The notes beneath the pieces are model-generated. The model was not told the DNA's origin. It saw nothing but the letters and a program-made list of their open reading frames with translations, and ran no database searches. This document shows positions 1 to 64,000 of a stretch of DNA of 64,000 nucleotides, piece after piece. Numbering within the stretch: the first letter of the stretch is position 1; each line of letters begins with the position of its first letter. A program made the translations under genes and the position numbers. The stretch is from Chloroflexota bacterium (GTDB taxonomy: Bacteria; Chloroflexota; Dehalococcoidia; Lucifugimonadales; Lucifugimonadaceae): positions 1-64,000 of the forward strand of contig PBHC01000016.1 of the NCBI GenBank assembly GCA_002719295.1, in the 5' to 3' direction.

Positions 1-219
1 AGTTGCAGTAGGTGGAATTGATGTTGCAGTAGGTGGAATTGATGTTGCAGTAGGTGGAATTGATGTTGCAGTAGGCAAATCAAGAGTATTATTTTTATTT
101 GTTTTTTCCTCTGAAGTTTTTTCAGAATTTAAGTTAGAAGAAATAACTTCTTCTGTTTCTTCAATAAAAGAACAACTAAATAATACAATTACTAAGCTTG
201 AAAATAAGATCTTTTTCAT
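1..219 (-). CDS. Lipoprotein with Pro/Thr-rich (PTATSIP)n linker, N-terminal part (runs off the window edge)
   Basis: Not in the ORF track. Manual translation from ATG at 219: MKKILFSSLVIVLFSC-SFIEETEE...LDLPTATSIPPTATSIPPTATSIPPTAT; basic N-terminus, hydrophobic stretch and lipobox-like LFSC; frame open to position 1. Confidence 0.8.
   Translation of the reverse strand, partial: MKKILFSSLVIVLFSCSFIEETEEVISSNLNSEKTSEEKTNKNNTLDLPTATSIPPTATSIPPTATSIPPTAT
2..75. repeat. 21-bp coding tandem repeat (gttgcagtaggtggaattgat, about 3.5 copies in window)
   Basis: Identical units at 2-22, 23-43 and 44-64, partial unit at 65-75; encodes PTATSIP on the minus strand. Confidence 0.95.
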
Positions 220-249
220 TTTTTCCCTAAATAAAGTTTAATTAAATTA

Positions 250-522
250 TCATTCTCCTGTGGTTGGATCACTGATACCTTTGATTTCTTCTATCTTGTC
301 AGCAGGAGCACCTAATCTTTTTGCATGTTCCAATACTAGATCTGGACTATCTGCTATATAAACACAATAAATTTTATCTTGTGTTGAGTAACTATGTTGC
401 CAATGAATATTTTTACCCTCATCATTCATTTCTTTTAGTACTTTATTTGAATTAGTGGCTCCTGAGTTATCTTTTCTATCTCCAGCTCCAGGTATATTTC
501 TTTCAATAATATATTTAGGCAT
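250..522 (-). CDS. DUF4242 (SCO4226-like) small protein
   Basis: MPKYIIERNIPGAG...W.HSY...DKIYCVY.A...V.EHA..G.PAD.I pattern typical of DUF4242. Confidence 0.8.
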   Translation of the reverse strand: MPKYIIERNIPGAGDRKDNSGATNSNKVLKEMNDEGKNIHWQHSYSTQDKIYCVYIADSPDLVLEHAKRLGAPADKIEEIKGISDPTTGE

Positions 523-610
523 TATAGTTTCCTTTCAATTCGTCTCTATATATAACTTATGATTATTTTTCTTATGGAATATACTTTAAAGTAATATTCC
601 AAAAAAACAT

Positions 611-1852
611 ATGCAAAATAACTTAAAAAACTATAAAACTCCAATTCTAATAATTCTATCTTCGATTTCATTTTTTATATTAGGTTTTTTTATAAGTATT
701 TTTTATGGAGATTCAGATAACCCAGTAAATGAAATAGTTATTAAACAAGCTACTAATTCAAATTCTCCTAATGGTTTGTCAACTTTATATGAAGCTTATA
801 ATTTTATAAATGACGAATACTATGACCGCTCAAAAATTGATACCGATAAAATGAATGATGAGACTATAAAATCTCTTATAAAAACTCTAGATGATAAGCA
901 CTCAAGCTATGTTTCTCCTGAAAAATGGCAAATAGCCAGTTCAGATTTAACTGGATCATATCAAGGTATAGGTGCCTACGTTGACATGGCTAACGATCAA
1001 TCTGGAATTATAATTGTTTCCCCTATTGATGGAGGGCCAGCCGAAGCTGTGGGTATAAAAGGTGGAGATAAAATTATTAAAGTTGATGGTGAAAGCATTC
1101 TTGGGCTTTCTTTGAACGAAGCAATAAATTTGATAAGAGGACCTGAAGGTAGTTCAGTATTATTGACTATTGATCGAATTGGAGAATTTGAACCGATTGA
1201 AATCAAGGTTATAAGAGAAAAAATTAATCAACCTAGTGTTCAAAAAGATTTAATTCCTGATACTAGCTACGCCAAAATTAGAATAAATCAATATACAGAA
1301 AGCACTCCAGATGAACTTTTAGAAGCTTTAGAAGAAGCTATCAATGAAGATAACTCAAAAGGAATTATTTTAGATATAAGAAATAATCCTGGAGGTCTTT
1401 TGGGTTCAGCAGTCAATGCTACAGCATTATTTTTAGAAGAAGAATTAATTACTTTTGAAATAGACGCAAAAGGGAAAAAAACATTGTGGAAAGCAGGAAA
1501 TGAAGTAGGGAAATTTTCAAAAATCCCACTAGTTACTTTAGTTAATGCAAATTCTGCCAGTGGTTCAGAAGTTATGGCTGGGGCCCTTCAAGATTATGGG
1601 AGAAGTGTACTTATTGGAGAAACAACTTACGGAAAAGGTAGTGTTAGTCTTGTTAGGAATTTATCAAATGGTGGAGGAATGTTTTTAACCAATGCCCATT
1701 GGTTTACACCAAATGGCAGAGAAATCCATGAAGTAGGAATTGAACCAGATGTTGTTATTGAGCTTCCAGAAGCTTCTTCTAAATCCTCAGAATTTTATGA
1801 TACTCAAATAGATGCCGCAATTACTCAATTAAACTTTGAAATAAAAAATTAA
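611..1852 (+). CDS. ctpA: Carboxyl-terminal processing protease (S41 family, PDZ domain)
   Basis: N-terminal TM segment, GIGA PDZ start, DIRNNPGG, SASGSE catalytic Ser, TYGKGSV. Confidence 0.92.
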   Translation: MQNNLKNYKTPILIILSSISFFILGFFISIFYGDSDNPVNEIVIKQATNSNSPNGLSTLYEAYNFINDEYYDRSKIDTDKMNDETIKSLIKTLDDKHSSYVSPEKWQIASSDLTGSYQGIGAYVDMANDQSGIIIVSPIDGGPAEAVGIKGGDKIIKVDGESILGLSLNEAINLIRGPEGSSVLLTIDRIGEFEPIEIKVIREKINQPSVQKDLIPDTSYAKIRINQYTESTPDELLEALEEAINEDNSKGIILDIRNNPGGLLGSAVNATALFLEEELITFEIDAKGKKTLWKAGNEVGKFSKIPLVTLVNANSASGSEVMAGALQDYGRSVLIGETTYGKGSVSLVRNLSNGGGMFLTNAHWFTPNGREIHEVGIEPDVVIELPEASSKSSEFYDTQIDAAITQLNFEIKN

Positions 1853-1855
1853 TTT

Positions 1856-2305
1856 ATGACTTTTGCAAGAAATAGAAAAGCTTATTACGATTACGAGATT
1901 CTTGATAAATTTGAAGCAGGAATTGTATTAAATGGACCAGAAATAAAATCAATAAGAAATAGTAATTTATCAATTTCTGAGTCTAGAGTGATTATAAATA
2001 AGGGTGAAGCATGGCTTATTGGTTGTCATGTAGCCGAATATAAGTTTGACTCTAATACTGCATCATATGATCCAATTAGAGATAGGAAATTATTACTGCA
2101 CAAAAATCAAATTGATAAATTAGGCGGAGCTAAAACTCAAAAAGGATTAACTATAGTTCCACTATCTGTTTATATGAAAAGAAACTTCATAAAAATTGAA
2201 ATAGCTTTAGCAAGAGGGAAAAAGAAATTTGATAAAAGAGCATCGATAAAAGAAAAAGATTCTAACCGTTCAATTAGTAGAATTTTGAAAAGTAAAAATA
2301 AATAA
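1856..2305 (+). CDS. smpB: SsrA-binding protein SmpB
   Basis: NRKAYYDY, EAGIVL.G.EIKSIR, RKLLLHK, GKKKFDKR; directly upstream of tmRNA. Confidence 0.97.
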   Translation: MTFARNRKAYYDYEILDKFEAGIVLNGPEIKSIRNSNLSISESRVIINKGEAWLIGCHVAEYKFDSNTASYDPIRDRKLLLHKNQIDKLGGAKTQKGLTIVPLSVYMKRNFIKIEIALARGKKKFDKRASIKEKDSNRSISRILKSKNK

Positions 2306-2321
2306 GTTAAAATTGAAATAT

Positions 2322-2678
2322 GGGGACGAGTGGGTTCGACAAGAAATGGATTTCTAAGTTGCAGGTCGTGTTGTCATACCACGTATGAAATGGCAAAAAT
2401 ACGATTGGCGAACGAAATAACGCTCTCGCTACAGCTTAATATAAGCTAGTGACGTTCTTTAGTATCTTTGCTTAGGGTGATATTAAGGAGCGACGAATTA
2501 CCTAGGCTGAGCAACATCATTGCTAGAGTGGTGTTGCAAACACTTTTCTAGATAAGCATACATAGATGGTTTGTCGATTGCGCCTTTGTTGACGAAAATA
2601 TTAATATCGACTAAGCCTGTAGAAGCTTAGAAAGAAAATTTCTTGGACGGGGGGTTCAACTCCTCCCCGTCTCCACCA
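2322..2678 (+). ncRNA. ssrA: tmRNA; predicted tag (A)GERNNALATA*
   Basis: 5' GGGGACG pairs with 3' CGTCTCC-ACCA including the G3-U wobble; T-loop TTCAACT; tag ORF 2407-2439; adjacent to smpB. Confidence 0.95.
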
Positions 2679-2708
2679 TAATTTTTTTTAATTGTTAGAA
2701 TTATAAAG

Positions 2709-3197
2709 ATGCAAAAAGGATTCATAACCAAATATCATGTTATACAATCTTTCCTTGCAGGGATATTTATCACCATAATTATCCTTGTTGGAGAAACTTT
2801 TTCTAATAATGTAATCAATGCTGCTATAGGGTCTAGCGTAGCATTACTTTTTTTACACCCTAAAAATAGACAAAACAGATTTAAAAGCTTAGTTGTAGGA
2901 AATTTGATAGCTATTATAACTTTTATTCTTTTACACTATATATTTTTATTATTTAACCAAGATTTATATATATCAATTTCAGATAAAAACTTTCATATTT
3001 TTTCAGGTCTTTCTTTTTTTATTTGCTTGCTTGTAATGACTATAACTAATTCTGAACATGTCCCAGCTGCTGGAACCTCAATAGGATTATCTGTAAATGT
3101 CTTAGATTTTAATCTGATACTTTTTGTGATTTTTTCTGTTTTATTCTTGTACGTATTTAAATTGATTTTAGATAAGTATGGAAAAAATATTATTTAA
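2709..3197 (+). CDS. HPP-family membrane protein
   Basis: 4-5 TM helices; IGSS.ALLF..P and EHVPAAG (variant of the HPP motif). Confidence 0.6.
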   Translation: MQKGFITKYHVIQSFLAGIFITIIILVGETFSNNVINAAIGSSVALLFLHPKNRQNRFKSLVVGNLIAIITFILLHYIFLLFNQDLYISISDKNFHIFSGLSFFICLLVMTITNSEHVPAAGTSIGLSVNVLDFNLILFVIFSVLFLYVFKLILDKYGKNII

Positions 3198-3616
3198 CTA
3201 CAATCTTGACAGATTATATAAAGTTCTAAATTGTGTGATACAAGTTCTCCGCTAAGGTCTTTCTCATACTTTCGAATAGATTTTTCTAAACCAGATAGAT
3301 TTATTTCTTCGATTTTGTTACATTTTTTGCAAATAGTGTGATGATGATGATCTGAAGATGAAAGAGCGTAGTAACTATGATCGTCTACTATGTTAATTCT
3401 ACAAATCTTCCCTAGTTCATATAACAATTTTATTGTTCTATATACTGTAGCTCTTCCAATATTTGGAAGATCTTTTGTTATTTCTTCTGAAGTAAATAAA
3501 CCGTCTTTTCTAACTATTTCTGCTATTATTCTTCTTCGAGAATTGGTTACGCTGTTACCCGAACCTACGATAAGGTCTACTATCGAATCTACTAAAACTA
3601 CTTGATCTTGTACCAT
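3194..3616 (-). CDS. Fur-family transcriptional regulator
   Basis: ATVYRTIKLL helix-turn-helix, HHHHTICKKC and C-terminal CQDC. Confidence 0.9.
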   Translation of the reverse strand: MVQDQVVLVDSIVDLIVGSGNSVTNSRRRIIAEIVRKDGLFTSEEITKDLPNIGRATVYRTIKLLYELGKICRINIVDDHSYYALSSSDHHHHTICKKCNKIEEINLSGLEKSIRKYEKDLSGELVSHNLELYIICQDCS

Positions 3617-4434
3617 ACATCCAATCTACATAAGTCTGAAAGCTCATTAAGAAATTCTGTTCTTTGTAAATAAGCCATTGTGATTATTATAATTAAAAAC
3701 ACGAAGCTAACAATAAATAATTTGGATATATTATTTCTATTTATGCTTACTAAAATTGAAGATTCATTAAGAGAATCAGGTAAAACAATTAATTGTTTTG
3801 CAGGACTGAGTAGCCATCCAATCGCAAATCCACAGATTAGACCTGATACATGTGCAACTTGGTCAATATTTGTAGCCGTTGCTCCGTAAATAACATTTAT
3901 AAAGACTAAGATTCCTATTGATGTTAATGATTCTTTTGCATTTCGACCTAAAGCATTTTTATTAATCATTAAGAATGCGGCATAACAACCCAAAAGGCCA
4001 AAAATGGCTCCACTAGCTCCAGCTCCTACCGCTCCGAGTCCTTGACTACAATTTTGTACTTCAGAAATACTTATAAAAGCAGATCCTGACCAATAAGAAA
4101 AAATAGAAGAGGAAATTCCGCAAAACAAGTAGACAATTATGTATCTAAATCTTAAGAGTTCTTTTTCAACTAATCTCCCAAAAATAAATAATCCAGCGAG
4201 ATTTAATATCAAATGTATAAAACCTATGTGTAAAAATGTAGCTGTTAATAATCTCCAATACTCTCCTTGAGCAATTCCGTAATCAAACTTAGCTCCTAGT
4301 CTAACTAAATTTGCAGTATTCGTACTCCCTCCTGTAATTGTTTGAATAATGAAGTATAGAATATTTAATAAAACGATAGTCCAAGTTATGGGATAACTTT
4401 CAAAAGTTGGATATTTTCGGATGAAATTATTCAT
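3598..4434 (-). CDS. Rhomboid intramembrane serine protease
   Basis: WRLLTATFLH.G..H...N, GASGAIFG, AH..GL..G. Confidence 0.92.
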   Translation of the reverse strand: MNNFIRKYPTFESYPITWTIVLLNILYFIIQTITGGSTNTANLVRLGAKFDYGIAQGEYWRLLTATFLHIGFIHLILNLAGLFIFGRLVEKELLRFRYIIVYLFCGISSSIFSYWSGSAFISISEVQNCSQGLGAVGAGASGAIFGLLGCYAAFLMINKNALGRNAKESLTSIGILVFINVIYGATATNIDQVAHVSGLICGFAIGWLLSPAKQLIVLPDSLNESSILVSINRNNISKLFIVSFVFLIIIITMAYLQRTEFLNELSDLCRLDVWYKIK

Positions 4435-5818
4435 TAATTAATTCTTCAATCTTTTTTCTATCAATTTTTCCGTTACTTAATTTAGGGATTCCAGATTTAG
4501 AAATGTGTAATACCTTTGGTATCTTAAATGAATCTATATGAGATAATGATTTTTTTATTTCCTCTAGCTCTAATGATTTATTATTGTCAATTAAGCTAAT
4601 ATATAAATTTACTTTTTGCCCCCAATAACTATCATCTGATCCAAAAACATAACTCTCAGCAATTTCTGGAATCTTATTTACTTCTTCTTCAATTTCTCGA
4701 GGATTAATATTTTCCCCCCCTGAAATTATCATCTCATCTATTCTTCCTTCAACAAATAAATATCCGTTCTTATCTAAATATCCATAATCTCCAGTTTCTA
4801 ACCAGCTATTATGTTTTTGATTTAAATATTTTGCAATATTTGCTCCCTTTATTTGAATTTCTTTTATTTTTGAAAATCTTATGTCTAAGCCACTTAAAAT
4901 TTTACCTACTGAATTATTTGGTCTATCTAAGTCTTCAGGGTTAGCAGTCGCTATTTGAGAAGAAGCTTCAGTCATTCCATATGTTGGTAAAACTTTTATA
5001 TTAGATTTTTTTGCTCTAGAAATTAAGTTTTCAGGAATTTTAGCCCCTCCACATAAAACAAAATTAAAATCTTTAGGAGCGGATATTTTATTTTTTTCCA
5101 TGATATCTAAAATTTTATTTAGCATCGTTGGAACTAGAGAAACTATAGATACTTTTGATTCTTTTATAAGATTCATTACTTCATAAGCATCAAATGTATC
5201 TAAAATATAAAAGATTTTAGAAAGAATGATGCTTCTATATATAATTGATAAACCTCCGGCATGATAGGGAGGCATACATAGCAACCAAATATCTTTATCT
5301 GTAACGTTTAAGTTTTCTTGAGAAGCTTTACAACTGAATTCTATGTTTTTTCTTGTTATAGATACAGCCTTAGGGTGACCTGAACTACCAGATGTAAACA
5401 ATATACAGAAAGGATCGTTTTCATTAGGCCAATTAGTTTTTAGGTTATTGTTAGAATTTTTTCTTTTTTGAGATTTTAGATAAATAAAACCTTTGATTTT
5501 CTCTAGATCTATACTATCGTCATAAATTATTTTTTTTGAACCAATTAAATTCATTTTTGATTCAATTTCATTCTTTGGACTTTTGGGATTTAGAGGAACA
5601 AATATTCCTCCTATCATTGGAATAAGATTAGAAAAAACAGCATATTCAATTACATTGTTTGAAATAAAACAAATCTTTTCTTTATGCTTTATGTTTTCTC
5701 TTGCAAAATCATAATATTCAAGAATTAAATTACTATAATCTTTAAAACTATAATCTTTATTTTGTGTAATAAGGAATTTTTTATTATTTTTTGTGTTTTC
5801 TATCCAGCTATTATGCAT
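4427..5818 (-). CDS. menE: o-succinylbenzoate-CoA ligase
   Basis: AMP-binding FTSGSSGHPK, YGMTE, TGD.G, GR.DEMIISGGENI; inside the men cluster. Confidence 0.88.
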   Translation of the reverse strand: MHNSWIENTKNNKKFLITQNKDYSFKDYSNLILEYYDFARENIKHKEKICFISNNVIEYAVFSNLIPMIGGIFVPLNPKSPKNEIESKMNLIGSKKIIYDDSIDLEKIKGFIYLKSQKRKNSNNNLKTNWPNENDPFCILFTSGSSGHPKAVSITRKNIEFSCKASQENLNVTDKDIWLLCMPPYHAGGLSIIYRSIILSKIFYILDTFDAYEVMNLIKESKVSIVSLVPTMLNKILDIMEKNKISAPKDFNFVLCGGAKIPENLISRAKKSNIKVLPTYGMTEASSQIATANPEDLDRPNNSVGKILSGLDIRFSKIKEIQIKGANIAKYLNQKHNSWLETGDYGYLDKNGYLFVEGRIDEMIISGGENINPREIEEEVNKIPEIAESYVFGSDDSYWGQKVNLYISLIDNNKSLELEEIKKSLSHIDSFKIPKVLHISKSGIPKLSNGKIDRKKIEELINE

Positions 5819-6806
5819 TTTTTAATTTTTCTATTATTTCTAAATTGACTATTTTTTTCCACTTTGTAGTTTGATATGTACTTAAATTTTTTATATCAAT
5901 TTCACTAAATTCAGATTCTATATAACCTTTGTTCAATGAAATTCCTTCCAATAAAGATTTTTCTAAAAAATTATAAGTTCCAAAACCATGTATTATTTCT
6001 TCGTTGTATAAATCATCCAAATATTTAGCTAGAAAAATAGATTTATTAAATCCTATTTGCGTTTCGAAAGTTGAACTTATATATGACTTAATATTATTTT
6101 TTTGACATTCTTTTGCAAGCATTTGAGTGTTTCTCTCATCTCCTAATATCTTAGGCTTGATTGCAATAAAACTTAATAATTTTTCTTTAATTATTTTATC
6201 TATGTCTAATAAATTTTTTGAATTTATATCTAAGCATAAATTATGTTTTGAATCTTTTAATAATCGATAATTTTTGATTGATTCTATATTTAGAATTCCT
6301 TCAATAAATTCAAAATTATAATTTATATTATTTAGTATATTTATAGAATCTTCAGTTGAGAATTCATTATTAAAATCAATCCTAATATTAATGCTTGAAT
6401 TAATTGACTTGAGTAACTCTATTTTTTTAAGATAGTCATTTTTAGAAACTTTGATTTTAAAAGTATTGAATCCCAAGTTACAAAAATTAGAAATATTTTT
6501 CATTATATCTTCATTATTTGCAATTAAAATTGATGATTTAACAGAAATATTATTTTTATCTGTTTTTTGGTAATTACTTAGTGCATATTCAAAAGAAGGA
6601 TATTTTGAAATATCGAAGGTTTTTTTTGATATTAGGATTTCTTCGATTTGCTTTACTGATTCATTATTAAATCCTTTTAAAGGCGAAACTTCTAGTAAGA
6701 ATTGAGACTTTTTTGATTTTATAAGAATGATATCTTGAAACTTATATTTAGTCTTTGAATTTTCAAGATTATAGATAGGGATTTTGTAATTACTATATTC
6801 GTACAT
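5811..6806 (-). CDS. menC: o-succinylbenzoate synthase (divergent enolase-superfamily member)
   Basis: EVSPL.GF, FKIKV, RID.N, FIE, LD, IKP, SSTFET; lies between menA and menE. Confidence 0.75.
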   Translation of the reverse strand: MYEYSNYKIPIYNLENSKTKYKFQDIILIKSKKSQFLLEVSPLKGFNNESVKQIEEILISKKTFDISKYPSFEYALSNYQKTDKNNISVKSSILIANNEDIMKNISNFCNLGFNTFKIKVSKNDYLKKIELLKSINSSINIRIDFNNEFSTEDSINILNNINYNFEFIEGILNIESIKNYRLLKDSKHNLCLDINSKNLLDIDKIIKEKLLSFIAIKPKILGDERNTQMLAKECQKNNIKSYISSTFETQIGFNKSIFLAKYLDDLYNEEIIHGFGTYNFLEKSLLEGISLNKGYIESEFSEIDIKNLSTYQTTKWKKIVNLEIIEKLKNA

Positions 6807-6841
6807 CTAATAAAAAATCCTTTTATTTATTTGAAATTTCA

Positions 6842-7759
6842 TTATATTAATAAAACGGCACTTATAGTAAGACATAATATAAAATGACTTGCAACTGTCT
6901 TGATAAGAGTAGAATTTAATTCACCAGATATTTTAGATTCTTTTATGTTAATTTCTGGGAATAAATTTTTCTTTTTGAATCTATTAATTCCTAGGTCGCT
7001 TAGAGGAAAAATAAGATAAGTCATTATCACTGTTATATAGATATAATTATTTTCAAAAGTAACGGCATTAATTGATAGTAAAATCATAATAATAATTACT
7101 AAAAAGTAATATAAGAGTCTTGATTTTTTTTCTCCTAAAATAACAGCAATAGTATTTTTTTCTCCTTTTTTATCGTTTTCTATATCTCTTATGTTATTGA
7201 TCAGGATAATTAAACTAGCTGATATTCCAGGAATTATAGATAGTAGCAAAAGTTTTGATGTAGGGTTTATATCAAAAATATATAAGCTTCCAAGAACTGT
7301 CATAGGACCAAATACTATTATTACTCCTAATTCTCCTAAACCCTTATATCCGTATGGTTTAGGTCCACCAGTATATGAATAGGCTAATACAAACAAAATA
7401 AGCCCTGCAAGTATCGTTAAAAAACTACTAATTAAGAATGCAATAAATCCTAAAAATAAACAAATAATAAATATGACCAATGTTATCCAATTCATTTCAG
7501 ACTTAGAAAGATTACCTATTTGAGATGCTCGTAATGGACCTACTCTATTTTGGTTATCTAATCCGTTATTAAAATCCTGCATGTCATTTAAGAGATTAAC
7601 TAAAACTTGTAAAAAAACTCCTATTGAAATGACTAATGCGATTCTAAGTATTTCTACTGAATTATTTATACTAATTGATACTGCAATAAGAATTGGTCCC
7701 AATACTGCAGGTAATGTTTTTAGTCTAAATCCAATTAATATAGAGTTTATTTTATCCAT
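6842..7759 (-). CDS. menA: 1,4-dihydroxy-2-naphthoate polyprenyltransferase
   Basis: R.KTLPA, NLLND..D...G.D, YTGGP.PYGY.GLGE, NNIRD...D...K.T; start re-called to ATG at 7759 (MDKIN). Confidence 0.92.
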
Positions 7760-8579
7760 GGAATGGAGGCTTGGGAAATTTAGTGAAATCTGGATCTCGT
7801 TTTTCAACGAAAGCATTTTTTCCTTCTTTAGCTTCTTCAGTCATGTAATACATCATAGTTATATCTCCAGCCATATTTTGTAGACCAGCTAAACCATCTG
7901 ATTCTGCTATAAATGTATTTTTTAAGAATCTAATTGCAGTAGGACTTTTTGATAGGATTTTTTTTGCCCAATTAATACCTTCACTTTCAAGATCATCATA
8001 TTTTACAATTTTATTGATCAATCCCATATCAAGTGCTTCTTCAGCATTATATTGATCACATAAAAACCATATTTCTTTAGCTTTTTTTGTTCCCACTAAT
8101 CTTACTAACTCTGAACTCCCAAAACCAGCGTCAAATGATCCTACTCTGGGGCCAGTTTGTCCAAATATAGCATTCTCTGAGGCTATAGTAAGATCACATA
8201 TAACATGAAGCACATGTCCCCCACCAATTGCGTATCCGCTTACCAATGCGATAACTGGCTTTGGCATATATCTAATAAATCTTTGTAATGGTAGTACTCC
8301 TAAGCTTGGATTACCTTGATCATCATTATATCCTCCATGACCTCTAACTTTTTGATCGCCGCCAGAACAAAATGCTTTATCTCCTGCCCCTCTAAACAGA
8401 ACGACTCCTGTATTATCATCTTCTGCAGCTTCTTTAAAAGCCAAAGATAATTCTTCAATAGTTTCTGGCCTAAAAGCATTTCTAACTTCAGGTCTATTGA
8501 TTGTAATCTTAGTAATGCCTTCATAATAATCTACTAAAATATCTTGATATTCTTTTTTTGTTTGCCAATTAATTGTCAT
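7752..8579 (-). CDS. menB: 1,4-dihydroxy-2-naphthoyl-CoA synthase
   Basis: [32 protein letters not shown]; start re-called to ATG at 8579, preceded by a GGAGAG RBS. Confidence 0.97.
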
Positions 8580-9369
8580 TTGTCTCTCCAAGTATAAAAT
8601 CCTTGACTTCCCTAGATACAAAAATAGGGTTCTCTAATATTATATTATGTCCAGATTCTGGAACCATTATAGTTTTAGATTTTCTTATTGAATTAGAAAG
8701 CTTTTTTGATATTCTTTTGTATTTTTCATCATTTGATCCATACAAAATTAAAGTTTTAGTATCAATTTTTTGAAGTTCAGGTAAAAGATTATTTTGCTTT
8801 CCTTGACCTTGATTTTTTAGGTTCATAGCTAGTCCTAAAGGATTATTTTCTAATCTTATTTTTTTGTGTTTTGTTCTTTTTTCTAATGGCAATTTATTTT
8901 CTGATTCCCACAAAGGGATAGATTCCCAATAATTTACAAAATCTTCAATGCCTTTTTCTTCAAGTAAACTTATTAATTTTTGATCAGAATTGATTCTTTT
9001 TTTCTTTTCTTCTGGATTCTCTAATCCATAAGACGCGCTGCATAAAATAAGATTATTGATTTTTTTTTGAAAAGTTGATGCTATGTGCATAGCTATTCTT
9101 CCACCAAGTGAATATCCAAGAATATTTACCTTTCTAAATTTTAATTTATTAATAATTGAAATTATTGAATTAATTGAATTTTCGAAAGAATAATCTGATT
9201 CGTTGTACGTCATAGATTTTCCATGCCCAACCAAATCTATTCTTACAACCTTAAAATATTGTTGCATATATTTAGAAACAATATCAAAAGATTTATTACT
9301 GCCTGTAAATCCATGAATTAATAATAAAGGCAAACCATTTCCTTCTACCTTGTAAAATAAATTGCTCAT
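8569..9369 (-). CDS. menH: SHCHC synthase (alpha/beta hydrolase)
   Basis: [25 protein letters not shown]; between menD and menB. Confidence 0.9.
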
Positions 9370-11052
9370 CTAACTTATTTCATCTATAACTTTTTGAAGA
9401 TCCGAATTATATTTTAAGTAGTCAGTTTTAATGAAATTCATCTCAACAATTTTCACATTGTTTCCAAGCTTATTACAAATTACATCTTTAAGCTCTTCTT
9501 TGTTTTTAGGATTGAAATAATCACAACCTAAACTTCTGCTTAATTCTCTAATATTTAAGTTTTGATGAGGAGTAATAAACCAGTCTTCGTAAATTTCACT
9601 TAAATCTTTAGATTGAGGGAGTAAATTGAAAATTTGCCCCCCACCATTGTTATTGATAAAGATAGTCAATTTTTTTGCATTTCGTTTTGCAGTAATGAGA
9701 CCTCCAATATCATGTATAAATGCTAAATCTCCTAAATCAAGGAAAACGTTATTTTCAGTCATGGCGCTTACTCCTGATGCAATCGAAATATTTCCATCTA
9801 TTCCTGATAAACCCCTATTCCCTATAAATTTAATCTCATCACTTTTAGTAAGGATAATGTCTAAAATTCGAATAGGTAAAGAATTGCCAGAAATATAAAA
9901 AGAATTCTTTGGTATATTACTAAGAATTATATTTTTATAATTTACTTCTTTGATATTTAAGAAGTTTTTTTCTAAACTTTTTCTTGCTTTATAATTTATA
10001 TTTTCAAAATATTTTTTCCACTTATTATCTTTTTGTTCTTCAATTTCTGTATGATTATCTAATGCAAGTACTAAAGAATCTAAGTTGTGAAATTGTAAAT
10101 CTAATTTAAAAAAACCATGAGATATCCTATAAGAAGGTTCTATGAAAATATGATTTTTGGCTTTCTCCAATTTTTTTGAAATAAACTTCGAAACAGGCAA
10201 TGAACCTATATGAATTACCGTTTCTGGTATTAAGTCTTGATCTTCACTTCGAAATATAATGTCTCCAGTATCAATAATAGTATTTTTTTCATAATTTTCT
10301 ATGTCTCTTAAATTTGATAATGGATCTGCTATGATAGGCCAATTAATCAGTCTTGATAATTTTAGAATTTTACTGTTTTGAAATTTATGAGAACCAACTA
10401 GAATTAACCCATTTTTATTTTTAATCATTTTTAAGAAATGATTAAGTTTATCTGAATCTAAAATTAATTCCTTATCAGAGGAAATATTATTAATTATATT
10501 TGGCTTTATTTCTTTGTACTCTTCTTTTTCAGAAGTAAAAGGTTCTTCAAATTGCCAATTAATGTGTACAGGCCCTTGAGGAGAATTTTGTGATTGATAA
10601 ATTGCCTTGTAAGCAATATTTGAAATGAAATCAGTCTTATTTGTTATAGGGATATCAAAAAACCAGTTAATGTTGTTTTTGTAAATATTGTTTTGATCTA
10701 AGGTCTGATTTGATCCAGTTTCTCTATAATTCATAGGTCTGTCTGATGTAATTATAATTAGTGGTACCTGCGAATAAAATGATTCAGCTATAGCTGGGCT
10801 GTAATTTAAAGTAGCTGTACCTGATGTACAAATTAGAACACTAGGTTTTTTTGAGATTTTAGATTTTCCTAGAGCAAAAAACGCAGCTGATCTTTCATCA
10901 AGGACTAAATGTAAGTTAAATAACTTTTTATATTTTAGAAAATTATTTACTAATGGTGTTGATCTTGAACCAGGACTAATGACAATATCCTTTATTGAAT
11001 ATTTCACTAATTGTTCTATAAAAATATTTATTTGTTTATTATGAGTAAGCAT
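9370..11052 (-). CDS. menD: SEPHCHC synthase (ThDP-dependent)
   Basis: ISPGSRSTPL, DERSAAFFALG, CTSGTA, NRGLSGIDG, GDLAF.HD, NNNGGGQIF. Confidence 0.95.
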   Translation of the reverse strand: MLTHNKQINIFIEQLVKYSIKDIVISPGSRSTPLVNNFLKYKKLFNLHLVLDERSAAFFALGKSKISKKPSVLICTSGTATLNYSPAIAESFYSQVPLIIITSDRPMNYRETGSNQTLDQNNIYKNNINWFFDIPITNKTDFISNIAYKAIYQSQNSPQGPVHINWQFEEPFTSEKEEYKEIKPNIINNISSDKELILDSDKLNHFLKMIKNKNGLILVGSHKFQNSKILKLSRLINWPIIADPLSNLRDIENYEKNTIIDTGDIIFRSEDQDLIPETVIHIGSLPVSKFISKKLEKAKNHIFIEPSYRISHGFFKLDLQFHNLDSLVLALDNHTEIEEQKDNKWKKYFENINYKARKSLEKNFLNIKEVNYKNIILSNIPKNSFYISGNSLPIRILDIILTKSDEIKFIGNRGLSGIDGNISIASGVSAMTENNVFLDLGDLAFIHDIGGLITAKRNAKKLTIFINNNGGGQIFNLLPQSKDLSEIYEDWFITPHQNLNIRELSRSLGCDYFNPKNKEELKDVICNKLGNNVKIVEMNFIKTDYLKYNSDLQKVIDEIS

Positions 11053-12246
11053 TTAATCTTCTAAAATAGATTTGTTTATTGCATCAAATTTTGAATTTAG
11101 TTCGTCTATTTCATATTTTATTTTTGAATTTTCTATGATTCCGTTTCCTGCAAAAGAAATTATTTCATTATATTTATTACTATACTTAGCACATCTTAAT
11201 CCTGCAAAAAAATATGAAGAATCATTTTCTACATAACCTATTGAACCTGTATACAACCCTCTATTAAAAGGCTCATTGTTTTTTATCCATTCTTTGGCTT
11301 CATTAACAGGGTATCCAGCTAGTGCTGGAGATGGATGCAGTAGATTGATAAATTCAAAGAAGTTATTATTTTCAATAATAGTTTCTAGTTCTAATAAAAG
11401 ATGATTAATATTACTCAAAGATTTGATTTTTGTTTTTGATTTGCTTATTTTATTGTTTGAAAGTTTTTCTAATTGTTCTTCTAAAAATTCAACTACAATT
11501 TTATGTTCTTCAACTAGAGTTGTGTTATTAAAGTTTTTTTCTATTTCTTTTTTGTTTTGTCCATAATTTGGAATCGAGCCTGCAAGAGCGTCTGTAGTTA
11601 TTTTTTTGTCCTTATATTCAAAAACTTTTTCAGGTGTAGATCCAAAGAAATAATCATCTTTATTTTGATAAAGAAATGTGACACAATCAGGATATTCATT
11701 GGTCATATTTAGCAATGTTTGTTTTATATTTATTTTTATATTTGAATATTTCTTTGATTCTCCAACAACAATTTTTTCTAATTTACTTTTAGAAATATCT
11801 TTTTTGGCTTTTTCAACTAGATTGATCCATCTTGTGTTTTCGTTTTGTTTTTTATTTATAAATCTTTTTTTATTGTAGTTAGATTCGGGAGAGCTATCTA
11901 ATATTTTTTTATATAAATGTTTATCAGAACCAAATTCTTTGATTTTGTTGTTTTCAAAAATTATGGAATAAGATGGGAATAAAAATTCAGCGCTTGGATA
12001 TTCTTTCCAAATTGATTCTTTTGAACTACTAGAAATATCAAAAGAAACACTAGCAAATCCTATTTTTTTTTCTTTTAAAGTTTTTAAAACTTCAGATTTA
12101 AAATTATTGTAATTAGTGAAATCTTCAAGTTTTATACTTGTAGATTTACCAAATGAAGCTACTATCTTATTCTCTGAGGGAGAAATTAATAAACGATTAG
12201 GCTGGTTATCTAATATGGACGATAATAACTGAAAATAATTTAGCAT
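11053..12246 (-). CDS. menF: Isochorismate synthase
   Basis: KIV, FFGSTPE, ALAGS, EH.IVV, LHPSPAL.GYP, RGLYTG.IG; first gene of the men run. Confidence 0.85.
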   Translation of the reverse strand: MLNYFQLLSSILDNQPNRLLISPSENKIVASFGKSTSIKLEDFTNYNNFKSEVLKTLKEKKIGFASVSFDISSSSKESIWKEYPSAEFLFPSYSIIFENNKIKEFGSDKHLYKKILDSSPESNYNKKRFINKKQNENTRWINLVEKAKKDISKSKLEKIVVGESKKYSNIKINIKQTLLNMTNEYPDCVTFLYQNKDDYFFGSTPEKVFEYKDKKITTDALAGSIPNYGQNKKEIEKNFNNTTLVEEHKIVVEFLEEQLEKLSNNKISKSKTKIKSLSNINHLLLELETIIENNNFFEFINLLHPSPALAGYPVNEAKEWIKNNEPFNRGLYTGSIGYVENDSSYFFAGLRCAKYSNKYNEIISFAGNGIIENSKIKYEIDELNSKFDAINKSILED

Positions 12247-12287
12247 ATTTTTTGAATCAAAAAATTATTAGATTCATTCTTATTATA

Positions 12288-13958
12288 CTATCTTCCAAAC
12301 TGATTTGTAATATCTTCATAATCTAATTTTATTACTGCAGGCCTTCCGTGAGGATCCCAAGGGCTTTCTGTTTTTTCTAAATCATTTATTAGCTTATTAC
12401 ATTCTTCGTTTGTTAATGAGTCCCCTGATCTAACGGCACTATGACAAGCTAGTCTTTTTGAAATTATATCTTTTGAAGTATCTGTGTTGTTTTTTTCAAT
12501 ATCCTTAGAAATTAAATCTAATAAAAAACTAATATCAGATGATTTTGTTTTATAAATTCCAATAAAAGGAACATTTCTTACGATTATTTGGCCAGTTGCA
12601 GATTCTTCCAAATCCCATCCTAATTCCTTAAATTTATCTAAATTTTCAATAATTTTAGAGTTCATTATAGTTCCTAAATCAATATATTTTTTTAGATTTA
12701 AAATTTGAAATTCGTTAGAGAATTTTTCTTCTCTATATTTTTCAAACAGAATTCTTTCATGAGCTGCATGTTGATCAATAATATAAATTCCATCAGGACC
12801 CTCACATATCAAAAATGTATTTCTTATTTGCCCAATAAATCTTAATATGGGAAGACTATCTTTTAATGGATATTTTTCATTGTCAAATAAATTTTCTTGT
12901 AAAAATTTATTATTTTCGTACATTGATATTTCATTATTATTATTAGAAAAACTTAAAGTATTTGCAGGGATTTCTTGATTTAACAATTTTGAAATTGAAT
13001 TATAAATAAAAGAAAGTATTTCATTTTCATCAGAAAATTTAACTTCATGTTTTTGAGGGTGAATGTTTACGTCAACTAAATCGTATGGTATCAAAATATT
13101 TATTGATATTATGGGGAATTTTTTATGTTGAATAAAAGGTCTATAAGCATTTTCTATGGTAAATAAAATTTTAGAGTTATTTATAAGCCTATTATTTACA
13201 AAAATATTCATCCTAGACCGATTCCCAAAATTTTTTTGAGGTTTTGATATTAATCCTCTTATTTCGAGGTTTTCTCTTTGAGCATTAATTTCGATTACAT
13301 CATTCTTTGAAATTTTGTAGAAGTTTGAAATCAAGAAAAATAAATCATCATCTCCATTTGTTTTGATCTTATTTTTTTTATCAATGATAAGTTCGAATGA
13401 AATCGAAGGATAAGATTGAGAAATTCCATTAATGAAATTATGTATTTTTGAGGATTCTGATCTACTAGATGATAAAAATTTTAATCTTGCAGGTGTATTC
13501 ATAAAAATATCTTCAATTATAATTTTTGTTCCATAATTTGAAGAAGTTTTTTTATTTTTTATTATTTCCCCATGACTAATTTGAATTTCTTGAGCATAAT
13601 CATTAGACCTTACTCTTGATGTGCAAACTATATTTGATACAGAAGCAATAGAAGATAAAGCTTCTCCTCTAAATCCTAAAGTATCTATAGAATAAATCTC
13701 TTTTTTACTTTTTATTTTTGAAGTTGCATGTCTTTCAAATGCTATTTCTATTTCATCAGGAAAAATACCATCTCCATCATCTGTTATAGAAATATATTCT
13801 TTACCACCATCAATAATTTCAATAATTATTTTTTTTGAGTTAGCATCAATAGAATTTTCAACTAGTTCCTTAATAATTGATAAAGGGTTTTCAATAACTT
13901 CTCCTGCAGCAATTAATAAAGATATTTCTTTAGGTAATTTATTTATTTTTTTATTCAT
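12288..13958 (-). CDS. mutL: DNA mismatch repair endonuclease MutL
   Basis: IAAGEVIE.P.S..KELVENSIDA, GFRGEAL, DQHAAHER, ACH, PHGRP. Confidence 0.96.
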   Translation of the reverse strand: MNKKINKLPKEISLLIAAGEVIENPLSIIKELVENSIDANSKKIIIEIIDGGKEYISITDDGDGIFPDEIEIAFERHATSKIKSKKEIYSIDTLGFRGEALSSIASVSNIVCTSRVRSNDYAQEIQISHGEIIKNKKTSSNYGTKIIIEDIFMNTPARLKFLSSSRSESSKIHNFINGISQSYPSISFELIIDKKNKIKTNGDDDLFFLISNFYKISKNDVIEINAQRENLEIRGLISKPQKNFGNRSRMNIFVNNRLINNSKILFTIENAYRPFIQHKKFPIISINILIPYDLVDVNIHPQKHEVKFSDENEILSFIYNSISKLLNQEIPANTLSFSNNNNEISMYENNKFLQENLFDNEKYPLKDSLPILRFIGQIRNTFLICEGPDGIYIIDQHAAHERILFEKYREEKFSNEFQILNLKKYIDLGTIMNSKIIENLDKFKELGWDLEESATGQIIVRNVPFIGIYKTKSSDISFLLDLISKDIEKNNTDTSKDIISKRLACHSAVRSGDSLTNEECNKLINDLEKTESPWDPHGRPAVIKLDYEDITNQFGR

Positions 13959-15170
13959 TTATATTTTTGATAGACTTTTTGCCCAATAAATACTTGATAT
14001 AGCAAATAATAAAGTAATAATTGCAGTAAAGAAAGTAGTGATTTCTGCTCCGAAATACCCAAATGCCCAACTCATGGGGAGCATACTTATAGGCATTAGT
14101 CCCCAAGACATCATTAGAAGACTAATAACTCTAGCTCGATATTCTTCTCCTGCATGTTCCATCATTAAAGCTTGACCAAGGCTCCATCTACCTGTCTCTG
14201 AGAAGCCTACAATTATCATAGCAATAATACCTACAATGAAGAAATTTAGTGTAGAAACCATTAGTAAGCCAAAACCTGTTATTATGCCAATAATAATTAG
14301 TATCCAACCTCGTTTAGATTTAGAATTCAAAGAAGCAATCAATATCGAAGATAAGATTCCTCCGATACCACCAGCGGCCATTAGATTTCCTACTTCACCT
14401 GGTGTAGAAAGAAATACATCTTTTGCAAATACTGGTATCAGCATTCTAAATGGCCCAGTACATAGAGCTAAAACGACTGCATGTATCCAAATCAACCTAA
14501 CCAATTTATTTGTTTTTAAGTACATGAAACCATTAATTATTTCTTTGTATGTAGAAGTTTTTTTACTTGATAATTTAGGAGGAAAATTGGGAACAAAGCC
14601 TACAAAAAAAACACCTGTCATCATAAGTATAGAAACGATCATATAAGAATTTAGAGGTCCAAAAAATTCATAAGTATAACCTCCTATAGCAGGAGCTATC
14701 ATTGTTGTTATTCCCATTATCATAGCGTTTAATCCTATTGCATTCGTAACCAAATTTTTACCTACCAAATCAGGAATTAAAGATTGTCTCGCTGGAACTT
14801 GAATTGCAAACATTGCTCCTTGTGTTACAGAAACAAGAAGTAAATGACTCCAGTGCAATAAATCAAAATAAATTAGCACCATAACAATCATGCTTTGAAT
14901 CATATTTACACCTTGAGCAAATTGAATAAGTCTCTTTTTATTAACTTTTTCTCCTAGTACACCACCAAACATAGAAAATAATAATAAAGAAGGAGCGAAT
15001 CCTGCAGAAACTATACCGGTTATAAGCGCATTAGATGTAATATCGTAAACAAGTATTCCCCTAACTGTCATTTGAATTTGAAATCCAGCCATTGAAAAAA
15101 ATAGGCTTAACCACATATATAAAAAATTTCTATTTCCTAGACTTTTAAATATATTCGTTTTATTTTTCAA
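13959..15170 (-). CDS. MFS transporter
   Basis: About 12 TM helices; F.SL..RNF, P.RQSLIPDLV...NAIGLN, YRARV. Confidence 0.88.
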   Translation of the reverse strand: MKNKTNIFKSLGNRNFLYMWLSLFFSMAGFQIQMTVRGILVYDITSNALITGIVSAGFAPSLLLFSMFGGVLGEKVNKKRLIQFAQGVNMIQSMIVMVLIYFDLLHWSHLLLVSVTQGAMFAIQVPARQSLIPDLVGKNLVTNAIGLNAMIMGITTMIAPAIGGYTYEFFGPLNSYMIVSILMMTGVFFVGFVPNFPPKLSSKKTSTYKEIINGFMYLKTNKLVRLIWIHAVVLALCTGPFRMLIPVFAKDVFLSTPGEVGNLMAAGGIGGILSSILIASLNSKSKRGWILIIIGIITGFGLLMVSTLNFFIVGIIAMIIVGFSETGRWSLGQALMMEHAGEEYRARVISLLMMSWGLMPISMLPMSWAFGYFGAEITTFFTAIITLLFAISSIYWAKSLSKI

Positions 15171-15174
15171 TTAA

Positions 15175-15909
15175 TTACTTTTCTAACTTAAGTAACAGGT
15201 CTTCTAATTCTTTAACTTTTATATAATCTTCATTTAGAAGACTGTAGGCTCTGCTTATATATGCGGAAATGATTTCTTCAGAATCAGTGCTATTCAAATC
15301 AAGATATTCTAATAGCTTATCTATTTTTCTATTTTCAGGAATAATTGAGCTAATTATTTTTATTTCTTTTTTTAAATTATTTATTTCATTAAGTTCGTTA
15401 TTATCCTTAGAAAAATTAATTTTTCCTATAATTTTAGTGATCTCTGCTAATAAATCTGATTCATTCATATTTGAGTATTTTGAGCTATTTATTTCAGATT
15501 TATTAGCAGGAATTTCATCTAAAAGCTCACTAATATCATCAAATTCTTGAGGATTGCATAAATCTGTATATTCACTTGCTAGGCTATTTAGTTTTGACAT
15601 TGAAGAAGTTGCATCTTTTGAGTTGATACTTCCTCCATAAATGAGGTCATCTGATCTTTTTTCTGCTAAAGAAAATAACTTTTCATAATCCCCAGAAAAC
15701 TTTTCAGGAATTGGAGGAAAAATCATTTTAGTCATCTCTTCATCAGGTATCTGATCCTTAAACATTTCTGGAATATATTTAGTTAAATCTCCAGAAATTG
15801 GGAAATCCATTATGTAAGAAGCGTATATATCATCATATTCTTGGAAGTAAATAATTGCATGACCTTTTGGTCTGTTTTCGCTTCCAAATTTAAATTCTAA
15901 GTTAGACAT
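15175..15909 (-). CDS. Hypothetical protein (acidic, helical C-terminus)
   Basis: 244-aa ORF filling the gap in a co-oriented run; N-terminus FG..RPKGHAIIYF. Confidence 0.75.
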   Translation of the reverse strand: MSNLEFKFGSENRPKGHAIIYFQEYDDIYASYIMDFPISGDLTKYIPEMFKDQIPDEEMTKMIFPPIPEKFSGDYEKLFSLAEKRSDDLIYGGSINSKDATSSMSKLNSLASEYTDLCNPQEFDDISELLDEIPANKSEINSSKYSNMNESDLLAEITKIIGKINFSKDNNELNEINNLKKEIKIISSIIPENRKIDKLLEYLDLNSTDSEEIISAYISRAYSLLNEDYIKVKELEDLLLKLEK

Positions 15910-15967
15910 ATGATTTTTTTTCCTTGTTTTAAAAGTTATTAATACTAAAATAAATGTAGGAGTAAAA

Positions 15968-16990
15968 ATGCTTTACAAAACACTAATACTACCAATTCTA
16001 CAACTTATCAACCCAGAGGTCTCTCATTTAATAGCAGAAAAATTTTTTCAATTAAATTTTCACAAGCTTTTTAATCTGTTTTTTCTTAGAAATAAATCTG
16101 ACCAAATTAAAACTGATGTTTTAGGATTAGAATTGAATTCTCCTATAGGACTGGCTGCTGGATATGATAAAAATTGCAAAATTTTAGAACCATTACTTTC
16201 TTTACATTTTGGTTTCGTTACTGGAGGTACAATTACTCTTCAAGAAAGGTTTGGGAATCCAAAACCTAGGCTTTTTCATATTCCTAGAGAAAAAGCTTTA
16301 ATTAATTCGTTAGGATTTCCTAGCTTAGGTCTTGATAATATAAACCAGAACTTAAAAATTAATGGTGATTCAAGAATATTTTTATCTGTTTCAGGTATAA
16401 ATGAAGATGAAATAATTTCGTGCGTCAAATTACTTGAAAATAAAACTAAAGTTTTTGAAATAAATATTTCTAGTCCTAATACTGCAGGCTTAAGACTTTT
16501 TCATAATCCTTCTGAATTATCAAAATTGATTCAAAAAATAAAAAAAATTTCAAATAATAAAATATTAGTAAAACTTCCTCCATGGCTAGAATCAGAAAAA
16601 CAAGATTTTCTAAATCTGGGAAAGACAGCAATTATGGCAGGGGCTGATGGATTAGTTGTTGCAAATAGTTTGCCTGTAAATGATGAAAAATTAGCTGTTG
16701 GTAAAGGAGGAAAATCTGGAAAAATCTTGACTTCTAACACTCAAAGAATGATTGCCGAAACTAGATCCTTTTTAGGTCCAGATCCAGTAATAGTTGCATG
16801 TGGCGGGATATTTAATTCTAAAGATGTATGGAATGCATTAGCATTAGGAGCAGATTTATGTCAGGGATATACAGGCTTTATTTATGAAGGGTTATTTTTT
16901 GCAAACAACATCAATAAAGGATTAAAGAAATTGATGGATGAAAAAAATATTACGTCGTTAAATCAAATAAAAGGGAAAGCTCTGGTCTAA
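15968..16990 (+). CDS. pyrD: Dihydroorotate dehydrogenase, quinone-dependent (class 2)
   Basis: PE.SH, GLAAGYDKN, GNPKPRLF, INSLGF, NISSPNT.GLR. Confidence 0.93.
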   Translation: MLYKTLILPILQLINPEVSHLIAEKFFQLNFHKLFNLFFLRNKSDQIKTDVLGLELNSPIGLAAGYDKNCKILEPLLSLHFGFVTGGTITLQERFGNPKPRLFHIPREKALINSLGFPSLGLDNINQNLKINGDSRIFLSVSGINEDEIISCVKLLENKTKVFEINISSPNTAGLRLFHNPSELSKLIQKIKKISNNKILVKLPPWLESEKQDFLNLGKTAIMAGADGLVVANSLPVNDEKLAVGKGGKSGKILTSNTQRMIAETRSFLGPDPVIVACGGIFNSKDVWNALALGADLCQGYTGFIYEGLFFANNINKGLKKLMDEKNITSLNQIKGKALV

Positions 16991-17928
16991 TTTATATTCA
17001 TTAATATTTCATCGTAAAAAGGCATAGACTCTTGGGCTCCAAATTTTGTTACACTAAGCGCAGATCCAACAATAGCATTTTCTATGGATGTGAATAATTC
17101 ATTTCCAGAAGCTAAAGATGCTCCTAATATACCTGTGAATGCATCTCCTGCAGCAACACTTGCCTTTACTTCTTTGATTTTATGGGGTTCAAAATATTTT
17201 TCTTCATTTAAATTCATAAATAAAGCACCATTTTCACCAAGTGTAATAATACAATTTTTTATACCTTTAGATATGAGTAATTTAGCAGATTTTCTTGCAT
17301 CATCAATGTTTTTAATTTTTATACCAGTCATATATTCTGCTTCAGTTTCATTTGGTGTTATGAAATCTGCCATTTTATAATAATCTAATTTCAGATTTTC
17401 CCTGTAAGGAGCTGGGTCTAAAATAACAGGAATATTATTTTCACTTGCTGATTTCATGCATTCTCTAGTAATTTCTTCATCAAGCTCATTTTGAGTGATC
17501 AATATTTTAGTATTTTTTATATTTTTTTTGAAATGATCAACTAAAATCAAGTCTTTTTTTGCATTTGCACCATAAACAGCATTAACATAATTCTCACCAT
17601 TATTTGTTGTAAAAATAATTGCAATCCCTGAATGAAGTTTACTATCAGATAGAATGTTTGAAGTAATGATTTTTTCATTTTCTAAATAACTTTTTAATTC
17701 TGATCCATAATTGTCATCCCCTATAAATCCAAAAAAATTAACTGATTCCTTTTTTGATACTCTCGCAGCAGCTACTGCTTGATTCCCACCTTTTCCACCT
17801 GGAGCGGTGTAAAATTTGTCTCCTACTACTGTTTCTCCTGGATTTGCAGGCCTGTCAAGATTCATTATTAAGTCCATATTTAAAGCACCCAATACTGATA
17901 TTGAAGAATTTTGAGTATCTAATTTCAT
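16987..17928 (-). CDS. rbsK: Ribokinase (PfkB family)
   Basis: N.DL, PGETV, GGKG.NQAVAAAR, TPNETEA, AGDAF. Confidence 0.85.
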   Translation of the reverse strand: MKLDTQNSSISVLGALNMDLIMNLDRPANPGETVVGDKFYTAPGGKGGNQAVAAARVSKKESVNFFGFIGDDNYGSELKSYLENEKIITSNILSDSKLHSGIAIIFTTNNGENYVNAVYGANAKKDLILVDHFKKNIKNTKILITQNELDEEITRECMKSASENNIPVILDPAPYRENLKLDYYKMADFITPNETEAEYMTGIKIKNIDDARKSAKLLISKGIKNCIITLGENGALFMNLNEEKYFEPHKIKEVKASVAAGDAFTGILGASLASGNELFTSIENAIVGSALSVTKFGAQESMPFYDEILMNIN

Positions 17929-18005
17929 ACGTCTAAGCCTAAAAGTTTATTATCAGTTATAATAATATAAATGTTTTGTATCAACAAGTAATATAATTTA
18001 AGATT

Positions 18006-18275
18006 ATGGCTAATGTAAAAATACCTACCCCATTAAGGACACTAACTAATAACGAAACTTCAGTAGAAATTACCGGAGATAAAGTTATTAATATTATTGA
18101 AAATCTCAATCAAAAATTTCCAGGAGTTTCTGAAAAAATAATGGAAAATAATGAGTTAAAGCATTTCGTAAATATATATATAAACGGTGAAGATATAAGA
18201 TATCTAGATTCTTTAAATACTAAAGTTGATTTAAACGATGAAATTGCTATAGTTCCTGCTGTTGCAGGTGGTTAA
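18006..18275 (+). CDS. MoaD/ThiS/CysO-like ubiquitin-fold sulfur carrier
   Basis: V.IPT.LR, FVNIYINGEDIR.L, C-terminal PAVAGG. Confidence 0.9.
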   Translation: MANVKIPTPLRTLTNNETSVEITGDKVINIIENLNQKFPGVSEKIMENNELKHFVNIYINGEDIRYLDSLNTKVDLNDEIAIVPAVAGG

Positions 18276-19375
18276 ATTATAACTTCCTTGAGTGATTCTA
18301 TTACAATTTTCTCATCTATTTCCTGAGATATTATTGCATTTCCTATAGAGTCTAATAATACCCATTTGACTTTACCATTAGAATTTTTTTTATCCATTTT
18401 AATCGCATCTAATATTTTTTTTATTTCAATATTTTTTATTTTGACAGGCAAATTATATTTATTTAGTATTTTTTCTTGTCGATCTACAATTTCTTTAGTT
18501 ATAAATCCTTTTCTCATTGAAATATTTGCTGCAGCCATCATTCCTATACTTACAGCTTCTCCATGAAGATATTGATTATAATTACTTATTTTTTCAATAG
18601 CATGACCAACAGTGTGACCATAATTTAGTTTGATTCTTTCATCTCCTCTTTCAAACTCATCTTCAGAAACTATTTTTGCTTTTATTGCAACAGATTTTTT
18701 TAATATCTCAGCAGAATAATCGTTATCTAATTTATAAATTCTTTCATGATTTTCTTCAAACTCTTTGAAAAGATCAATATTTTGAATAAGAGAATGTTTA
18801 ATGGCCTCAGCCCACCCACTTGTTTTTTCTCTCTCAGGAAGACTATGTAAAAAGTCTAAATCTTCAAAAACAAGTTTTGGTTGATAGAAAGAACCAACAA
18901 GATTTTTTCCTTCTGGAAGATTATATGCAACTTTTCCACCTATTGCTGCATCAGTCATAGACGCAAGTGTTGTTGGTATTTGTATAAATGGAATCCCTCT
19001 TAAGTAAGTTGATGCTGCAAATCCTATAATATCTCCTGCTACTCCTCCTCCCATTGATATTATGAAATCTTTTCTTTCCGCTTTCATGTCAGCTAACCAA
19101 TTATATATTTTTGAAACAGTCGCATGAGTTTTTATTTCTTCAGAAAATTCCATTGACAAAGAATTTGTAATAAATCCTTGTGATTCTAATGATTCGTGTA
19201 AATTTTTTGTTTGTTTTGGAAACATAGATTTATCAGCGATCAAAAAGCATTTTTTGTTGTTTAGATTAGCTTTGTATAACTCTTTCCCTAATTCTCCAAG
19301 TATTGATTTTCCGACAATTACTCTGTAGTCACCTTGGGAAGTATTTATAGTTGCTGCTAAGTATTTATTATCCAT
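18272..19375 (-). CDS. aroB: 3-dehydroquinate synthase
   Basis: GGGV.GD..GFAASTY.RG, PTTL..M.DAAIGGK, KN.VG.F.QP, LNYGHT.GHAIE, HGEAV. Confidence 0.96.
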   Translation of the reverse strand: MDNKYLAATINTSQGDYRVIVGKSILGELGKELYKANLNNKKCFLIADKSMFPKQTKNLHESLESQGFITNSLSMEFSEEIKTHATVSKIYNWLADMKAERKDFIISMGGGVAGDIIGFAASTYLRGIPFIQIPTTLASMTDAAIGGKVAYNLPEGKNLVGSFYQPKLVFEDLDFLHSLPEREKTSGWAEAIKHSLIQNIDLFKEFEENHERIYKLDNDYSAEILKKSVAIKAKIVSEDEFERGDERIKLNYGHTVGHAIEKISNYNQYLHGEAVSIGMMAAANISMRKGFITKEIVDRQEKILNKYNLPVKIKNIEIKKILDAIKMDKKNSNGKVKWVLLDSIGNAIISQEIDEKIVIESLKEVII

Positions 19376-19889
19376 AAATTTTTGTTATTTCTTTAACTAT
19401 TTGATTTATATCTTTTTCATTAGTATCAATTTTTGTGTCAGCTATATTATAGACGTTTAATCTGCTATTAAATAAATTTATAATATTTTCCCTTTTTACA
19501 TTTGAACCTAAAAGAGGCCTGATTTCATTTGATTTAAAAAGTCTTTCAAAGATAGAATCTACTGATACTTCTAACCATATGATTTCACCTTTATTTTTCA
19601 TGATTCTAAGATTTTTATCAATAGTTGGAACCCCACCTCCTGTTGCAACTATATTTTTGTTAGAAAAATCTATTTCAGATAAAACATTGCTTTCAATTTT
19701 TCTAAACTCATTTTCTCCATTTTGAGTAATGATTTCATCAATAGTTTTACCCTCTTTGTCCTCTATGATTCTATCTGTATCAATAAATGTGCAGTTTAGG
19801 GCCTTAGCTAATTTTTTCCCTACTGAACTTTTTCCTGACCCAGAAAATCCTATTAAAAATAAACTTGATTTATTTTCTTTATTTTCCAT
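19368..19889 (-). CDS. aroK: Shikimate kinase
   Basis: GFSGSGKS P-loop, D.D..IE, GE..FR..E, ATGGG, RPLL. Confidence 0.95.
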   Translation of the reverse strand: MENKENKSSLFLIGFSGSGKSSVGKKLAKALNCTFIDTDRIIEDKEGKTIDEIITQNGENEFRKIESNVLSEIDFSNKNIVATGGGVPTIDKNLRIMKNKGEIIWLEVSVDSIFERLFKSNEIRPLLGSNVKRENIINLFNSRLNVYNIADTKIDTNEKDINQIVKEITKIYG

Positions 19890-21057
19890 ATTCTTTGAAG
19901 CTTTTTATATAAGAAATAAAGTTTCTCTTTATTTCCTGCAAACTATCCCCTCCAAATTTTTCCAAAACTACTTCAGTTAGTGCTAGGGCCAACATGGCTT
20001 CTCCAACAGGGCATGCTCTGCTAACTTGGCATATATCAGATCTATTATAAGCAGCTTCTACTACTTCCCCAGTAATTATATCGACTGAAGGTAAAGGACT
20101 AGTCATCGTTGCTATAGGTTTTATAGCTACGTTTACGACTATATTATTTCCATTAGACATACCGCCTTCTATACCTCCAGAATGGTTAGATATTTGAGAA
20201 AAATTTCTTGGATCAGATTTATTAGGTTCTATTACATCTTGTACTTCTTTACCTAATTTTTTTGTGTTTTCAAAACCGTCTCCTATTTCAACTCCTTTTA
20301 CAGCGTTTATAGATATCATTGCTTGTGCAATTTTCCCATCTAATTTGTTATCCCAATGAGTGTGGCTTCCTAGACCAAGTGGAACATTGTATGCGATTAC
20401 TTGAAAAACACCACCAATAGTTGTTCTTTCTTTTTTTACTTGATCTATAACTTGTTTAAATCTGATATCTTCTTCACTATTTGATGCTCTTACTTCAGAA
20501 TTTTCAACATAATTCCAATCAATATTTTCTAAATTGTTTAATTCAGATTTTTCCCAACCTACAGATTTAACTCTAGATTTTATTTCAACTCCTAATTCTG
20601 ATAAAAATTTCTTACATATTGAAGCTGCAGCTACTCTAGCTGCAGTCTCTCTAGCACTTGCTCTTTCAAGTACATTTCTTACATCTTTATGGTTAAATTT
20701 TAAGGTTCCTGGGAAGTCAGCGTGACCTGGTACAATTTTTGTTTGAAGTTTAATGTCTTCGTTTGAATCTACTGGAGTTATTGACATAGGAGTTGTCCAA
20801 TTTACCCAATCCTTATTTTCTATCCACAGCGAAATGGGAGAACCTAGAGTTTTTCCATGTCTTACTCCAGTTTTAATCTCAGCTCTATCTTTTTCAATTT
20901 TCATCCTGCCGCCAGATCCATATCCTTTTTGCCTTCTTGACATATCTTTTTCAATATAATCTTCATCAATAGATAAATTTGAAGGCATTCCTTCAATAAT
21001 TACGCTTAGTCCTTTACCATGCGATTCTCCTGCTGTTAAGAATCTAAATTTTCCCAT
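19879..21057 (-). CDS. aroC: Chorismate synthase
   Basis: LTAGESHG, RRQ.GYG.G.RM.IE.D, PGHAD, ERASARETAARVA, GG.EGGMSNG. Confidence 0.97.
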   Translation of the reverse strand: MGKFRFLTAGESHGKGLSVIIEGMPSNLSIDEDYIEKDMSRRQKGYGSGGRMKIEKDRAEIKTGVRHGKTLGSPISLWIENKDWVNWTTPMSITPVDSNEDIKLQTKIVPGHADFPGTLKFNHKDVRNVLERASARETAARVAAASICKKFLSELGVEIKSRVKSVGWEKSELNNLENIDWNYVENSEVRASNSEEDIRFKQVIDQVKKERTTIGGVFQVIAYNVPLGLGSHTHWDNKLDGKIAQAMISINAVKGVEIGDGFENTKKLGKEVQDVIEPNKSDPRNFSQISNHSGGIEGGMSNGNNIVVNVAIKPIATMTSPLPSVDIITGEVVEAAYNRSDICQVSRACPVGEAMLALALTEVVLEKFGGDSLQEIKRNFISYIKSFKEYGK

Positions 21058-21059
21058 TT

Positions 21060-21905
21060 CTAATCCTCATCTTTGGTTATTCCAACCGCTTCTAACATTT
21101 TTATTACAGGAGCTTTTTCTCCTGTTACAAGTTCAAAGCCTTTTATTGCTTGGAAAACAAGCATTGTCAAACCACCAATAGCTTCAACTTTGTTATTTTT
21201 AGCTTGTTCTATGAAAGGCGTTATTTCAGGTGAATAAACTAAGTCATAACATAAGGCTCTTTTATTTATATTATCAGTATTTATAGGAGAATTGTTTGGA
21301 TCTGGACCACCTTGCATTCCAACTGAAGTTGTATTAATTATTAAATCCAAAGTGCTTATAAAATCTTTATTATTTAATTTATCTGAATTGATTATTTGAA
21401 TATCTTTATTGATTTGTTTGAAATTATTTATAAAATTTATAACATTTTTTTCAGTACGATTATGAATGTATATTTTTTTAGCATTCTCCTTTATTAAAGC
21501 CATACAAATTGCCTTAGCTGAACCTCCTGCTCCTAGTATTAGACATTCTTGATCAGCAATTTGTTTTCCATAATAAATTAGGCTTTCTTTGAAACCAATC
21601 CAATCAGTGTTGTAGCCCTTCAACCTTCCATTAGAATTTACTACCCAATTTACAGCATTCATTTCTTTTGCAGATTCATCAAGTTCGTCTATTAGACTAA
21701 TTATTGAATATTTATGAGGCAGAGTCACACAAAAACCTAGTACCTCATCAGTTTTTAGTAATTTGACTTTTTCATTTAAGTTTTCTGGTTTTACCTCCCA
21801 TACCTCAAACTTTATATCTAAATTCAGTTCTTTAAATCCAGCTTCATGAATTTTTGGTGATAAAGTATGTCCTAATGGAAAACCTAGTATGCCAATTTGT
21901 TTCAT
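21060..21905 (-). CDS. aroE: Shikimate dehydrogenase
   Basis: G.P..HTLSP..H, VTLPHK, AVN, NTD..G, GAGGSA, DLVYSP, GL.MLV.QA. Confidence 0.95.
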   Translation of the reverse strand: MKQIGILGFPLGHTLSPKIHEAGFKELNLDIKFEVWEVKPENLNEKVKLLKTDEVLGFCVTLPHKYSIISLIDELDESAKEMNAVNWVVNSNGRLKGYNTDWIGFKESLIYYGKQIADQECLILGAGGSAKAICMALIKENAKKIYIHNRTEKNVINFINNFKQINKDIQIINSDKLNNKDFISTLDLIINTTSVGMQGGPDPNNSPINTDNINKRALCYDLVYSPEITPFIEQAKNNKVEAIGGLTMLVFQAIKGFELVTGEKAPVIKMLEAVGITKDED

Positions 21906-22315
21906 GATCTACCTTTTGCTGCTAAATAATTTTCTAAAATAAGAACGGCTGAAGCAGAATCAATTTTTTCTTTTATCTTTTTTTTATTAGTCATTGTTTC
22001 TAATAAGTATTTTTCTGCTTGTTTGGTAGTTAATCTTTCATCCCACAAAATTACTTTGATTGCTTTATGGTTTGATTTGATTAAGTTAGAAATTGATCTT
22101 GAGAATTTAGCTCTTTCTCCTTCTTTACCGCTTAATAACTTTGGAAGACCTATGATTATTTTCTCTACTTTTTTTTCCTGAATAATATTTGAAATTTTTT
22201 CAAGAAAATTATCGTTGGAGCTTATATATTCTAATGGTGTGCATAATAAAGAAATCTCGTTAGAAATTGCAACACCCGTTCTTTTTTCTCCTATATCTAA
22301 GCCTAATATAGTCAT
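21902..22315 (-). CDS. ruvX: YqgF/RuvX pre-16S rRNA nuclease
   Basis: LGLD.G.KR.GVA, GLP, DERLTT, D..SA..IL; follows alaS. Confidence 0.93.
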   Translation of the reverse strand: MTILGLDIGEKRTGVAISNEISLLCTPLEYISSNDNFLEKISNIIQEKKVEKIIIGLPKLLSGKEGERAKFSRSISNLIKSNHKAIKVILWDERLTTKQAEKYLLETMTNKKKIKEKIDSASAVLILENYLAAKGRS

Positions 22316-25020
22316 TTGATTAGGTTGTTTTCAAGTATATTTTTAGAGTTACTGAAAAATCTTTCATAATCTTTAATATCTTTAATCCCTACTTGTGCTG
22401 AAAATTTATTCCCACCACCACCACCATTAACTTCTTTAGCAATTATTTTGGCAACTTCGTTTGCTTGAAATTCTGTATCATCAGTTGCCATTATTACTAT
22501 GACTCCCTTTTCTTCAACAACTGATCCTACAATAGCTATTCCACTTTCAAGCTTTGTTCTTTGTGAATCTCCGGCCTTACGTAATGAACCAATGTTAGTT
22601 GCTATGGCTTTAGTACATGAGAATTTTGTGTTTTTTAAGATAAATTCACTTGTTTCTGATTTTGAATTCCCCATAGATAAATCAGTTAGCTGTTGCTGTA
22701 AATTTTCAATAGTTTTTTGTTGTTCTTTATTTTGATCCAGTAAAGAAATAAATTTATCATAAACATTTTCAACATTTGAATTTAGTTTTTTTGAAATTGA
22801 ATTTATAGTATTTATTTTTTCATAAACTAAGTCTTCGGTGCCAATACCCGTTGTAGCAAAAAGACGTCTATTGCCTGATCCTATCCCATTCTCAGAAATG
22901 ATCTTAAATAAACCTATTCCACCTGTGCTATCCATATGTGTTCCACCACATAACTCATAGCTCCATGGAGCATCAATTTTTATTGTTCTAACTTCATGGT
23001 CATATTTTTCATCAAAAAAAGCTAAAGCGCCTTCATCAATAGCTTTATTATAGGTAGTATAGTGAACCTGGACTTCTAAATTTTTTCTAATAGAAAGATT
23101 AACTCTGTTTTCAACTTCTTTTATAACTTCATCTGATAATCCTTCTAAGCTCGTAAAGTCAAATCTTAAGTAATCAGGATGTACTAGTGATCCTGATTGC
23201 CTAACATGACTTCCTATTATTTCTCTTAAAGCAGCATGTACGAGATGAGTTGCTGTATGATTTCTCCGTAGATTTTCTCTTCTATAAAAATCAACTACTG
23301 GATTGACGTTTGTACCTACATTTATATTTCCTTTTTTTATTCTTCCCTTGTGGACGTATATATTCCCGTATGGAGTTATAGTATCTAAGACTTCAATTTC
23401 ACCTTCCTTGAAGCTAATGATTCCAGTGTCTCCCATTTGACCACCTCTTTCGGCATAAAAAGGAGTTTTGTCCAAAATTAAATCTACTTCATCGCCCTCA
23501 TTTACCTTTTTTACAGATTTATTATCTTTAATTACTGCCATTACTAAACTGTTTGATTCTAATGATTCATATCCTGTAAACTCTGTAGGTTTCAATTCTA
23601 ATGATGAGTACAATTTTTGAGAAAGATTTTTAGAGGATTTATCTTTTGAATTTTTTGATGAAGTTTTTTGTTCTTCCATTATTTTTAAAAATGAATTTTT
23701 ATCTACATTTAAGCCGTTTTCCTGACATATTTCTGTAGTTATTTCTATTGGGAATCCATATGTGTCATAAAGAATAAATGCTTCCATTCCTGATAATAGT
23801 TTTTTGCTGTTATCTAATTCTTGTTTTGAGTAAATATCATTAGCTACTTCGATCGGTTCTTTGTAAGATTCATTACTTAATATTTCAATACCTCTCTTTT
23901 TAATTAAGTGTGTCAATACTTGAGTTCCAAAGCTAAGAGTTTTATTGAAATTCTCTTCTTCTTTATCTAAAACTGATACTATAAAGTCTAATTTTTCAGA
24001 AAGTTCAGGATATACATGACTAAGTTTTTTAGTAGTTATATTTGCTACAGGAGATAGGACAGGGAAACTAAGGTCTAATTTTTTTGCAGTGACCATAGCT
24101 CTTCTAATTAGCCTTCTGAGTACATAGCCTCTTCCTGTGTTTTCAGGTAGAACTCCGTCAGCTATAAGAAAAGATGCAGATCTTCCATGCTCAGCAATAA
24201 TCCTTTTATTTTTTTGTGTTTCCTTATCACTTTTTGGCACTTTTTTATCTAGCATTACTAAGTGCTCTTTAAATATGTCTGTATCATATGCAGATTCTTT
24301 ATTATTTAAAACAGAAACAGTTCTTTCTAAGCCCATGCCTGTGTCAATGTTGTTGAAAGGAAGCGGTTTATCGTTACCATCTAAGTCTCTATAAAATTGT
24401 GTAAAAACCAAGTTATATAGTTCTATAAAATCTTCATGGATATTAGGTCCCCAGCTTGGATTATCAAAATCCATTTTATTTATATCTCCTTGGTAATAAT
24501 GAAGTTCAGAACATGGGCCACATGGACCTTCTTCTCCCGCTGGCCCCCACCAGTTATCTTCATCACCAAATTTATAAATAAACTTTTTTTCAATTCCTAG
24601 ATCCATCCAGATTTCTTTGGTTTCATCATCGTCTTTATATACTGTAAAAAAGAGTCTCTTTTTATCAAATCCAAGAACTTCTGTCATGAATTCCAAAGCC
24701 CATTCACAAGCTTCTTTTTTGAAATAATCACCAAAACTAAAATTTCCGAGCATTTCAAACAAAGTTAAATGAGTATCATCTCCCACTTCTTCAATATCAG
24801 TAGTTCTGAAGCACTTTTGTGATGTTGTTATACGCTTATTGGGAGGCTCTTTTTCACCAGAAAAATATGCTTTGAATTGGGCCATGCCAGAGTTAGTTAA
24901 TAAAAGAGTAGGATCACCACTTGGAATTAATGATGAAGAAGGTAAAACAAGATGGTTTTTTGATTCAAAAAAACTCAAAAATCTATCTCTTAGTTCATCT
25001 GCTGTTTTAGGTTTTTTCAT
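22312..25020 (-). CDS. alaS: Alanine--tRNA ligase
   Basis: DPTLL.TNSGM.QFK, H.T.FEMLGNFSFGDYFK, IDTGMGLER, GYVLRRLIRRA, NHTATHL, ELCGGTH. Confidence 0.98.
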   Translation of the reverse strand: MKKPKTADELRDRFLSFFESKNHLVLPSSSLIPSGDPTLLLTNSGMAQFKAYFSGEKEPPNKRITTSQKCFRTTDIEEVGDDTHLTLFEMLGNFSFGDYFKKEACEWALEFMTEVLGFDKKRLFFTVYKDDDETKEIWMDLGIEKKFIYKFGDEDNWWGPAGEEGPCGPCSELHYYQGDINKMDFDNPSWGPNIHEDFIELYNLVFTQFYRDLDGNDKPLPFNNIDTGMGLERTVSVLNNKESAYDTDIFKEHLVMLDKKVPKSDKETQKNKRIIAEHGRSASFLIADGVLPENTGRGYVLRRLIRRAMVTAKKLDLSFPVLSPVANITTKKLSHVYPELSEKLDFIVSVLDKEEENFNKTLSFGTQVLTHLIKKRGIEILSNESYKEPIEVANDIYSKQELDNSKKLLSGMEAFILYDTYGFPIEITTEICQENGLNVDKNSFLKIMEEQKTSSKNSKDKSSKNLSQKLYSSLELKPTEFTGYESLESNSLVMAVIKDNKSVKKVNEGDEVDLILDKTPFYAERGGQMGDTGIISFKEGEIEVLDTITPYGNIYVHKGRIKKGNINVGTNVNPVVDFYRRENLRRNHTATHLVHAALREIIGSHVRQSGSLVHPDYLRFDFTSLEGLSDEVIKEVENRVNLSIRKNLEVQVHYTTYNKAIDEGALAFFDEKYDHEVRTIKIDAPWSYELCGGTHMDSTGGIGLFKIISENGIGSGNRRLFATTGIGTEDLVYEKINTINSISKKLNSNVENVYDKFISLLDQNKEQQKTIENLQQQLTDLSMGNSKSETSEFILKNTKFSCTKAIATNIGSLRKAGDSQRTKLESGIAIVGSVVEEKGVIVIMATDDTEFQANEVAKIIAKEVNGGGGGNKFSAQVGIKDIKDYERFFSNSKNILENNLIK

Positions 25021-25046
25021 AAATTTTAGTATTAATTATCTATATA

Positions 25047-26120
25047 TTACGATAAAGACTCTTCGTTTGTCTTGGCTTTTATCACTTCAAATATTTTCTT
25101 CCTCCATCCATTTATTTTGATTTTATTTGATCCGAAATATTTTTCTAAATCTTTTTTAGTAGCCACGAGTTGTTGCGAAATATTAAGTTCAATTGATAAA
25201 TCTTGTAATATTTTTTGATATTTTTTTACATTTGTTCTTTTTGATTTAACTTTTTCAAATACATTTTTTGAGAAATCAAATTTATCAAAAATATCCAAGT
25301 AATCATTAGAATTAAAAAATCTATTTGAAGATAAGTTTTCTTTTTTTAATTCGTTTATATTTGTATATTTTTTTGACGACAACCTAATGATATTTTTATC
25401 ACTTAGATACCAAGTCTTAGGTATATTTCTTTTTCTACATATTTCTTCTCTATATTTAGATAATAGAATGAAAAGTTTTTGATTTATTCCTGAGAAGTCA
25501 CTTAACTTTATTTTTTCCCATGCATTTTTTGGCTCTTTTTTGAACTTGTTATCTTTTACTATTTTTTCTAATTCTTCCTTGTACCAATTTTCTTTTTTAT
25601 CAAGAATCAGCAATTGGGATATTTTGTAGTATATTTTTTCTAAATATAAAACATCGTTAGCAGCATAATTAATTTGAAGTTTACTAAGTGGCCTTCTTAT
25701 CCAATTTGAAGTTTGTAATTCTTTATCTAAATCAATATTTAAATATTTCTTAACTAGGTTTTTATAACTTATATGATGTTCTAGATCAATAAATGCATTT
25801 GCTAATTGAGTATCGAAGAAATTTTTTAGTTCTAAAGAAAAAAAATCATTAATGATTTCTATATCTTGTTCTGCATCATGAAATATTTTTATATATTTAT
25901 TATTTTTGAAAATATTACTTAATTCTTTCAAGTTCTTATTGTTTCCAAGACAATCAAATATGAATACTTTATTATTTACAGCTAATTGAATTAAACTAAG
26001 GACAGGATAGTAGGTTTTTTCTCTAATAAATTCTGTATCAACAGATATAACTTTACTTTTATTTATCTCTTCTAAAAATAATTTATTATCAGATTCATCT
26101 GTAATTAAGTTAATGTTCAT
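25047..26120 (-). CDS. rnd: Ribonuclease D
   Basis: VDTEF.RE.TYYP.L.LIQ, H...QD, DTQ.A, SNW..RPL...Q..YAA.DV, C-terminal GWR. Confidence 0.9.
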   Translation of the reverse strand: MNINLITDESDNKLFLEEINKSKVISVDTEFIREKTYYPVLSLIQLAVNNKVFIFDCLGNNKNLKELSNIFKNNKYIKIFHDAEQDIEIINDFFSLELKNFFDTQLANAFIDLEHHISYKNLVKKYLNIDLDKELQTSNWIRRPLSKLQINYAANDVLYLEKIYYKISQLLILDKKENWYKEELEKIVKDNKFKKEPKNAWEKIKLSDFSGINQKLFILLSKYREEICRKRNIPKTWYLSDKNIIRLSSKKYTNINELKKENLSSNRFFNSNDYLDIFDKFDFSKNVFEKVKSKRTNVKKYQKILQDLSIELNISQQLVATKKDLEKYFGSNKIKINGWRKKIFEVIKAKTNEESLS

Positions 26121-26908
26121 AATTTTTCAATAATAGTGGTAAGGTCCTTTAGTGAATTAATAATATGATCTGGTTTAATTGATTGTTCTTGTAAATTATT
26201 TTTTCTATTAATAAGAACGTTTTTAATATTCAGTTTTTGTGCACCCAAGATATCTCCATCTAATGTGTCTCCAACCATAATTATTTCATTTAAGTCTAAG
26301 GATAGTTTTTCACAAATGTATTTATATGGCTTGCTGAAAGGCTTTCCTTGTAAGCACTCTGAAGAAGTTACAATTTCTGAGTTTGGGGTTGAAAAAAAAT
26401 CCATTAAACCGGAAATACTTATTTTTTTCCTTTGGTGCAATTGCATTCCATTTGTCAGGATTCCTAGTTTATATCTTTTTAATTTCGTAAGTGTAGGGAT
26501 TACGTCATCAAATGATTTTATTCCCTCCCACATGAAAAATTTATATTTATCAATAATACTTTTGATATTTATTTTCTTACTTAAAATACCTAAATTTTTT
26601 ATAACATTTATCCACATTTCATTTTGAGCTTCTAAATGAATATTTTTAAGATGTTGAGCTATTTCACCAAATCCTCCACAATCAGCCCATAATATATCTC
26701 TTCCACCAAATTTAGCATCTAAGTAATCAGCGAAATATTTTTTTGAACCAACAGAATCTATTGTCTCTATCATTATTTTCAAGACTTCAGTATTTTTCAT
26801 ATTAAAATCGGGAAAAAATGTTTTTATTGTTCTTAAATAATTAAAATCATATAGATCATCATGAACGGTTAATGTATCGTCTAAATCAAAAATTATACCT
26901 TTGATCAT
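26117..26908 (-). CDS. HAD-superfamily hydrolase
   Basis: FDLDDTL motif I, TNG, KP, VGD....DI.GA. Confidence 0.88.
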   Translation of the reverse strand: MIKGIIFDLDDTLTVHDDLYDFNYLRTIKTFFPDFNMKNTEVLKIMIETIDSVGSKKYFADYLDAKFGGRDILWADCGGFGEIAQHLKNIHLEAQNEMWINVIKNLGILSKKINIKSIIDKYKFFMWEGIKSFDDVIPTLTKLKRYKLGILTNGMQLHQRKKISISGLMDFFSTPNSEIVTSSECLQGKPFSKPYKYICEKLSLDLNEIIMVGDTLDGDILGAQKLNIKNVLINRKNNLQEQSIKPDHIINSLKDLTTIIEKL

Positions 26909-27966
26909 AAATTTGAAATTATTGATCTTGTTACTTCTGATGTACTAGAGTTCCCTCCTAAGTCAGGAGATATTGATTCGCCTAATTCTAAAACATTTTT
27001 TACAGAATTTTCTATAATTTCTGCACTTTCATTTTCTCCAAGATGTTTCATCATTATTCCAGCTGTTAGTATTTGAGCCATAGGGTTTGCTATACCTTTA
27101 CCTGCAATATCTGGTGCTGAACCATGAGTTGGTTCAAACATTGATGGACTCGTTTTTGTTGGATCAATATTTCCACTAGAAGCTAATCCCATAGATCCTG
27201 TAATAATTGCTCCTATATCTGTTAGAATATCTCCAAAAAGATTACTTGCTACTACTACGTCAAAGTTTTGTGGCTTTCTTATGAAGTCCATACATGCAGC
27301 ATCAATTAATAATGAATCTGTTGTAACCTGAGGGTAATCTTTTTTTACTTCCTCAAATGTTCTATCCCATAGAACCATTGAATATCCTTGAGCGTTGGAT
27401 TTAGTTATTGAAGTTAGATGCTTCTTTTTGTTTCTTTCTATTGCTAACTCAAATGCAAATCTTATAACTCTTTCACAACCTTTTCTTGTAAACACTGCAC
27501 TTTGAACAGCAACTTCATCAGGGAATCCTTGATATTGAAATCCTCCAACATTAGCATATTCTCCTTCAGTGTTTTCTCTTACCACGACAAGATCTATATC
27601 ATATGGCTTTAAGTCTTTTAGAGGAGTATTAACTCCTGGATATAATACAGATGGTCTTACACATGCAAATTGATCGAATGCTCTTCGGATTGGAAGAAGT
27701 AATCCATTTAGAGTTATATGATCTTGAATATCCGGGTGTCCTACGGCTCCTAAGAAAATGGCATCAAAAGATTCTAATTGTTCAATCCCATCTTTAGGCA
27801 TCATAATCCCATTTTTAAAATAATATTCTGAGCTCCAGTCAAATTCATGAAAATCAAGCTTGTAATCTTTGTTTTTTTCTAAAGCCTTTAGAACTTCAAT
27901 AGAACTATTAACTACTTCTACACCAATTCCATCTCCTGGAATTACGGCTATTTTATAAGTTTTCAT
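26905..27966 (-). CDS. Tartrate/D-malate dehydrogenase (decarboxylating) family
   Basis: IPGDGIG.EV, GAVG.P...DH, IRR.FDQ...RP, RENTEGEY, TKSN, NLFGDILTD, EP.HGSAPDI; start re-called to ATG at 27966 after AGGAG. Confidence 0.88.
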   Translation of the reverse strand: MKTYKIAVIPGDGIGVEVVNSSIEVLKALEKNKDYKLDFHEFDWSSEYYFKNGIMMPKDGIEQLESFDAIFLGAVGHPDIQDHITLNGLLLPIRRAFDQFACVRPSVLYPGVNTPLKDLKPYDIDLVVVRENTEGEYANVGGFQYQGFPDEVAVQSAVFTRKGCERVIRFAFELAIERNKKKHLTSITKSNAQGYSMVLWDRTFEEVKKDYPQVTTDSLLIDAACMDFIRKPQNFDVVVASNLFGDILTDIGAIITGSMGLASSGNIDPTKTSPSMFEPTHGSAPDIAGKGIANPMAQILTAGIMMKHLGENESAEIIENSVKNVLELGESISPDLGGNSSTSEVTRSIISNL

Positions 27967-27976
27967 ATATTTTCTC

Positions 27977-28849
27977 CTAATTTTGCTTCTCAATTATTTG
28001 AATTATTCCAGCCATATCATCCATTTCTTTTCCATCTTTTTTTAGTTCATCATATAATTTTTTTGAAGTTTTTGTTAATGGTAAATTTACTGATAAATCT
28101 TTTCCTAATTGATCTATTATAGAAATATCTTTATGTAAGTTTCTTGCTGGTACAGGAGAACCTTTAAATTTCCTGTCCCTTATTATAGGAGCACATCTTT
28201 CTAACATTCTTGAATAACCAAAGCTAACCTGTAATATTTCCATTGCAGAGTCTATGTCAACATTTGTGGCATTTGTTAATGCAAGGGCTTCTGCTGCTGC
28301 AGTTGTGTGTACAGCAGTTAGTAGTTGATTAATTAATTTCATAGATGTTCCTGATCCGCTATCACCCATATGTTTAATTGTCGTCCCCATCATTTTGAAA
28401 TAATTTAAGGCAGCATTATATGCTTCTTTATTTCCTCCAACCATAATAGATAATGTTCCATCATTTGCACCAACTGGTCCTCCTGATATAGGAGCGTCAA
28501 GAAAATCAGAACCTTTTTCTTTTGAATATTCAAAACATTTTTTAGATGTTGAGAGGTCTACGGTAGAGTGGTCTATAATGATTTTTTTATCATTAGTATT
28601 AGACAAGATTCCTTCTTTTCCTGTTATTATTTCAATTGATGTTTCAGTATCAGGTAGGCATGTCAAAATTATGTCGCATTTCTCTGCAAGTTCTTGAATA
28701 GAAGAAGCTCCTTTTGCCCCAACTTTCTCCATAGCAATTATTTTTTCTCTACTTCTTGTGTAAACAGTAAGATCAGCTCCTTTTTCAAGTAGATTATTTG
28801 CCATACCTTGACCCATGTTTCCTAATCCTATAAATCCTATCTTATTCAT
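27977..28849 (-). CDS. Beta-hydroxyacid dehydrogenase (3-hydroxyisobutyrate DH / tartronate-semialdehyde reductase family)
   Basis: IGFIGLGNMG, DAPISGG, G.L.IMVGG, KL.NQ, KD; start re-called to MNKIG. Confidence 0.88.
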   Translation of the reverse strand: MNKIGFIGLGNMGQGMANNLLEKGADLTVYTRSREKIIAMEKVGAKGASSIQELAEKCDIILTCLPDTETSIEIITGKEGILSNTNDKKIIIDHSTVDLSTSKKCFEYSKEKGSDFLDAPISGGPVGANDGTLSIMVGGNKEAYNAALNYFKMMGTTIKHMGDSGSGTSMKLINQLLTAVHTTAAAEALALTNATNVDIDSAMEILQVSFGYSRMLERCAPIIRDRKFKGSPVPARNLHKDISIIDQLGKDLSVNLPLTKTSKKLYDELKKDGKEMDDMAGIIQIIEKQN

Positions 28850-28857
28850 ATCTAACC

Positions 28858-29799
28858 TCAATCTAAATTTGTGTTTATATTTTTAATTAATTTTTTTATA
28901 CTTTCCTTAATTATCTCGTGTGAATTTGCAGCGTTATGTGGGGTAAGTATAACATTGTGTAAGCTTTTCAATTGATTATTTTTTGATAGTGGCTCATTTT
29001 CAAATACATCTAATGCAGCTCCTGCAATTTTTCCACTAACTAATGAATCATATAAGGCCTTTTCATTTATCAACTTTCCTCTAGCTGTATTAATTATGAA
29101 AGCATTTGACTTCATCCTTGAAAATTCATTTGAACTTATTAAATATTCAGTTTCTTCTACAATTCTAGTATGAAGAGTTATTACGTCAGAGTTTTCTAAA
29201 AGATAATCTAATTCAGAAACTTTTCCAAATTCTTGAAAACTTAATGTCCTTACGTTATCCATTCGGATTACAGGAGTAACAATGATATTCATGCCTAAAT
29301 TGGAGCCAATTTTGGCAACTTTTTCTCCAATTGCTCCTGCACCAACTATACCTAAAGTTTTCCCTTCAAAAAGATCAACTTCAATTGATGGCCATTCGTT
29401 ATTTCTTACTCTTCTATCTAACTCAGGAATTTTCTTTAATAATGAAATCATTAAACCGATTGAGTGTTCAGCAACAGAATTTGTTAATATATCAGGAATG
29501 TTTGAAACAATAATATTGTTTCTTTTTGCAGAATCTACATCTATATGATCTAAAGCTATTCCAAAAACAGCTATATGTTTTAAGCTTGGTAAGCTCTCAA
29601 TTATATTATTATTTATTTTTGTAGTTGCTTTAGTTATGACAGCTGTGTGAGCATCATTTAATCTTGATAGAATTTCTCTAGAATCAGATGGTAATGATCT
29701 GAAAACTTCTATTTCATTTTCATTTTTCAAATCATTAAATAATGAAGGATCATATGAAACTACCTGAGGTTCGTCATCAACTATTACTATTTTGGACAT
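28858..29799 (-). CDS. D-isomer-specific 2-hydroxyacid dehydrogenase
   Basis: SVAEH, G.GAIG, INTARG, LDVFENEP, TPHNA. Confidence 0.9.
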   Translation of the reverse strand: MSKIVIVDDEPQVVSYDPSLFNDLKNENEIEVFRSLPSDSREILSRLNDAHTAVITKATTKINNNIIESLPSLKHIAVFGIALDHIDVDSAKRNNIIVSNIPDILTNSVAEHSIGLMISLLKKIPELDRRVRNNEWPSIEVDLFEGKTLGIVGAGAIGEKVAKIGSNLGMNIIVTPVIRMDNVRTLSFQEFGKVSELDYLLENSDVITLHTRIVEETEYLISSNEFSRMKSNAFIINTARGKLINEKALYDSLVSGKIAGAALDVFENEPLSKNNQLKSLHNVILTPHNAANSHEIIKESIKKLIKNINTNLD

Positions 29800-29863
29800 T
29801 ATAAAAAAACTCCAGTGAAAATTCTATTATAATGTTCTTATCATCTATAAAAAACATTATTTC

Positions 29864-30196
29864 ATGTCAGCATATAAAATTTTATACTGGAAAGAAATTC
29901 CTACACAACTAAAATTTAAAGATAATGAAGGAAATGAAGGCTCATATCCACTTAGTCTGTTTTTTCAAACAGCAATAGATGCTATTGCTATGCATGATGG
30001 ATCAATTGAAAGTGGAGCATATCTAGATGCTTGGGATTGGGGCCCAGAGTTAGAAACAAACCAGGACCCTGAGGAAATTATTAAAGAATTTGATGATAAT
30101 ATTCCTAAATCATTTATTAATAAAATCAAATCTTTACACGACGAAGGAAAAAGATCAGGATTACCTGGTTCGATAGACTCATGGTTCAAAACTTAA
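29864..30196 (+). CDS. 'Virulence factor' (Virulence_fact / CvfC-like) family small protein
   Basis: YW.EIP.Q...L...FQ.AID..AM..G......YL..W signature. Confidence 0.75.
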   Translation: MSAYKILYWKEIPTQLKFKDNEGNEGSYPLSLFFQTAIDAIAMHDGSIESGAYLDAWDWGPELETNQDPEEIIKEFDDNIPKSFINKIKSLHDEGKRSGLPGSIDSWFKT

Positions 30197-31104
30197 AAAG
30201 TAGCTCAAAAAAAATTCTTGATGACATAAAAAAAGGTAAAATATTTTTACTTGATGGCGCCACCGGTACTTTTTTACAGAATAATGGTCTTGAACCAGGA
30301 GGATGCCCTGAACTTATGAATATTGAATCCCCAGAAGTTATTTCTAAAATGGCTCATAACTACTTTTCAAACGGAAGTGATATTGTTCTTACTAATACAT
30401 TCGGAGGTAATTACTATAGGCTAAAACATTATGGATTGGAACAAAAAGTATTTGAAATAAATAAATTAGCCACTGAGATTGCCAAAAGTGCAGCATCAGA
30501 ATATCAAGAAAAATATGTATTTGGATCTATTGGTCCTACTGGAGAATTTTTAGAACCATTAGGGAATGTTTCTGAAAAAGAAATGTATGATTGCCTTTTT
30601 AATCAAATGAAAGGATTGTATGAAGGTGGGGTTGATGGATTTGTAATAGAAACTCAAATAGCAACAGAAGAAACATTGCTTGCATTAAAAGTTGCAAAGG
30701 AAAACTTTAATATTTTAAATATAGTCTCATTTGTATATGATAAAGGGCCAAAAGGTTATTTTACTATGTTTGGACTTACTCCATCTCAAAGTGTTGAAAT
30801 GTTTTTTAATTCAGGAGCAGATATTGTAGGGACAAACTGTGGTAACGGTTCAGAAAAAATGGTTGAAATTTCTACAGAAATTCGAGCTGAAACAGATAAT
30901 CCTATTTTAGTACAAGCTAATGCAGGTATTCCAATAATTAAGAAAAACGATATAATTTACCCAGAATCTCCTGAAGATATGGTGAAAGAATATAAAAAAT
31001 TAATAGATTTGAACATAAATATATTAGGTGGATGTTGTGGTACAAACGAGAAGCATATTAATGAGTTTTCAAAAATAATAAGGAGTCACAATGAAAGTAT
31101 CTGA
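30181..31104 (+). CDS. Homocysteine S-methyltransferase family protein (stand-alone MetH Hcy-binding-domain type)
   Basis: LDGA.GT, TNTFG, GSIGPTG, ET, G.NC, NAG.P, GGCCGT Zn-binding cysteines. Confidence 0.9.
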   Translation: MVQNLKSSSKKILDDIKKGKIFLLDGATGTFLQNNGLEPGGCPELMNIESPEVISKMAHNYFSNGSDIVLTNTFGGNYYRLKHYGLEQKVFEINKLATEIAKSAASEYQEKYVFGSIGPTGEFLEPLGNVSEKEMYDCLFNQMKGLYEGGVDGFVIETQIATEETLLALKVAKENFNILNIVSFVYDKGPKGYFTMFGLTPSQSVEMFFNSGADIVGTNCGNGSEKMVEISTEIRAETDNPILVQANAGIPIIKKNDIIYPESPEDMVKEYKKLIDLNINILGGCCGTNEKHINEFSKIIRSHNESI

Positions 31105-31735
31105 AGTTAAAATTAAATTCGGAAAATGCCTTGAACTTGTTTCAATGGATCCAAATTTTCATAATATAAGTGTAGGTTTATTTATAAAAAATGATATCTT
31201 AACTGTTTGGTCTTACAGTAAAAAAGAAGGAATTGAAAAAAGGCTAAACATTATAAGAGATAAAATGGTTGAATTTGGTGGGTTAAATAATTTAGAAGAA
31301 GACTATAAGATGTCAATTCCAAAAGGAGCTCTTATTGAAAGGCCACTGAAATTTTTGTTTAGTCAATGTGTGGAAATGTCTCCTGATAAAGAACCTGAAA
31401 AAGGCATAATTACAGCAAAAGATAATAAAACAAAATTGACTTTTTTAATCAAAGGATCTCAGGAATCAGACAAGTATCTCTATACTGTGACTTCTGAAGG
31501 AGATCATGAAAAACCAGGACTCAGAATTAGGGCAGTTGTTGGAGGTTTTATGAAATATGGTGAATGTATAAGAAATGATGTTGATTCATTTTACTTCCCT
31601 GATAAAAAAGATCATGAAGAATACGTTAGAGTTTTGCTTCCCTTCGCAAGAAATGTAAGCGCAGTTGAACAAATGTTAGAAGCATCTGATCAAGCTGGAC
31701 AAATGACAACACAAAGTTTAGGGTTTTCGCAATAA
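31091..31735 (+). CDS. Hypothetical protein in the corrinoid methyltransferase operon
   Basis: 214-aa ORF overlapping the upstream gene by 14 nt; no recognised motif. Confidence 0.8.
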   Translation: MKVSEVKIKFGKCLELVSMDPNFHNISVGLFIKNDILTVWSYSKKEGIEKRLNIIRDKMVEFGGLNNLEEDYKMSIPKGALIERPLKFLFSQCVEMSPDKEPEKGIITAKDNKTKLTFLIKGSQESDKYLYTVTSEGDHEKPGLRIRAVVGGFMKYGECIRNDVDSFYFPDKKDHEEYVRVLLPFARNVSAVEQMLEASDQAGQMTTQSLGFSQ

Positions 31736-31750
31736 TAGGGAGAAAATATT

Positions 31751-32779
31751 ATGAAACAAATGACAAAAAAGGAAAGAGTTCTAGCAGCTCTAAATAGATC
31801 AGAAGTAGATAGGCCTCCAGTAGCTAACCCTACATCTGTTGCTACTGTAGAAATGATGGATTTAGTTGATGCTCCTTTCCCTGATGCTTGTAGGTCGGCA
31901 GAATTAAACGCCAGACTTGCAGCTACAGAAATTACAGAATTTGATTTTGATGCTATCGCGCCATACTTTTCAATAATTCAAGAATCTAGTGCTATTGGAT
32001 GTGAAATGCAATGGGAGCAGAAAGATAATTGGCCTACTGTTAGAATGACTAATCCAATATGGAAAACATCAAGTGATATTAAAGTTCCATCAGATTTTTT
32101 AGATCATCCAGATGTTAAGGTGATACTAGATTCAATAAGAATTTTAAAAAAAGAATTTGGAAACGATGTTCCTATAATTGGAAAAACTATGGGACCTTGG
32201 ACTCTTGCGTATCATGTTTTTGGTGTTGAAACATTCCTTTTGGGATCAGTAGATAGTCCAGATGAAACTATAAAGTCTTTAGAAAAACTTCAAGAGTTTA
32301 CATATTTATTTGGAGAGGCACAAGTTGATGCAGGAGCAGATGTATTAACTATTCCAGATCATGCAACAGGAGATTTAGTTTCTGGTCAATATTATCAAAA
32401 ATTCCTTCAAGAAATTCATTCAGAAATGGCTCAAAAATTCACAGTCCCTTTAATCCTTCATATTTGTGGGAGAACAGTAGACAGAATGCCATATATTGCA
32501 GACACAGGTATGCATGCATTTCATTTTGATTCAAAAAATTCTCCTCAAGAAGCCATGGATGCTGTAGATAATAAAATTGCCTTAGTTGGAAATATTAATA
32601 ATCCAGAAACGCTATATTCTAAAGACGCTGATGATGTAAAAAAAGAGGTATTTGAATGCCTAAATGCTGGAGTTCAGCTAATAGCACCTGAATGTGCGAT
32701 CCCATTAAAAACTAAAGCTGAGAATTTGGTAGCAATAAACGAAGGTATTTCGGATTGGCTAGCAGAAACTAATTCATAG
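31751..32779 (+). CDS. MtaA/CmuA-family methylcobamide:thiol methyltransferase (URO-D fold)
   Basis: ERVLAAL....VDRPPV, VE.MD.V.A.FP.A, GP.TLA, AGADV....D, LHICG and APEC Zn ligands; GGGAG RBS. Confidence 0.88.
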   Translation: MKQMTKKERVLAALNRSEVDRPPVANPTSVATVEMMDLVDAPFPDACRSAELNARLAATEITEFDFDAIAPYFSIIQESSAIGCEMQWEQKDNWPTVRMTNPIWKTSSDIKVPSDFLDHPDVKVILDSIRILKKEFGNDVPIIGKTMGPWTLAYHVFGVETFLLGSVDSPDETIKSLEKLQEFTYLFGEAQVDAGADVLTIPDHATGDLVSGQYYQKFLQEIHSEMAQKFTVPLILHICGRTVDRMPYIADTGMHAFHFDSKNSPQEAMDAVDNKIALVGNINNPETLYSKDADDVKKEVFECLNAGVQLIAPECAIPLKTKAENLVAINEGISDWLAETNS

Positions 32780-32832
32780 ATTTGATAAAATAAAAATATA
32801 CTTTACATATTCGAAAAATAATAGGAAAATTT

Positions 32833-33576
32833 ATGTTTGATCATGAAGGACTTTCAAAAGAATTTGAGTGGGTAACCAAAGAAAGTGAAAAAAACCATAT
32901 AGGTGGAGCTATTTCTAAAACTTCGCTTGAAATGCAAGAAATTTCTTATGCTCTTATTACTGGAGATAATAACTTAGTAGATGAACTTACAAAAAAAGCA
33001 CTAGATAATGGATCTACTGCAAATGAAATACTTGATGATGGATTATTAAATGGAATGGCAATTGTAGGGGTTAAATTTAGAGACAATGTAATTTTTGTAC
33101 CAGAAGTTCTAATATCAGCCAGAGCTATGAAAGCTGGAATGGCACACATTGAGCCAATATTATCTGAATCAGGAATTGAACCTCAAGGTATTGTATTAAT
33201 GGGTACAGTCAAAGGAGATTTACATGATATCGGAAAGAATCTGTGCATAATGATGCTACGAGGCGCAGGATTTACTGTTCATGATTTGGGTGTTGATACC
33301 TCTCCTGAAGATTTTGTTGATGGCTTTGAAGAACATGAACCCCAAGTAATAGGAATGTCTGCTCTTTTAACCACAACCATGCCTAATATGGGAAGAACTA
33401 TACAGTATTTTGAAGATATTGGTTTGAGAGAAGACGTTAGAATGATGGTAGGCGGAGCCCCTGTCACTCAAGAATTTGCAGATGAAATGGGAGCAGACGG
33501 ATATGGAGAGAGTGCTGTTGACGCTGTAGATAAAGCAAAGGAGCTTGTTGAGCTTCTAAAAGATCTAAAGAGCTAA
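32833..33576 (+). CDS. Stand-alone corrinoid (cobalamin-binding) protein, MttC/MtbC-like
   Basis: Cap domain GM..VG..F....FVPEVL..ARAM, GTVKGDLHDIGKN (DxHxxG), SALLTTTM, VGGAP. Confidence 0.95.
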   Translation: MFDHEGLSKEFEWVTKESEKNHIGGAISKTSLEMQEISYALITGDNNLVDELTKKALDNGSTANEILDDGLLNGMAIVGVKFRDNVIFVPEVLISARAMKAGMAHIEPILSESGIEPQGIVLMGTVKGDLHDIGKNLCIMMLRGAGFTVHDLGVDTSPEDFVDGFEEHEPQVIGMSALLTTTMPNMGRTIQYFEDIGLREDVRMMVGGAPVTQEFADEMGADGYGESAVDAVDKAKELVELLKDLKS

Positions 33577-33583
33577 ATTAAAA

Positions 33584-33862
33584 ATGACTTATAAAAAGTC
33601 TAATTCAAATAATAAAAAAAGATTACAGAAGAGTTTAGATAACCTATATAATATTTTTCAAGATATATCTTCTCATGCTGATGAAATCAGTAAAACTAGA
33701 TGTCCTTACAAAAATGCTAAAAATTTATGTACGGCAAATTTTTCTTGCAGGAATCAGCATTTTACTGAAAAAAATATAGAACTCCCCTATTGTGTTGGTT
33801 CTCATAAATTAGATTATAGATTTGCATGGGAAGTAGATAAACCTATTAAAAAAAATGACTAG
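33584..33862 (+). CDS. Small four-cysteine hypothetical protein
   Basis: RCPYKNAKNLCTANFSCRNQ...YC; overlaps the RACE start by 8 nt. Confidence 0.75.
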   Translation: MTYKKSNSNNKKRLQKSLDNLYNIFQDISSHADEISKTRCPYKNAKNLCTANFSCRNQHFTEKNIELPYCVGSHKLDYRFAWEVDKPIKKND

Positions 33863-35486
33863 CAATAAATTTATTAATGACAAAGAATCTATAGAATTAA
33901 CAAAAAATAAATCTCTGTTCGAGTATGCAGATAAAGTTAAAATGAGAATTCCAACATCTTGTGGCCGGGTTGGTGATTGCCATGAGTGTATAGTTGAGGT
34001 GTCTGAAGGATATGAATTATTATCAAAACCAACAGATCATGAATTTTTTTTAAAGGAACCATTTAGATTAGCATGTCAAGCTATCACTACTTCAACAGAA
34101 ACTAATTTAATCTTTAGTCCTAGAAAAAGAGATCGAAAAATTTTGACAAATTTTTCTAATGAATCTTCATACGAAGTAGATCATAACTATAGTTATCAAG
34201 ATAATGCATTAATTTATAAGTCTGACAAAGATGAAAAAGTTTTATCGAAATCTAAAAATTTCTATGGATTAGCTATTGATGTTGGAACTACCACGGTAGC
34301 AATTAATTTAGTTGATATTAATAATGGAAAAGTCATTATTACTTCCTCTTTTGAAAACCCTCAGATATTTGGAGGCTCAGATGTAATGAATAGAATCTCT
34401 TATGATTCAAGTAATTATAAAGGAGAGTTGTCAAAAGCTATCATATCTTCAGTAAATTTTGAAATAGGAGAGTTTGTTAAAAAGTTGAAAATCAGAAGAA
34501 ATGAAATTGTTGAAGTTACTATTGTTGGAAACTCAACAATGAGAGATTTGTTTTTTAGTTTAGATGTAGAACCAATTGGAGTTAAACCTTATAAATCAAT
34601 AATTGAAACTAATTATTTAGATTCTAAAATACCAACTACTGAATTATTTACTACTGCAAAGGATTTAAACTTAAGAATTAATTCACAAGCTATGATTTAT
34701 AGCCCTCCTCTTATTGCTTCCCACATTGGATCTGATGTTTCTGCAGGTTTGATAGCTACTGATTTTTTTCTAAATAATAAGATGAAAATGTTAATAGATA
34801 TTGGAACAAATACAGAAGTTGTTTTAGGAACTCCAGATAGAATGCTTGCTGCTTCATGTCCAGCTGGCCCCGCATTTGAGGGAGGGGAAATAACATATGG
34901 AATGCCAGGTTATGATGGAGCAATAGAGAAGGTAAATTTTGAAAAAAATAATTTTATATACCAAACTATAGGTAATTCAAAACCATTGGGTCTTTGTGGT
35001 TCTGGATTAATCGATTTTCTTTCAGTGCTAGTAGATAATAATATTATGAATCCGCTAGGTAAATTTGAACTTGAAAAAGAGTCTGTTTTTATTGATGATA
35101 ATGAATCTATAAATTTATCTAGAAGAGATGTATCTAGCCTAGCTCAAGCAAAAGCAGCCAATGTCTGTGGACAAGCTTTAGTTATAAAGGATTTTGGAAC
35201 TAATATAGATGCTATTGATAACATTTATCTTGCTGGAGGTTTTGCAAATTATATAGATATTGAAAATGCAAGAAATATAGGGTTTATACTTGATTTCCCT
35301 TTAGAAAAAATAAAAAAAATAGGAAATACTGCTTTAGAAGGAGCTACAAAGTTATTATTATCAAATAAACTTAGGAAAAATCTTGTTGAATATGTGAAAA
35401 AAATAGATCACTTAGAACTTGAAACAAAAGCAGAGTTTTTTGATTATTTTGTTGAAGGTTGTCAATTTAAGAAAATTTCAATATAG
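33855..35486 (+). CDS. ATP-dependent reductive activator of corrinoid enzymes (RACE/RACo-like; 2Fe-2S plus ASKHA domains)
   Basis: SCGRVGDCHEC...RLACQ ferredoxin motif; DVGTTT, NPQ..G.DVM.RI, DIGTN.E, AGPAFEG, GLCGSG, LAGGF, GN.AL.GA. Confidence 0.92.
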   Translation: MTSNKFINDKESIELTKNKSLFEYADKVKMRIPTSCGRVGDCHECIVEVSEGYELLSKPTDHEFFLKEPFRLACQAITTSTETNLIFSPRKRDRKILTNFSNESSYEVDHNYSYQDNALIYKSDKDEKVLSKSKNFYGLAIDVGTTTVAINLVDINNGKVIITSSFENPQIFGGSDVMNRISYDSSNYKGELSKAIISSVNFEIGEFVKKLKIRRNEIVEVTIVGNSTMRDLFFSLDVEPIGVKPYKSIIETNYLDSKIPTTELFTTAKDLNLRINSQAMIYSPPLIASHIGSDVSAGLIATDFFLNNKMKMLIDIGTNTEVVLGTPDRMLAASCPAGPAFEGGEITYGMPGYDGAIEKVNFEKNNFIYQTIGNSKPLGLCGSGLIDFLSVLVDNNIMNPLGKFELEKESVFIDDNESINLSRRDVSSLAQAKAANVCGQALVIKDFGTNIDAIDNIYLAGGFANYIDIENARNIGFILDFPLEKIKKIGNTALEGATKLLLSNKLRKNLVEYVKKIDHLELETKAEFFDYFVEGCQFKKISI

Positions 35487-35494
35487 AGGGGAAT

Positions 35495-36484
35495 ATGAAA
35501 TATAAAGCAGTAATTACAGATTATGTGTGGCCTAATCTTGATATCGAAACAAAAATTCTTAATGATAATAATATAGAGGTTGTTGATTGTAAAAATAAAA
35601 ACGATCAAGAACTCATGAATGAATTGAAAGATGCTGATGCTATTCTTTTTTGCTTTAGAGAAGTACCTGCGGAATTTCTTGAAGTATCTACAAAATGTAA
35701 GGTTGCATCAAGATATGGAATTGGTGTAGATAATATAGATATAAAAAAATGTACAGAATTAGGCATTGTTGTAACGAATATTCCTGATTATTGTTTAGAA
35801 GAAGTATCAGATCATGCAATAGCTATGATCCTTAGTTTAAATAGAAGAATAAATGATCATTCAAATATGGTAAAAAAAGGTGGATGGAATGATCTAAATT
35901 TAAACATACCTGTTCAAAGACTTAGTGAATCAACTTTAGGGATTGTTGGGTTTGGAAGAATAGGCAGAACTATTGCTTCAAGGGTATCTGCTTTAGGTAT
36001 AAAGTCTGTGGCATTCGATCCTTTATTACAACCAGGAAAAATAATTGATAACGTAGAAATCGTATCTTTTGAAAATTTATTGAAAGATTCTGATTTTATT
36101 ACAGTTCATGTCCCGTTGAATGAAAAAACACATCATCTTTTCTCTGAAAATGAATTTAATCAAATGAAAAATAACGCAATTCTAGTTAACTGTGCAAGAG
36201 GAGGATTGATTGATGAAAATGCAGCCTCAAAAGCACTTTCAAAAGGTCAAATAGGAGGAGTTGGATTAGATGTTATTGAAGATACTTCTAATTCTCCTTC
36301 AAGCCCTCTATTTAATAATGAAAATGTGATAATTACTCCACATACAGCTTTTTTCTCTAAAGCCTCAGGTGAAGAACTCCAAAAAAGGACAGCAGAAGAA
36401 ATTGTTAGAGTTATAAATAATGACAAACCTGAAAATTTTATTAACCCTGAAGTTTTAGGAAACACTAGGTCTAATATAAGTTAA
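35495..36484 (+). CDS. D-2-hydroxyacid dehydrogenase (CtBP-like subfamily)
   Basis: RYGIGVDNID, N.PDYC.EEVSDHA, GFGRIG, NCARG, TPH.AF.S. Confidence 0.9.
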   Translation: MKYKAVITDYVWPNLDIETKILNDNNIEVVDCKNKNDQELMNELKDADAILFCFREVPAEFLEVSTKCKVASRYGIGVDNIDIKKCTELGIVVTNIPDYCLEEVSDHAIAMILSLNRRINDHSNMVKKGGWNDLNLNIPVQRLSESTLGIVGFGRIGRTIASRVSALGIKSVAFDPLLQPGKIIDNVEIVSFENLLKDSDFITVHVPLNEKTHHLFSENEFNQMKNNAILVNCARGGLIDENAASKALSKGQIGGVGLDVIEDTSNSPSSPLFNNENVIITPHTAFFSKASGEELQKRTAEEIVRVINNDKPENFINPEVLGNTRSNIS

Positions 36485-37641
36485 TTTTCTAGAGTCATTT
36501 GCCCTTGGTTATCCTCAGATTTTTTGTTTAAAATTTGTTCGTCTATTACTTCTTCAATTATTGATACATCAAGAGCTTTATCAGGGTTTTTATCAAGTTG
36601 TGTTTCAAGATCCTTAACTGTACTAAATTTTTTATCTAATGCTTTTCTTCTTCTTCCTTCCAAATATTCAAAATGAGTCGTTGCTGTTTTTAATGCTCTG
36701 CTAACAACTGACTGTTCTTCAACATAATTATCCCATTCTTTTTTTAGTTCATCTAAAATAGTCATGATTTGATTTTGGTTTTCTCCTATAGTTACAACTT
36801 TCATAAATTCTTTTATAACTCCCACAACTAAGAGTAAATTTCCAGGAGAAGTTATAGTAACTTTTTTACTCTGTGCATATTGAATTAGATCCATTCTTTT
36901 CTCGTATATAAATGAGAGAATATGATCACTAGGAACAAAAACAATTACGTTATCAAGAGTATTTTCTTTTGTATTAATATACTTATTTCCAACTTCATCA
37001 ATTATTCTTTTTAGAGAATCAAAAAATTTTTTCTCCCTATTCTGTATATCAACTATTTCATTATCTTCATCCATAAGAGGTTGGAAATATTCCCATACAA
37101 ACTTTGAATCCATATGTATTACTTTGCCATCAGGTAGATTTATTGTGAAATCAGGTCTGGTACCATTTTCTAGTACTTGTTGGGTTTCATACTGGACACC
37201 CTTAATAAATCCTGCGCTTCTAAAAATATCTTCAGCCATAAGTTCTCCAAGTTGTCCTCTGGTTTGACTTCCAGATAGGACATTTGTAAGTTTGCTAAAT
37301 TCATCTTTAGCTATATTTATCGCTTCTTCTGTACTTTTATTTTGTTTTCTTAATAGATCATTTGTAGTAACAAGCTTAACTGTTTCCTGCATAGTTTTAT
37401 CGTATTGTCTTGTCATCAAATCTTTTACTGTTTGTAAATCTTTATTAAACTTTTCATCTTTTTCAGAAAGCAATTCTTTTACCTTACTTTGAACTCCCTC
37501 TTTTGTTTCATCTGCAAATTCTTTAAATTTTAACCCTGAAAAATATTTTGAAAATCTAATAAAGAATAGTATTGAGATTCCTGCTAGTGAAAAAATTAGG
37601 ATTATTAACAAAAAAATTATAGTTAAATTGAATGCATTCAT
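36481..37641 (-). CDS. rmuC: DNA recombination protein RmuC family
   Basis: N-terminal TM and coiled coil, RG..GE, RPD....LP......DSK, F.PS, SP..L. Confidence 0.85.
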   Translation of the reverse strand: MNAFNLTIIFLLIILIFSLAGISILFFIRFSKYFSGLKFKEFADETKEGVQSKVKELLSEKDEKFNKDLQTVKDLMTRQYDKTMQETVKLVTTNDLLRKQNKSTEEAINIAKDEFSKLTNVLSGSQTRGQLGELMAEDIFRSAGFIKGVQYETQQVLENGTRPDFTINLPDGKVIHMDSKFVWEYFQPLMDEDNEIVDIQNREKKFFDSLKRIIDEVGNKYINTKENTLDNVIVFVPSDHILSFIYEKRMDLIQYAQSKKVTITSPGNLLLVVGVIKEFMKVVTIGENQNQIMTILDELKKEWDNYVEEQSVVSRALKTATTHFEYLEGRRRKALDKKFSTVKDLETQLDKNPDKALDVSIIEEVIDEQILNKKSEDNQGQMTLEN

Positions 37642-37756
37642 AAAGTTATTCTAAATCATCGTATAAGATAATTTTAGAGTTTTTATATAAAATAAGTCAA
37701 ATTACATTTTTGCTTGTTATAACGATTAAGTGGAATATATAAGTTAGAATATAACT

Positions 37757-38911
37757 ATGCTAGAAAAAACTCCTGATTATAGAGAATATTTTAATATTGA
37801 CGATAATATTTCTTACTTAAATAGTGCTTATATGGGTTTATTGCCTAAAAGTTCCGTTCAAAAAGGTAATTATGGTTTTGAATTAAAATCTAAATCATGG
37901 GAAATACAATGGAATGATTTTTACGACAAACCTGAAAATACGAGAAAATTATTTTCTAAATTAATTAATGCAGATAATGATTCAGTCTTTTTCGTTCCTT
38001 CTGCAAGTTATGGTTTTTCAGTATTTGCTAATAACTTTAAATTAGACCATCGTAAAACAATCTTGCTTCTGGAGGAAGAATTCCCTTCAAATGTATGGAT
38101 ATGGAAAGAGCTCGCAAAAAATCAAAATGGTAATGTAAAGTTTGTTCGAAGACCTGATGATGATGATTGGACATCTGCTATCTTGAATGACTTAAATGCT
38201 GATACTGCTTTAGTATCTGTTCCAAATTGTCACTGGACGGATGGAGGATTAATTAATTTAGAAATACTTTCTAAAGAATTAAGAGAAAAAAATATTTCAC
38301 TAGCAATTGATGGAACTCAATCAGTTGGGGTAATGCCTATAGATTTACAGAAAATTAAACCTGATTTTATGGTTGTATCTGGATATAAGTGGTGTTTAGG
38401 TCCTTATAGTTTGGGCTTAGCTTACATAGATAGTAAATACCATTCAGGAGAACCTATTGAATATAATTGGTTATCAAAATTACCAATGCCTGCAGATAGC
38501 AAGTTTCCTGACATGACTGCTTATGATGAATTTGAGTTTGAAAATGCTAGAAAATTTGATTTTGGACAGAGAGGTAATTTTCATTTAATTCCAGCTTTAG
38601 AATCATCATTGCAATTGATAACAAATATAGGACCTGAAAATATCTATAAATATGTTGATAACCTAAATGAGGAAATCATAAAATCTACTTCAGAAATGGG
38701 ATTTTCTAATATTGTTAGAAATCTTAGAGCGAGGCACTATCTTGGGTTAAGATTTGAAAATGAAATCCCAAATAATTTTGTTGAAAATTTAGCTAAAGAA
38801 AATGTATTCATAAGTGCTAGGGGGAAAAAAGCAATTAGAGTTACACCACATATATGGAATAATCTAAATGATATAGATAAATTTTTAAATGCCTTGAAGA
38901 GAGTTTTATAA
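37757..38911 (+). CDS. Class V PLP-dependent enzyme (aminotransferase / C-S lyase-like)
   Basis: YLNSA, EFPSN, DGTQS.G, SGYKW (PLP Lys), IRV.PH.N. Confidence 0.88.
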   Translation: MLEKTPDYREYFNIDDNISYLNSAYMGLLPKSSVQKGNYGFELKSKSWEIQWNDFYDKPENTRKLFSKLINADNDSVFFVPSASYGFSVFANNFKLDHRKTILLLEEEFPSNVWIWKELAKNQNGNVKFVRRPDDDDWTSAILNDLNADTALVSVPNCHWTDGGLINLEILSKELREKNISLAIDGTQSVGVMPIDLQKIKPDFMVVSGYKWCLGPYSLGLAYIDSKYHSGEPIEYNWLSKLPMPADSKFPDMTAYDEFEFENARKFDFGQRGNFHLIPALESSLQLITNIGPENIYKYVDNLNEEIIKSTSEMGFSNIVRNLRARHYLGLRFENEIPNNFVENLAKENVFISARGKKAIRVTPHIWNNLNDIDKFLNALKRVL

Positions 38912-38912
38912 C

Positions 38913-39842
38913 ATGACAATTATTATTACAGAAGATCAAGTAAAAGAAATATTAAGTGTAGACACTACGGTAGATTTATTAGAAGAAGCTATGAAGTCTA
39001 TTTCTTCAGGAAAAGGCTTCAATAGCCCTCGTAAAAGGCTTCCTACTAGTTATAACGGAGGAAACTTACATTTTATGGCAGCATCATGGCCAGAAAAAGG
39101 AATAGCTGGGCATAAGAGCTATGTTGTGACAAAAGGGAAAGCATCTTTTGTAGTAATTCTTTACTCTACTGAAGGAGAAGGAATGTTAGCAGTTATTGAA
39201 GGTAATTTATTAGGACAAATAAGAACAGGTGCTGCATCAGGTCTTGCTTCAAAATATTTAGCCAATCCTAATTCTAAAAAATTAGCCGTTATTGGATCAG
39301 GTTTTCAAGCCGAAACTCAACTTGAAGCAATAAATTCACAATTCAATTTAGAGAAAGTAAAAGTTTATTCAAGAACAAAAGAAAAACGAAATTCATTCGC
39401 AGAAAAAATGAGTAATAAATTAAGTCTGAATATTCAAGCCTTTGAATCTTCTGAAGAAGCAACTGATAATTGTGATATTGTTTCGCTAATTACTAATTCA
39501 AGCACTCCTGTTATCTCAGAAGATCAAATCACTAAAGGAGTTCACATTAATGCTGCTGGTGGTAATAGTTGGTTGAGATCAGAATTACCTTCTAGCTCAA
39601 TTGAAAAATTTGATTTTATTTCATGTGATGATTTAAATCAGGCTAAAACTGAATGTAAAGAGCTAATGGAAGCGACAGAAAAAGGTATTACTTCATGGAA
39701 TAATATCCATGAATTATCTGATGTAATAGATAATAAAATTATTGGGCGAAAAAATCATCAAGACATAACTTTGTATGAATCTTTAGGTATAGCTATTCAG
39801 GACATTGCAGCTGCTAAATATGTATATGACCAACTTATATAA
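38913..39842 (+). CDS. Ornithine cyclodeaminase / mu-crystallin family protein
   Basis: RTGAASG.A, IGSG.QA.TQ, HINA.G, SLG.AIQD.AAA. Confidence 0.9.
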   Translation: MTIIITEDQVKEILSVDTTVDLLEEAMKSISSGKGFNSPRKRLPTSYNGGNLHFMAASWPEKGIAGHKSYVVTKGKASFVVILYSTEGEGMLAVIEGNLLGQIRTGAASGLASKYLANPNSKKLAVIGSGFQAETQLEAINSQFNLEKVKVYSRTKEKRNSFAEKMSNKLSLNIQAFESSEEATDNCDIVSLITNSSTPVISEDQITKGVHINAAGGNSWLRSELPSSSIEKFDFISCDDLNQAKTECKELMEATEKGITSWNNIHELSDVIDNKIIGRKNHQDITLYESLGIAIQDIAAAKYVYDQLI

Positions 39843-39856
39843 TCCTACTAAATCAA

Positions 39857-40453
39857 TTATTCATTTAAGTTTATAAATTCTTTTTGTGTAACTTTTTTTA
39901 GAGAATTAAGTTCAGAATTATTACTTATTATTAAATAAGAAATATTATCCTTATTAAGTTTTTTGACCATCTCATTTATATCATTTTGATAATTCAATAT
40001 AGTTTCAAAATGATTTTCTGATAAATTTCTGTTTTTAAGAACTCTTATTTTGGATAATTCAACTTTTGAATCAACAATCCATATGAAATCAAATAGTTTA
40101 TGCCATCCAGCTTCTATGATTAATGCGCCTTCAAATATAATTAGTTTTGAGGTGTTCTCAATTTTATTGAAAATATATTTCTCTACTGCTGGCCAAATTA
40201 TTTCTTGTAAAATCTTAAGCTTTTCTGGATTATTAAAAACTGTTTGACCTAATTTATTCGTGTCTATTTCATCATCTTTAGATTTTACATGTGGAAATAT
40301 CTCTAAAACTTTATTTTTAATATTAGTGTCTGTTGTATAAAAGTTTTTAGCAATTTCATCTAAGTCATATGTAGTATTTCCCATTTCTTTGAGAAATTTT
40401 AATACTGTAGATTTTCCACTTCCTATATTTCCTGTTATTCCAAGTGATTTCAT
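39857..40453 (-). CDS. coaE: Dephospho-CoA kinase
   Basis: GITGNIGSGKST, D.D, I....LG..VF....L..L..I..P, E.ALIIE. Confidence 0.9.
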   Translation of the reverse strand: MKSLGITGNIGSGKSTVLKFLKEMGNTTYDLDEIAKNFYTTDTNIKNKVLEIFPHVKSKDDEIDTNKLGQTVFNNPEKLKILQEIIWPAVEKYIFNKIENTSKLIIFEGALIIEAGWHKLFDFIWIVDSKVELSKIRVLKNRNLSENHFETILNYQNDINEMVKKLNKDNISYLIISNNSELNSLKKVTQKEFINLNE

Positions 40454-40550
40454 AATTATTAAATCAGGTTTTTAATTCAACATGTGATTTTTTTTTATAT
40501 TTAATATCATAATAAAAATACCCCCAGAGGTCTGAGCAATTAAATAAGAG

Positions 40551-40575
40551 GCCCTAATTATTTAGGGCTTTTTAT
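40551..40575. terminator. Intrinsic terminator-like hairpin
   Basis: Perfect 7-bp stem GCCCTAA/TTAGGGC with a 4-nt loop, followed by TTTTTAT on +; lies directly after the stop of the minus-strand ORF at 40576. Confidence 0.7.
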
Positions 40576-40899
40576 TTAGAGACCTCTTTCCTTCAATTTA
40601 TCTTCAGTTACTACCTCATGAAATTCAATTTCATATTTGTCTATATTATCCTGTAATTCTTCAGATAATTTATTCCTGATTTTATCAGGTACATTCCCAA
40701 AAGCATTTGCTTCTAATTTTTCTTGAGTCCATTCTGCACAAACAGAATAATCCTCTGAAGGAGTCCCCCATCCAGATACGTATATTGTAGCCTCTCCTCT
40801 TCCCTTTTCTTCATATTCTGAACATATCTGCTTTAACAAACTTGCAACTTTCCATAACTTGTCTCTTGATGTAATACATTTTCTTCTTACTAAGAACAT
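40576..40899 (-). CDS. Hypothetical protein (possibly a small dimeric alpha/beta barrel)
   Basis: Start re-called to ATG at 40899 (MFLVRR) with a strong AAAGGAG RBS. Confidence 0.75.
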   Translation of the reverse strand: MFLVRRKCITSRDKLWKVASLLKQICSEYEEKGRGEATIYVSGWGTPSEDYSVCAEWTQEKLEANAFGNVPDKIRNKLSEELQDNIDKYEIEFHEVVTEDKLKERGL

Positions 40900-40931
40900 T
40901 TTGACTCCTTTCTTTGATATAAAATGACTAA

Positions 40932-41771
40932 ATGCCATTAATAATTATCATCACAGTTATAATCTCTACCTTCATACATGCTACATGGAATTTTTTAATA
41001 AAAAAATCTAACCACCCTTATGAATATGTTCAATTATTAGCAGTTATAAGTGGTATTATTTCCTTCCCTTTTGCTCTAGCTTTTATTTTTACAGATAATT
41101 TCACATTTTCTGGAATTATTCTAAGTATTTTGTCTGGATTAATTCATGTATTTTATTTTTATTTTTTAGGAACAGCTTATAAAAATGGAGATTTGTCATT
41201 TGTTTATCCTATTGCTAGAGGAACTGCTGTAGCTCTCGTTCCTGTAGCAGGATTTTTTATTATTAATGAATCCATTTCTTCAATTTCATTATTTGGTGTA
41301 TTTGTAGTTTTTATTGGAATTTTTACACTTGGAAATATAGCGCACATCCGTTCTGTGAACTTAAATGATCTTTTCTTATCACTTATTACAGGAATTACAG
41401 TAACTATGTATACCATTGTTGATAAATATGCAGTGTCTATGATAAATCCATTTTTTGTATTTTCAATTTCATCATTTTTAGGAGGATTTTTGTCTATTAC
41501 TTTATTTGATAGGCGTATAAATCATTTTTATCTAATAACTAAAAATAATCTAAGAATTGTACTAGTTATCTCTTTTTTAAGTGCCATTGCTTATCCGATG
41601 GTTCTTTATGCCTATAAATATTCTGATGTATCACTTGTTTCTCCATTAAGAGAAATTTCTACAGCAATAGCTGCAGTTATGGGGATTGTTTTATTAAAAG
41701 AAAAACTGAGTCTTTATAAAGTTCTAGGGATTTCGCTAATAGTTATTGGAGCTATATTGATTACTATATAA
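40932..41771 (+). CDS. EamA/DMT-family transporter
   Basis: HA.WN...K, AY..GDLS.VYPIARG, YT.VDK, V.PLRE, LKE. Confidence 0.9.
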   Translation: MPLIIIITVIISTFIHATWNFLIKKSNHPYEYVQLLAVISGIISFPFALAFIFTDNFTFSGIILSILSGLIHVFYFYFLGTAYKNGDLSFVYPIARGTAVALVPVAGFFIINESISSISLFGVFVVFIGIFTLGNIAHIRSVNLNDLFLSLITGITVTMYTIVDKYAVSMINPFFVFSISSFLGGFLSITLFDRRINHFYLITKNNLRIVLVISFLSAIAYPMVLYAYKYSDVSLVSPLREISTAIAAVMGIVLLKEKLSLYKVLGISLIVIGAILITI

Positions 41772-41772
41772 T

Positions 41773-42279
41773 TTATTTTTCTTCTATTTCAATAGAATTT
41801 ATCATATCTCCAGGATTAGGATCACTCATTGGATCTCTTTCCCTTATGCTTAAAACAACTTCCATACTTTTTTTATCTAAGACTTTCCCAAATACAGTGT
41901 GTGCACCATCAAGATGTGGTGTTGGAGCATGTGTAATGAAAAATTGAGACCCGTTTGTTCCTGGCCCAGCATTTGCCATAGATAATATACCTTCTGAATC
42001 ATGTTTTAATGATGAAACAAATTCATCTTCAAATTGATATCCAGGTCCTCCAGAGCCAGTCCCTGTTGGATCTCCTCCTTGAACCATAAAACCAGGTATT
42101 ACTCTATGAAAAGTTGTTTCATTGTAGTAACCAGCATTAGCAAGATTTATAAAATTTTCACATGTAATTGGTGTTTGGTCTGAGTATAAATGAATAATTA
42201 TCTCACCTTTTTCAGTTTTAATTTTTGCTTTATATGTTTTTGAAGTATCTAAGTTTCCTTTGGGAGGTTCTAAATTCAT
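41773..42279 (-). CDS. Cyclophilin-type peptidyl-prolyl isomerase
   Basis: [49 protein letters not shown]. Confidence 0.96.
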
Positions 42280-42511
42280 AATTATTTTTCCTATTGTTTA
42301 TCTTTCTCTATTAAATTAATCTTACCTTATTTATTGACATTTATATGTTTTAGTTATTAGATAAATTTAAGTACTTTATTAAGAGTTTTTATCAATTAGT
42401 TTAAAGATAAAATCATCACTATTGATTCTGAAGGTCTTTGTCTTGGTGTAAAGTGAGATTGTAAACTTACAAAGAAATTCAAAATTAATTTATTAGAAAT
42501 ATATTAATTTA

Positions 42512-43237
42512 ATGGCAAAAAAAAATACATACAGTTCTTATAAAGATGCAATAAAAGATTTAAAAGACAATATTAGTATCATGATAGGTGGATTTGGAGT
42601 CCAAGGAGGCCAACCAACAAATTTAATGATTGCACTTAGAGACATGAATTTAAAAAATCTCACACTCATTGGAAACGTTGCAGGAATTTCTATGATTACT
42701 GGATATGGTTGGAAAGATTCAGATAAAGATAAAATTATTGATCAAAGTATTTTTTTTGAAAAAAAACAAGTAAAAAAAATTATTTGTTCATTTCCTATAC
42801 CATCTCAACGAAATCCAGTTTCTGAAATAGAGAAAGCTTGGATAAATAACGAATCTGAAGTAGAAATTATCCCTCAGGGAACTTTAGCTGAGAAGATAAG
42901 AGCAGGAGGAGCTGGTATCCCTGCTTTCTACACAAAAACAGGAGTGGGTACAATTATTGAAAATAATAAAGAATCAAAAATTATAAATGGAGAAAAATAT
43001 TTACTAGAATATGCATTGAAAGCAGATGTTGCTTTAATAAAAGCCCATATATCTGATGAAAAAGGAAATTTAGTTTATAAAGGAACTTCAAGGGCATTCA
43101 ATCCAATTATGGCAACAGCTTCTCGATTAACTGTGGCTGAGGTAGATAAAATAATACCTTCTAAGGATATTGATCCAGAGAGAATAGGAACACCAGGAGT
43201 TTATGTAGATAGAATAGTTGCTAAAAATAATGAATAA
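42512..43237 (+). CDS. 3-oxoacid CoA-transferase subunit A
   Basis: IGGFG..G.P, PQGTLAEKIRAGGAGIPAFYT.TG.GT, D..GNL, FNP.MA. Confidence 0.92.
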   Translation: MAKKNTYSSYKDAIKDLKDNISIMIGGFGVQGGQPTNLMIALRDMNLKNLTLIGNVAGISMITGYGWKDSDKDKIIDQSIFFEKKQVKKIICSFPIPSQRNPVSEIEKAWINNESEVEIIPQGTLAEKIRAGGAGIPAFYTKTGVGTIIENNKESKIINGEKYLLEYALKADVALIKAHISDEKGNLVYKGTSRAFNPIMATASRLTVAEVDKIIPSKDIDPERIGTPGVYVDRIVAKNNE

Positions 43238-43901
43238 CCCTAAAAAATTAAATAAAGAAGATATTGCATATAGAGCATCTCTAGAATTACCTCCAGATTC
43301 ATACGTAAATTTAGGCATAGGTTTACCTTCTTTATGTTCAAAATATCTCAAAAAAGAAAATAATATTACCTTTCAAGCAGAAAATGGAATATTGGGATTT
43401 AATAAACTTTCAAAAAATAATGAACAAGATGAAAATTTTATTGATGCTGGAGGCCAATTTTTAGAACAAACTCCTGGTATATCATTTTTTGACTCTGCAG
43501 ATTCATTTGGTATGATAAGAGGCGGTCATATTGATGTAACAGTATTAGGAGGGCTTCAAGTATCTGAAAAAGGAGATCTCGCTAATTGGATGATAAAAAG
43601 CAGAGGAATAGGCTCTATAGGAGGAGCAATGGATCTGGTAACTGGTGCTAAAGAAGTAATAGTTACAATGGAACATATCACAAAAGAAAATAAATACAAA
43701 ATTCTAAAAGAATGTGACTTCCCATTAACTGGTATTAATTGTGTGAATAAAATAATAACAGATATAGCTGTTATAGAAGTCGAAAAACAAGGATTAGTTA
43801 TAACTGAAATTGCTGATGGATGGACTCTTGAACAAGTTCAATTTCTTACTGAACCTAAATTACATGTAAACAAAGGAATAGCTCGTTATATTACTAAATA
43901 A
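43230..43901 (+). CDS. 3-oxoacid CoA-transferase subunit B
   Basis: VNLGIGLP, ENG catalytic Glu, SF.MIRGGH.D..VLG.LQV...GDLANW, GGAMDL; start re-called to ATG at 43230. Confidence 0.92.
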   Translation: MNNPKKLNKEDIAYRASLELPPDSYVNLGIGLPSLCSKYLKKENNITFQAENGILGFNKLSKNNEQDENFIDAGGQFLEQTPGISFFDSADSFGMIRGGHIDVTVLGGLQVSEKGDLANWMIKSRGIGSIGGAMDLVTGAKEVIVTMEHITKENKYKILKECDFPLTGINCVNKIITDIAVIEVEKQGLVITEIADGWTLEQVQFLTEPKLHVNKGIARYITK

Positions 43902-43905
43902 TTAG

Positions 43906-44910
43906 TTATCTAACATCAACTATCAATTTTCCGAAATTTTCTCCTTCAAATAACTTCATGAAGGTTGAAGGTATATTTTCAAACCCTTTGTAAATGTCTT
44001 CTTTATATACTATATCTCCAGATTTTATCCATTTGGAAATTGATTGTATTGCTTCTAAATATTTATGTTCAAAATTAAAAACAATAAACCCTTGCATTGT
44101 TGATTGTTTGGTCAACAAAGTTCTTGCCACTCTAGGACCTTGTGGGGGAACTTTAGCATTATAGTTTGCTATTTGACCGCAAACGGCTGTTCTTGAAAAA
44201 TTAGAAATATGATTTAATACAGTGTCAGATATTTCTCCACCGACATTATCAAAATACATATCTACAAAATTTTCTCCCATTGAACCAAGTTCTTTATCAA
44301 TATCTTGTTCTTTATAATTTAAGCAGTAGTCAAAATTTAATTCGTTTTTACAGTATTCTACTTTTTCTTTTGAACCAGCAATTCCTATCACATTACAGCC
44401 CATTATTTTAGCAATTTGACCTACTATAGATCCAACTGCTCCTGATGCTGCTGAAACGACAATGGTTTCTCCTGGTTTTGGTTTGCATACTTCTAAAAAC
44501 CCTAAATATGCTGTTCTACCGGGCATTCCTAGAACACCTAAAGAATATGTGATTGGTAAGCTTTTATCTTGAATAATTTTAGAAATATTGTTTTCGTTTA
44601 ATGTTGCATATTGTTGCCAGCCGGATTTGGCATTTACCATATCGCCAACTTTAAAATTTTTAGATTTTGATTCCACAATTTTTCCAACAATTTCACCTTC
44701 CATAACACCACCAATTTCAACAGGAGATGAATAAGATGGCCCAGCATTCATTCTGCCTCTCATATAAGGATCTAGAGATAAATATTCAGCTTTAATTAAA
44801 ACATCCCCATAATCTAGAGATTCCGTCTCTGTGACATTTATTTTCAGATCTTCTTCAATATTTGGAGTTCCAGATGGCCTTTTGCTTAGGATCCATTGTT
44901 TATTTTTCAT
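43906..44910 (-). CDS. NADP-dependent oxidoreductase (PTGR/CurA family)
   Basis: YLSLDPYMRGRM, LGMPG.TAY.G, SAASGAVGS.VGQ.AK, YFDNVGG, G.NFGK. Confidence 0.92.
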   Translation of the reverse strand: MKNKQWILSKRPSGTPNIEEDLKINVTETESLDYGDVLIKAEYLSLDPYMRGRMNAGPSYSSPVEIGGVMEGEIVGKIVESKSKNFKVGDMVNAKSGWQQYATLNENNISKIIQDKSLPITYSLGVLGMPGRTAYLGFLEVCKPKPGETIVVSAASGAVGSIVGQIAKIMGCNVIGIAGSKEKVEYCKNELNFDYCLNYKEQDIDKELGSMGENFVDMYFDNVGGEISDTVLNHISNFSRTAVCGQIANYNAKVPPQGPRVARTLLTKQSTMQGFIVFNFEHKYLEAIQSISKWIKSGDIVYKEDIYKGFENIPSTFMKLFEGENFGKLIVDVR

Positions 44911-44925
44911 TAATTCCTCTTTAAT

Positions 44926-45780
44926 TTAAATATTAATTTCTAACAAATCTTCACCAACTATTATATTACCATCAAAAAAATCTGAAACACCTTGCTTCCA
45001 TATTTCATTTAAATCATATTCAGGGGAACCAGTAGGAACAAGATGGTTTAAAATTAGATTTTTTACATTAGATTTTTTTGCAACATATCCGACTTCTTCT
45101 ATAGAAGTATGCCCATTAATTATATGTTTCTTAAATGCTTCATTTCCTGGATAAGTTTTTTCTATAATTGCATCTACTCCTTCTAAATTTAGAACCTCAT
45201 GTATTAAGTATTCTGAGTTTAAAGCAAATTTAATAAGTTTTTCACTTTTTGAGGTGTCTCCTGAAAATACAACAAACTTATTTTCTAATTTGAATTTATA
45301 AGCAAAACTAGGCTTTGCTGCTGCATGAGGAACAGTAATGCATTCAACTGAAATATTTTTATCTTTATAAATATGTGAGTCTTTTTCAATTTCATTTACA
45401 TTGAAAATAGTTTCAAAATGCGGTCTGTTTTCTTCTCTTATTCTTAATTCAATGTCCCATTTCATATATTCTTTATATGAATCAATTATTGATCTTAAGG
45501 GAGTTGGTCCATAACATTGAATTTTTCCTTTATGTCCGCTTTGCCAAGTTCTTAATAATAATGTTCCAAAATCAGCTACATGATCAGAATGATTATGAGT
45601 AATAAAAATAGCTTTGATTTTTTCTGGATCTAGATTAGCATTTGCTAATTGATTACAGACACCATCACCAGTATCTATAATATAAATATCATCTTCTATA
45701 ACTAAGGCGCTTGAAGGTTGTGATCTTTGAGACCATATTCTTGGACCTCCACCTGTTCCTAATAAAACTATTTTATTCAT
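44926..45780 (-). CDS. MBL-fold metallo-hydrolase (RNase Z / arylsulfatase-like)
   Basis: LLGT.GGP, D.G.G, THNHSDH, FSGDT, HE, HT, L.HL.P. Confidence 0.85.
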   Translation of the reverse strand: MNKIVLLGTGGGPRIWSQRSQPSSALVIEDDIYIIDTGDGVCNQLANANLDPEKIKAIFITHNHSDHVADFGTLLLRTWQSGHKGKIQCYGPTPLRSIIDSYKEYMKWDIELRIREENRPHFETIFNVNEIEKDSHIYKDKNISVECITVPHAAAKPSFAYKFKLENKFVVFSGDTSKSEKLIKFALNSEYLIHEVLNLEGVDAIIEKTYPGNEAFKKHIINGHTSIEEVGYVAKKSNVKNLILNHLVPTGSPEYDLNEIWKQGVSDFFDGNIIVGEDLLEINI

Positions 45781-45912
45781 GATGTTATTCTATTTGATAA
45801 CTAAACATTTATTATCATTTATATCTTTTGAAATAACATTATTATTAATTTTATTTATTTTCATATTTACGTTATGCTAAATATAATACTAACTACAATT
45901 AGTGAGGTATGA

Positions 45913-46773
45913 TTGAAAAGCTTAATTGATTTAGAGTTAAAAAACCCAATTCTTTTATGTAGTTGGCAAGGATGGCCGGATGCTGCTGAATCTGCTACAA
46001 AATCTATAGAAGAAATTATTTCTCAATTAGAAATCATTGAATCTTATAAGATTTCTTCAGAGTCTTATTATATTTATTCAGACAAAAGACCTCATGTTTC
46101 TAACCCAAAGCCTGAAAATAGAAAAATTGATTGGCCTGAAAATAAATTCTCTTTTATCAAAACTAACGGTGAAAATGATCTTATTATTTTTGAAGGTATT
46201 GAACCAGATTTATACTGGAAAAAATACATTAAAGAATTTTTATCAGTTGTTAATTTTTTCAATGTTAATCAAGTTATAATGGTCGGGTCATTATTAGATT
46301 CAGTTCCACATACAAGAGAACCCAGAATAAGTGTTACAGCTACAAGATCCAAAAATAATAAGATTTTAAAGGGTATAAAGTTTCTTCCTCCTACATATGA
46401 AGGACCTGCAGGCATAACATCTGCTATTGGAGAAAAACTTGATGCAAAAAAGATTTCCGCTATTTCAATTTGGGGACATACTCCTCACTATTTACAAGTC
46501 ACTCATAATCCTATTTTGTCTGCTGCAATAATGAGAGAAATTGATAAAATGCTAAACCTAAATTTAGATTTTGATAAAATTTCAAAAAAATCAGAAGAAT
46601 TCAGATCTTCTTTAAATTTGGCACTTGAAGATCATAAAGAGATAACTAAATATGTTGAAAGACTTGAAGAGTCATATGACACAGAAGAAATGTCTAAAAT
46701 AGATCCAGAACCCAAGCTGATTATAAAAGATCTTGAAAATTTTTTAAAAGAATCTAGAGAAAATCAAAATTGA
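45913..46773 (+). CDS. PAC2 (proteasome assembly chaperone) family protein
   Basis: GW.DA...AT, RP, G.EP...W, G.LL..VPHTR, YEGP.GI, W...PHY, YV..LE. Confidence 0.85.
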   Translation: MKSLIDLELKNPILLCSWQGWPDAAESATKSIEEIISQLEIIESYKISSESYYIYSDKRPHVSNPKPENRKIDWPENKFSFIKTNGENDLIIFEGIEPDLYWKKYIKEFLSVVNFFNVNQVIMVGSLLDSVPHTREPRISVTATRSKNNKILKGIKFLPPTYEGPAGITSAIGEKLDAKKISAISIWGHTPHYLQVTHNPILSAAIMREIDKMLNLNLDFDKISKKSEEFRSSLNLALEDHKEITKYVERLEESYDTEEMSKIDPEPKLIIKDLENFLKESRENQN

Positions 46774-47399
46774 AATCACTAGATAAACTTTTAAGCTCAA
46801 ATTCATCTGAAATTGGTTTCTTTAGACAAAGTAATAAATCAATTGAGAAGCTAAATATTTTGGGAATTACAGAAATTCATTCTAATGAAAATAAATTTGA
46901 TTGTGATGCATACATTGTTTCAAAAAAGAAAAAAACATCTCGTAAAAGTATTGGGAAATACATTAGTTCTTCTGACACGAATGATTCAATAAAAGATTTT
47001 GATTTTATAATTTTAGAAAATACAAAAGAGACAAAAATTAATCTTCTAAGTTATGAAAAACCAATTTCCATTCAAATAGATCATACTAATCAATTAACTG
47101 AACTAAGATTAGCTACTCTAGACTCATTTGATTTTGATTTTTATGTTTACAAAATTGAAAAAGATTTCATTTTTAATTTCCAAGAATTATTAAAAATGAA
47201 AGAAATATTGAATTCTATTAGATCTAATTGGTTCATTTTCTTAGATAAAAATACTCTCTCGGAAGAAGATATACAGTATATATATGATTTAGGGTTCTTA
47301 GGATTGATTATTGATTTAGATAAAGTTAATATAAAAGATTTTAATAAAATTAAGACAAGTATAAAAAAAATAGAAGAAAAGAAAAATGGGAAAATTTGA
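46770..47399 (+). CDS. Hypothetical protein
   Basis: 209-aa ORF overlapping both neighbours in a co-oriented operon. Confidence 0.7.
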   Translation: MKSLDKLLSSNSSEIGFFRQSNKSIEKLNILGITEIHSNENKFDCDAYIVSKKKKTSRKSIGKYISSSDTNDSIKDFDFIILENTKETKINLLSYEKPISIQIDHTNQLTELRLATLDSFDFDFYVYKIEKDFIFNFQELLKMKEILNSIRSNWFIFLDKNTLSEEDIQYIYDLGFLGLIIDLDKVNIKDFNKIKTSIKKIEEKKNGKI

Positions 47400-48369
47400 C
47401 AATAAAAAAATATCAATATTTGGATTAGGAAATATAGGTTACAATATAGCTCAAAAACTTGTAGAGCAGAATAATAATGTTAGTGTTCATGGGTTTGATA
47501 TCAATAGAGAAAAATCAAGTATAGCAAATCAATCTAAGGTTATTACGAAAGAAATGAAAAGTTATATTGATTCTATTGATGACTGTGATTTATTGATTAT
47601 TTCAACTCCAACATCATCAACCTATGAGATATTTGAATCATTACAGAATGTAATAAATGAAAAGACTTTGATTTTTGACATCTGTTCTTCAAAAAGAGCA
47701 ATAAATGAGTGGTCTAATGAATTATTGCCAAATAATCAAATTATAGGCCTTTACCCTTTTATTAATCATGATTCAATCCTTAATAATAATTGGGGTGTTG
47801 TCTCATATAAAAACACAAATTCTCAAGTTACTGACTTAGCTAATACTTTTGTACAAGAAATGCAAGGATTAGTAATAAACCTTGATCTTTCTGAACACGA
47901 TAGTTTTATTGCATTGACAGAAACTATGCCTATGATTTTGACTTCAAATCTACTTAATTTATCAAATAGCTCTTCATGGAAAGAATTATACAAATATTTT
48001 AATAATGATGAATTTAAATTATTTTCAAAGCCTCTTGATAACGACCCTGTTAAAATATTTTCTTCCATATCAACTAACAATGACTTGCTACTTGAATGGA
48101 TAAAATTATACATAAATGACTTAGTTGAATTTCAGAAGCTTTTAGAAAAAAACTCAGAAGCTGAAATTGCAGAATTAGTCAAGAAGACATGGGAAGATAG
48201 ATTGAAAATAACTAATAATATAGATCCAAGCTTAGATTCAGGTGAAAATATTATCCCTTCATCTTCTGAAAATATATTATCTTTATTTATAGGATCTAGA
48301 GCAGCTAGATTTTTTACAAAATCAAAAGAGATTGATAAAGATAAATATGGATTTGAAAAAAGGATTTGA
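47386..48369 (+). CDS. Prephenate/arogenate dehydrogenase-like protein (degenerate active-site motifs)
   Basis: I.I.GLG.IG Rossmann motif, D.LII.TP, D.CSSK, EHD; directly upstream of aroA. Confidence 0.7.
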   Translation: MGKFDNKKISIFGLGNIGYNIAQKLVEQNNNVSVHGFDINREKSSIANQSKVITKEMKSYIDSIDDCDLLIISTPTSSTYEIFESLQNVINEKTLIFDICSSKRAINEWSNELLPNNQIIGLYPFINHDSILNNNWGVVSYKNTNSQVTDLANTFVQEMQGLVINLDLSEHDSFIALTETMPMILTSNLLNLSNSSSWKELYKYFNNDEFKLFSKPLDNDPVKIFSSISTNNDLLLEWIKLYINDLVEFQKLLEKNSEAEIAELVKKTWEDRLKITNNIDPSLDSGENIIPSSSENILSLFIGSRAARFFTKSKEIDKDKYGFEKRI

Positions 48370-48372
48370 TTT

Positions 48373-49653
48373 ATGGAATATTCATTATCTAGCAAAGAGT
48401 CATTAAGGGGAGATATTACTATTCCTCCAGATAAATCTTTATCACATAGAGCTGTAATGTTTAATTCTCTTGCAGATGGAAAAGCTAACATATCTAATTT
48501 TCTAATGGGTGAAGATTGCTTGTCCACTATTTCAGTTCTTAGAGATTTAGGAGTTAAAATTGAAGTTTCAGATAATAATGTTACAACTTATGGAAAAGGG
48601 ATAAATTCGTTATCAAAACCTGACAAAATATTAGATGTTGGAAATTCAGGAACAACAATAAGACTTATGTCTGGAATACTTGCAGGAAGAAATTTTGATT
48701 GTACATTAGACGGTGATTCATCAATAAGAAAACGTCCAATGAATCGAATAATCAAGCCATTGAATATGATGGGTGCTAATATTTCTGCAAATAATAATAA
48801 TGATAATGCTCCTATTCATTTCAATGGTGGGAACCTTAAAAGAATCGATTACTCTTTGCCTGTAGCAAGTGCTCAGTTAAAAAGCTCATTGATTTTAGCA
48901 GGATTAAGATCTGAAAATGGAATCAAAATAAAAGAAAAAGCTACTTCTAGAGATCATACTGAGAGGCTTTTAAGAAATATGGGAGCAGATATTATTACGA
49001 ATGGCCTTGAAATTACAGTTAATCCTTCTGAAATTGAATCAAGAGATATAATTGTTCCGGGAGATATATCAAGTGCTTCTTTTTGGCTAGTGGCAGCTTG
49101 CATACATAATGATGCAGAATTAACAATCAGAAATGTAGGTATTAATAAAACTCGATCTGGAATTATCAGTGTTTTAGAGAGAATGGGAGCTTCTATAGAA
49201 TTCTTTAATGAAAAAGATTACTCTGGAGAACCTGCATGTGATATTTTTGTTAAGACCTCTTCCTTGAAATCTACAGAAATTTCAGGTAGTGAAATACCTT
49301 TATTGATAGATGAAATTCCGATAATTGCTTTAGCTGCTGTATTTGCAGAAGGTCAAACCAAAATTATTGATGCTGAAGAACTAAGATATAAAGAATCTGA
49401 TAGGATATCTCTTACTGTAAACTGGATGAAAAAAGCTGGAGCTATTGTTGAAGAACTACAAGATGGAATGATTATAACTGGGAATCAAACCATTAATGGA
49501 GGAAATTTTTCTTCTAACGGTGATCATAGATTAGCAATGACATTAGGAATTGCAAGTTTAGTCTCTAAAAACGACATAATAGTTACAAATCCTGAAGCAT
49601 CTAATGTTTCATATCCTGGTTTTTGGGAATACTTAAACAATTTAGAGGATTGA
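48373..49653 (+). CDS. aroA: 3-phosphoshikimate 1-carboxyvinyltransferase
   Basis: P.DKS.SHRA, GNSGTT.RL, RPM.R, ASAQ.KS, RDHTER, ELR.KESDRI, DHRLAM. Confidence 0.97.
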   Translation: MEYSLSSKESLRGDITIPPDKSLSHRAVMFNSLADGKANISNFLMGEDCLSTISVLRDLGVKIEVSDNNVTTYGKGINSLSKPDKILDVGNSGTTIRLMSGILAGRNFDCTLDGDSSIRKRPMNRIIKPLNMMGANISANNNNDNAPIHFNGGNLKRIDYSLPVASAQLKSSLILAGLRSENGIKIKEKATSRDHTERLLRNMGADIITNGLEITVNPSEIESRDIIVPGDISSASFWLVAACIHNDAELTIRNVGINKTRSGIISVLERMGASIEFFNEKDYSGEPACDIFVKTSSLKSTEISGSEIPLLIDEIPIIALAAVFAEGQTKIIDAEELRYKESDRISLTVNWMKKAGAIVEELQDGMIITGNQTINGGNFSSNGDHRLAMTLGIASLVSKNDIIVTNPEASNVSYPGFWEYLNNLED

Positions 49654-49654
49654 T

Positions 49655-50224
49655 TTGTCAAATAATAGTCCACAAATATTCTTAATTTCCGGACCTTCAG
49701 GAGTAGGAAAAGATTCCATTATTGATGAAATAAGAAAATCATATAAAAATTTTCATTTTGTTATAACAGCTGTTACAAGAAAAAAAAGATCTGACGAGAA
49801 AGACGGAGTTAACCATTTTTTTATTTCAGAAGAAAAATTTCAATTAATGATTGATAACGATGAACTCATTGAATGGTCAAAAGTATATAAAAATTTTTAT
49901 GGTGTTCCAAAATCGCAAATTGAAAAACCTTTAAGTGAGGGTAAATCAATTATATTAAGAGTTGATGTTCAAGGTGCTCAGAAAATAAAAGAAATAATGC
50001 CTAATATTGTTTTAATTTTTATTAAACCTGAAAATTTAGATTTTATAAATAAACATCTAAGAGATAGAGGAGAAAATTCAGAGGAAGAGATTAAAAGAAG
50101 ATTAGATACAGCTGAGAAAGAAATATTGTTATCTAGGAATTTTGATTATGTTATTACTAATCCAGAGGGTAATATTGAGTATGTTATTGATACTGTAAAA
50201 GATATAATTAATAAAAATTTATAA
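49655..50224 (+). CDS. gmk: Guanylate kinase
   Basis: SGPSGVGK, TR..R..E.DG..H.F, EW..V....YG, DVQGA. Confidence 0.95.
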   Translation: MSNNSPQIFLISGPSGVGKDSIIDEIRKSYKNFHFVITAVTRKKRSDEKDGVNHFFISEEKFQLMIDNDELIEWSKVYKNFYGVPKSQIEKPLSEGKSIILRVDVQGAQKIKEIMPNIVLIFIKPENLDFINKHLRDRGENSEEEIKRRLDTAEKEILLSRNFDYVITNPEGNIEYVIDTVKDIINKNL

Positions 50225-50228
50225 ATAT

Positions 50229-51365
50229 ATGAATATACGAAAAATACTAATATCTCCACAAGAATTTAAGGAAAGTTTAACAGGACTTGAAGTTGCAAAA
50301 GCAATACAAGTTGGAATTAATAATATTGATTCGAGCATAGAAACTGTATTAGTTCCCGTCGCTGATGGAGGAGACGGAACTTTACAGACTATGGTTGACG
50401 TTACTGGTGGTGAAATTGTCGAAGAAACTGTTAGTGACCCCTTAGGAAGAAAAATTAGCTCAGTATGGGGGAAATTAGGTGATGATAACAGTGCAGTTAT
50501 AGAAATGGCAAAGGCATCTGGGTTGGCTCTATTAAAAGATAAAGAAAAATCGGCAACACTAACTTCCACTTACGGGACAGGTGAATTATTTAAAAAAGCA
50601 CTTGATAATGGGATATCTAATTTTATAGTAGGTATCGGAGGGAGTGCTACTAATGATGGAGGAGCTGGATTTATTTCTGCTTTAGGGGCAAAGCTTCTTG
50701 ATGAAAATAATAACCTAATAGAACCTTGTGGGAAAAATTTAAATCAAATAACTAAAATTGATATGACAAATTTTGATAACAGAATTCAGAACATATCTGT
50801 AAAAGTTGCATGTGATGTAACTAATCCACTTTGTGGTGAAGAAGGAGCATCTGCGATTTTTGGACCTCAAAAAGGTGCTTCACCTTCTGAGATTAAGTTT
50901 CTTGATGAAAATTTATTGCATTGGGCAAACCTAATAAAAGACCATCTAGGAAAAGATATTTTAAATGTTCCAGGATCTGGAGCAGCAGGAGGTTTAGGGG
51001 CAGGATTGATGGCATTTACTAATGCTGAATTGTCTATAGGAGCTAATATAGTTTTAGATTCTTTAGAATATGAAAAGCATTTAGAAGGTGTAGACTTAGT
51101 AATTGTTGGTGAAGGAAGTACAGATAAATCTACACAATTCAATAAATCTCCAGTAGCTGTAGCTATGAGAGCAAAAAAACTTGGGATTCCTGTTATATGT
51201 TTATCAGGATCTATTGGAGATGGATATAAAGATTCAAGAGAATTAGGTATAACCTCATTTTTTAGCATTGTCTCTGGACCAACAGACTTAAAATATGCTA
51301 TTGATAATGCTTATGACTTAATAATTAAGTCTTCTGAAGAAATTATAAGATCAGTTTTAATCTAG
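50229..51365 (+). CDS. Glycerate kinase (GlxK/GarK type)
   Basis: P..FKESL, P.ADGGDGT, IEMA.ASGL, STYGTGEL, GGSATNDGG.G, FGPQKGA, GAAGGLG. Confidence 0.93.
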   Translation: MNIRKILISPQEFKESLTGLEVAKAIQVGINNIDSSIETVLVPVADGGDGTLQTMVDVTGGEIVEETVSDPLGRKISSVWGKLGDDNSAVIEMAKASGLALLKDKEKSATLTSTYGTGELFKKALDNGISNFIVGIGGSATNDGGAGFISALGAKLLDENNNLIEPCGKNLNQITKIDMTNFDNRIQNISVKVACDVTNPLCGEEGASAIFGPQKGASPSEIKFLDENLLHWANLIKDHLGKDILNVPGSGAAGGLGAGLMAFTNAELSIGANIVLDSLEYEKHLEGVDLVIVGEGSTDKSTQFNKSPVAVAMRAKKLGIPVICLSGSIGDGYKDSRELGITSFFSIVSGPTDLKYAIDNAYDLIIKSSEEIIRSVLI

Positions 51366-51373
51366 GAGTAGTT

Positions 51374-52585
51374 ATGTTAAAAGAGAATGTAGATTTAGTG
51401 ATAATAGGTGGTGGAATCATTGGTTTAGCAACAGCTAATGAAATATTGAGAACTAAAAAAAATATAAATATTATAGTTTTAGAAAAGAGTTCTTCTGTAG
51501 CTTCGCAACAATCTGGTCATAACTCTGGTGTGATTCATTCCGGAATATATTATAAACCAGGATCATTCAAGGCTCAGTTTTGTGTTGAAGGCAGAAAAAC
51601 TATGACTGAATTTTGTGAAAAAAACGAAATCCCTGTTTGGACTTGTGGTAAATTAATAGTTGCTACCAAAGAATCAGATTTGGATAAAATAGATAATCTT
51701 TATGAGAGAGGAACAGAAAATAAAGTTGAAGGGTTAAAAGTAGTATCTCAAGACGAAATGAAAGAAATTGAGCCTCATGTAAAAGCAATTAAGGCATTGC
51801 ATGCACCAAAAACAGGAATTGTAGACTATATAAAAGTTACTGAAGTGTACGCTGATCAATTTAGACACAATGGTGGAGAAGTATTTTTAGATACTGAAGT
51901 ATTAGGATCAGAAGAGTCAAATGGTAAATTAATTATAAAAACTAACAAAGGTGATATTGAGACTAAAAAAGTGATAAATTGTGCTGGCTTACATTCAGAT
52001 AGAATAGCTAAAATGTTTGGCATGAAAACTGATTTGAAAATAATTCCTTTTAGAGGTGAATATTACACTTTGAAAAAATCTAAAGAACATCTTGTTAAAG
52101 GATTGATTTATCCTGTTCCAAATCCAGAATTACCTTTTCTTGGAGTTCATTTTACTCAAACTATGAAAGGCTTTGTTGAAGCTGGCCCTAACGCAGTTTT
52201 GGCAACAAAAAGAGAAGGATATAGAAAAAGAGACATATCATTACGTGATACATTAGAAACTTTTACATATAGTGGTTTTTGGAATCTTTTAAAAAATGAT
52301 TGGAAAACAGGAATATGGGAAATTAACAGATCGCTTAGAAAATCTGTTTTTGTTAAAAGCTTAAGAGAATTAATTCCAGAAGTGAATAGTTCTGATCTTG
52401 ATGTAGGAGGATCTGGAGTGAGGGCTCAAGCTGTTGCACCTGACGGTTCATTAATTGATGATTTTAAAATTGAAGGTTCTGAAAATGCTATACATGTCTT
52501 AAATGCTCCTTCACCTGGAGCAACATCTTCATTAGTTATTGGAAAATATATTAGTAATCTTGCTGTAAAAGAATTAGGAATATAA
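51374..52585 (+). CDS. lhgO: L-2-hydroxyglutarate oxidase
   Basis: IGGGIIGLATA, QSGHNSGVIHSGIYY.PGS.KA, PFRGEY, IYPVP.P..PFLGVH, GVRAQA, NAPSP.ATSSL. Confidence 0.92.
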   Translation: MLKENVDLVIIGGGIIGLATANEILRTKKNINIIVLEKSSSVASQQSGHNSGVIHSGIYYKPGSFKAQFCVEGRKTMTEFCEKNEIPVWTCGKLIVATKESDLDKIDNLYERGTENKVEGLKVVSQDEMKEIEPHVKAIKALHAPKTGIVDYIKVTEVYADQFRHNGGEVFLDTEVLGSEESNGKLIIKTNKGDIETKKVINCAGLHSDRIAKMFGMKTDLKIIPFRGEYYTLKKSKEHLVKGLIYPVPNPELPFLGVHFTQTMKGFVEAGPNAVLATKREGYRKRDISLRDTLETFTYSGFWNLLKNDWKTGIWEINRSLRKSVFVKSLRELIPEVNSSDLDVGGSGVRAQAVAPDGSLIDDFKIEGSENAIHVLNAPSPGATSSLVIGKYISNLAVKELGI

Positions 52586-52747
52586 TTATTCAACAAAAAA
52601 AGAGTCTACTAGAAATACTAGTGGAATAGCTAATATAAAAAATAATATTAATCCGAATAAACCGTTAATACTAGCGCCTACTATTCCTGCAAAAAGTATT
52701 ACTAAAACTAATGCTGGGTATGATATTTTGTCATTTTTTAGATTCAT
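52586..52747 (-). CDS. Small (53-aa) two-helix membrane protein
   Basis: Not in the ORF track. Manual translation MNLKNDKISYPALVLVILFAGIVGASINGLFGLILFFILAIPLVFLVDSFFVE*; AAGGA upstream; fills the lhgO-selC gap almost exactly. Confidence 0.65.
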   Translation of the reverse strand: MNLKNDKISYPALVLVILFAGIVGASINGLFGLILFFILAIPLVFLVDSFFVE

Positions 52748-52758
52748 AAGAGTTTCCT

Positions 52759-52851
52759 TGGCGGGAGAGAAAGGGAATCGAACCCTCCTTGATAAATAAT
52801 ACCAATCATAGTTTTGAAGACTAGAAAATTCACCAGAATATACTCACTCCC
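52759..52851 (-). tRNA. selC: tRNA-Sec (anticodon UCA)
   Basis: 93 nt: 8-bp acceptor GGGAGTGA/TCTCTCCC plus GCCA; 6-bp D-stem with 4-nt TGGT loop; anticodon loop CTTCAAA; long variable arm; T-arm GAGGG-TTCGATT-CCCTT. Confidence 0.9.
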
Positions 52852-52861
52852 TTATAATTTT

Positions 52862-53185
52862 TTATACTACAGAATTAAGTTTTTCTTCAAAATGTTGTTT
52901 TCCAACAGCTCCGATTATTTGATCAACTGGCTTACCGTCTTTAAAAATAACATTCATTGGAATAGACCTAACAAAAAACTTAACTGAAAGGTTTGGATTA
53001 CTATCAACATCAACTTTGGCAAATAAAACTTTACCATCATACTCTTCTGCAAGTTGATCTAATGTAGGTGCAATCATTTTGCAAGGTCCACACCAATCAG
53101 CCCAAAAGTCAACCATTACGGGGATATCAGAATTTTCTACTAACTGTTCAAAATCTGCTTCTGTTACATTTATAGGCTTTGACAT
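52862..53185 (-). CDS. trxA: Thioredoxin
   Basis: VDFWADWCGPCKMIAP, SIP, FKDG. Confidence 0.96.
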   Translation of the reverse strand: MSKPINVTEADFEQLVENSDIPVMVDFWADWCGPCKMIAPTLDQLAEEYDGKVLFAKVDVDSNPNLSVKFFVRSIPMNVIFKDGKPVDQIIGAVGKQHFEEKLNSVV

Positions 53186-53198
53186 ATCATCCTCTCAA

Positions 53199-55754
53199 TT
53201 ATTTTTTTATTTTTATTTTTTTACATTCAAGCTGAGGGACTATTGAAGAGAAATCAGGATTCTTACTAGATTCTAGATCAGTAACCATTCTTCCAAAATA
53301 ATCAGTTGAAGTTATCATTCCTTCAATTTCACCATCTGCTAAAAACTCAGAAGAAATTATTATATTTCCATTTTCATCTTCCAAAGTTATTTTTGTTGAA
53401 TCATTTAAATTGTACGCTGATGCATCATTAGGATGCAATCTTAATTTCACTGGTGTTTTAATTTTGTTCATATCTTCTTCAGATTCTACTGTTATTTCTT
53501 CAGGTCTATTCAAAATTCTTCCAGGTAAATAATATAGGGATTTTGATTCATATTGACCAAGTTCAGTGTCCGAAAATTTTATCAAATTAGATAATGGTTT
53601 TTTACTAATGCTTAAATTATCATCTGATATTTTTGATATAAATGTATTTTTTGCATTTACTATATCTATTTTTTTATCATTATAAATTTTTTCTGATATT
53701 TCCCATATAGACAGTAGATTATTACTTACTGGTTGTATCATCTTAGGAGCATTTTTAATTTTTCCTGCTAAGTTAATAACTGTTGATTCTTGCTCTGCAT
53801 AAGTTTTTGTTGGAATAACAAAATCAGCATTATCAAAAACTTTATTTTTTAAGTGATTTGCATAAATCATTACTTCTAAATTTTCTGAAATTTCATCTAA
53901 CTTGTTTTCAAATAAAAGATCAGGATTAATTCCGTCTCCAAATATAATCAATGCTTTAATTGATTTATCATTTATCTTTTCTAATATTTCTTTAGTAGTT
54001 GTGAATGGTTGTTTATTAGATTCAAATATTTGATAAAAAGAAGAAGATCCTATACCGTTAAATGTTGGATATAATCCTTTTCCTTCACCTTCTAAATTAT
54101 CAGTTATTACAGCTAAGTTATAAATTGAATCAATATAATTATTTGTTTCAAGATCATTTATTGTATCTTGTCCAAAAGTAAATGAAGTTTTATTTGATTT
54201 AGAAATTAATTCTGCAGCTTCATATAATTTTTTTTCTGGGACTTTAGTTATGTTAGAAATTTTAACTGGGTCAAAATTCCACATGAATTTCTTGAAATTA
54301 TCTACTTGATCTGAATCTAAATCTTTATTTTCAAGGTTTTGGTCAAAAATTATTTTACTAATAGCATTTACAATCAATCCTTCAGTTCCGGGGACAGGCT
54401 TTAACCAAAGCTTTGCATACCTAGTTAAGTCTATTTCACGTGGATCAATGACAATAAGTTTAGATTGTTCTTTTGATGCTTTTTTAATTGGCAGAGAAAT
54501 CAAATTGTTTTCTTCTGTAATGTTTGACGAAATAACAACATTGCAATCGGACTTTTCTAGATTCCATATATTAGAAGAGGAAGATAGGTAACCTATCCTT
54601 TCTGATAACGTTTTATAATAAGGAATATTGTTAAGATATGCACTAGCAACATACTTAGTATTTACTTTTTTTGCTAAATTCAATATTCCTAAATTATCTT
54701 CCACAGATGCCCTAGGAGAGGATATTATTGCTATCTCATTTGAATCTAAATTAGATAGCTTTGAGTTCAATTCAGAAAAAACCTGATCATTTTCAATTGT
54801 TTTGTGTTTATAAACTTCTTTGATATATGATTTCTTAATTCTTGATGTTGAGTTCGGATAATCATATCCAAATTTTCCTTTGTAACATAGTTGGCCTCTT
54901 GTTGATTCAGAAGATAAATCTCCTTTGAACCTAACTAATTTCTCTGATTTATTTACTTCAACCAGTGCATCACACCCACCTGCGCAGTTAAAACATGTTG
55001 CATTGAATTCTTTGTCAGATTTTTCCCATTTATAGTTTCTTTCAACTAAAGCTCCTGTTGGGCAAACATCAATACATGCTCCACAAAATTCACATCCTGA
55101 CTCTAGTAATGAAGTCCCATTTGATGTTCCTACCAAAGAAACTCCAGATCTAGAAACTAAAGTCAAAGCTGAATCTATTCTGATTTCATCACAAACCCTA
55201 ACACATCTAGCACAAACAATACACAAATTGTAATCTCTATCGTAAAAAGGGTCATCAACATGAATAGGTAAATCTCTTCTGTTGTAATTTAGAGGAATCG
55301 TCATATCTAGCTGAACAAATCTTGCAGTATCCTTAAGTTCACATCTTTCATTTTTTGGACAGATAGTGCATCTATCCGTAACTGCAACATGTCTTTGACA
55401 GATGTCTTGAGGCCCACATAATTCAGTCCTATGACAAGTAAGACAACCATGTGGATGTTCACTCATCAATAACTCAACAACACCTTTTCTAAGATCATTA
55501 ACAGAATCATTTTCACTTTCTACTTTCATAGAGTCGCCTGCTGGAGTAGTACATGAAGCAACTGTCATTTTTCTTCCATTTGGCATCTCAACTTCAACTA
55601 AACAAGCTCTGCATGCTCCATATGGCTTCATGCTTGGATAATAGCAAAGATATGGGATATAAATATCGTTATCCATTGCTACTTGAAGAATAGTTTGACC
55701 AGACTTTATGTCTAAGTTTTTACCATTTATATTTATTTTTTGTTCATCAGCCAA
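53199..55754 (-). CDS. FDH-alpha/NuoG-like Fe-S protein with a degenerate molybdopterin-oxidoreductase domain
   Basis: 2Fe-2S (LCY...GACRAC...ASC), HPHGCLTC, CIVCARCVRVC, CEFCGACIDVCP, CFNCAGGC...LCYKG; later SN.TE, LIVIDPR, PGT motifs. Confidence 0.85.
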   Translation of the reverse strand: MADEQKININGKNLDIKSGQTILQVAMDNDIYIPYLCYYPSMKPYGACRACLVEVEMPNGRKMTVASCTTPAGDSMKVESENDSVNDLRKGVVELLMSEHPHGCLTCHRTELCGPQDICQRHVAVTDRCTICPKNERCELKDTARFVQLDMTIPLNYNRRDLPIHVDDPFYDRDYNLCIVCARCVRVCDEIRIDSALTLVSRSGVSLVGTSNGTSLLESGCEFCGACIDVCPTGALVERNYKWEKSDKEFNATCFNCAGGCDALVEVNKSEKLVRFKGDLSSESTRGQLCYKGKFGYDYPNSTSRIKKSYIKEVYKHKTIENDQVFSELNSKLSNLDSNEIAIISSPRASVEDNLGILNLAKKVNTKYVASAYLNNIPYYKTLSERIGYLSSSSNIWNLEKSDCNVVISSNITEENNLISLPIKKASKEQSKLIVIDPREIDLTRYAKLWLKPVPGTEGLIVNAISKIIFDQNLENKDLDSDQVDNFKKFMWNFDPVKISNITKVPEKKLYEAAELISKSNKTSFTFGQDTINDLETNNYIDSIYNLAVITDNLEGEGKGLYPTFNGIGSSSFYQIFESNKQPFTTTKEILEKINDKSIKALIIFGDGINPDLLFENKLDEISENLEVMIYANHLKNKVFDNADFVIPTKTYAEQESTVINLAGKIKNAPKMIQPVSNNLLSIWEISEKIYNDKKIDIVNAKNTFISKISDDNLSISKKPLSNLIKFSDTELGQYESKSLYYLPGRILNRPEEITVESEEDMNKIKTPVKLRLHPNDASAYNLNDSTKITLEDENGNIIISSEFLADGEIEGMITSTDYFGRMVTDLESSKNPDFSSIVPQLECKKIKIKK

Positions 55755-55757
55755 TTT

Positions 55758-57461
55758 TTACTCCGTAGAATTTGGTCTTGTTCTAGTTGGTGTAAGCATT
55801 TTTTCTAATGGTTCTACTTTATTATTTAGTGAATCAATAATTTCAGATTCAAAGTATTTCAAAGACGAGGATATAGGATTGTATCCTAATTGTCCATGTC
55901 CACATAGGGATCCAATTTTCATACTGTTTCCTATTCGTTCAAGCAATTGTAAGTCATTTGTATTACTTTTTGAGTCAGCTAATCTCTGAAGTACATCATA
56001 CATATGAGTATTTCCTAATCTACATGGGAAACATTTTCCACATGACTCAAATTGGTTAAATGCAACTAAGTTTCTAATCAAATCAACTACAGATACTGAA
56101 TCGTCACAAACAATAATTCCTCCTGACCCTAGTATTGCTCCAGATTGAGCCATTTCATCAAAATCTATCTTTGTTGAAAAAGCTTCTTTTCCAAGAACTC
56201 CACCCAAGGGGCCACCAGTTTGAAGCATCTTTATTGGTTTATTTGAGTTTGATCCTCCCCCAACCTCTTCTAATACTTCATCAATTGTCATACCCATTGG
56301 TATTTCATACATTCCGGGTCTATTTATATGCCCTGACAAACAAACAATTGCAGTGCCACTAGATTTTTCGGTTCCTGTAGACTTAAACCAATCTGATCCA
56401 TTTTTAATAATTTGTGGAACATAAGAAATAGTTTTCACATTATTTATATTTGTAGGCTTTTTCCATAATCCAGATGCAGCAGGAAAAGGTGGTTTGAAAC
56501 GAGGAGTAGATCTTTTACCTTCTATTGCTTCCATTAAGGCTGTTTCTTCTCCCGCAACATAAGAGTCTCCTGTAAGAGAAACTTCCATATCAAATGAGAA
56601 ATCCGAACCTAAAATATTTTTTCCTAAAAGTCCTTTTTCATAAGCTTCAGCAATGGCTCTTTCAATTGCATTAATTGGAATATCGTGACCTTGTCGGATA
56701 AATACATAAGATTTGTTAGAGTTTGTTGCATATCCATTTAATATTAGACCTTCGACAAGTGTGTGAGGATCAGTTTCCATTATTCCTTTATCATTATATG
56801 CTCCAGGATCTCCCTCTTCACAATTACATAAAACATACTTAACGGGAGCTTTATTTGGTGCTAGAAAGCTCCATTTTACTCCTGTCGGGAATGCGGCCCC
56901 TCCTCTTCCTCTAAGACCAGAATTTTTTACTTCTTCAACAACATCTTCAGGAGACATTTCAAAAAGTGCTTTATTTAATGCTGCATATCCACCTGTAGAA
57001 ATATATTGCAAAATATCTCCAGGTGTTACTTCACCAAAGTTTCTAGTAGCGATTCTCAATTGCTTTGCAAACTGAGGAAGTTCATTTAATTTTGGTATAG
57101 ATGCGTCTAGATTGCGAGAAGATTCATAAGCAAACGAGTTTTCTTTAAGTATTTCGTTAGAAGATGAGTAATGATTAAATATTTTCTCGCTTATTTTTTC
57201 ATCAACATTTGCATAAAAAATCTGATCATTATTGGGCAGAATCACAACAATTAAAGGCTCAAGATACATCAATCCCATAGATCCAACTTCAATTACATTT
57301 ATTTTGTCAGATTTTTTTGAACTAAGTAATGAAAAAATCTCATCAGCTCCAACAGCTTGTCCTGATGTACCAGTTTGTACCTTTATTACAACTTTATTTT
57401 TGTAAATACTATCAATGTATTCATTTGCTAATTTTTCTAAATTTTTATATTGTTCTGTCAT
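55758..57461 (-). CDS. NADH-binding flavoprotein subunit (NuoF/HydB/FdsB-like)
   Basis: SGLRGRGGAAFPTG.KW, EGDPGA..D, YVAGEETAL...IEG, NNV.T, GGPLGG, ESCGKCFPCR.G, SLC..G. Confidence 0.92.
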   Translation of the reverse strand: MTEQYKNLEKLANEYIDSIYKNKVVIKVQTGTSGQAVGADEIFSLLSSKKSDKINVIEVGSMGLMYLEPLIVVILPNNDQIFYANVDEKISEKIFNHYSSSNEILKENSFAYESSRNLDASIPKLNELPQFAKQLRIATRNFGEVTPGDILQYISTGGYAALNKALFEMSPEDVVEEVKNSGLRGRGGAAFPTGVKWSFLAPNKAPVKYVLCNCEEGDPGAYNDKGIMETDPHTLVEGLILNGYATNSNKSYVFIRQGHDIPINAIERAIAEAYEKGLLGKNILGSDFSFDMEVSLTGDSYVAGEETALMEAIEGKRSTPRFKPPFPAASGLWKKPTNINNVKTISYVPQIIKNGSDWFKSTGTEKSSGTAIVCLSGHINRPGMYEIPMGMTIDEVLEEVGGGSNSNKPIKMLQTGGPLGGVLGKEAFSTKIDFDEMAQSGAILGSGGIIVCDDSVSVVDLIRNLVAFNQFESCGKCFPCRLGNTHMYDVLQRLADSKSNTNDLQLLERIGNSMKIGSLCGHGQLGYNPISSSLKYFESEIIDSLNNKVEPLEKMLTPTRTRPNSTE

Positions 57462-57464
57462 ATA

Positions 57465-57944
57465 TTAATTTTTCAATTTATCAATTATTTTTGTAACTTT
57501 TGTTTCATCCAATTTTCCATACATTTTATGATCGATTGCAAAAACTGGACTTTGTGCACATGCACCTAAGCAAGTAGAATATCTTAGAGTAACTTTTTTA
57601 TCTTCAGATTCTCCTTCACCTTTTATTTCTAATTCATCATGAGCTTGATTTATTAGTTTTTGAGCTCCATTAATATGACAACTTGGCCCCCAACAAACAT
57701 CAAGTGTTTTGTCTCCTGGTGGTGTAAATCTGAAATTTGTATAAAATGAGGCTACGCTCCATACATCGTTAATAGTTACACTACAATGGATTGATATTTC
57801 TTCTATGGCTTCATCAGGAATATAGTGAAGAGTGTCTTGCACTGCTAAAAGTGAAGATAATACTGTAACTGTTTTTCTTTTTTGATTAGAAATAGAATCT
57901 TTAATAATATTTCTTAATTTTTCAGAACTTTGATTTTCTGACAA
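57465..57944 (-). CDS. NuoE-like 2Fe-2S subunit
   Basis: L...Q....YIP, VASFY..F, VCWGPSCH..G, CLGACAQSP. Confidence 0.92.
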   Translation of the reverse strand: MSENQSSEKLRNIIKDSISNQKRKTVTVLSSLLAVQDTLHYIPDEAIEEISIHCSVTINDVWSVASFYTNFRFTPPGDKTLDVCWGPSCHINGAQKLINQAHDELEIKGEGESEDKKVTLRYSTCLGACAQSPVFAIDHKMYGKLDETKVTKIIDKLKN

Positions 57945-58021
57945 ATTCTCTCCTGAGTTTATATATTAATTTTATCAATTCAATTTTTAGCTAACAAGAT
58001 ATTATTGTTACAAAATAAGTA

Positions 58022-58798
58022 TTATTTCTTACCTAATGATTTTGCAATCTTCATATCTTCACTTACATCTCTCTGTATTGTTGGACTAATAATTAAGTCT
58101 TGCACAATAGTTCTTTGAGGCATTCTCATACATAATAATATAGCATCTGCTATATCTTCAGGCATCATCATGGTTGATCTTGCTTTAGCATCTGGAGGAA
58201 GTGGCCTATTATCAAGAATTGGCGTATCCACCTCTGCAGGATAAATGGTACAAGTTCTTATATTGTGTTCTCTTAATTCCTGTCTCATTGCCGTCATCAT
58301 TGCAGCTACTGCAGATTTGGCAGATGAATAAGGCACTCCACCCATCAAGCCAGGAGTTACTGCTGCCATAGATGAAATAGTAACAATTGTTCCTTCAGCA
58401 TTTTTTATCATATTTGGGATAATTGCTTGTGACAGTCTATAAACGCCTTCAACATTAACATTAAAAACAGATTGCCAGTCTTCTTTTTCTACGTATCTTA
58501 TAGCTCTTACTTTACTACTATGACCTGCATTGTTTACTAAATACTGAATGTTCCCAAATTCTTTAATCGCTTCGTTTGCAACATTTGCTGCAGCATCTCC
58601 GTCTTCTAAGTCTGCTGAAATATATGCAGCATTTCCACCTGCTTCTATGATTTCTTTTACAGATTCTTTAAGTAAATTTTCTCTTCTTCCAACAATGAAG
58701 ACATTTGCACCTAATTCACCTAGCATTTTTGCTGTTATTCTACCTATGCCTGACCCAGCACCTGTTAAAATAACTGATTTGTCTTTTAATGATTCCAT
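58022..58798 (-). CDS. Short-chain dehydrogenase/reductase
   Basis: TGAGSGIG, NNAG, ISS, YSSAK. Confidence 0.92.
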   Translation of the reverse strand: MESLKDKSVILTGAGSGIGRITAKMLGELGANVFIVGRRENLLKESVKEIIEAGGNAAYISADLEDGDAAANVANEAIKEFGNIQYLVNNAGHSSKVRAIRYVEKEDWQSVFNVNVEGVYRLSQAIIPNMIKNAEGTIVTISSMAAVTPGLMGGVPYSSAKSAVAAMMTAMRQELREHNIRTCTIYPAEVDTPILDNRPLPPDAKARSTMMMPEDIADAILLCMRMPQRTIVQDLIISPTIQRDVSEDMKIAKSLGKK

Positions 58799-58930
58799 TA
58801 TTCCCCCTTAATTAGTTAGAAAACTATAAATCTATTATTCACTATAAAAAAGACATATCCAACGTTAACAGACAATATATTGAATTTTTTATGTGTATTA
58901 TTTATAAATTTGACTAATTCAATTGAAAAT

Positions 58931-60241
58931 CTAATAATCTTTTTCAATCAATTTTATGATTTTATCTGCTATATCAACCGAATAATTTGTTCCTCTGTCT
59001 TCAGGATATATTTGAGCTGTATTGCCACTATACAATCCTTTTATAGGTAATCTTAATGGAATTATTTTTGATGAATAGTTTATTGGAAATATTGGTTGGG
59101 CATAATGTATTTTGCTGAATCGAAATTCCTTGATCCATTTTTTAGTAAATTCATTGTTTATTTTTTTCATAAATGGTAAATATAAATCTAGTAATTCTTC
59201 ATAATTCAATTCAAGTAAAGGGTTATCTTTTTCAACGTAATTAGTTATATATAAAATATTACGGTTTGAATATGATTCTTTAGGAACAAGATTAGTGTGT
59301 TCAATTAAACCTAAAAATGGAAAATTATTATCAGCTATAGAAAGCCAATAATAATCAGAAACTTTCTTTTCAAGCACTAAAATCATTACTATAGCTGACA
59401 TGTAATCAACTTCATTCATGTCCTTTTTTAAAGAGCTGTCAAGATCAACTAATTTACCAAGGACACTATATGGAACAGTTGATATCACAATATCAAATTC
59501 TATGTTAGAAATGTTTGATTCAATGTCTTCAAAATTTATTGATTCAATTTGATTTGATTTTTCTATAATTTCAGTAACTTTTGTATTTAAAAAAAATTCA
59601 CCTCCATTATTCTTTATCTCATTTTCAAGTGTTTGAATTAAGTGTGAAAAAGAGTTTTTAGGATAACATAGAACCTCCTGTAATTTATAGTTGCGTGAAG
59701 AGACTCTTGTTTGAATTTTTGACCAGAACCAAGGCATAGGTATTTTATTGTAATATTTTCCAAATTTACCTTTCAAAAGTGGCTTAAAAATTATTTCAAA
59801 AGTTTTATTATTAACTTTTTTAGCAAGCCATTCAAAAGCTGTTTCATTTTCAATTTTTTTCCAATTTCTTAATAACTTTAATCTTATAGATATCAGAAAA
59901 AGCTTTATTCTTTCTGTAAAAGGAATTAAGGACAATCTTAACAAATCAAATGGTGATGTTGTTCTCCAAATTTTACCTTCTGAATATGTAGCTACCGTAG
60001 ATTTATACCAATTAAGTTCGTTCTTAATTCCTAATTCTTTATATAAATCGAGTATAGACTTGTCTGTCGCAAATAAGTGATGATATGCTTTTTCAATTTC
60101 AAAGTCTTCAATCTTTATGGTAGATGCTTGTCCACCTAAAAATGATCCAGATTCAAAAATAGAAATTTTGTGTCCTAATTTAGATAATTTATAACCGGCA
60201 GATAGACCGGTTATTCCTCCTCCAATTATACATATTCTCAT
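58931..60241 (-). CDS. FAD-dependent oxidoreductase (amine oxidase / protoporphyrinogen oxidase-like)
   Basis: IIGGGITGL, E....LGG, E..YHH.F..D, PLL.GKFG, IEHTN, AQP, YPEDRG.N. Confidence 0.85.
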   Translation of the reverse strand: MRICIIGGGITGLSAGYKLSKLGHKISIFESGSFLGGQASTIKIEDFEIEKAYHHLFATDKSILDLYKELGIKNELNWYKSTVATYSEGKIWRTTSPFDLLRLSLIPFTERIKLFLISIRLKLLRNWKKIENETAFEWLAKKVNNKTFEIIFKPLLKGKFGKYYNKIPMPWFWSKIQTRVSSRNYKLQEVLCYPKNSFSHLIQTLENEIKNNGGEFFLNTKVTEIIEKSNQIESINFEDIESNISNIEFDIVISTVPYSVLGKLVDLDSSLKKDMNEVDYMSAIVMILVLEKKVSDYYWLSIADNNFPFLGLIEHTNLVPKESYSNRNILYITNYVEKDNPLLELNYEELLDLYLPFMKKINNEFTKKWIKEFRFSKIHYAQPIFPINYSSKIIPLRLPIKGLYSGNTAQIYPEDRGTNYSVDIADKIIKLIEKDY

Positions 60242-60242
60242 A

Positions 60243-61205
60243 TTATTTCTTTAAAGCTATTTTTTGCATTGATAATATTATAAATCCAAGAATAGAAATT
60301 GGAATAAATAAAACTAAATGAACAATAATTATTACTGTAGCTCCTATAGATGATGTAATTCCCATCGCAAGGAAAGCTAATGTACCAAAAAATTCAAAAT
60401 TTCCTAAATTTCCAGGTAATGATGGAATTATTCCAGATAAATTAGTAATAGAACAAACAATTAAAATTATAGTGAATAAATATTTGTTTGAAATATCTAT
60501 AATAAAATAATCTGCAATAACAAAGTATACTAAGCTTTCAACTAGCCAAATAAGTATAGAAAGAAGCATTACAATTAGGTACTTATTATATGACTTGCAT
60601 TCATAAAAAAAGGATAACAAATCGTTAAATAGTGATAAAAATTTATGGATTATTTTTTCAAAAACACTTATTTTCTTCATTAAAAATAATGCTACTAATC
60701 CTAAGAAAAATATTCCCAAAAGCAATATTGCTGAATTCTTGATTTGAAAGAGCTTAAAATCAAATTTATCTATAAAAGGTAATGCAAATATCAATAATAA
60801 TACTAAAGCAACTACGTCAAAAAGTCTTTCAGTAAAAATAGTTGATAAAACTCTTATAAATGTTTTGCTTTCTGATTTTACAATTCTGTTTACTCTGTAT
60901 AGTTCACCTATTCTAAAAGGAAGTAAATTATTAGCCATATAACCTATTATTGTTTCATTTATCATATTAAATTTGTAATTATCAAAGAGTTCTAAATAAA
61001 TAACTTTCCATCTTAGATACCTCAATATCACAGATAAAAAATAAATTATTGTAGATATAAACAAAATTGGAAAAGTAATCTTTGAAATATTTTCAGTTAT
61101 TTCACTAAAATCATTTACTATTTTATAAATTCCAAATATAAATAAAGATGAAAAAAGTATAGAAAGTAAATTGTTAGTTTTTATAAATTTATTCAATGGA
61201 TTCAA
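60243..61205 (-). CDS. LPG-synthase TM / flippase-like membrane protein (UPF0104-like)
   Basis: R..RW, GY.ANNLLP.R.GE..R, ERLFD, PS.PG..G.FE. Confidence 0.85.
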   Translation of the reverse strand: MNPLNKFIKTNNLLSILFSSLFIFGIYKIVNDFSEITENISKITFPILFISTIIYFLSVILRYLRWKVIYLELFDNYKFNMINETIIGYMANNLLPFRIGELYRVNRIVKSESKTFIRVLSTIFTERLFDVVALVLLLIFALPFIDKFDFKLFQIKNSAILLLGIFFLGLVALFLMKKISVFEKIIHKFLSLFNDLLSFFYECKSYNKYLIVMLLSILIWLVESLVYFVIADYFIIDISNKYLFTIILIVCSITNLSGIIPSLPGNLGNFEFFGTLAFLAMGITSSIGATVIIIVHLVLFIPISILGFIILSMQKIALKK

Positions 61206-63192
61206 ATTTTTTGGATTTTATTAAGACAAAATTAGTGTCCCCAACTTTTGTTTGAAAGTCTCTATTTAAATAATATTCTGAGATTGAAACTCTTTTTTTA
61301 TTACTTATTATCATATCCGGAATATCATTTATGCTCATATTTCTATAGATACTTTCAGGAAACCATTTTCTATGGGGAATTGTTCTCTTAATATTATAAT
61401 CTGACAAAAATTCTTCTGGTATTTTTTCCATGTTTTTAGAGTTAACAAGTAAATAATCATATTTATGATCTAAAATTTCTATATTATCTATCCAAACAAC
61501 ATTTTTATTCTCACGCAAATACCACATCCACGGCCAAGCAAATCCATCTAAAGTATCAACTCCTACAATTAGATCTTCTTTTTTTATATATGAATCTTGA
61601 ATTTCTTTATTTAGTTGATGAATTGAGTTTGATGATTGAGTATATATCAACATATCGTAAGGTTCATCAGATAAATCAAATATAACTTTTGATGTAGTTT
61701 TTATCGTAAGTAAACTGAGCAAAATAAAAATTACTAACGATAATGAAATAGAAAACTGTTTTAGAGAAAAAATATCTTTTGATAAAAAACTAAATGAAAT
61801 AATTAAAATTGAAATAATCAAAAAAATAATATCGTAAAAATAGTTATTGTTTTCAACTGAATAATTAGTAAATATTAACTTTAGAGTTAGAAATATTATT
61901 ACAGAAGCTGATACAAAATATAGTAACAAAATTTCTTTTGATTTATCTAATAAACTTATTGATTTAGATATAAAAAAAGAAACAAGGAATATAAATGGAA
62001 TAACTAAATTTATCATTAGCCATGGCATTTTTTCTCCTGCTAAAGAAAAAGCCACTAGAGAAAAAATAGCAGTAAACGATAGAAATCTTTCAAAAAACTC
62101 TCCCTTTGTAAGGTAATAAATAGATAAAGGAAGTCCCATAAAAAAAATCAAAAATTCGTTTGTAAATAATATTATTATGTAGTAATAATATGGCTGCCCT
62201 CCTCTAGCAACATCATGTTGTGATAACCAATAACCTAATGATTGCCAATGACCTGTAATAATTCCAGAAGGATTTATAAAAAAAGTAGTAAACATAAGTA
62301 TAAAAATAATTAAAAATATACTTATTGATTTGAACCAAAGTTTTTTATCAATCATAAATCCAAATATGTTTGAAATAACAAATAACAAAAAAGTAATAAT
62401 TACAGCAACAACTATACCATTTCCAACTGGGAGTCCTGCAGGTATACCAGGGTAACTTTCAGGTGTAGATAATATCACTCCTAATGAAGACTGAAAGACA
62501 GATAACATTGGCGCAGCTAATGGAATTGTTATTAAAGATAAAATTAGAAATAATTTAGTAATATGATTTATTTCTATGATGTTAATTTTACCCAAGGCAA
62601 CATTTAATAAATCTTTAAATGAATAAAAAGATAAAAATATCAACACTCCTAAAAGATTCAAGTACATACTTTCTTTTATAGTAAAACCTAGTGCAATAAT
62701 TCCTACTATTTGAAATAACCAAATTTCTTTTTTTGTATTTACGTACTTTAGTATAAAAATAAAAAGCATTATCAATATTACTGACATAAAGACGTCATTT
62801 CTAGCAAATCTACTAAAATAAGCTAAAGAAGGAGAAATAGATATTAGAAAAGCAATTAATAAAGTTGATTTATCACCTATTTCTTTTCTTATTAAAACAG
62901 GAGATAACACTATCAAGAGACCTGCAATTGCAAAAGGAAGCCTTAGCAAAAAATCATTACTACCTAATATCCAAAAAACGCCTGAAAGAATGTTAAATAG
63001 AAACATACCATGGGTTAAAGGATTGTGTGAATAGTAATCACCGTTAGATGTAACGAATGAAAAATAACCATGCAAGCTTTCATCATGGTGAACTGCCCTA
63101 TTTCCTAGATCAATAAATCTAAACAAAAAAGCAATTATCAGGATATTAAGATAAGAAAAAAGATAAATGTTATTTTTAATTATGTTAGTCAT
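61189..63192 (-). CDS. TIGR03663-like PMT-type (GT-C) membrane glycosyltransferase
   Basis: L..R..HHDESLH, Y.H.PL.HG, R, SRF.RND, YW..QH...RG.QP.YYY, EKMPW, Y.Q, WP..WYLR; start taken at ATG 63192 (the track's 63225 start is also possible). Confidence 0.8.
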   Translation of the reverse strand: MTNIIKNNIYLFSYLNILIIAFLFRFIDLGNRAVHHDESLHGYFSFVTSNGDYYSHNPLTHGMFLFNILSGVFWILGSNDFLLRLPFAIAGLLIVLSPVLIRKEIGDKSTLLIAFLISISPSLAYFSRFARNDVFMSVILIMLFIFILKYVNTKKEIWLFQIVGIIALGFTIKESMYLNLLGVLIFLSFYSFKDLLNVALGKINIIEINHITKLFLILSLITIPLAAPMLSVFQSSLGVILSTPESYPGIPAGLPVGNGIVVAVIITFLLFVISNIFGFMIDKKLWFKSISIFLIIFILMFTTFFINPSGIITGHWQSLGYWLSQHDVARGGQPYYYYIIILFTNEFLIFFMGLPLSIYYLTKGEFFERFLSFTAIFSLVAFSLAGEKMPWLMINLVIPFIFLVSFFISKSISLLDKSKEILLLYFVSASVIIFLTLKLIFTNYSVENNNYFYDIIFLIISILIISFSFLSKDIFSLKQFSISLSLVIFILLSLLTIKTTSKVIFDLSDEPYDMLIYTQSSNSIHQLNKEIQDSYIKKEDLIVGVDTLDGFAWPWMWYLRENKNVVWIDNIEILDHKYDYLLVNSKNMEKIPEEFLSDYNIKRTIPHRKWFPESIYRNMSINDIPDMIISNKKRVSISEYYLNRDFQTKVGDTNFVLIKSKKFESIE

Positions 63193-64000
63193 ATAAGCCA
63201 AAAATCTTAAAATCTTTGTTTTCAAAAATCAAATTAAATTCATCAAAATTTGAATCATTATTAAGATCATATCTCTTTTTTTCAAATGTTGATAACAATA
63301 TATATTTGACGTTGTGCTGATTAAGCATCTCATTATCTATAGAGGGTGTGGTATAAAATTCTTCTATTTGATTATTTAGCTTTAAGATCATTTGAGAATC
63401 TGATCTCCATTGTAATTGATGGTTAACCCATGCTAATACAGTCGCACGACCTGTAGATGCAGAAATAATATTTGACCTAGTATAAGACTTTCCAACTCCT
63501 TCAAGAATAATAGATTCTTTAGGAATATTATTATTTATAAAATTAATTACTTCTTTCTCTGATTGATTTAAGAAATCTAAACCATTTGTGTTGAATGATC
63601 CTATATTATCAATAGACCTTGATCTTATTGCTGATACGTTCCACCATACTGATGGAATTATCAATAAAATTATTAATGTAATAGCTATATTTTTTTTTAT
63701 TTTACTTATTAATTTGATCAAATAAAAAATCAAGTAAAGAGATATTAAATTAAGAATTATATAGTTTATAAAATAGAACTTAAATACAGTGTTCATTCGA
63801 TTGTTAAATTTATCAACGATGTATATAAATTCTGTTCCAAAAATAACTACAAGTGAGCTAAATAGCAAAATCAATATATTTTTCATAAGATTTTCTTCAT
63901 TTTTTATAATTATTATCAAGGAAGATAACAAGAATGAGAAAAATATATTATTTATAAGAAAATTAAGAAATAGTTCAAAATTGAGATAAAAGCCAGGAAG
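63185..64000 (-). CDS. DUF2298 / TIGR03662 (Chlor_Arch_YYY) membrane protein, C-terminal part (start lies beyond the window)
   Basis: E..YI.D.F..RMNTVFKFY, LE..G.SY, S..TG..TVL.W..H..QWR; frame stays open from 63931 to 64000. Confidence 0.8.
   Translation of the reverse strand, partial: LPGFYLNFELFLNFLINNIFFSFLLSSLIIIIKNEENLMKNILILLFSSLVVIFGTEFIYIVDKFNNRMNTVFKFYFINYIILNLISLYLIFYLIKLISKIKKNIAITLIILLIIPSVWWNVSAIRSRSIDNIGSFNTNGLDFLNQSEKEVINFINNNIPKESIILEGVGKSYTRSNIISASTGRATVLAWVNHQLQWRSDSQMILKLNNQIEEFYTTPSIDNEMLNQHNVKYILLSTFEKKRYDLNNDSNFDEFNLIFENKDFKIFGLYD

Follow-up and report, generated by a model that had tools for sequence, protein, structure and literature searches.

Where does the methyl group come from in a gene cluster that encodes a corrinoid protein and two zinc methyltransferases of the thiol type, with no recognisable methyl donor beside them? 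The question is raised by positions 29864-36484 of a 64,000-nucleotide stretch of contig PBHC01000016.1 from a Chloroflexota bacterium (the window), for which an initial annotation had proposed a thioether-to-thiol relay that would make methionine independently of folate or demethylate organosulfur compounds.

Layout and conservation of the cluster

The open reading frame list of the window contains eight plus-strand genes in this region (Table 1), which overlap by 16, 14 and 8 nt and are otherwise separated by gaps of 7-53 nt; the co-oriented genes, their overlaps and their motifs all lie where the initial annotation had placed them.

Table 1. Genes of the corrinoid methyltransferase cluster and the matches that characterise them
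Gene product	Position	Strand	Match or feature
PF13769 'Virulence_fact' protein (Vir), 110 aa	29864..30196	+	Pfam 34.5 bits vs cut-off 25
Stand-alone homocysteine S-methyltransferase module, MtgE-like	30181..31104	+	PF02574 S-methyl_trans 200.6 bits
U214, 214-aa orphan protein	31091..31735	+	Matches no family (Pfam, NCBIfam)
MtaA/CmuA-family zinc methyltransferase, URO-D fold	31751..32779	+	PF01208 220.6 bits; TIGR01463 242.3 bits
Corrinoid (cobalamin-binding) methyl carrier, MtgC-like (Corr)	32833..33576	+	B12-binding_2 73 bits, B12-binding 98 bits
Four-cysteine protein (C4), 92 aa	33584..33862	+	CX8CX5CX14C; no Pfam/NCBIfam match
RamA/RACo-type activase	33855..35486	+	Fer2 28.7, Raco_middle 137.7, RACo_C_ter 228.1 bits
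D-2-hydroxyacid dehydrogenase (HacDH), SerA/glyoxylate-reductase-like	35495..36484	+	2-Hacid_dh_C 186.9 bits

The gene order Vir-MtgE-U214-MtaA-Corr-C4-RamA is kept in six of seven relatives from other genera. Among the 57 U214 loci of public genomes that had enough flanking sequence, an MtaA-like gene lay on the same strand at 53, RamA at 49, MtgE at 47 and Corr at 44, figures that come from a crude ORF caller and are an undercount. Since the order recurs in the relatives and the genes recur at the U214 loci, the arrangement is not chance, and the neighbourhood conservation that had been put forward as a check is present. In one genome (G088), MetF2-MtgD-Vir-MtgE-U214-MtaA-Corr-C4-RamA-HacDH are all contiguous. 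In 80 neighbourhoods, no transporter gene recurred beside the cluster, nor did any gene linked to DMSP, methanethiol or selenium. Metatranscriptome contigs at least 99% identical to the cluster, from four libraries of three studies, cover parts of six genes and span the U214/MtaA and Corr/C4 junctions; contigs from RNA libraries can contain DNA, and we take them as a hint of expression. The closest homologues are labelled SAR202/Dehalococcoidia, in agreement with the SAR202 origin suggested earlier. Elsewhere in the window, a menaquinone gene block occupies positions 4427-12246, which fits the earlier description of the host as a quinone-using bacterium.

As to the accessory genes, Vir overlaps the MtgE gene by 16 nt and is translationally coupled to it, stands upstream of MtgE in all seven relatives and has 20 invariant columns in 27 sequences; its AF2 model (pLDDT 87.7) found no look-alike among solved structures (Foldseek E at least 0.23, VIA Z at most 3.0). 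The C4 gene runs 8 nt into the activase gene and accompanies Corr-RamA in Acidobacteriota too; its Cys 40, 49, 55 and 70 are invariant in seven of seven orthologues, and C4 may assist the activase as a metal or Fe-S protein. HacDH scores 253 bits against the PGDH model (cut-off 454) and 217 bits against glyoxylate reductase (cut-off 455), directly follows RamA in four of seven relatives and has the same orientation at 41 of the 57 loci; any part of HacDH, which closes the co-oriented block, in methyl transfer would be hypothetical.

Probable methionine synthase modules inside and outside the cluster

Within the eight-gene cluster, Pfam and NCBIfam detected no MttB, MtaB or pterin-binding domain, so that the absence of a methyl-donor subunit reported in the initial annotation holds for the cluster. 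It does not hold for the genome: contig C12, outside the window, carries a gene for a 332-aa MtgD-like methyl-THF:corrinoid methyltransferase (NF005719 185.5 bits, under the cut-off of 259; PF00809 70.2 bits), immediately following a divergent MTHFR (MetF2-like) gene. Of the partners that had been proposed for a genome-wide search, only this pterin-binding one was found; neither MttB (PF06253) nor MetE/core-MetE had a match in the genome. MttB was likewise not found in eight related genomes, PF01717 was detected in none of five relatives (94-97% complete), which like the present genome yielded neither a MetE nor a MetH, and five of five checked family members have one MtgD-type gene each.

The modules in the cluster itself point the same way. 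The MtgE-like protein, the sole PF02574 match in a profile search of the genome, has the Zn-Cys motifs GTNC at 217 and GGCC at 283, and scores 216 bits against NCBIfam PRK07534 and 160 bits against metH, both under the equivalog cut-offs. Corr carries the base-off/His-on motif DLHDIG at 129 (DxHxxG type) and reaches 188-213 bits with the MtgC models, whose cut-offs are 310-370; the nearest of NCBIfam is MtgC_2, with 212.6 bits against 370. One other B12-binding protein was found in the genome, a B12 + HTH regulator. The N-terminus of the activase is a 2Fe-2S ferredoxin domain (AcsV 322.7 bits vs a cut-off of 800), and the SAM-type reactivation domain PF02965 was not found in the genome. Because an MtgD-like gene is present in the genome, and lies near the cluster in relatives, the core is very probably a split MetH of the type of Phaeobacter/Ruegeria MtgCDE + RamA, and so a system that should be able to take methyl from folate. 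The folate-independent methionine synthesis proposed earlier for this organism thereby loses its main premise: the initial annotation had itself named a pterin-binding gene elsewhere as refuting evidence, and the MtgD-like gene stands beside MTHFR. Since the genome is 81% complete, the absences recorded in it are provisional, and it is provisionally that the cluster core is the only methionine-synthase candidate.

The split-protein plan of B12 methionine synthase proposed for this small-genome marine bacterium has been described before in marine bacteria, with genetic precedents in Price et al. 2018 (PMC5764234) and in Mausz et al. 2025 (PMC12478193). The Phaeobacter inhibens split MetH (PMC5764234) and Ruegeria pomeroyi MtgBCDE (PMC12478193) likewise have PF02574, PF02607 + PF02310 and PF00809 on separate proteins, ferredoxin + DUF4445/RACo reactivation in place of PF02965, a metF paralogue adjoining the pterin gene and a common corrinoid protein open to a further methyltransferase. 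That further methyltransferase is the MttB-family MtgB in Ruegeria, whereas here it is an MtaA/CmuA-family enzyme with U214; neither MtaA nor URO-D is mentioned in the text of Mausz et al. 2025 (PMC12478193). The present cluster, from Chloroflexota, also differs in having the PF13769 protein and C4 as extra conserved parts and in NCBIfam MtgC and BHMT/MtgE scores that fall under the cut-offs. A glycine-betaine branch as in MtgBCDE was rejected, no MttB-superfamily (PF06253) MtgB being found in the genome or the eight relatives. In Phaeobacter, DUF1638 is needed alongside RamA (Price et al. 2018, PMC5764234); DUF1638 (PF07796) was not found in this 81%-complete genome, and just one of the 101 order genomes has it, which makes the activation side unlike that of the model system. 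Classical MetH of the E. coli type has the same core chemistry and the same Hcy, pterin, cap and B12 modules, which here are separate genes on two contigs, lacking the SAM-dependent reactivation domain and joined by an extra methyltransferase. We found no description in the literature of a split-MetH cluster that bears this extra MtaA/U214 pair.

The distribution of U214 follows that of the split enzyme. U214 is present in 50 of the 101 sampled genomes of the order, 38 of which also have an MtgD-type gene, 1.7-10.3 kb from the cluster in 32 of these 38. Stand-alone MtgE orthologues adjoin U214 in the U214-bearing genomes of the order, and the U214-associated enzyme is present in 50 of the 53 genomes in which MtgE stands alone. 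MetH-sized ORFs (1162-1245 aa) occur in 15 U214-negative genomes and coincide with U214 in 3 to 4 U214-positive ones; within the order, the two are mostly mutually exclusive.

The MtaA/CmuA-family enzyme and U214

The second zinc enzyme of the cluster is the single URO-D match of the whole genome. It exceeds the cut-offs of TIGR01463 (MtaA/CmuA; 235.4 bits) and PRK06252 (266.4 bits vs 244), aligns end to end with M. mazei MtaA (4AY7), which is its top PDB sequence match (E 6e-51), and is 68-90% identical across genera. A methylcobamide:CoM methyltransferase equivalog was rejected, the equivalog scores of MtaA (NF040654, 238 vs 400 bits) and MtbA (NF041608, 199 vs 600 bits) not being reached. 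HICG at 237 and Cys315 supply the putative zinc ligands His237-Cys239-Cys315, which align with the HICG and C of 4AY7 and are invariant in 33 of 33 sequences with a mean column identity of 78%. In the UroD superfamily, according to the preprint by Kountz and Balskus (10.1101/2023.07.31.551370), the His-Cys-Cys arrangement belongs to S/Se methyltransferases, and O-demethylases have carboxylates. By its residues, the putative zinc site is thus of the S/Se type, and the substrate may perhaps be a methylated sulfur compound; an aromatic O-demethylase MT I (OdmB/VdmB type) was rejected, both zinc cysteines being invariant and no carboxylate present. The earlier view that both transferases of the cluster are Zn/thiol enzymes is borne out by GTNC/GGCC in the one and His-Cys-Cys in the other.

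The URO-D fold and the H-x-C...C zinc site are common to Methanosarcina MtaA, MtbA and MtsA (4AY7/4AY8). In contrast to those enzymes, the host here is bacterial, a coenzyme M context is not evident and the neighbour is a homocysteine methyltransferase. MtsA also takes methyl groups off DMS and MMPA, and we know of no obligate-looking partner protein for the methanogen enzymes. The type 1 mlp clusters described in the same preprint (10.1101/2023.07.31.551370) also combine MtaA-like His-Cys-Cys enzymes with Corr and a Ram/RACE activase in a cluster without a folate methyltransferase, and roles in methyl-sulfur/methyl-selenium demethylation and methionine salvage have been proposed for them. By definition such a cluster has two or more Mlp paralogues (Mlp2 + Mlp3); obligate anaerobes are the only hosts in which they were found, and Chloroflexota are not mentioned in the preprint; here a PF02574 module and U214 are added, and we rejected membership since the genome has one URO-D-family gene.

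The U214 gene always adjoins the MtaA-like gene. A profile search gave 248 cluster representatives, and none of 35 members had a Pfam match even at E ≤ 10. In the AF2 model (pLDDT 89), U214 folds into two alpha/beta halves with no match in the PDB (Foldseek E at least 0.045, VIA Z at most 7.1), and its C-terminal tail GQMTTQ(S/T)LGFSQ is conserved. A model of the MtaA-like/U214 complex gave an ipSAE of 0.89 (0.88-0.90 in three runs; best of three controls 0.19), with at least 96% of contacts common to the runs and a partner pLDDT of at least 88. Among 157 solved complexes 116 attained this ipSAE, as against 2 of 215 mismatched pairs, counts that are only rough because the analysis used its own alignments. 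The modelling suggests that the two proteins probably form a heterodimer, in which MtaA residues 239-240, 315-316 and 204-209 meet U214 residues 200-213 and Cys13, and the U214 tail sits at the zinc site. In the model, U214 occupies the side of the barrel that bears the active site and that the corrinoid would need for docking; this predicted placement fits a lid or regulator equally well as a catalytic subunit.

In Acidobacteriota, U214-MtaA-MtgD-Corr-C4-RamA is found without an adjacent MtgE. One such genome, G394, encodes MetH as a full-length protein of 1237 aa and lacks a stand-alone MtgE, so that the pair appears to work as a methyltransferase in its own right. Two genomes of one genus, G336 (closed, 99% complete) and G380 (97%), have the cluster, and in them we found no MtgD-type gene, MetH-sized ORF, PF01717 (MetE), MtrH or MttB; the sole PF00809 gene of G336, in which this Pfam pterin family was searched, is FolP, adjoining HPPK. 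From their gene content, the MtaA/U214 pair would be the only candidate methyl donor module in G336 and G380, which could also be methionine auxotrophs or carry an unrecognised folate module.

A probable methyl-transfer hub and the direction of its third branch

Taken as a whole, we hold with some confidence that the cluster encodes a methyl-transfer hub around one corrinoid protein, made of a split MetH and a third methyltransferase. The MetF2-like reductase would convert methylene-THF to methyl-THF, from which MtgD would form methyl-Co(III) on Corr; MtgE would pass this methyl to homocysteine, giving methionine, and the activase, perhaps with C4, would spend ATP on reducing oxidised Co(II) back to Co(I). 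The MtaA-like enzyme, as a heterodimer with U214 whose tail would reach the zinc site (a step of which we are less confident), would act on Corr in the place that MttB-family MtgB holds in roseobacters. The pair would most likely load the cobalt with methyl from a methylated sulfur (or selenium) compound, and this methyl would go to homocysteine or, via MtgD and MetF2 in reverse, to the folate C1 pool. On the donor direction itself our judgement is evenly balanced. The most specific version is put forward tentatively: in aerobic ocean bacteria the pair would be an undescribed kind of corrinoid methyltransferase, a heterodimer that takes methyl from a thioether (methanethiol, DMS, MMPA) or a methylselenide and feeds methionine and the folate C1 pool, and it would be the sole methyl source in the genus of G336 and G380.

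That the whole system is a relay from DMS, methanethiol, MMPA or a halide through the MtaA-like enzyme and Corr to homocysteine, with no folate part, is unlikely. A cluster lacking a pterin or MttB gene, a His-Cys-Cys zinc site and two genomes without any other recognised donor module agree with it, but in this genome the MtgD-like gene adjoins an MTHFR-like gene, Corr is the sole methyltransferase-type corrinoid protein found for MtgD to use, and MtgD-type genes accompany U214 in most of the U214-bearing genomes of the order (38/50), in 32 of 38 within 10.3 kb. Since no other donor module was recognised in G336 and G380, the thioether relay proposed in the initial annotation survives as a possible branch, for which the zinc site also speaks, and falls as the whole system. 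The pair could instead sit on the acceptor side, moving the methyl that methyl-THF places on the corrinoid to a small thiol, sulfide or selenide, as a MetH-like S-methylase of metabolite or detoxification function comparable to MtaA with coenzyme M. We regard this as rather improbable, even though the closest characterised relatives, MtaA and MtbA, run that way (PRK06252 and 4AY7 matches), MtaA enzymes are reported to accept non-native thiols (Angew. Chem. 2026, PMC13618148), and the Acidobacteriota module beside a complete MetH is compatible with transfer from methyl-THF to a thiol and equally with the opposite direction. Under an acceptor-side reading, G336 and G380 would own a homocysteine methyltransferase and Corr but no means of cobalt loading; the reading also finds no evident coenzyme M context, and gives no reason why a split MetH should be tied to an MtaA-like enzyme in 50 of 53 genomes.

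There is little to recommend a maintenance or regulatory role either, in which the pair, or U214 alone, would serve methionine synthase through functions such as gating the corrinoid or zinc site, protecting it, or replacing DUF1638 in reactivation. The rarity of DUF1638, the tight coupling of the pair to the split MetH and the modelled position of U214, which spans the side bearing the active site and places its tail by the zinc, are in its favour; the zinc ligands, however, are invariant and the enzyme is conserved as a working enzyme would be, and one genome with a complete MetH but lacking a stand-alone MtgE still has the pair, together with MtgD, Corr and RamA. Least probable is methionine (methyl) salvage, with the pair demethylating an internal thioether derived from 5'-methylthioadenosine and returning the methyl to homocysteine, a role that Kountz and Balskus (10.1101/2023.07.31.551370) proposed for those mlp clusters of anaerobes that do not involve selenium. 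It would agree with the lack of a linked transporter and with MtnA (PF01008) being found in 21 of 50 U214-bearing against 44 of 51 U214-lacking genomes of the order, related genomes that are not independent. However, none of 13 family genomes has a strong spermidine synthase match (three weak ones, E 5.5e-7 to 1.3e-5); therefore little MTA is expected, and the loss of MtnA needs no replacement.

Few bacterial groups of the ocean are as abundant as SAR202. In this lineage no methionine route other than the cluster could be recognised, and growth is thereby tied to vitamin B12. If the pair demethylates methanethiol, DMS or MMPA, it would be an additional route in the marine organic-sulfur cycle; to our knowledge, no enzyme has yet been assigned to the step in which MMPA is demethylated aerobically to 3-mercaptopropionate. 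U214, the PF13769 protein and C4, three conserved proteins with no assigned function, gain a concrete and testable context. If the pair is such a donor, the genus of G336 and G380 would have a B12-dependent, folate-independent methionine synthase. Disassembly of MetH would then be a general way to plug different methyl donors into methionine synthesis, the donor being glycine betaine in roseobacters and something sulfur-linked here.

The eight-gene cluster and its folate module

All eight co-oriented ORFs of the initial annotation were found on the plus strand exactly where it had placed them, overlapping by 16, 14 and 8 nt, and its motifs (GTNC, GGCC, HICG...C, DLHDIG and the four cysteines of the small protein) were all recovered. 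The window, with a G+C content of ~30%, is contig C16 of a 1.27 Mb assembly (G000; 20 contigs, 81% complete) and also holds a menaquinone gene block; the closest homologues are labelled SAR202, Dehalococcoidia or Chloroflexota, and by such labels the cultured SAR202 strain 'Ca. Lucifugimonas marina' has close homologues too. Only AT-rich inverted repeats were seen in the 64-nt AT-rich promoter gap ahead of the PF13769 gene, among them ATAATGTTCTT / AAAAACATTAT (91% complementary), and Rfam at gathering thresholds detected no riboswitch in the window or upstream of the MetF2-MtgD gene pair on contig C12. Both flanks of the cluster are seen again in the closest relatives; their genes look like a hydroxy-acid/serine-type pathway, possibly with a tie to C1 supply. 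Elsewhere in the window, SmpB is followed by an ordinary full-length tmRNA.

Features of the window and of further loci (window coordinates unless stated)
Feature	Position	Strand	Assignment
SmpB, then tmRNA	1856-2678	+	Rfam, 151.9 bits (tmRNA)
Upstream flank, divergent	25047-29799	-	2-Hacid_dh, NAD_binding_2 (3-hydroxyisobutyrate-DH-like), Iso_dh, HAD hydrolase
Promoter gap	29800-29863		AT-rich
Inverted repeat	29829-29860
Vir, 'Virulence_fact' protein	29864-30196	+	Pfam, PF13769
MtgE, homocysteine S-methyltransferase	30181-31104	+	PF02574
U214, 214 aa	31091-31735	+	no Pfam/NCBIfam family
MtaA-like, URO-D fold	31751-32779	+	TIGR01463, 242.3 bits against the MtaA/CmuA cut-off of 235.4
Corr, corrinoid protein	32833-33576	+	B12 cap + B12-binding domain
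C4, four-Cys protein, 92 aa	33584-33862	+	no Pfam/NCBIfam family
RamA activase	33855-35486	+	Fer2 + RACo-type
HacDH, D-2-hydroxyacid dehydrogenase	35495-36484	+	Pfam/NCBIfam
Downstream flank	36481-39842		RmuC, class-V aminotransferase, ornithine-cyclodeaminase-like
tRNA-Sec	52763-52851	-	Rfam, 68.4 bits
Genes beside tRNA-Sec	53199-57944	-	thioredoxin; formate-dehydrogenase-like set (Fer2_4/molybdopterin, Nuo51-like, 2Fe-2S thioredoxin-like)
SelA match	G000, C9:49442-50518		E 1.5e-122
B12 + HTH protein, 296 aa	G000, C4, L005:1204-2094	-	B12 cap + B12-binding, C-terminal HTH_3
Second MtgE paralogue and 379-aa protein	G336, L118:7902-10016	+

In four metatranscriptome libraries from three studies, contigs matched parts of MtgE, U214, MtaA, Corr, C4, RamA and HacDH at 99% identity or more, and the U214/MtaA and Corr/C4 junctions were each bridged by single contigs. 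Contig cover was little or none for RamA and most of HacDH, which is no evidence of silence. Since metatranscriptome libraries can include DNA, these contigs give no more than a hint of expression of the cluster.

The initial annotation had read the cluster as a folate-independent thioether-to-thiol relay with no known methyl-donor subunit. A PF00809 search of the genome returned two genes, one being FolP adjoining FolK. The second, on contig C12, encodes a 332-aa protein (NF005719, 185.5 bits; metH pterin region, 104 bits) which matches methyl-THF:corrinoid methyltransferases (MtgD), and a 262-aa divergent MTHFR (MetF2) is encoded directly upstream of it, the same arrangement as the mtgD-metF2 pairing described for Ruegeria pomeroyi in the text of Mausz et al. 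2025 (PMC12478193). By the annotation's own criterion, a pterin-binding or MttB gene elsewhere as the source of the methyl group, this gene and the usual nearness of MtgD to the cluster in relatives refute both the lack of a donor module and the folate independence for this organism.

In the 81%-complete genome we found no MttB, no MetE or core-MetE, no PF02574 gene besides MtgE, no PF02965 reactivation domain and no DUF1638, the last being present in 1 of 101 genomes of the order. The only other B12-binding protein of the genome is a B12 + HTH regulator, which leaves Corr as the one partner found for the MtgD-like enzyme and the cluster as the sole methionine-synthase candidate found in this 81%-complete assembly. 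The domain order of the regulator is unusual and suggests a B12-dependent, possibly light-sensing, CarH-like protein. The MtaA-like gene was the sole match of a URO-D-family search and HemE was hence not found, so that either haem is made by a HemE-free route or the gene lies within the missing 19% of the assembly.

A three-part split MetH has been demonstrated genetically in Phaeobacter inhibens, as the passages of Price et al. 2018 (PMC5764234) on this system report, and its homocysteine module, corrinoid protein, pterin module and RamA-like activase all have counterparts here. The MtgC, MtgD and MtgE parts of the dual-function system in the text of Mausz et al. 2025 are likewise reproduced. 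Among the differences, DUF1638 is missing, as is the MttB-family MtgB of the Mtg system, and the PF13769 and four-Cys proteins are conserved extras. Neither of these has a recognisable relative with known function, and the AF2 model of the PF13769 protein (pLDDT 87.7) had no look-alike among solved structures. MtaA, MtbA and URO-D are not mentioned in the text of Mausz et al. 2025, its supplementary datasets and Fig. 4 aside, and a literature search found no paper describing the cluster in SAR202 or Chloroflexota. On our reading the cluster very probably encodes a B12 methionine synthase in split form, to which a zinc enzyme of the MtaA family and its novel, predicted partner add a third methyltransferase.

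Arrangement of the cluster among relatives

Of 301 genomes sampled from the class, eight have an orthologue of the MtaA-like enzyme with at least 62% identity, and each of these belongs to the window's order. The gene order Vir-MtgE-U214-MtaA-Corr-C4-RamA is retained in six of seven relatives from other genera, the fetched stretch of the seventh (G274) reading Vir-MtgE-U214-MtaA-MtaA'-MtgD, and in G088 MetF2 and MtgD lie immediately upstream of Vir. PF01717 had no match in any of five relatives with a completeness of 94-97% (two closed or nearly so), and all five carry FolP and one MtgD-type gene each.

Among 101 sampled genomes of the order, 50 carry U214 and 53 a stand-alone MtgE orthologue of ~300 aa (E <= 1e-74), which adjoins U214 wherever both are listed; MetH-sized ORFs (1162-1245 aa) are present instead in 15 U214-negative genomes, and ORFs of 620-780 aa, the size of a fused Hcy-methyltransferase/MTHFR, in about 19. 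An MtgD-type orthologue (E <= 1e-83) was found in 40, and 38 of these carry U214. Since MtgD lies on the U214 contig, 1.7-10.3 kb from U214, in 32 of the 38, the usual form of the cluster includes the folate module; only in G000, G029, G064, G345, G385 and G356 is MtgD far from U214 or on another contig. By this comparison the window's arrangement is a derived one, the MetF2-MtgD pair having been relocated away from the cluster. Twelve of the 50 U214-bearing genomes have no MtgD-type gene; a MetH-sized ORF is present in four of them (G311, G362, G370, G322) and core-MetE-sized PF01717 proteins in six. Four U214-bearing genomes without an MtgD-type gene (G309, G344, G361 and G349; loci L113-L116) encode tandem pairs of PF01717 proteins of core-MetE size (~335 aa; ~261-279 and 124-137 bits), candidates for methionine synthases of the Mes type that use a corrinoid or otherwise do without folate.

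The MtaA-like enzyme and its predicted partner

Of the cluster's proteins the MtaA-like enzyme is the most conserved, with 68-90% identity between genera where MtgE has 48-72% and the activase 46-68%; mean column identity over 33 sequences is 78%, and His237, Cys239 and Cys315 are invariant. Its alignment with M. mazei MtaA (4AY7, E 6e-51) spans the full length of both proteins, but it did not reach the MtaA and MtbA equivalog scores. According to passages of the preprint of Kountz and Balskus (10.1101/2023.07.31.551370), a His-Cys-Cys set marks S- or Se-methyltransferases in the UroD superfamily, O-demethylases having carboxylates instead, and 'type 1 mlp clusters' require at least two paralogues and occur in anaerobes only. 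Unlike these, G000 has one URO-D-family gene.

The U214 gene always precedes that of the MtaA-like enzyme. A profile search gathered 248 cluster representatives of the U214 family at E <= 1e-3, and at least 582 loci were found in species-level genomes, Acidobacteriota and Tectimicrobiota/Entotheonella among them. None of 35 members had a Pfam match at E <= 10, and the U214 model (pLDDT 89), which consists of two alpha/beta halves, matched no PDB fold (Foldseek no better than E 0.045; VIA at most Z 7.1, over 88 residues) and scored nowhere above 0.82 in the ESM Atlas. That U214 is a hidden DUF1638 or another known family was rejected for want of both Pfam and PDB fold matches. A search for longer, fused forms came up empty, though this is weak evidence. 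The extreme C-terminal tail, GQMTTQ(S/T)LGFSQ, is conserved and may set partner or substrate specificity. In a distant subfamily (alignment A4, 22-30% identity) a different tail, RGVLxAPSAQ, is conserved, and each half-domain has a CGxxH motif; the window's U214 has lost both motifs.

Modelling of U214 together with the MtaA-like protein gave an ipSAE of 0.89 (runs of 0.88, 0.90 and 0.89), the best of three controls reaching 0.19, with at least 96% of contacts common to the runs and partner pLDDT of at least 88. Among solved complexes 116 of 157 attain that mark, and among mismatched pairs 2 of 215, counts that apply only roughly here because the analysis used its own alignments. On the side of the MtaA-like enzyme the modelled interface comprises the zinc ligands with their neighbours (residues 239-240 and 315-316) and residues 204-209, and on that of U214 residues 200-213 and Cys13, so that the U214 tail is placed at the zinc site. 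No similar complex is known to us, and the high score is therefore unlikely to reflect a memorised structure. The model thus supports binding of U214 to the MtaA-like protein.

Direction and substrate of the third methyltransferase

In Acidobacteriota the module reads U214-MtaA-MtgD-Corr-C4-RamA with no adjacent MtgE, and G394, which carries it, encodes a MetH of 1237 aa but lacks a stand-alone PF02574 gene. Judged from this gene content, the MtaA/U214 pair would act as an independent methyltransferase, passing methyl groups to or from folate by way of Corr. Two U214-bearing genomes of one genus, G336 (closed, 99% complete) and G380 (97%), both carry Vir-MtgE-U214-MtaA-Corr-C4 and have no MtgD-type gene; PF01717, MtrH, MttB and MetH-sized ORFs were found in neither, FolP adjoining HPPK is the only PF00809 gene of G336, and the 19.5 kb fetched from G336 contain no activase gene. 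Unless these two organisms are auxotrophs or contain an unrecognised folate module, no candidate but the pair would be left to load the cobalt in them. It is chiefly for this reason that we favour the pair as a methyl donor branch, a role to which we give roughly an even chance, over an acceptor-side branch, which we regard as unlikely. The interpretation of the initial annotation is supported in part: its eight genes and motifs stand, its thioether donor may survive in this branch, and its folate independence falls to the MtgD gene on C12. In G336 a further MtgE paralogue of 300 aa also stands alone, and 72 nt after it comes the gene of a 379-aa protein that neither Pfam nor NCBIfam matches. 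The two could be another homocysteine-methylating pair, with a donor module of unrecognised type.

As to the substrate, the 45 commonest neighbour families at 80 loci (dehydrogenases, Iso_dh, HAD, ILVD and, on the other strand, a family-5 ABC system) contain no pointer to a methyl donor, and no transporter, DMSP, methanethiol or selenium gene adjoins the cluster among them. Nearly every genome of the order (97 of 101) has a match to true SelA, with U214 or without it, and co-occurrence therefore cannot discriminate a selenium link. The window's tRNA-Sec gene and the SelA match indicate that this tiny genome reads selenocysteine. A methionine-salvage reading of MtaA/U214 is favoured by the lower frequency of the methylthioribose-1-phosphate isomerase family MtnA (PF01008) in U214-bearing genomes (21 of 50, against 44 of 51 lacking U214, kinship ignored), a skew which genome size alone does not explain, since small U214-lacking genomes retain MtnA. 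It is weakened in that related genomes are not independent and that 13 genomes of the window's family yielded three weak matches but no convincing spermidine synthase.

A donor role of the MtaA/U214 pair would also account for the split MetH travelling with it, presumably because a free corrinoid protein can be shared and the cobalamin of a fused MetH cannot. The core of the cluster is ordinary; what sets it apart, and is experimentally tractable, is the third enzyme with its partner.
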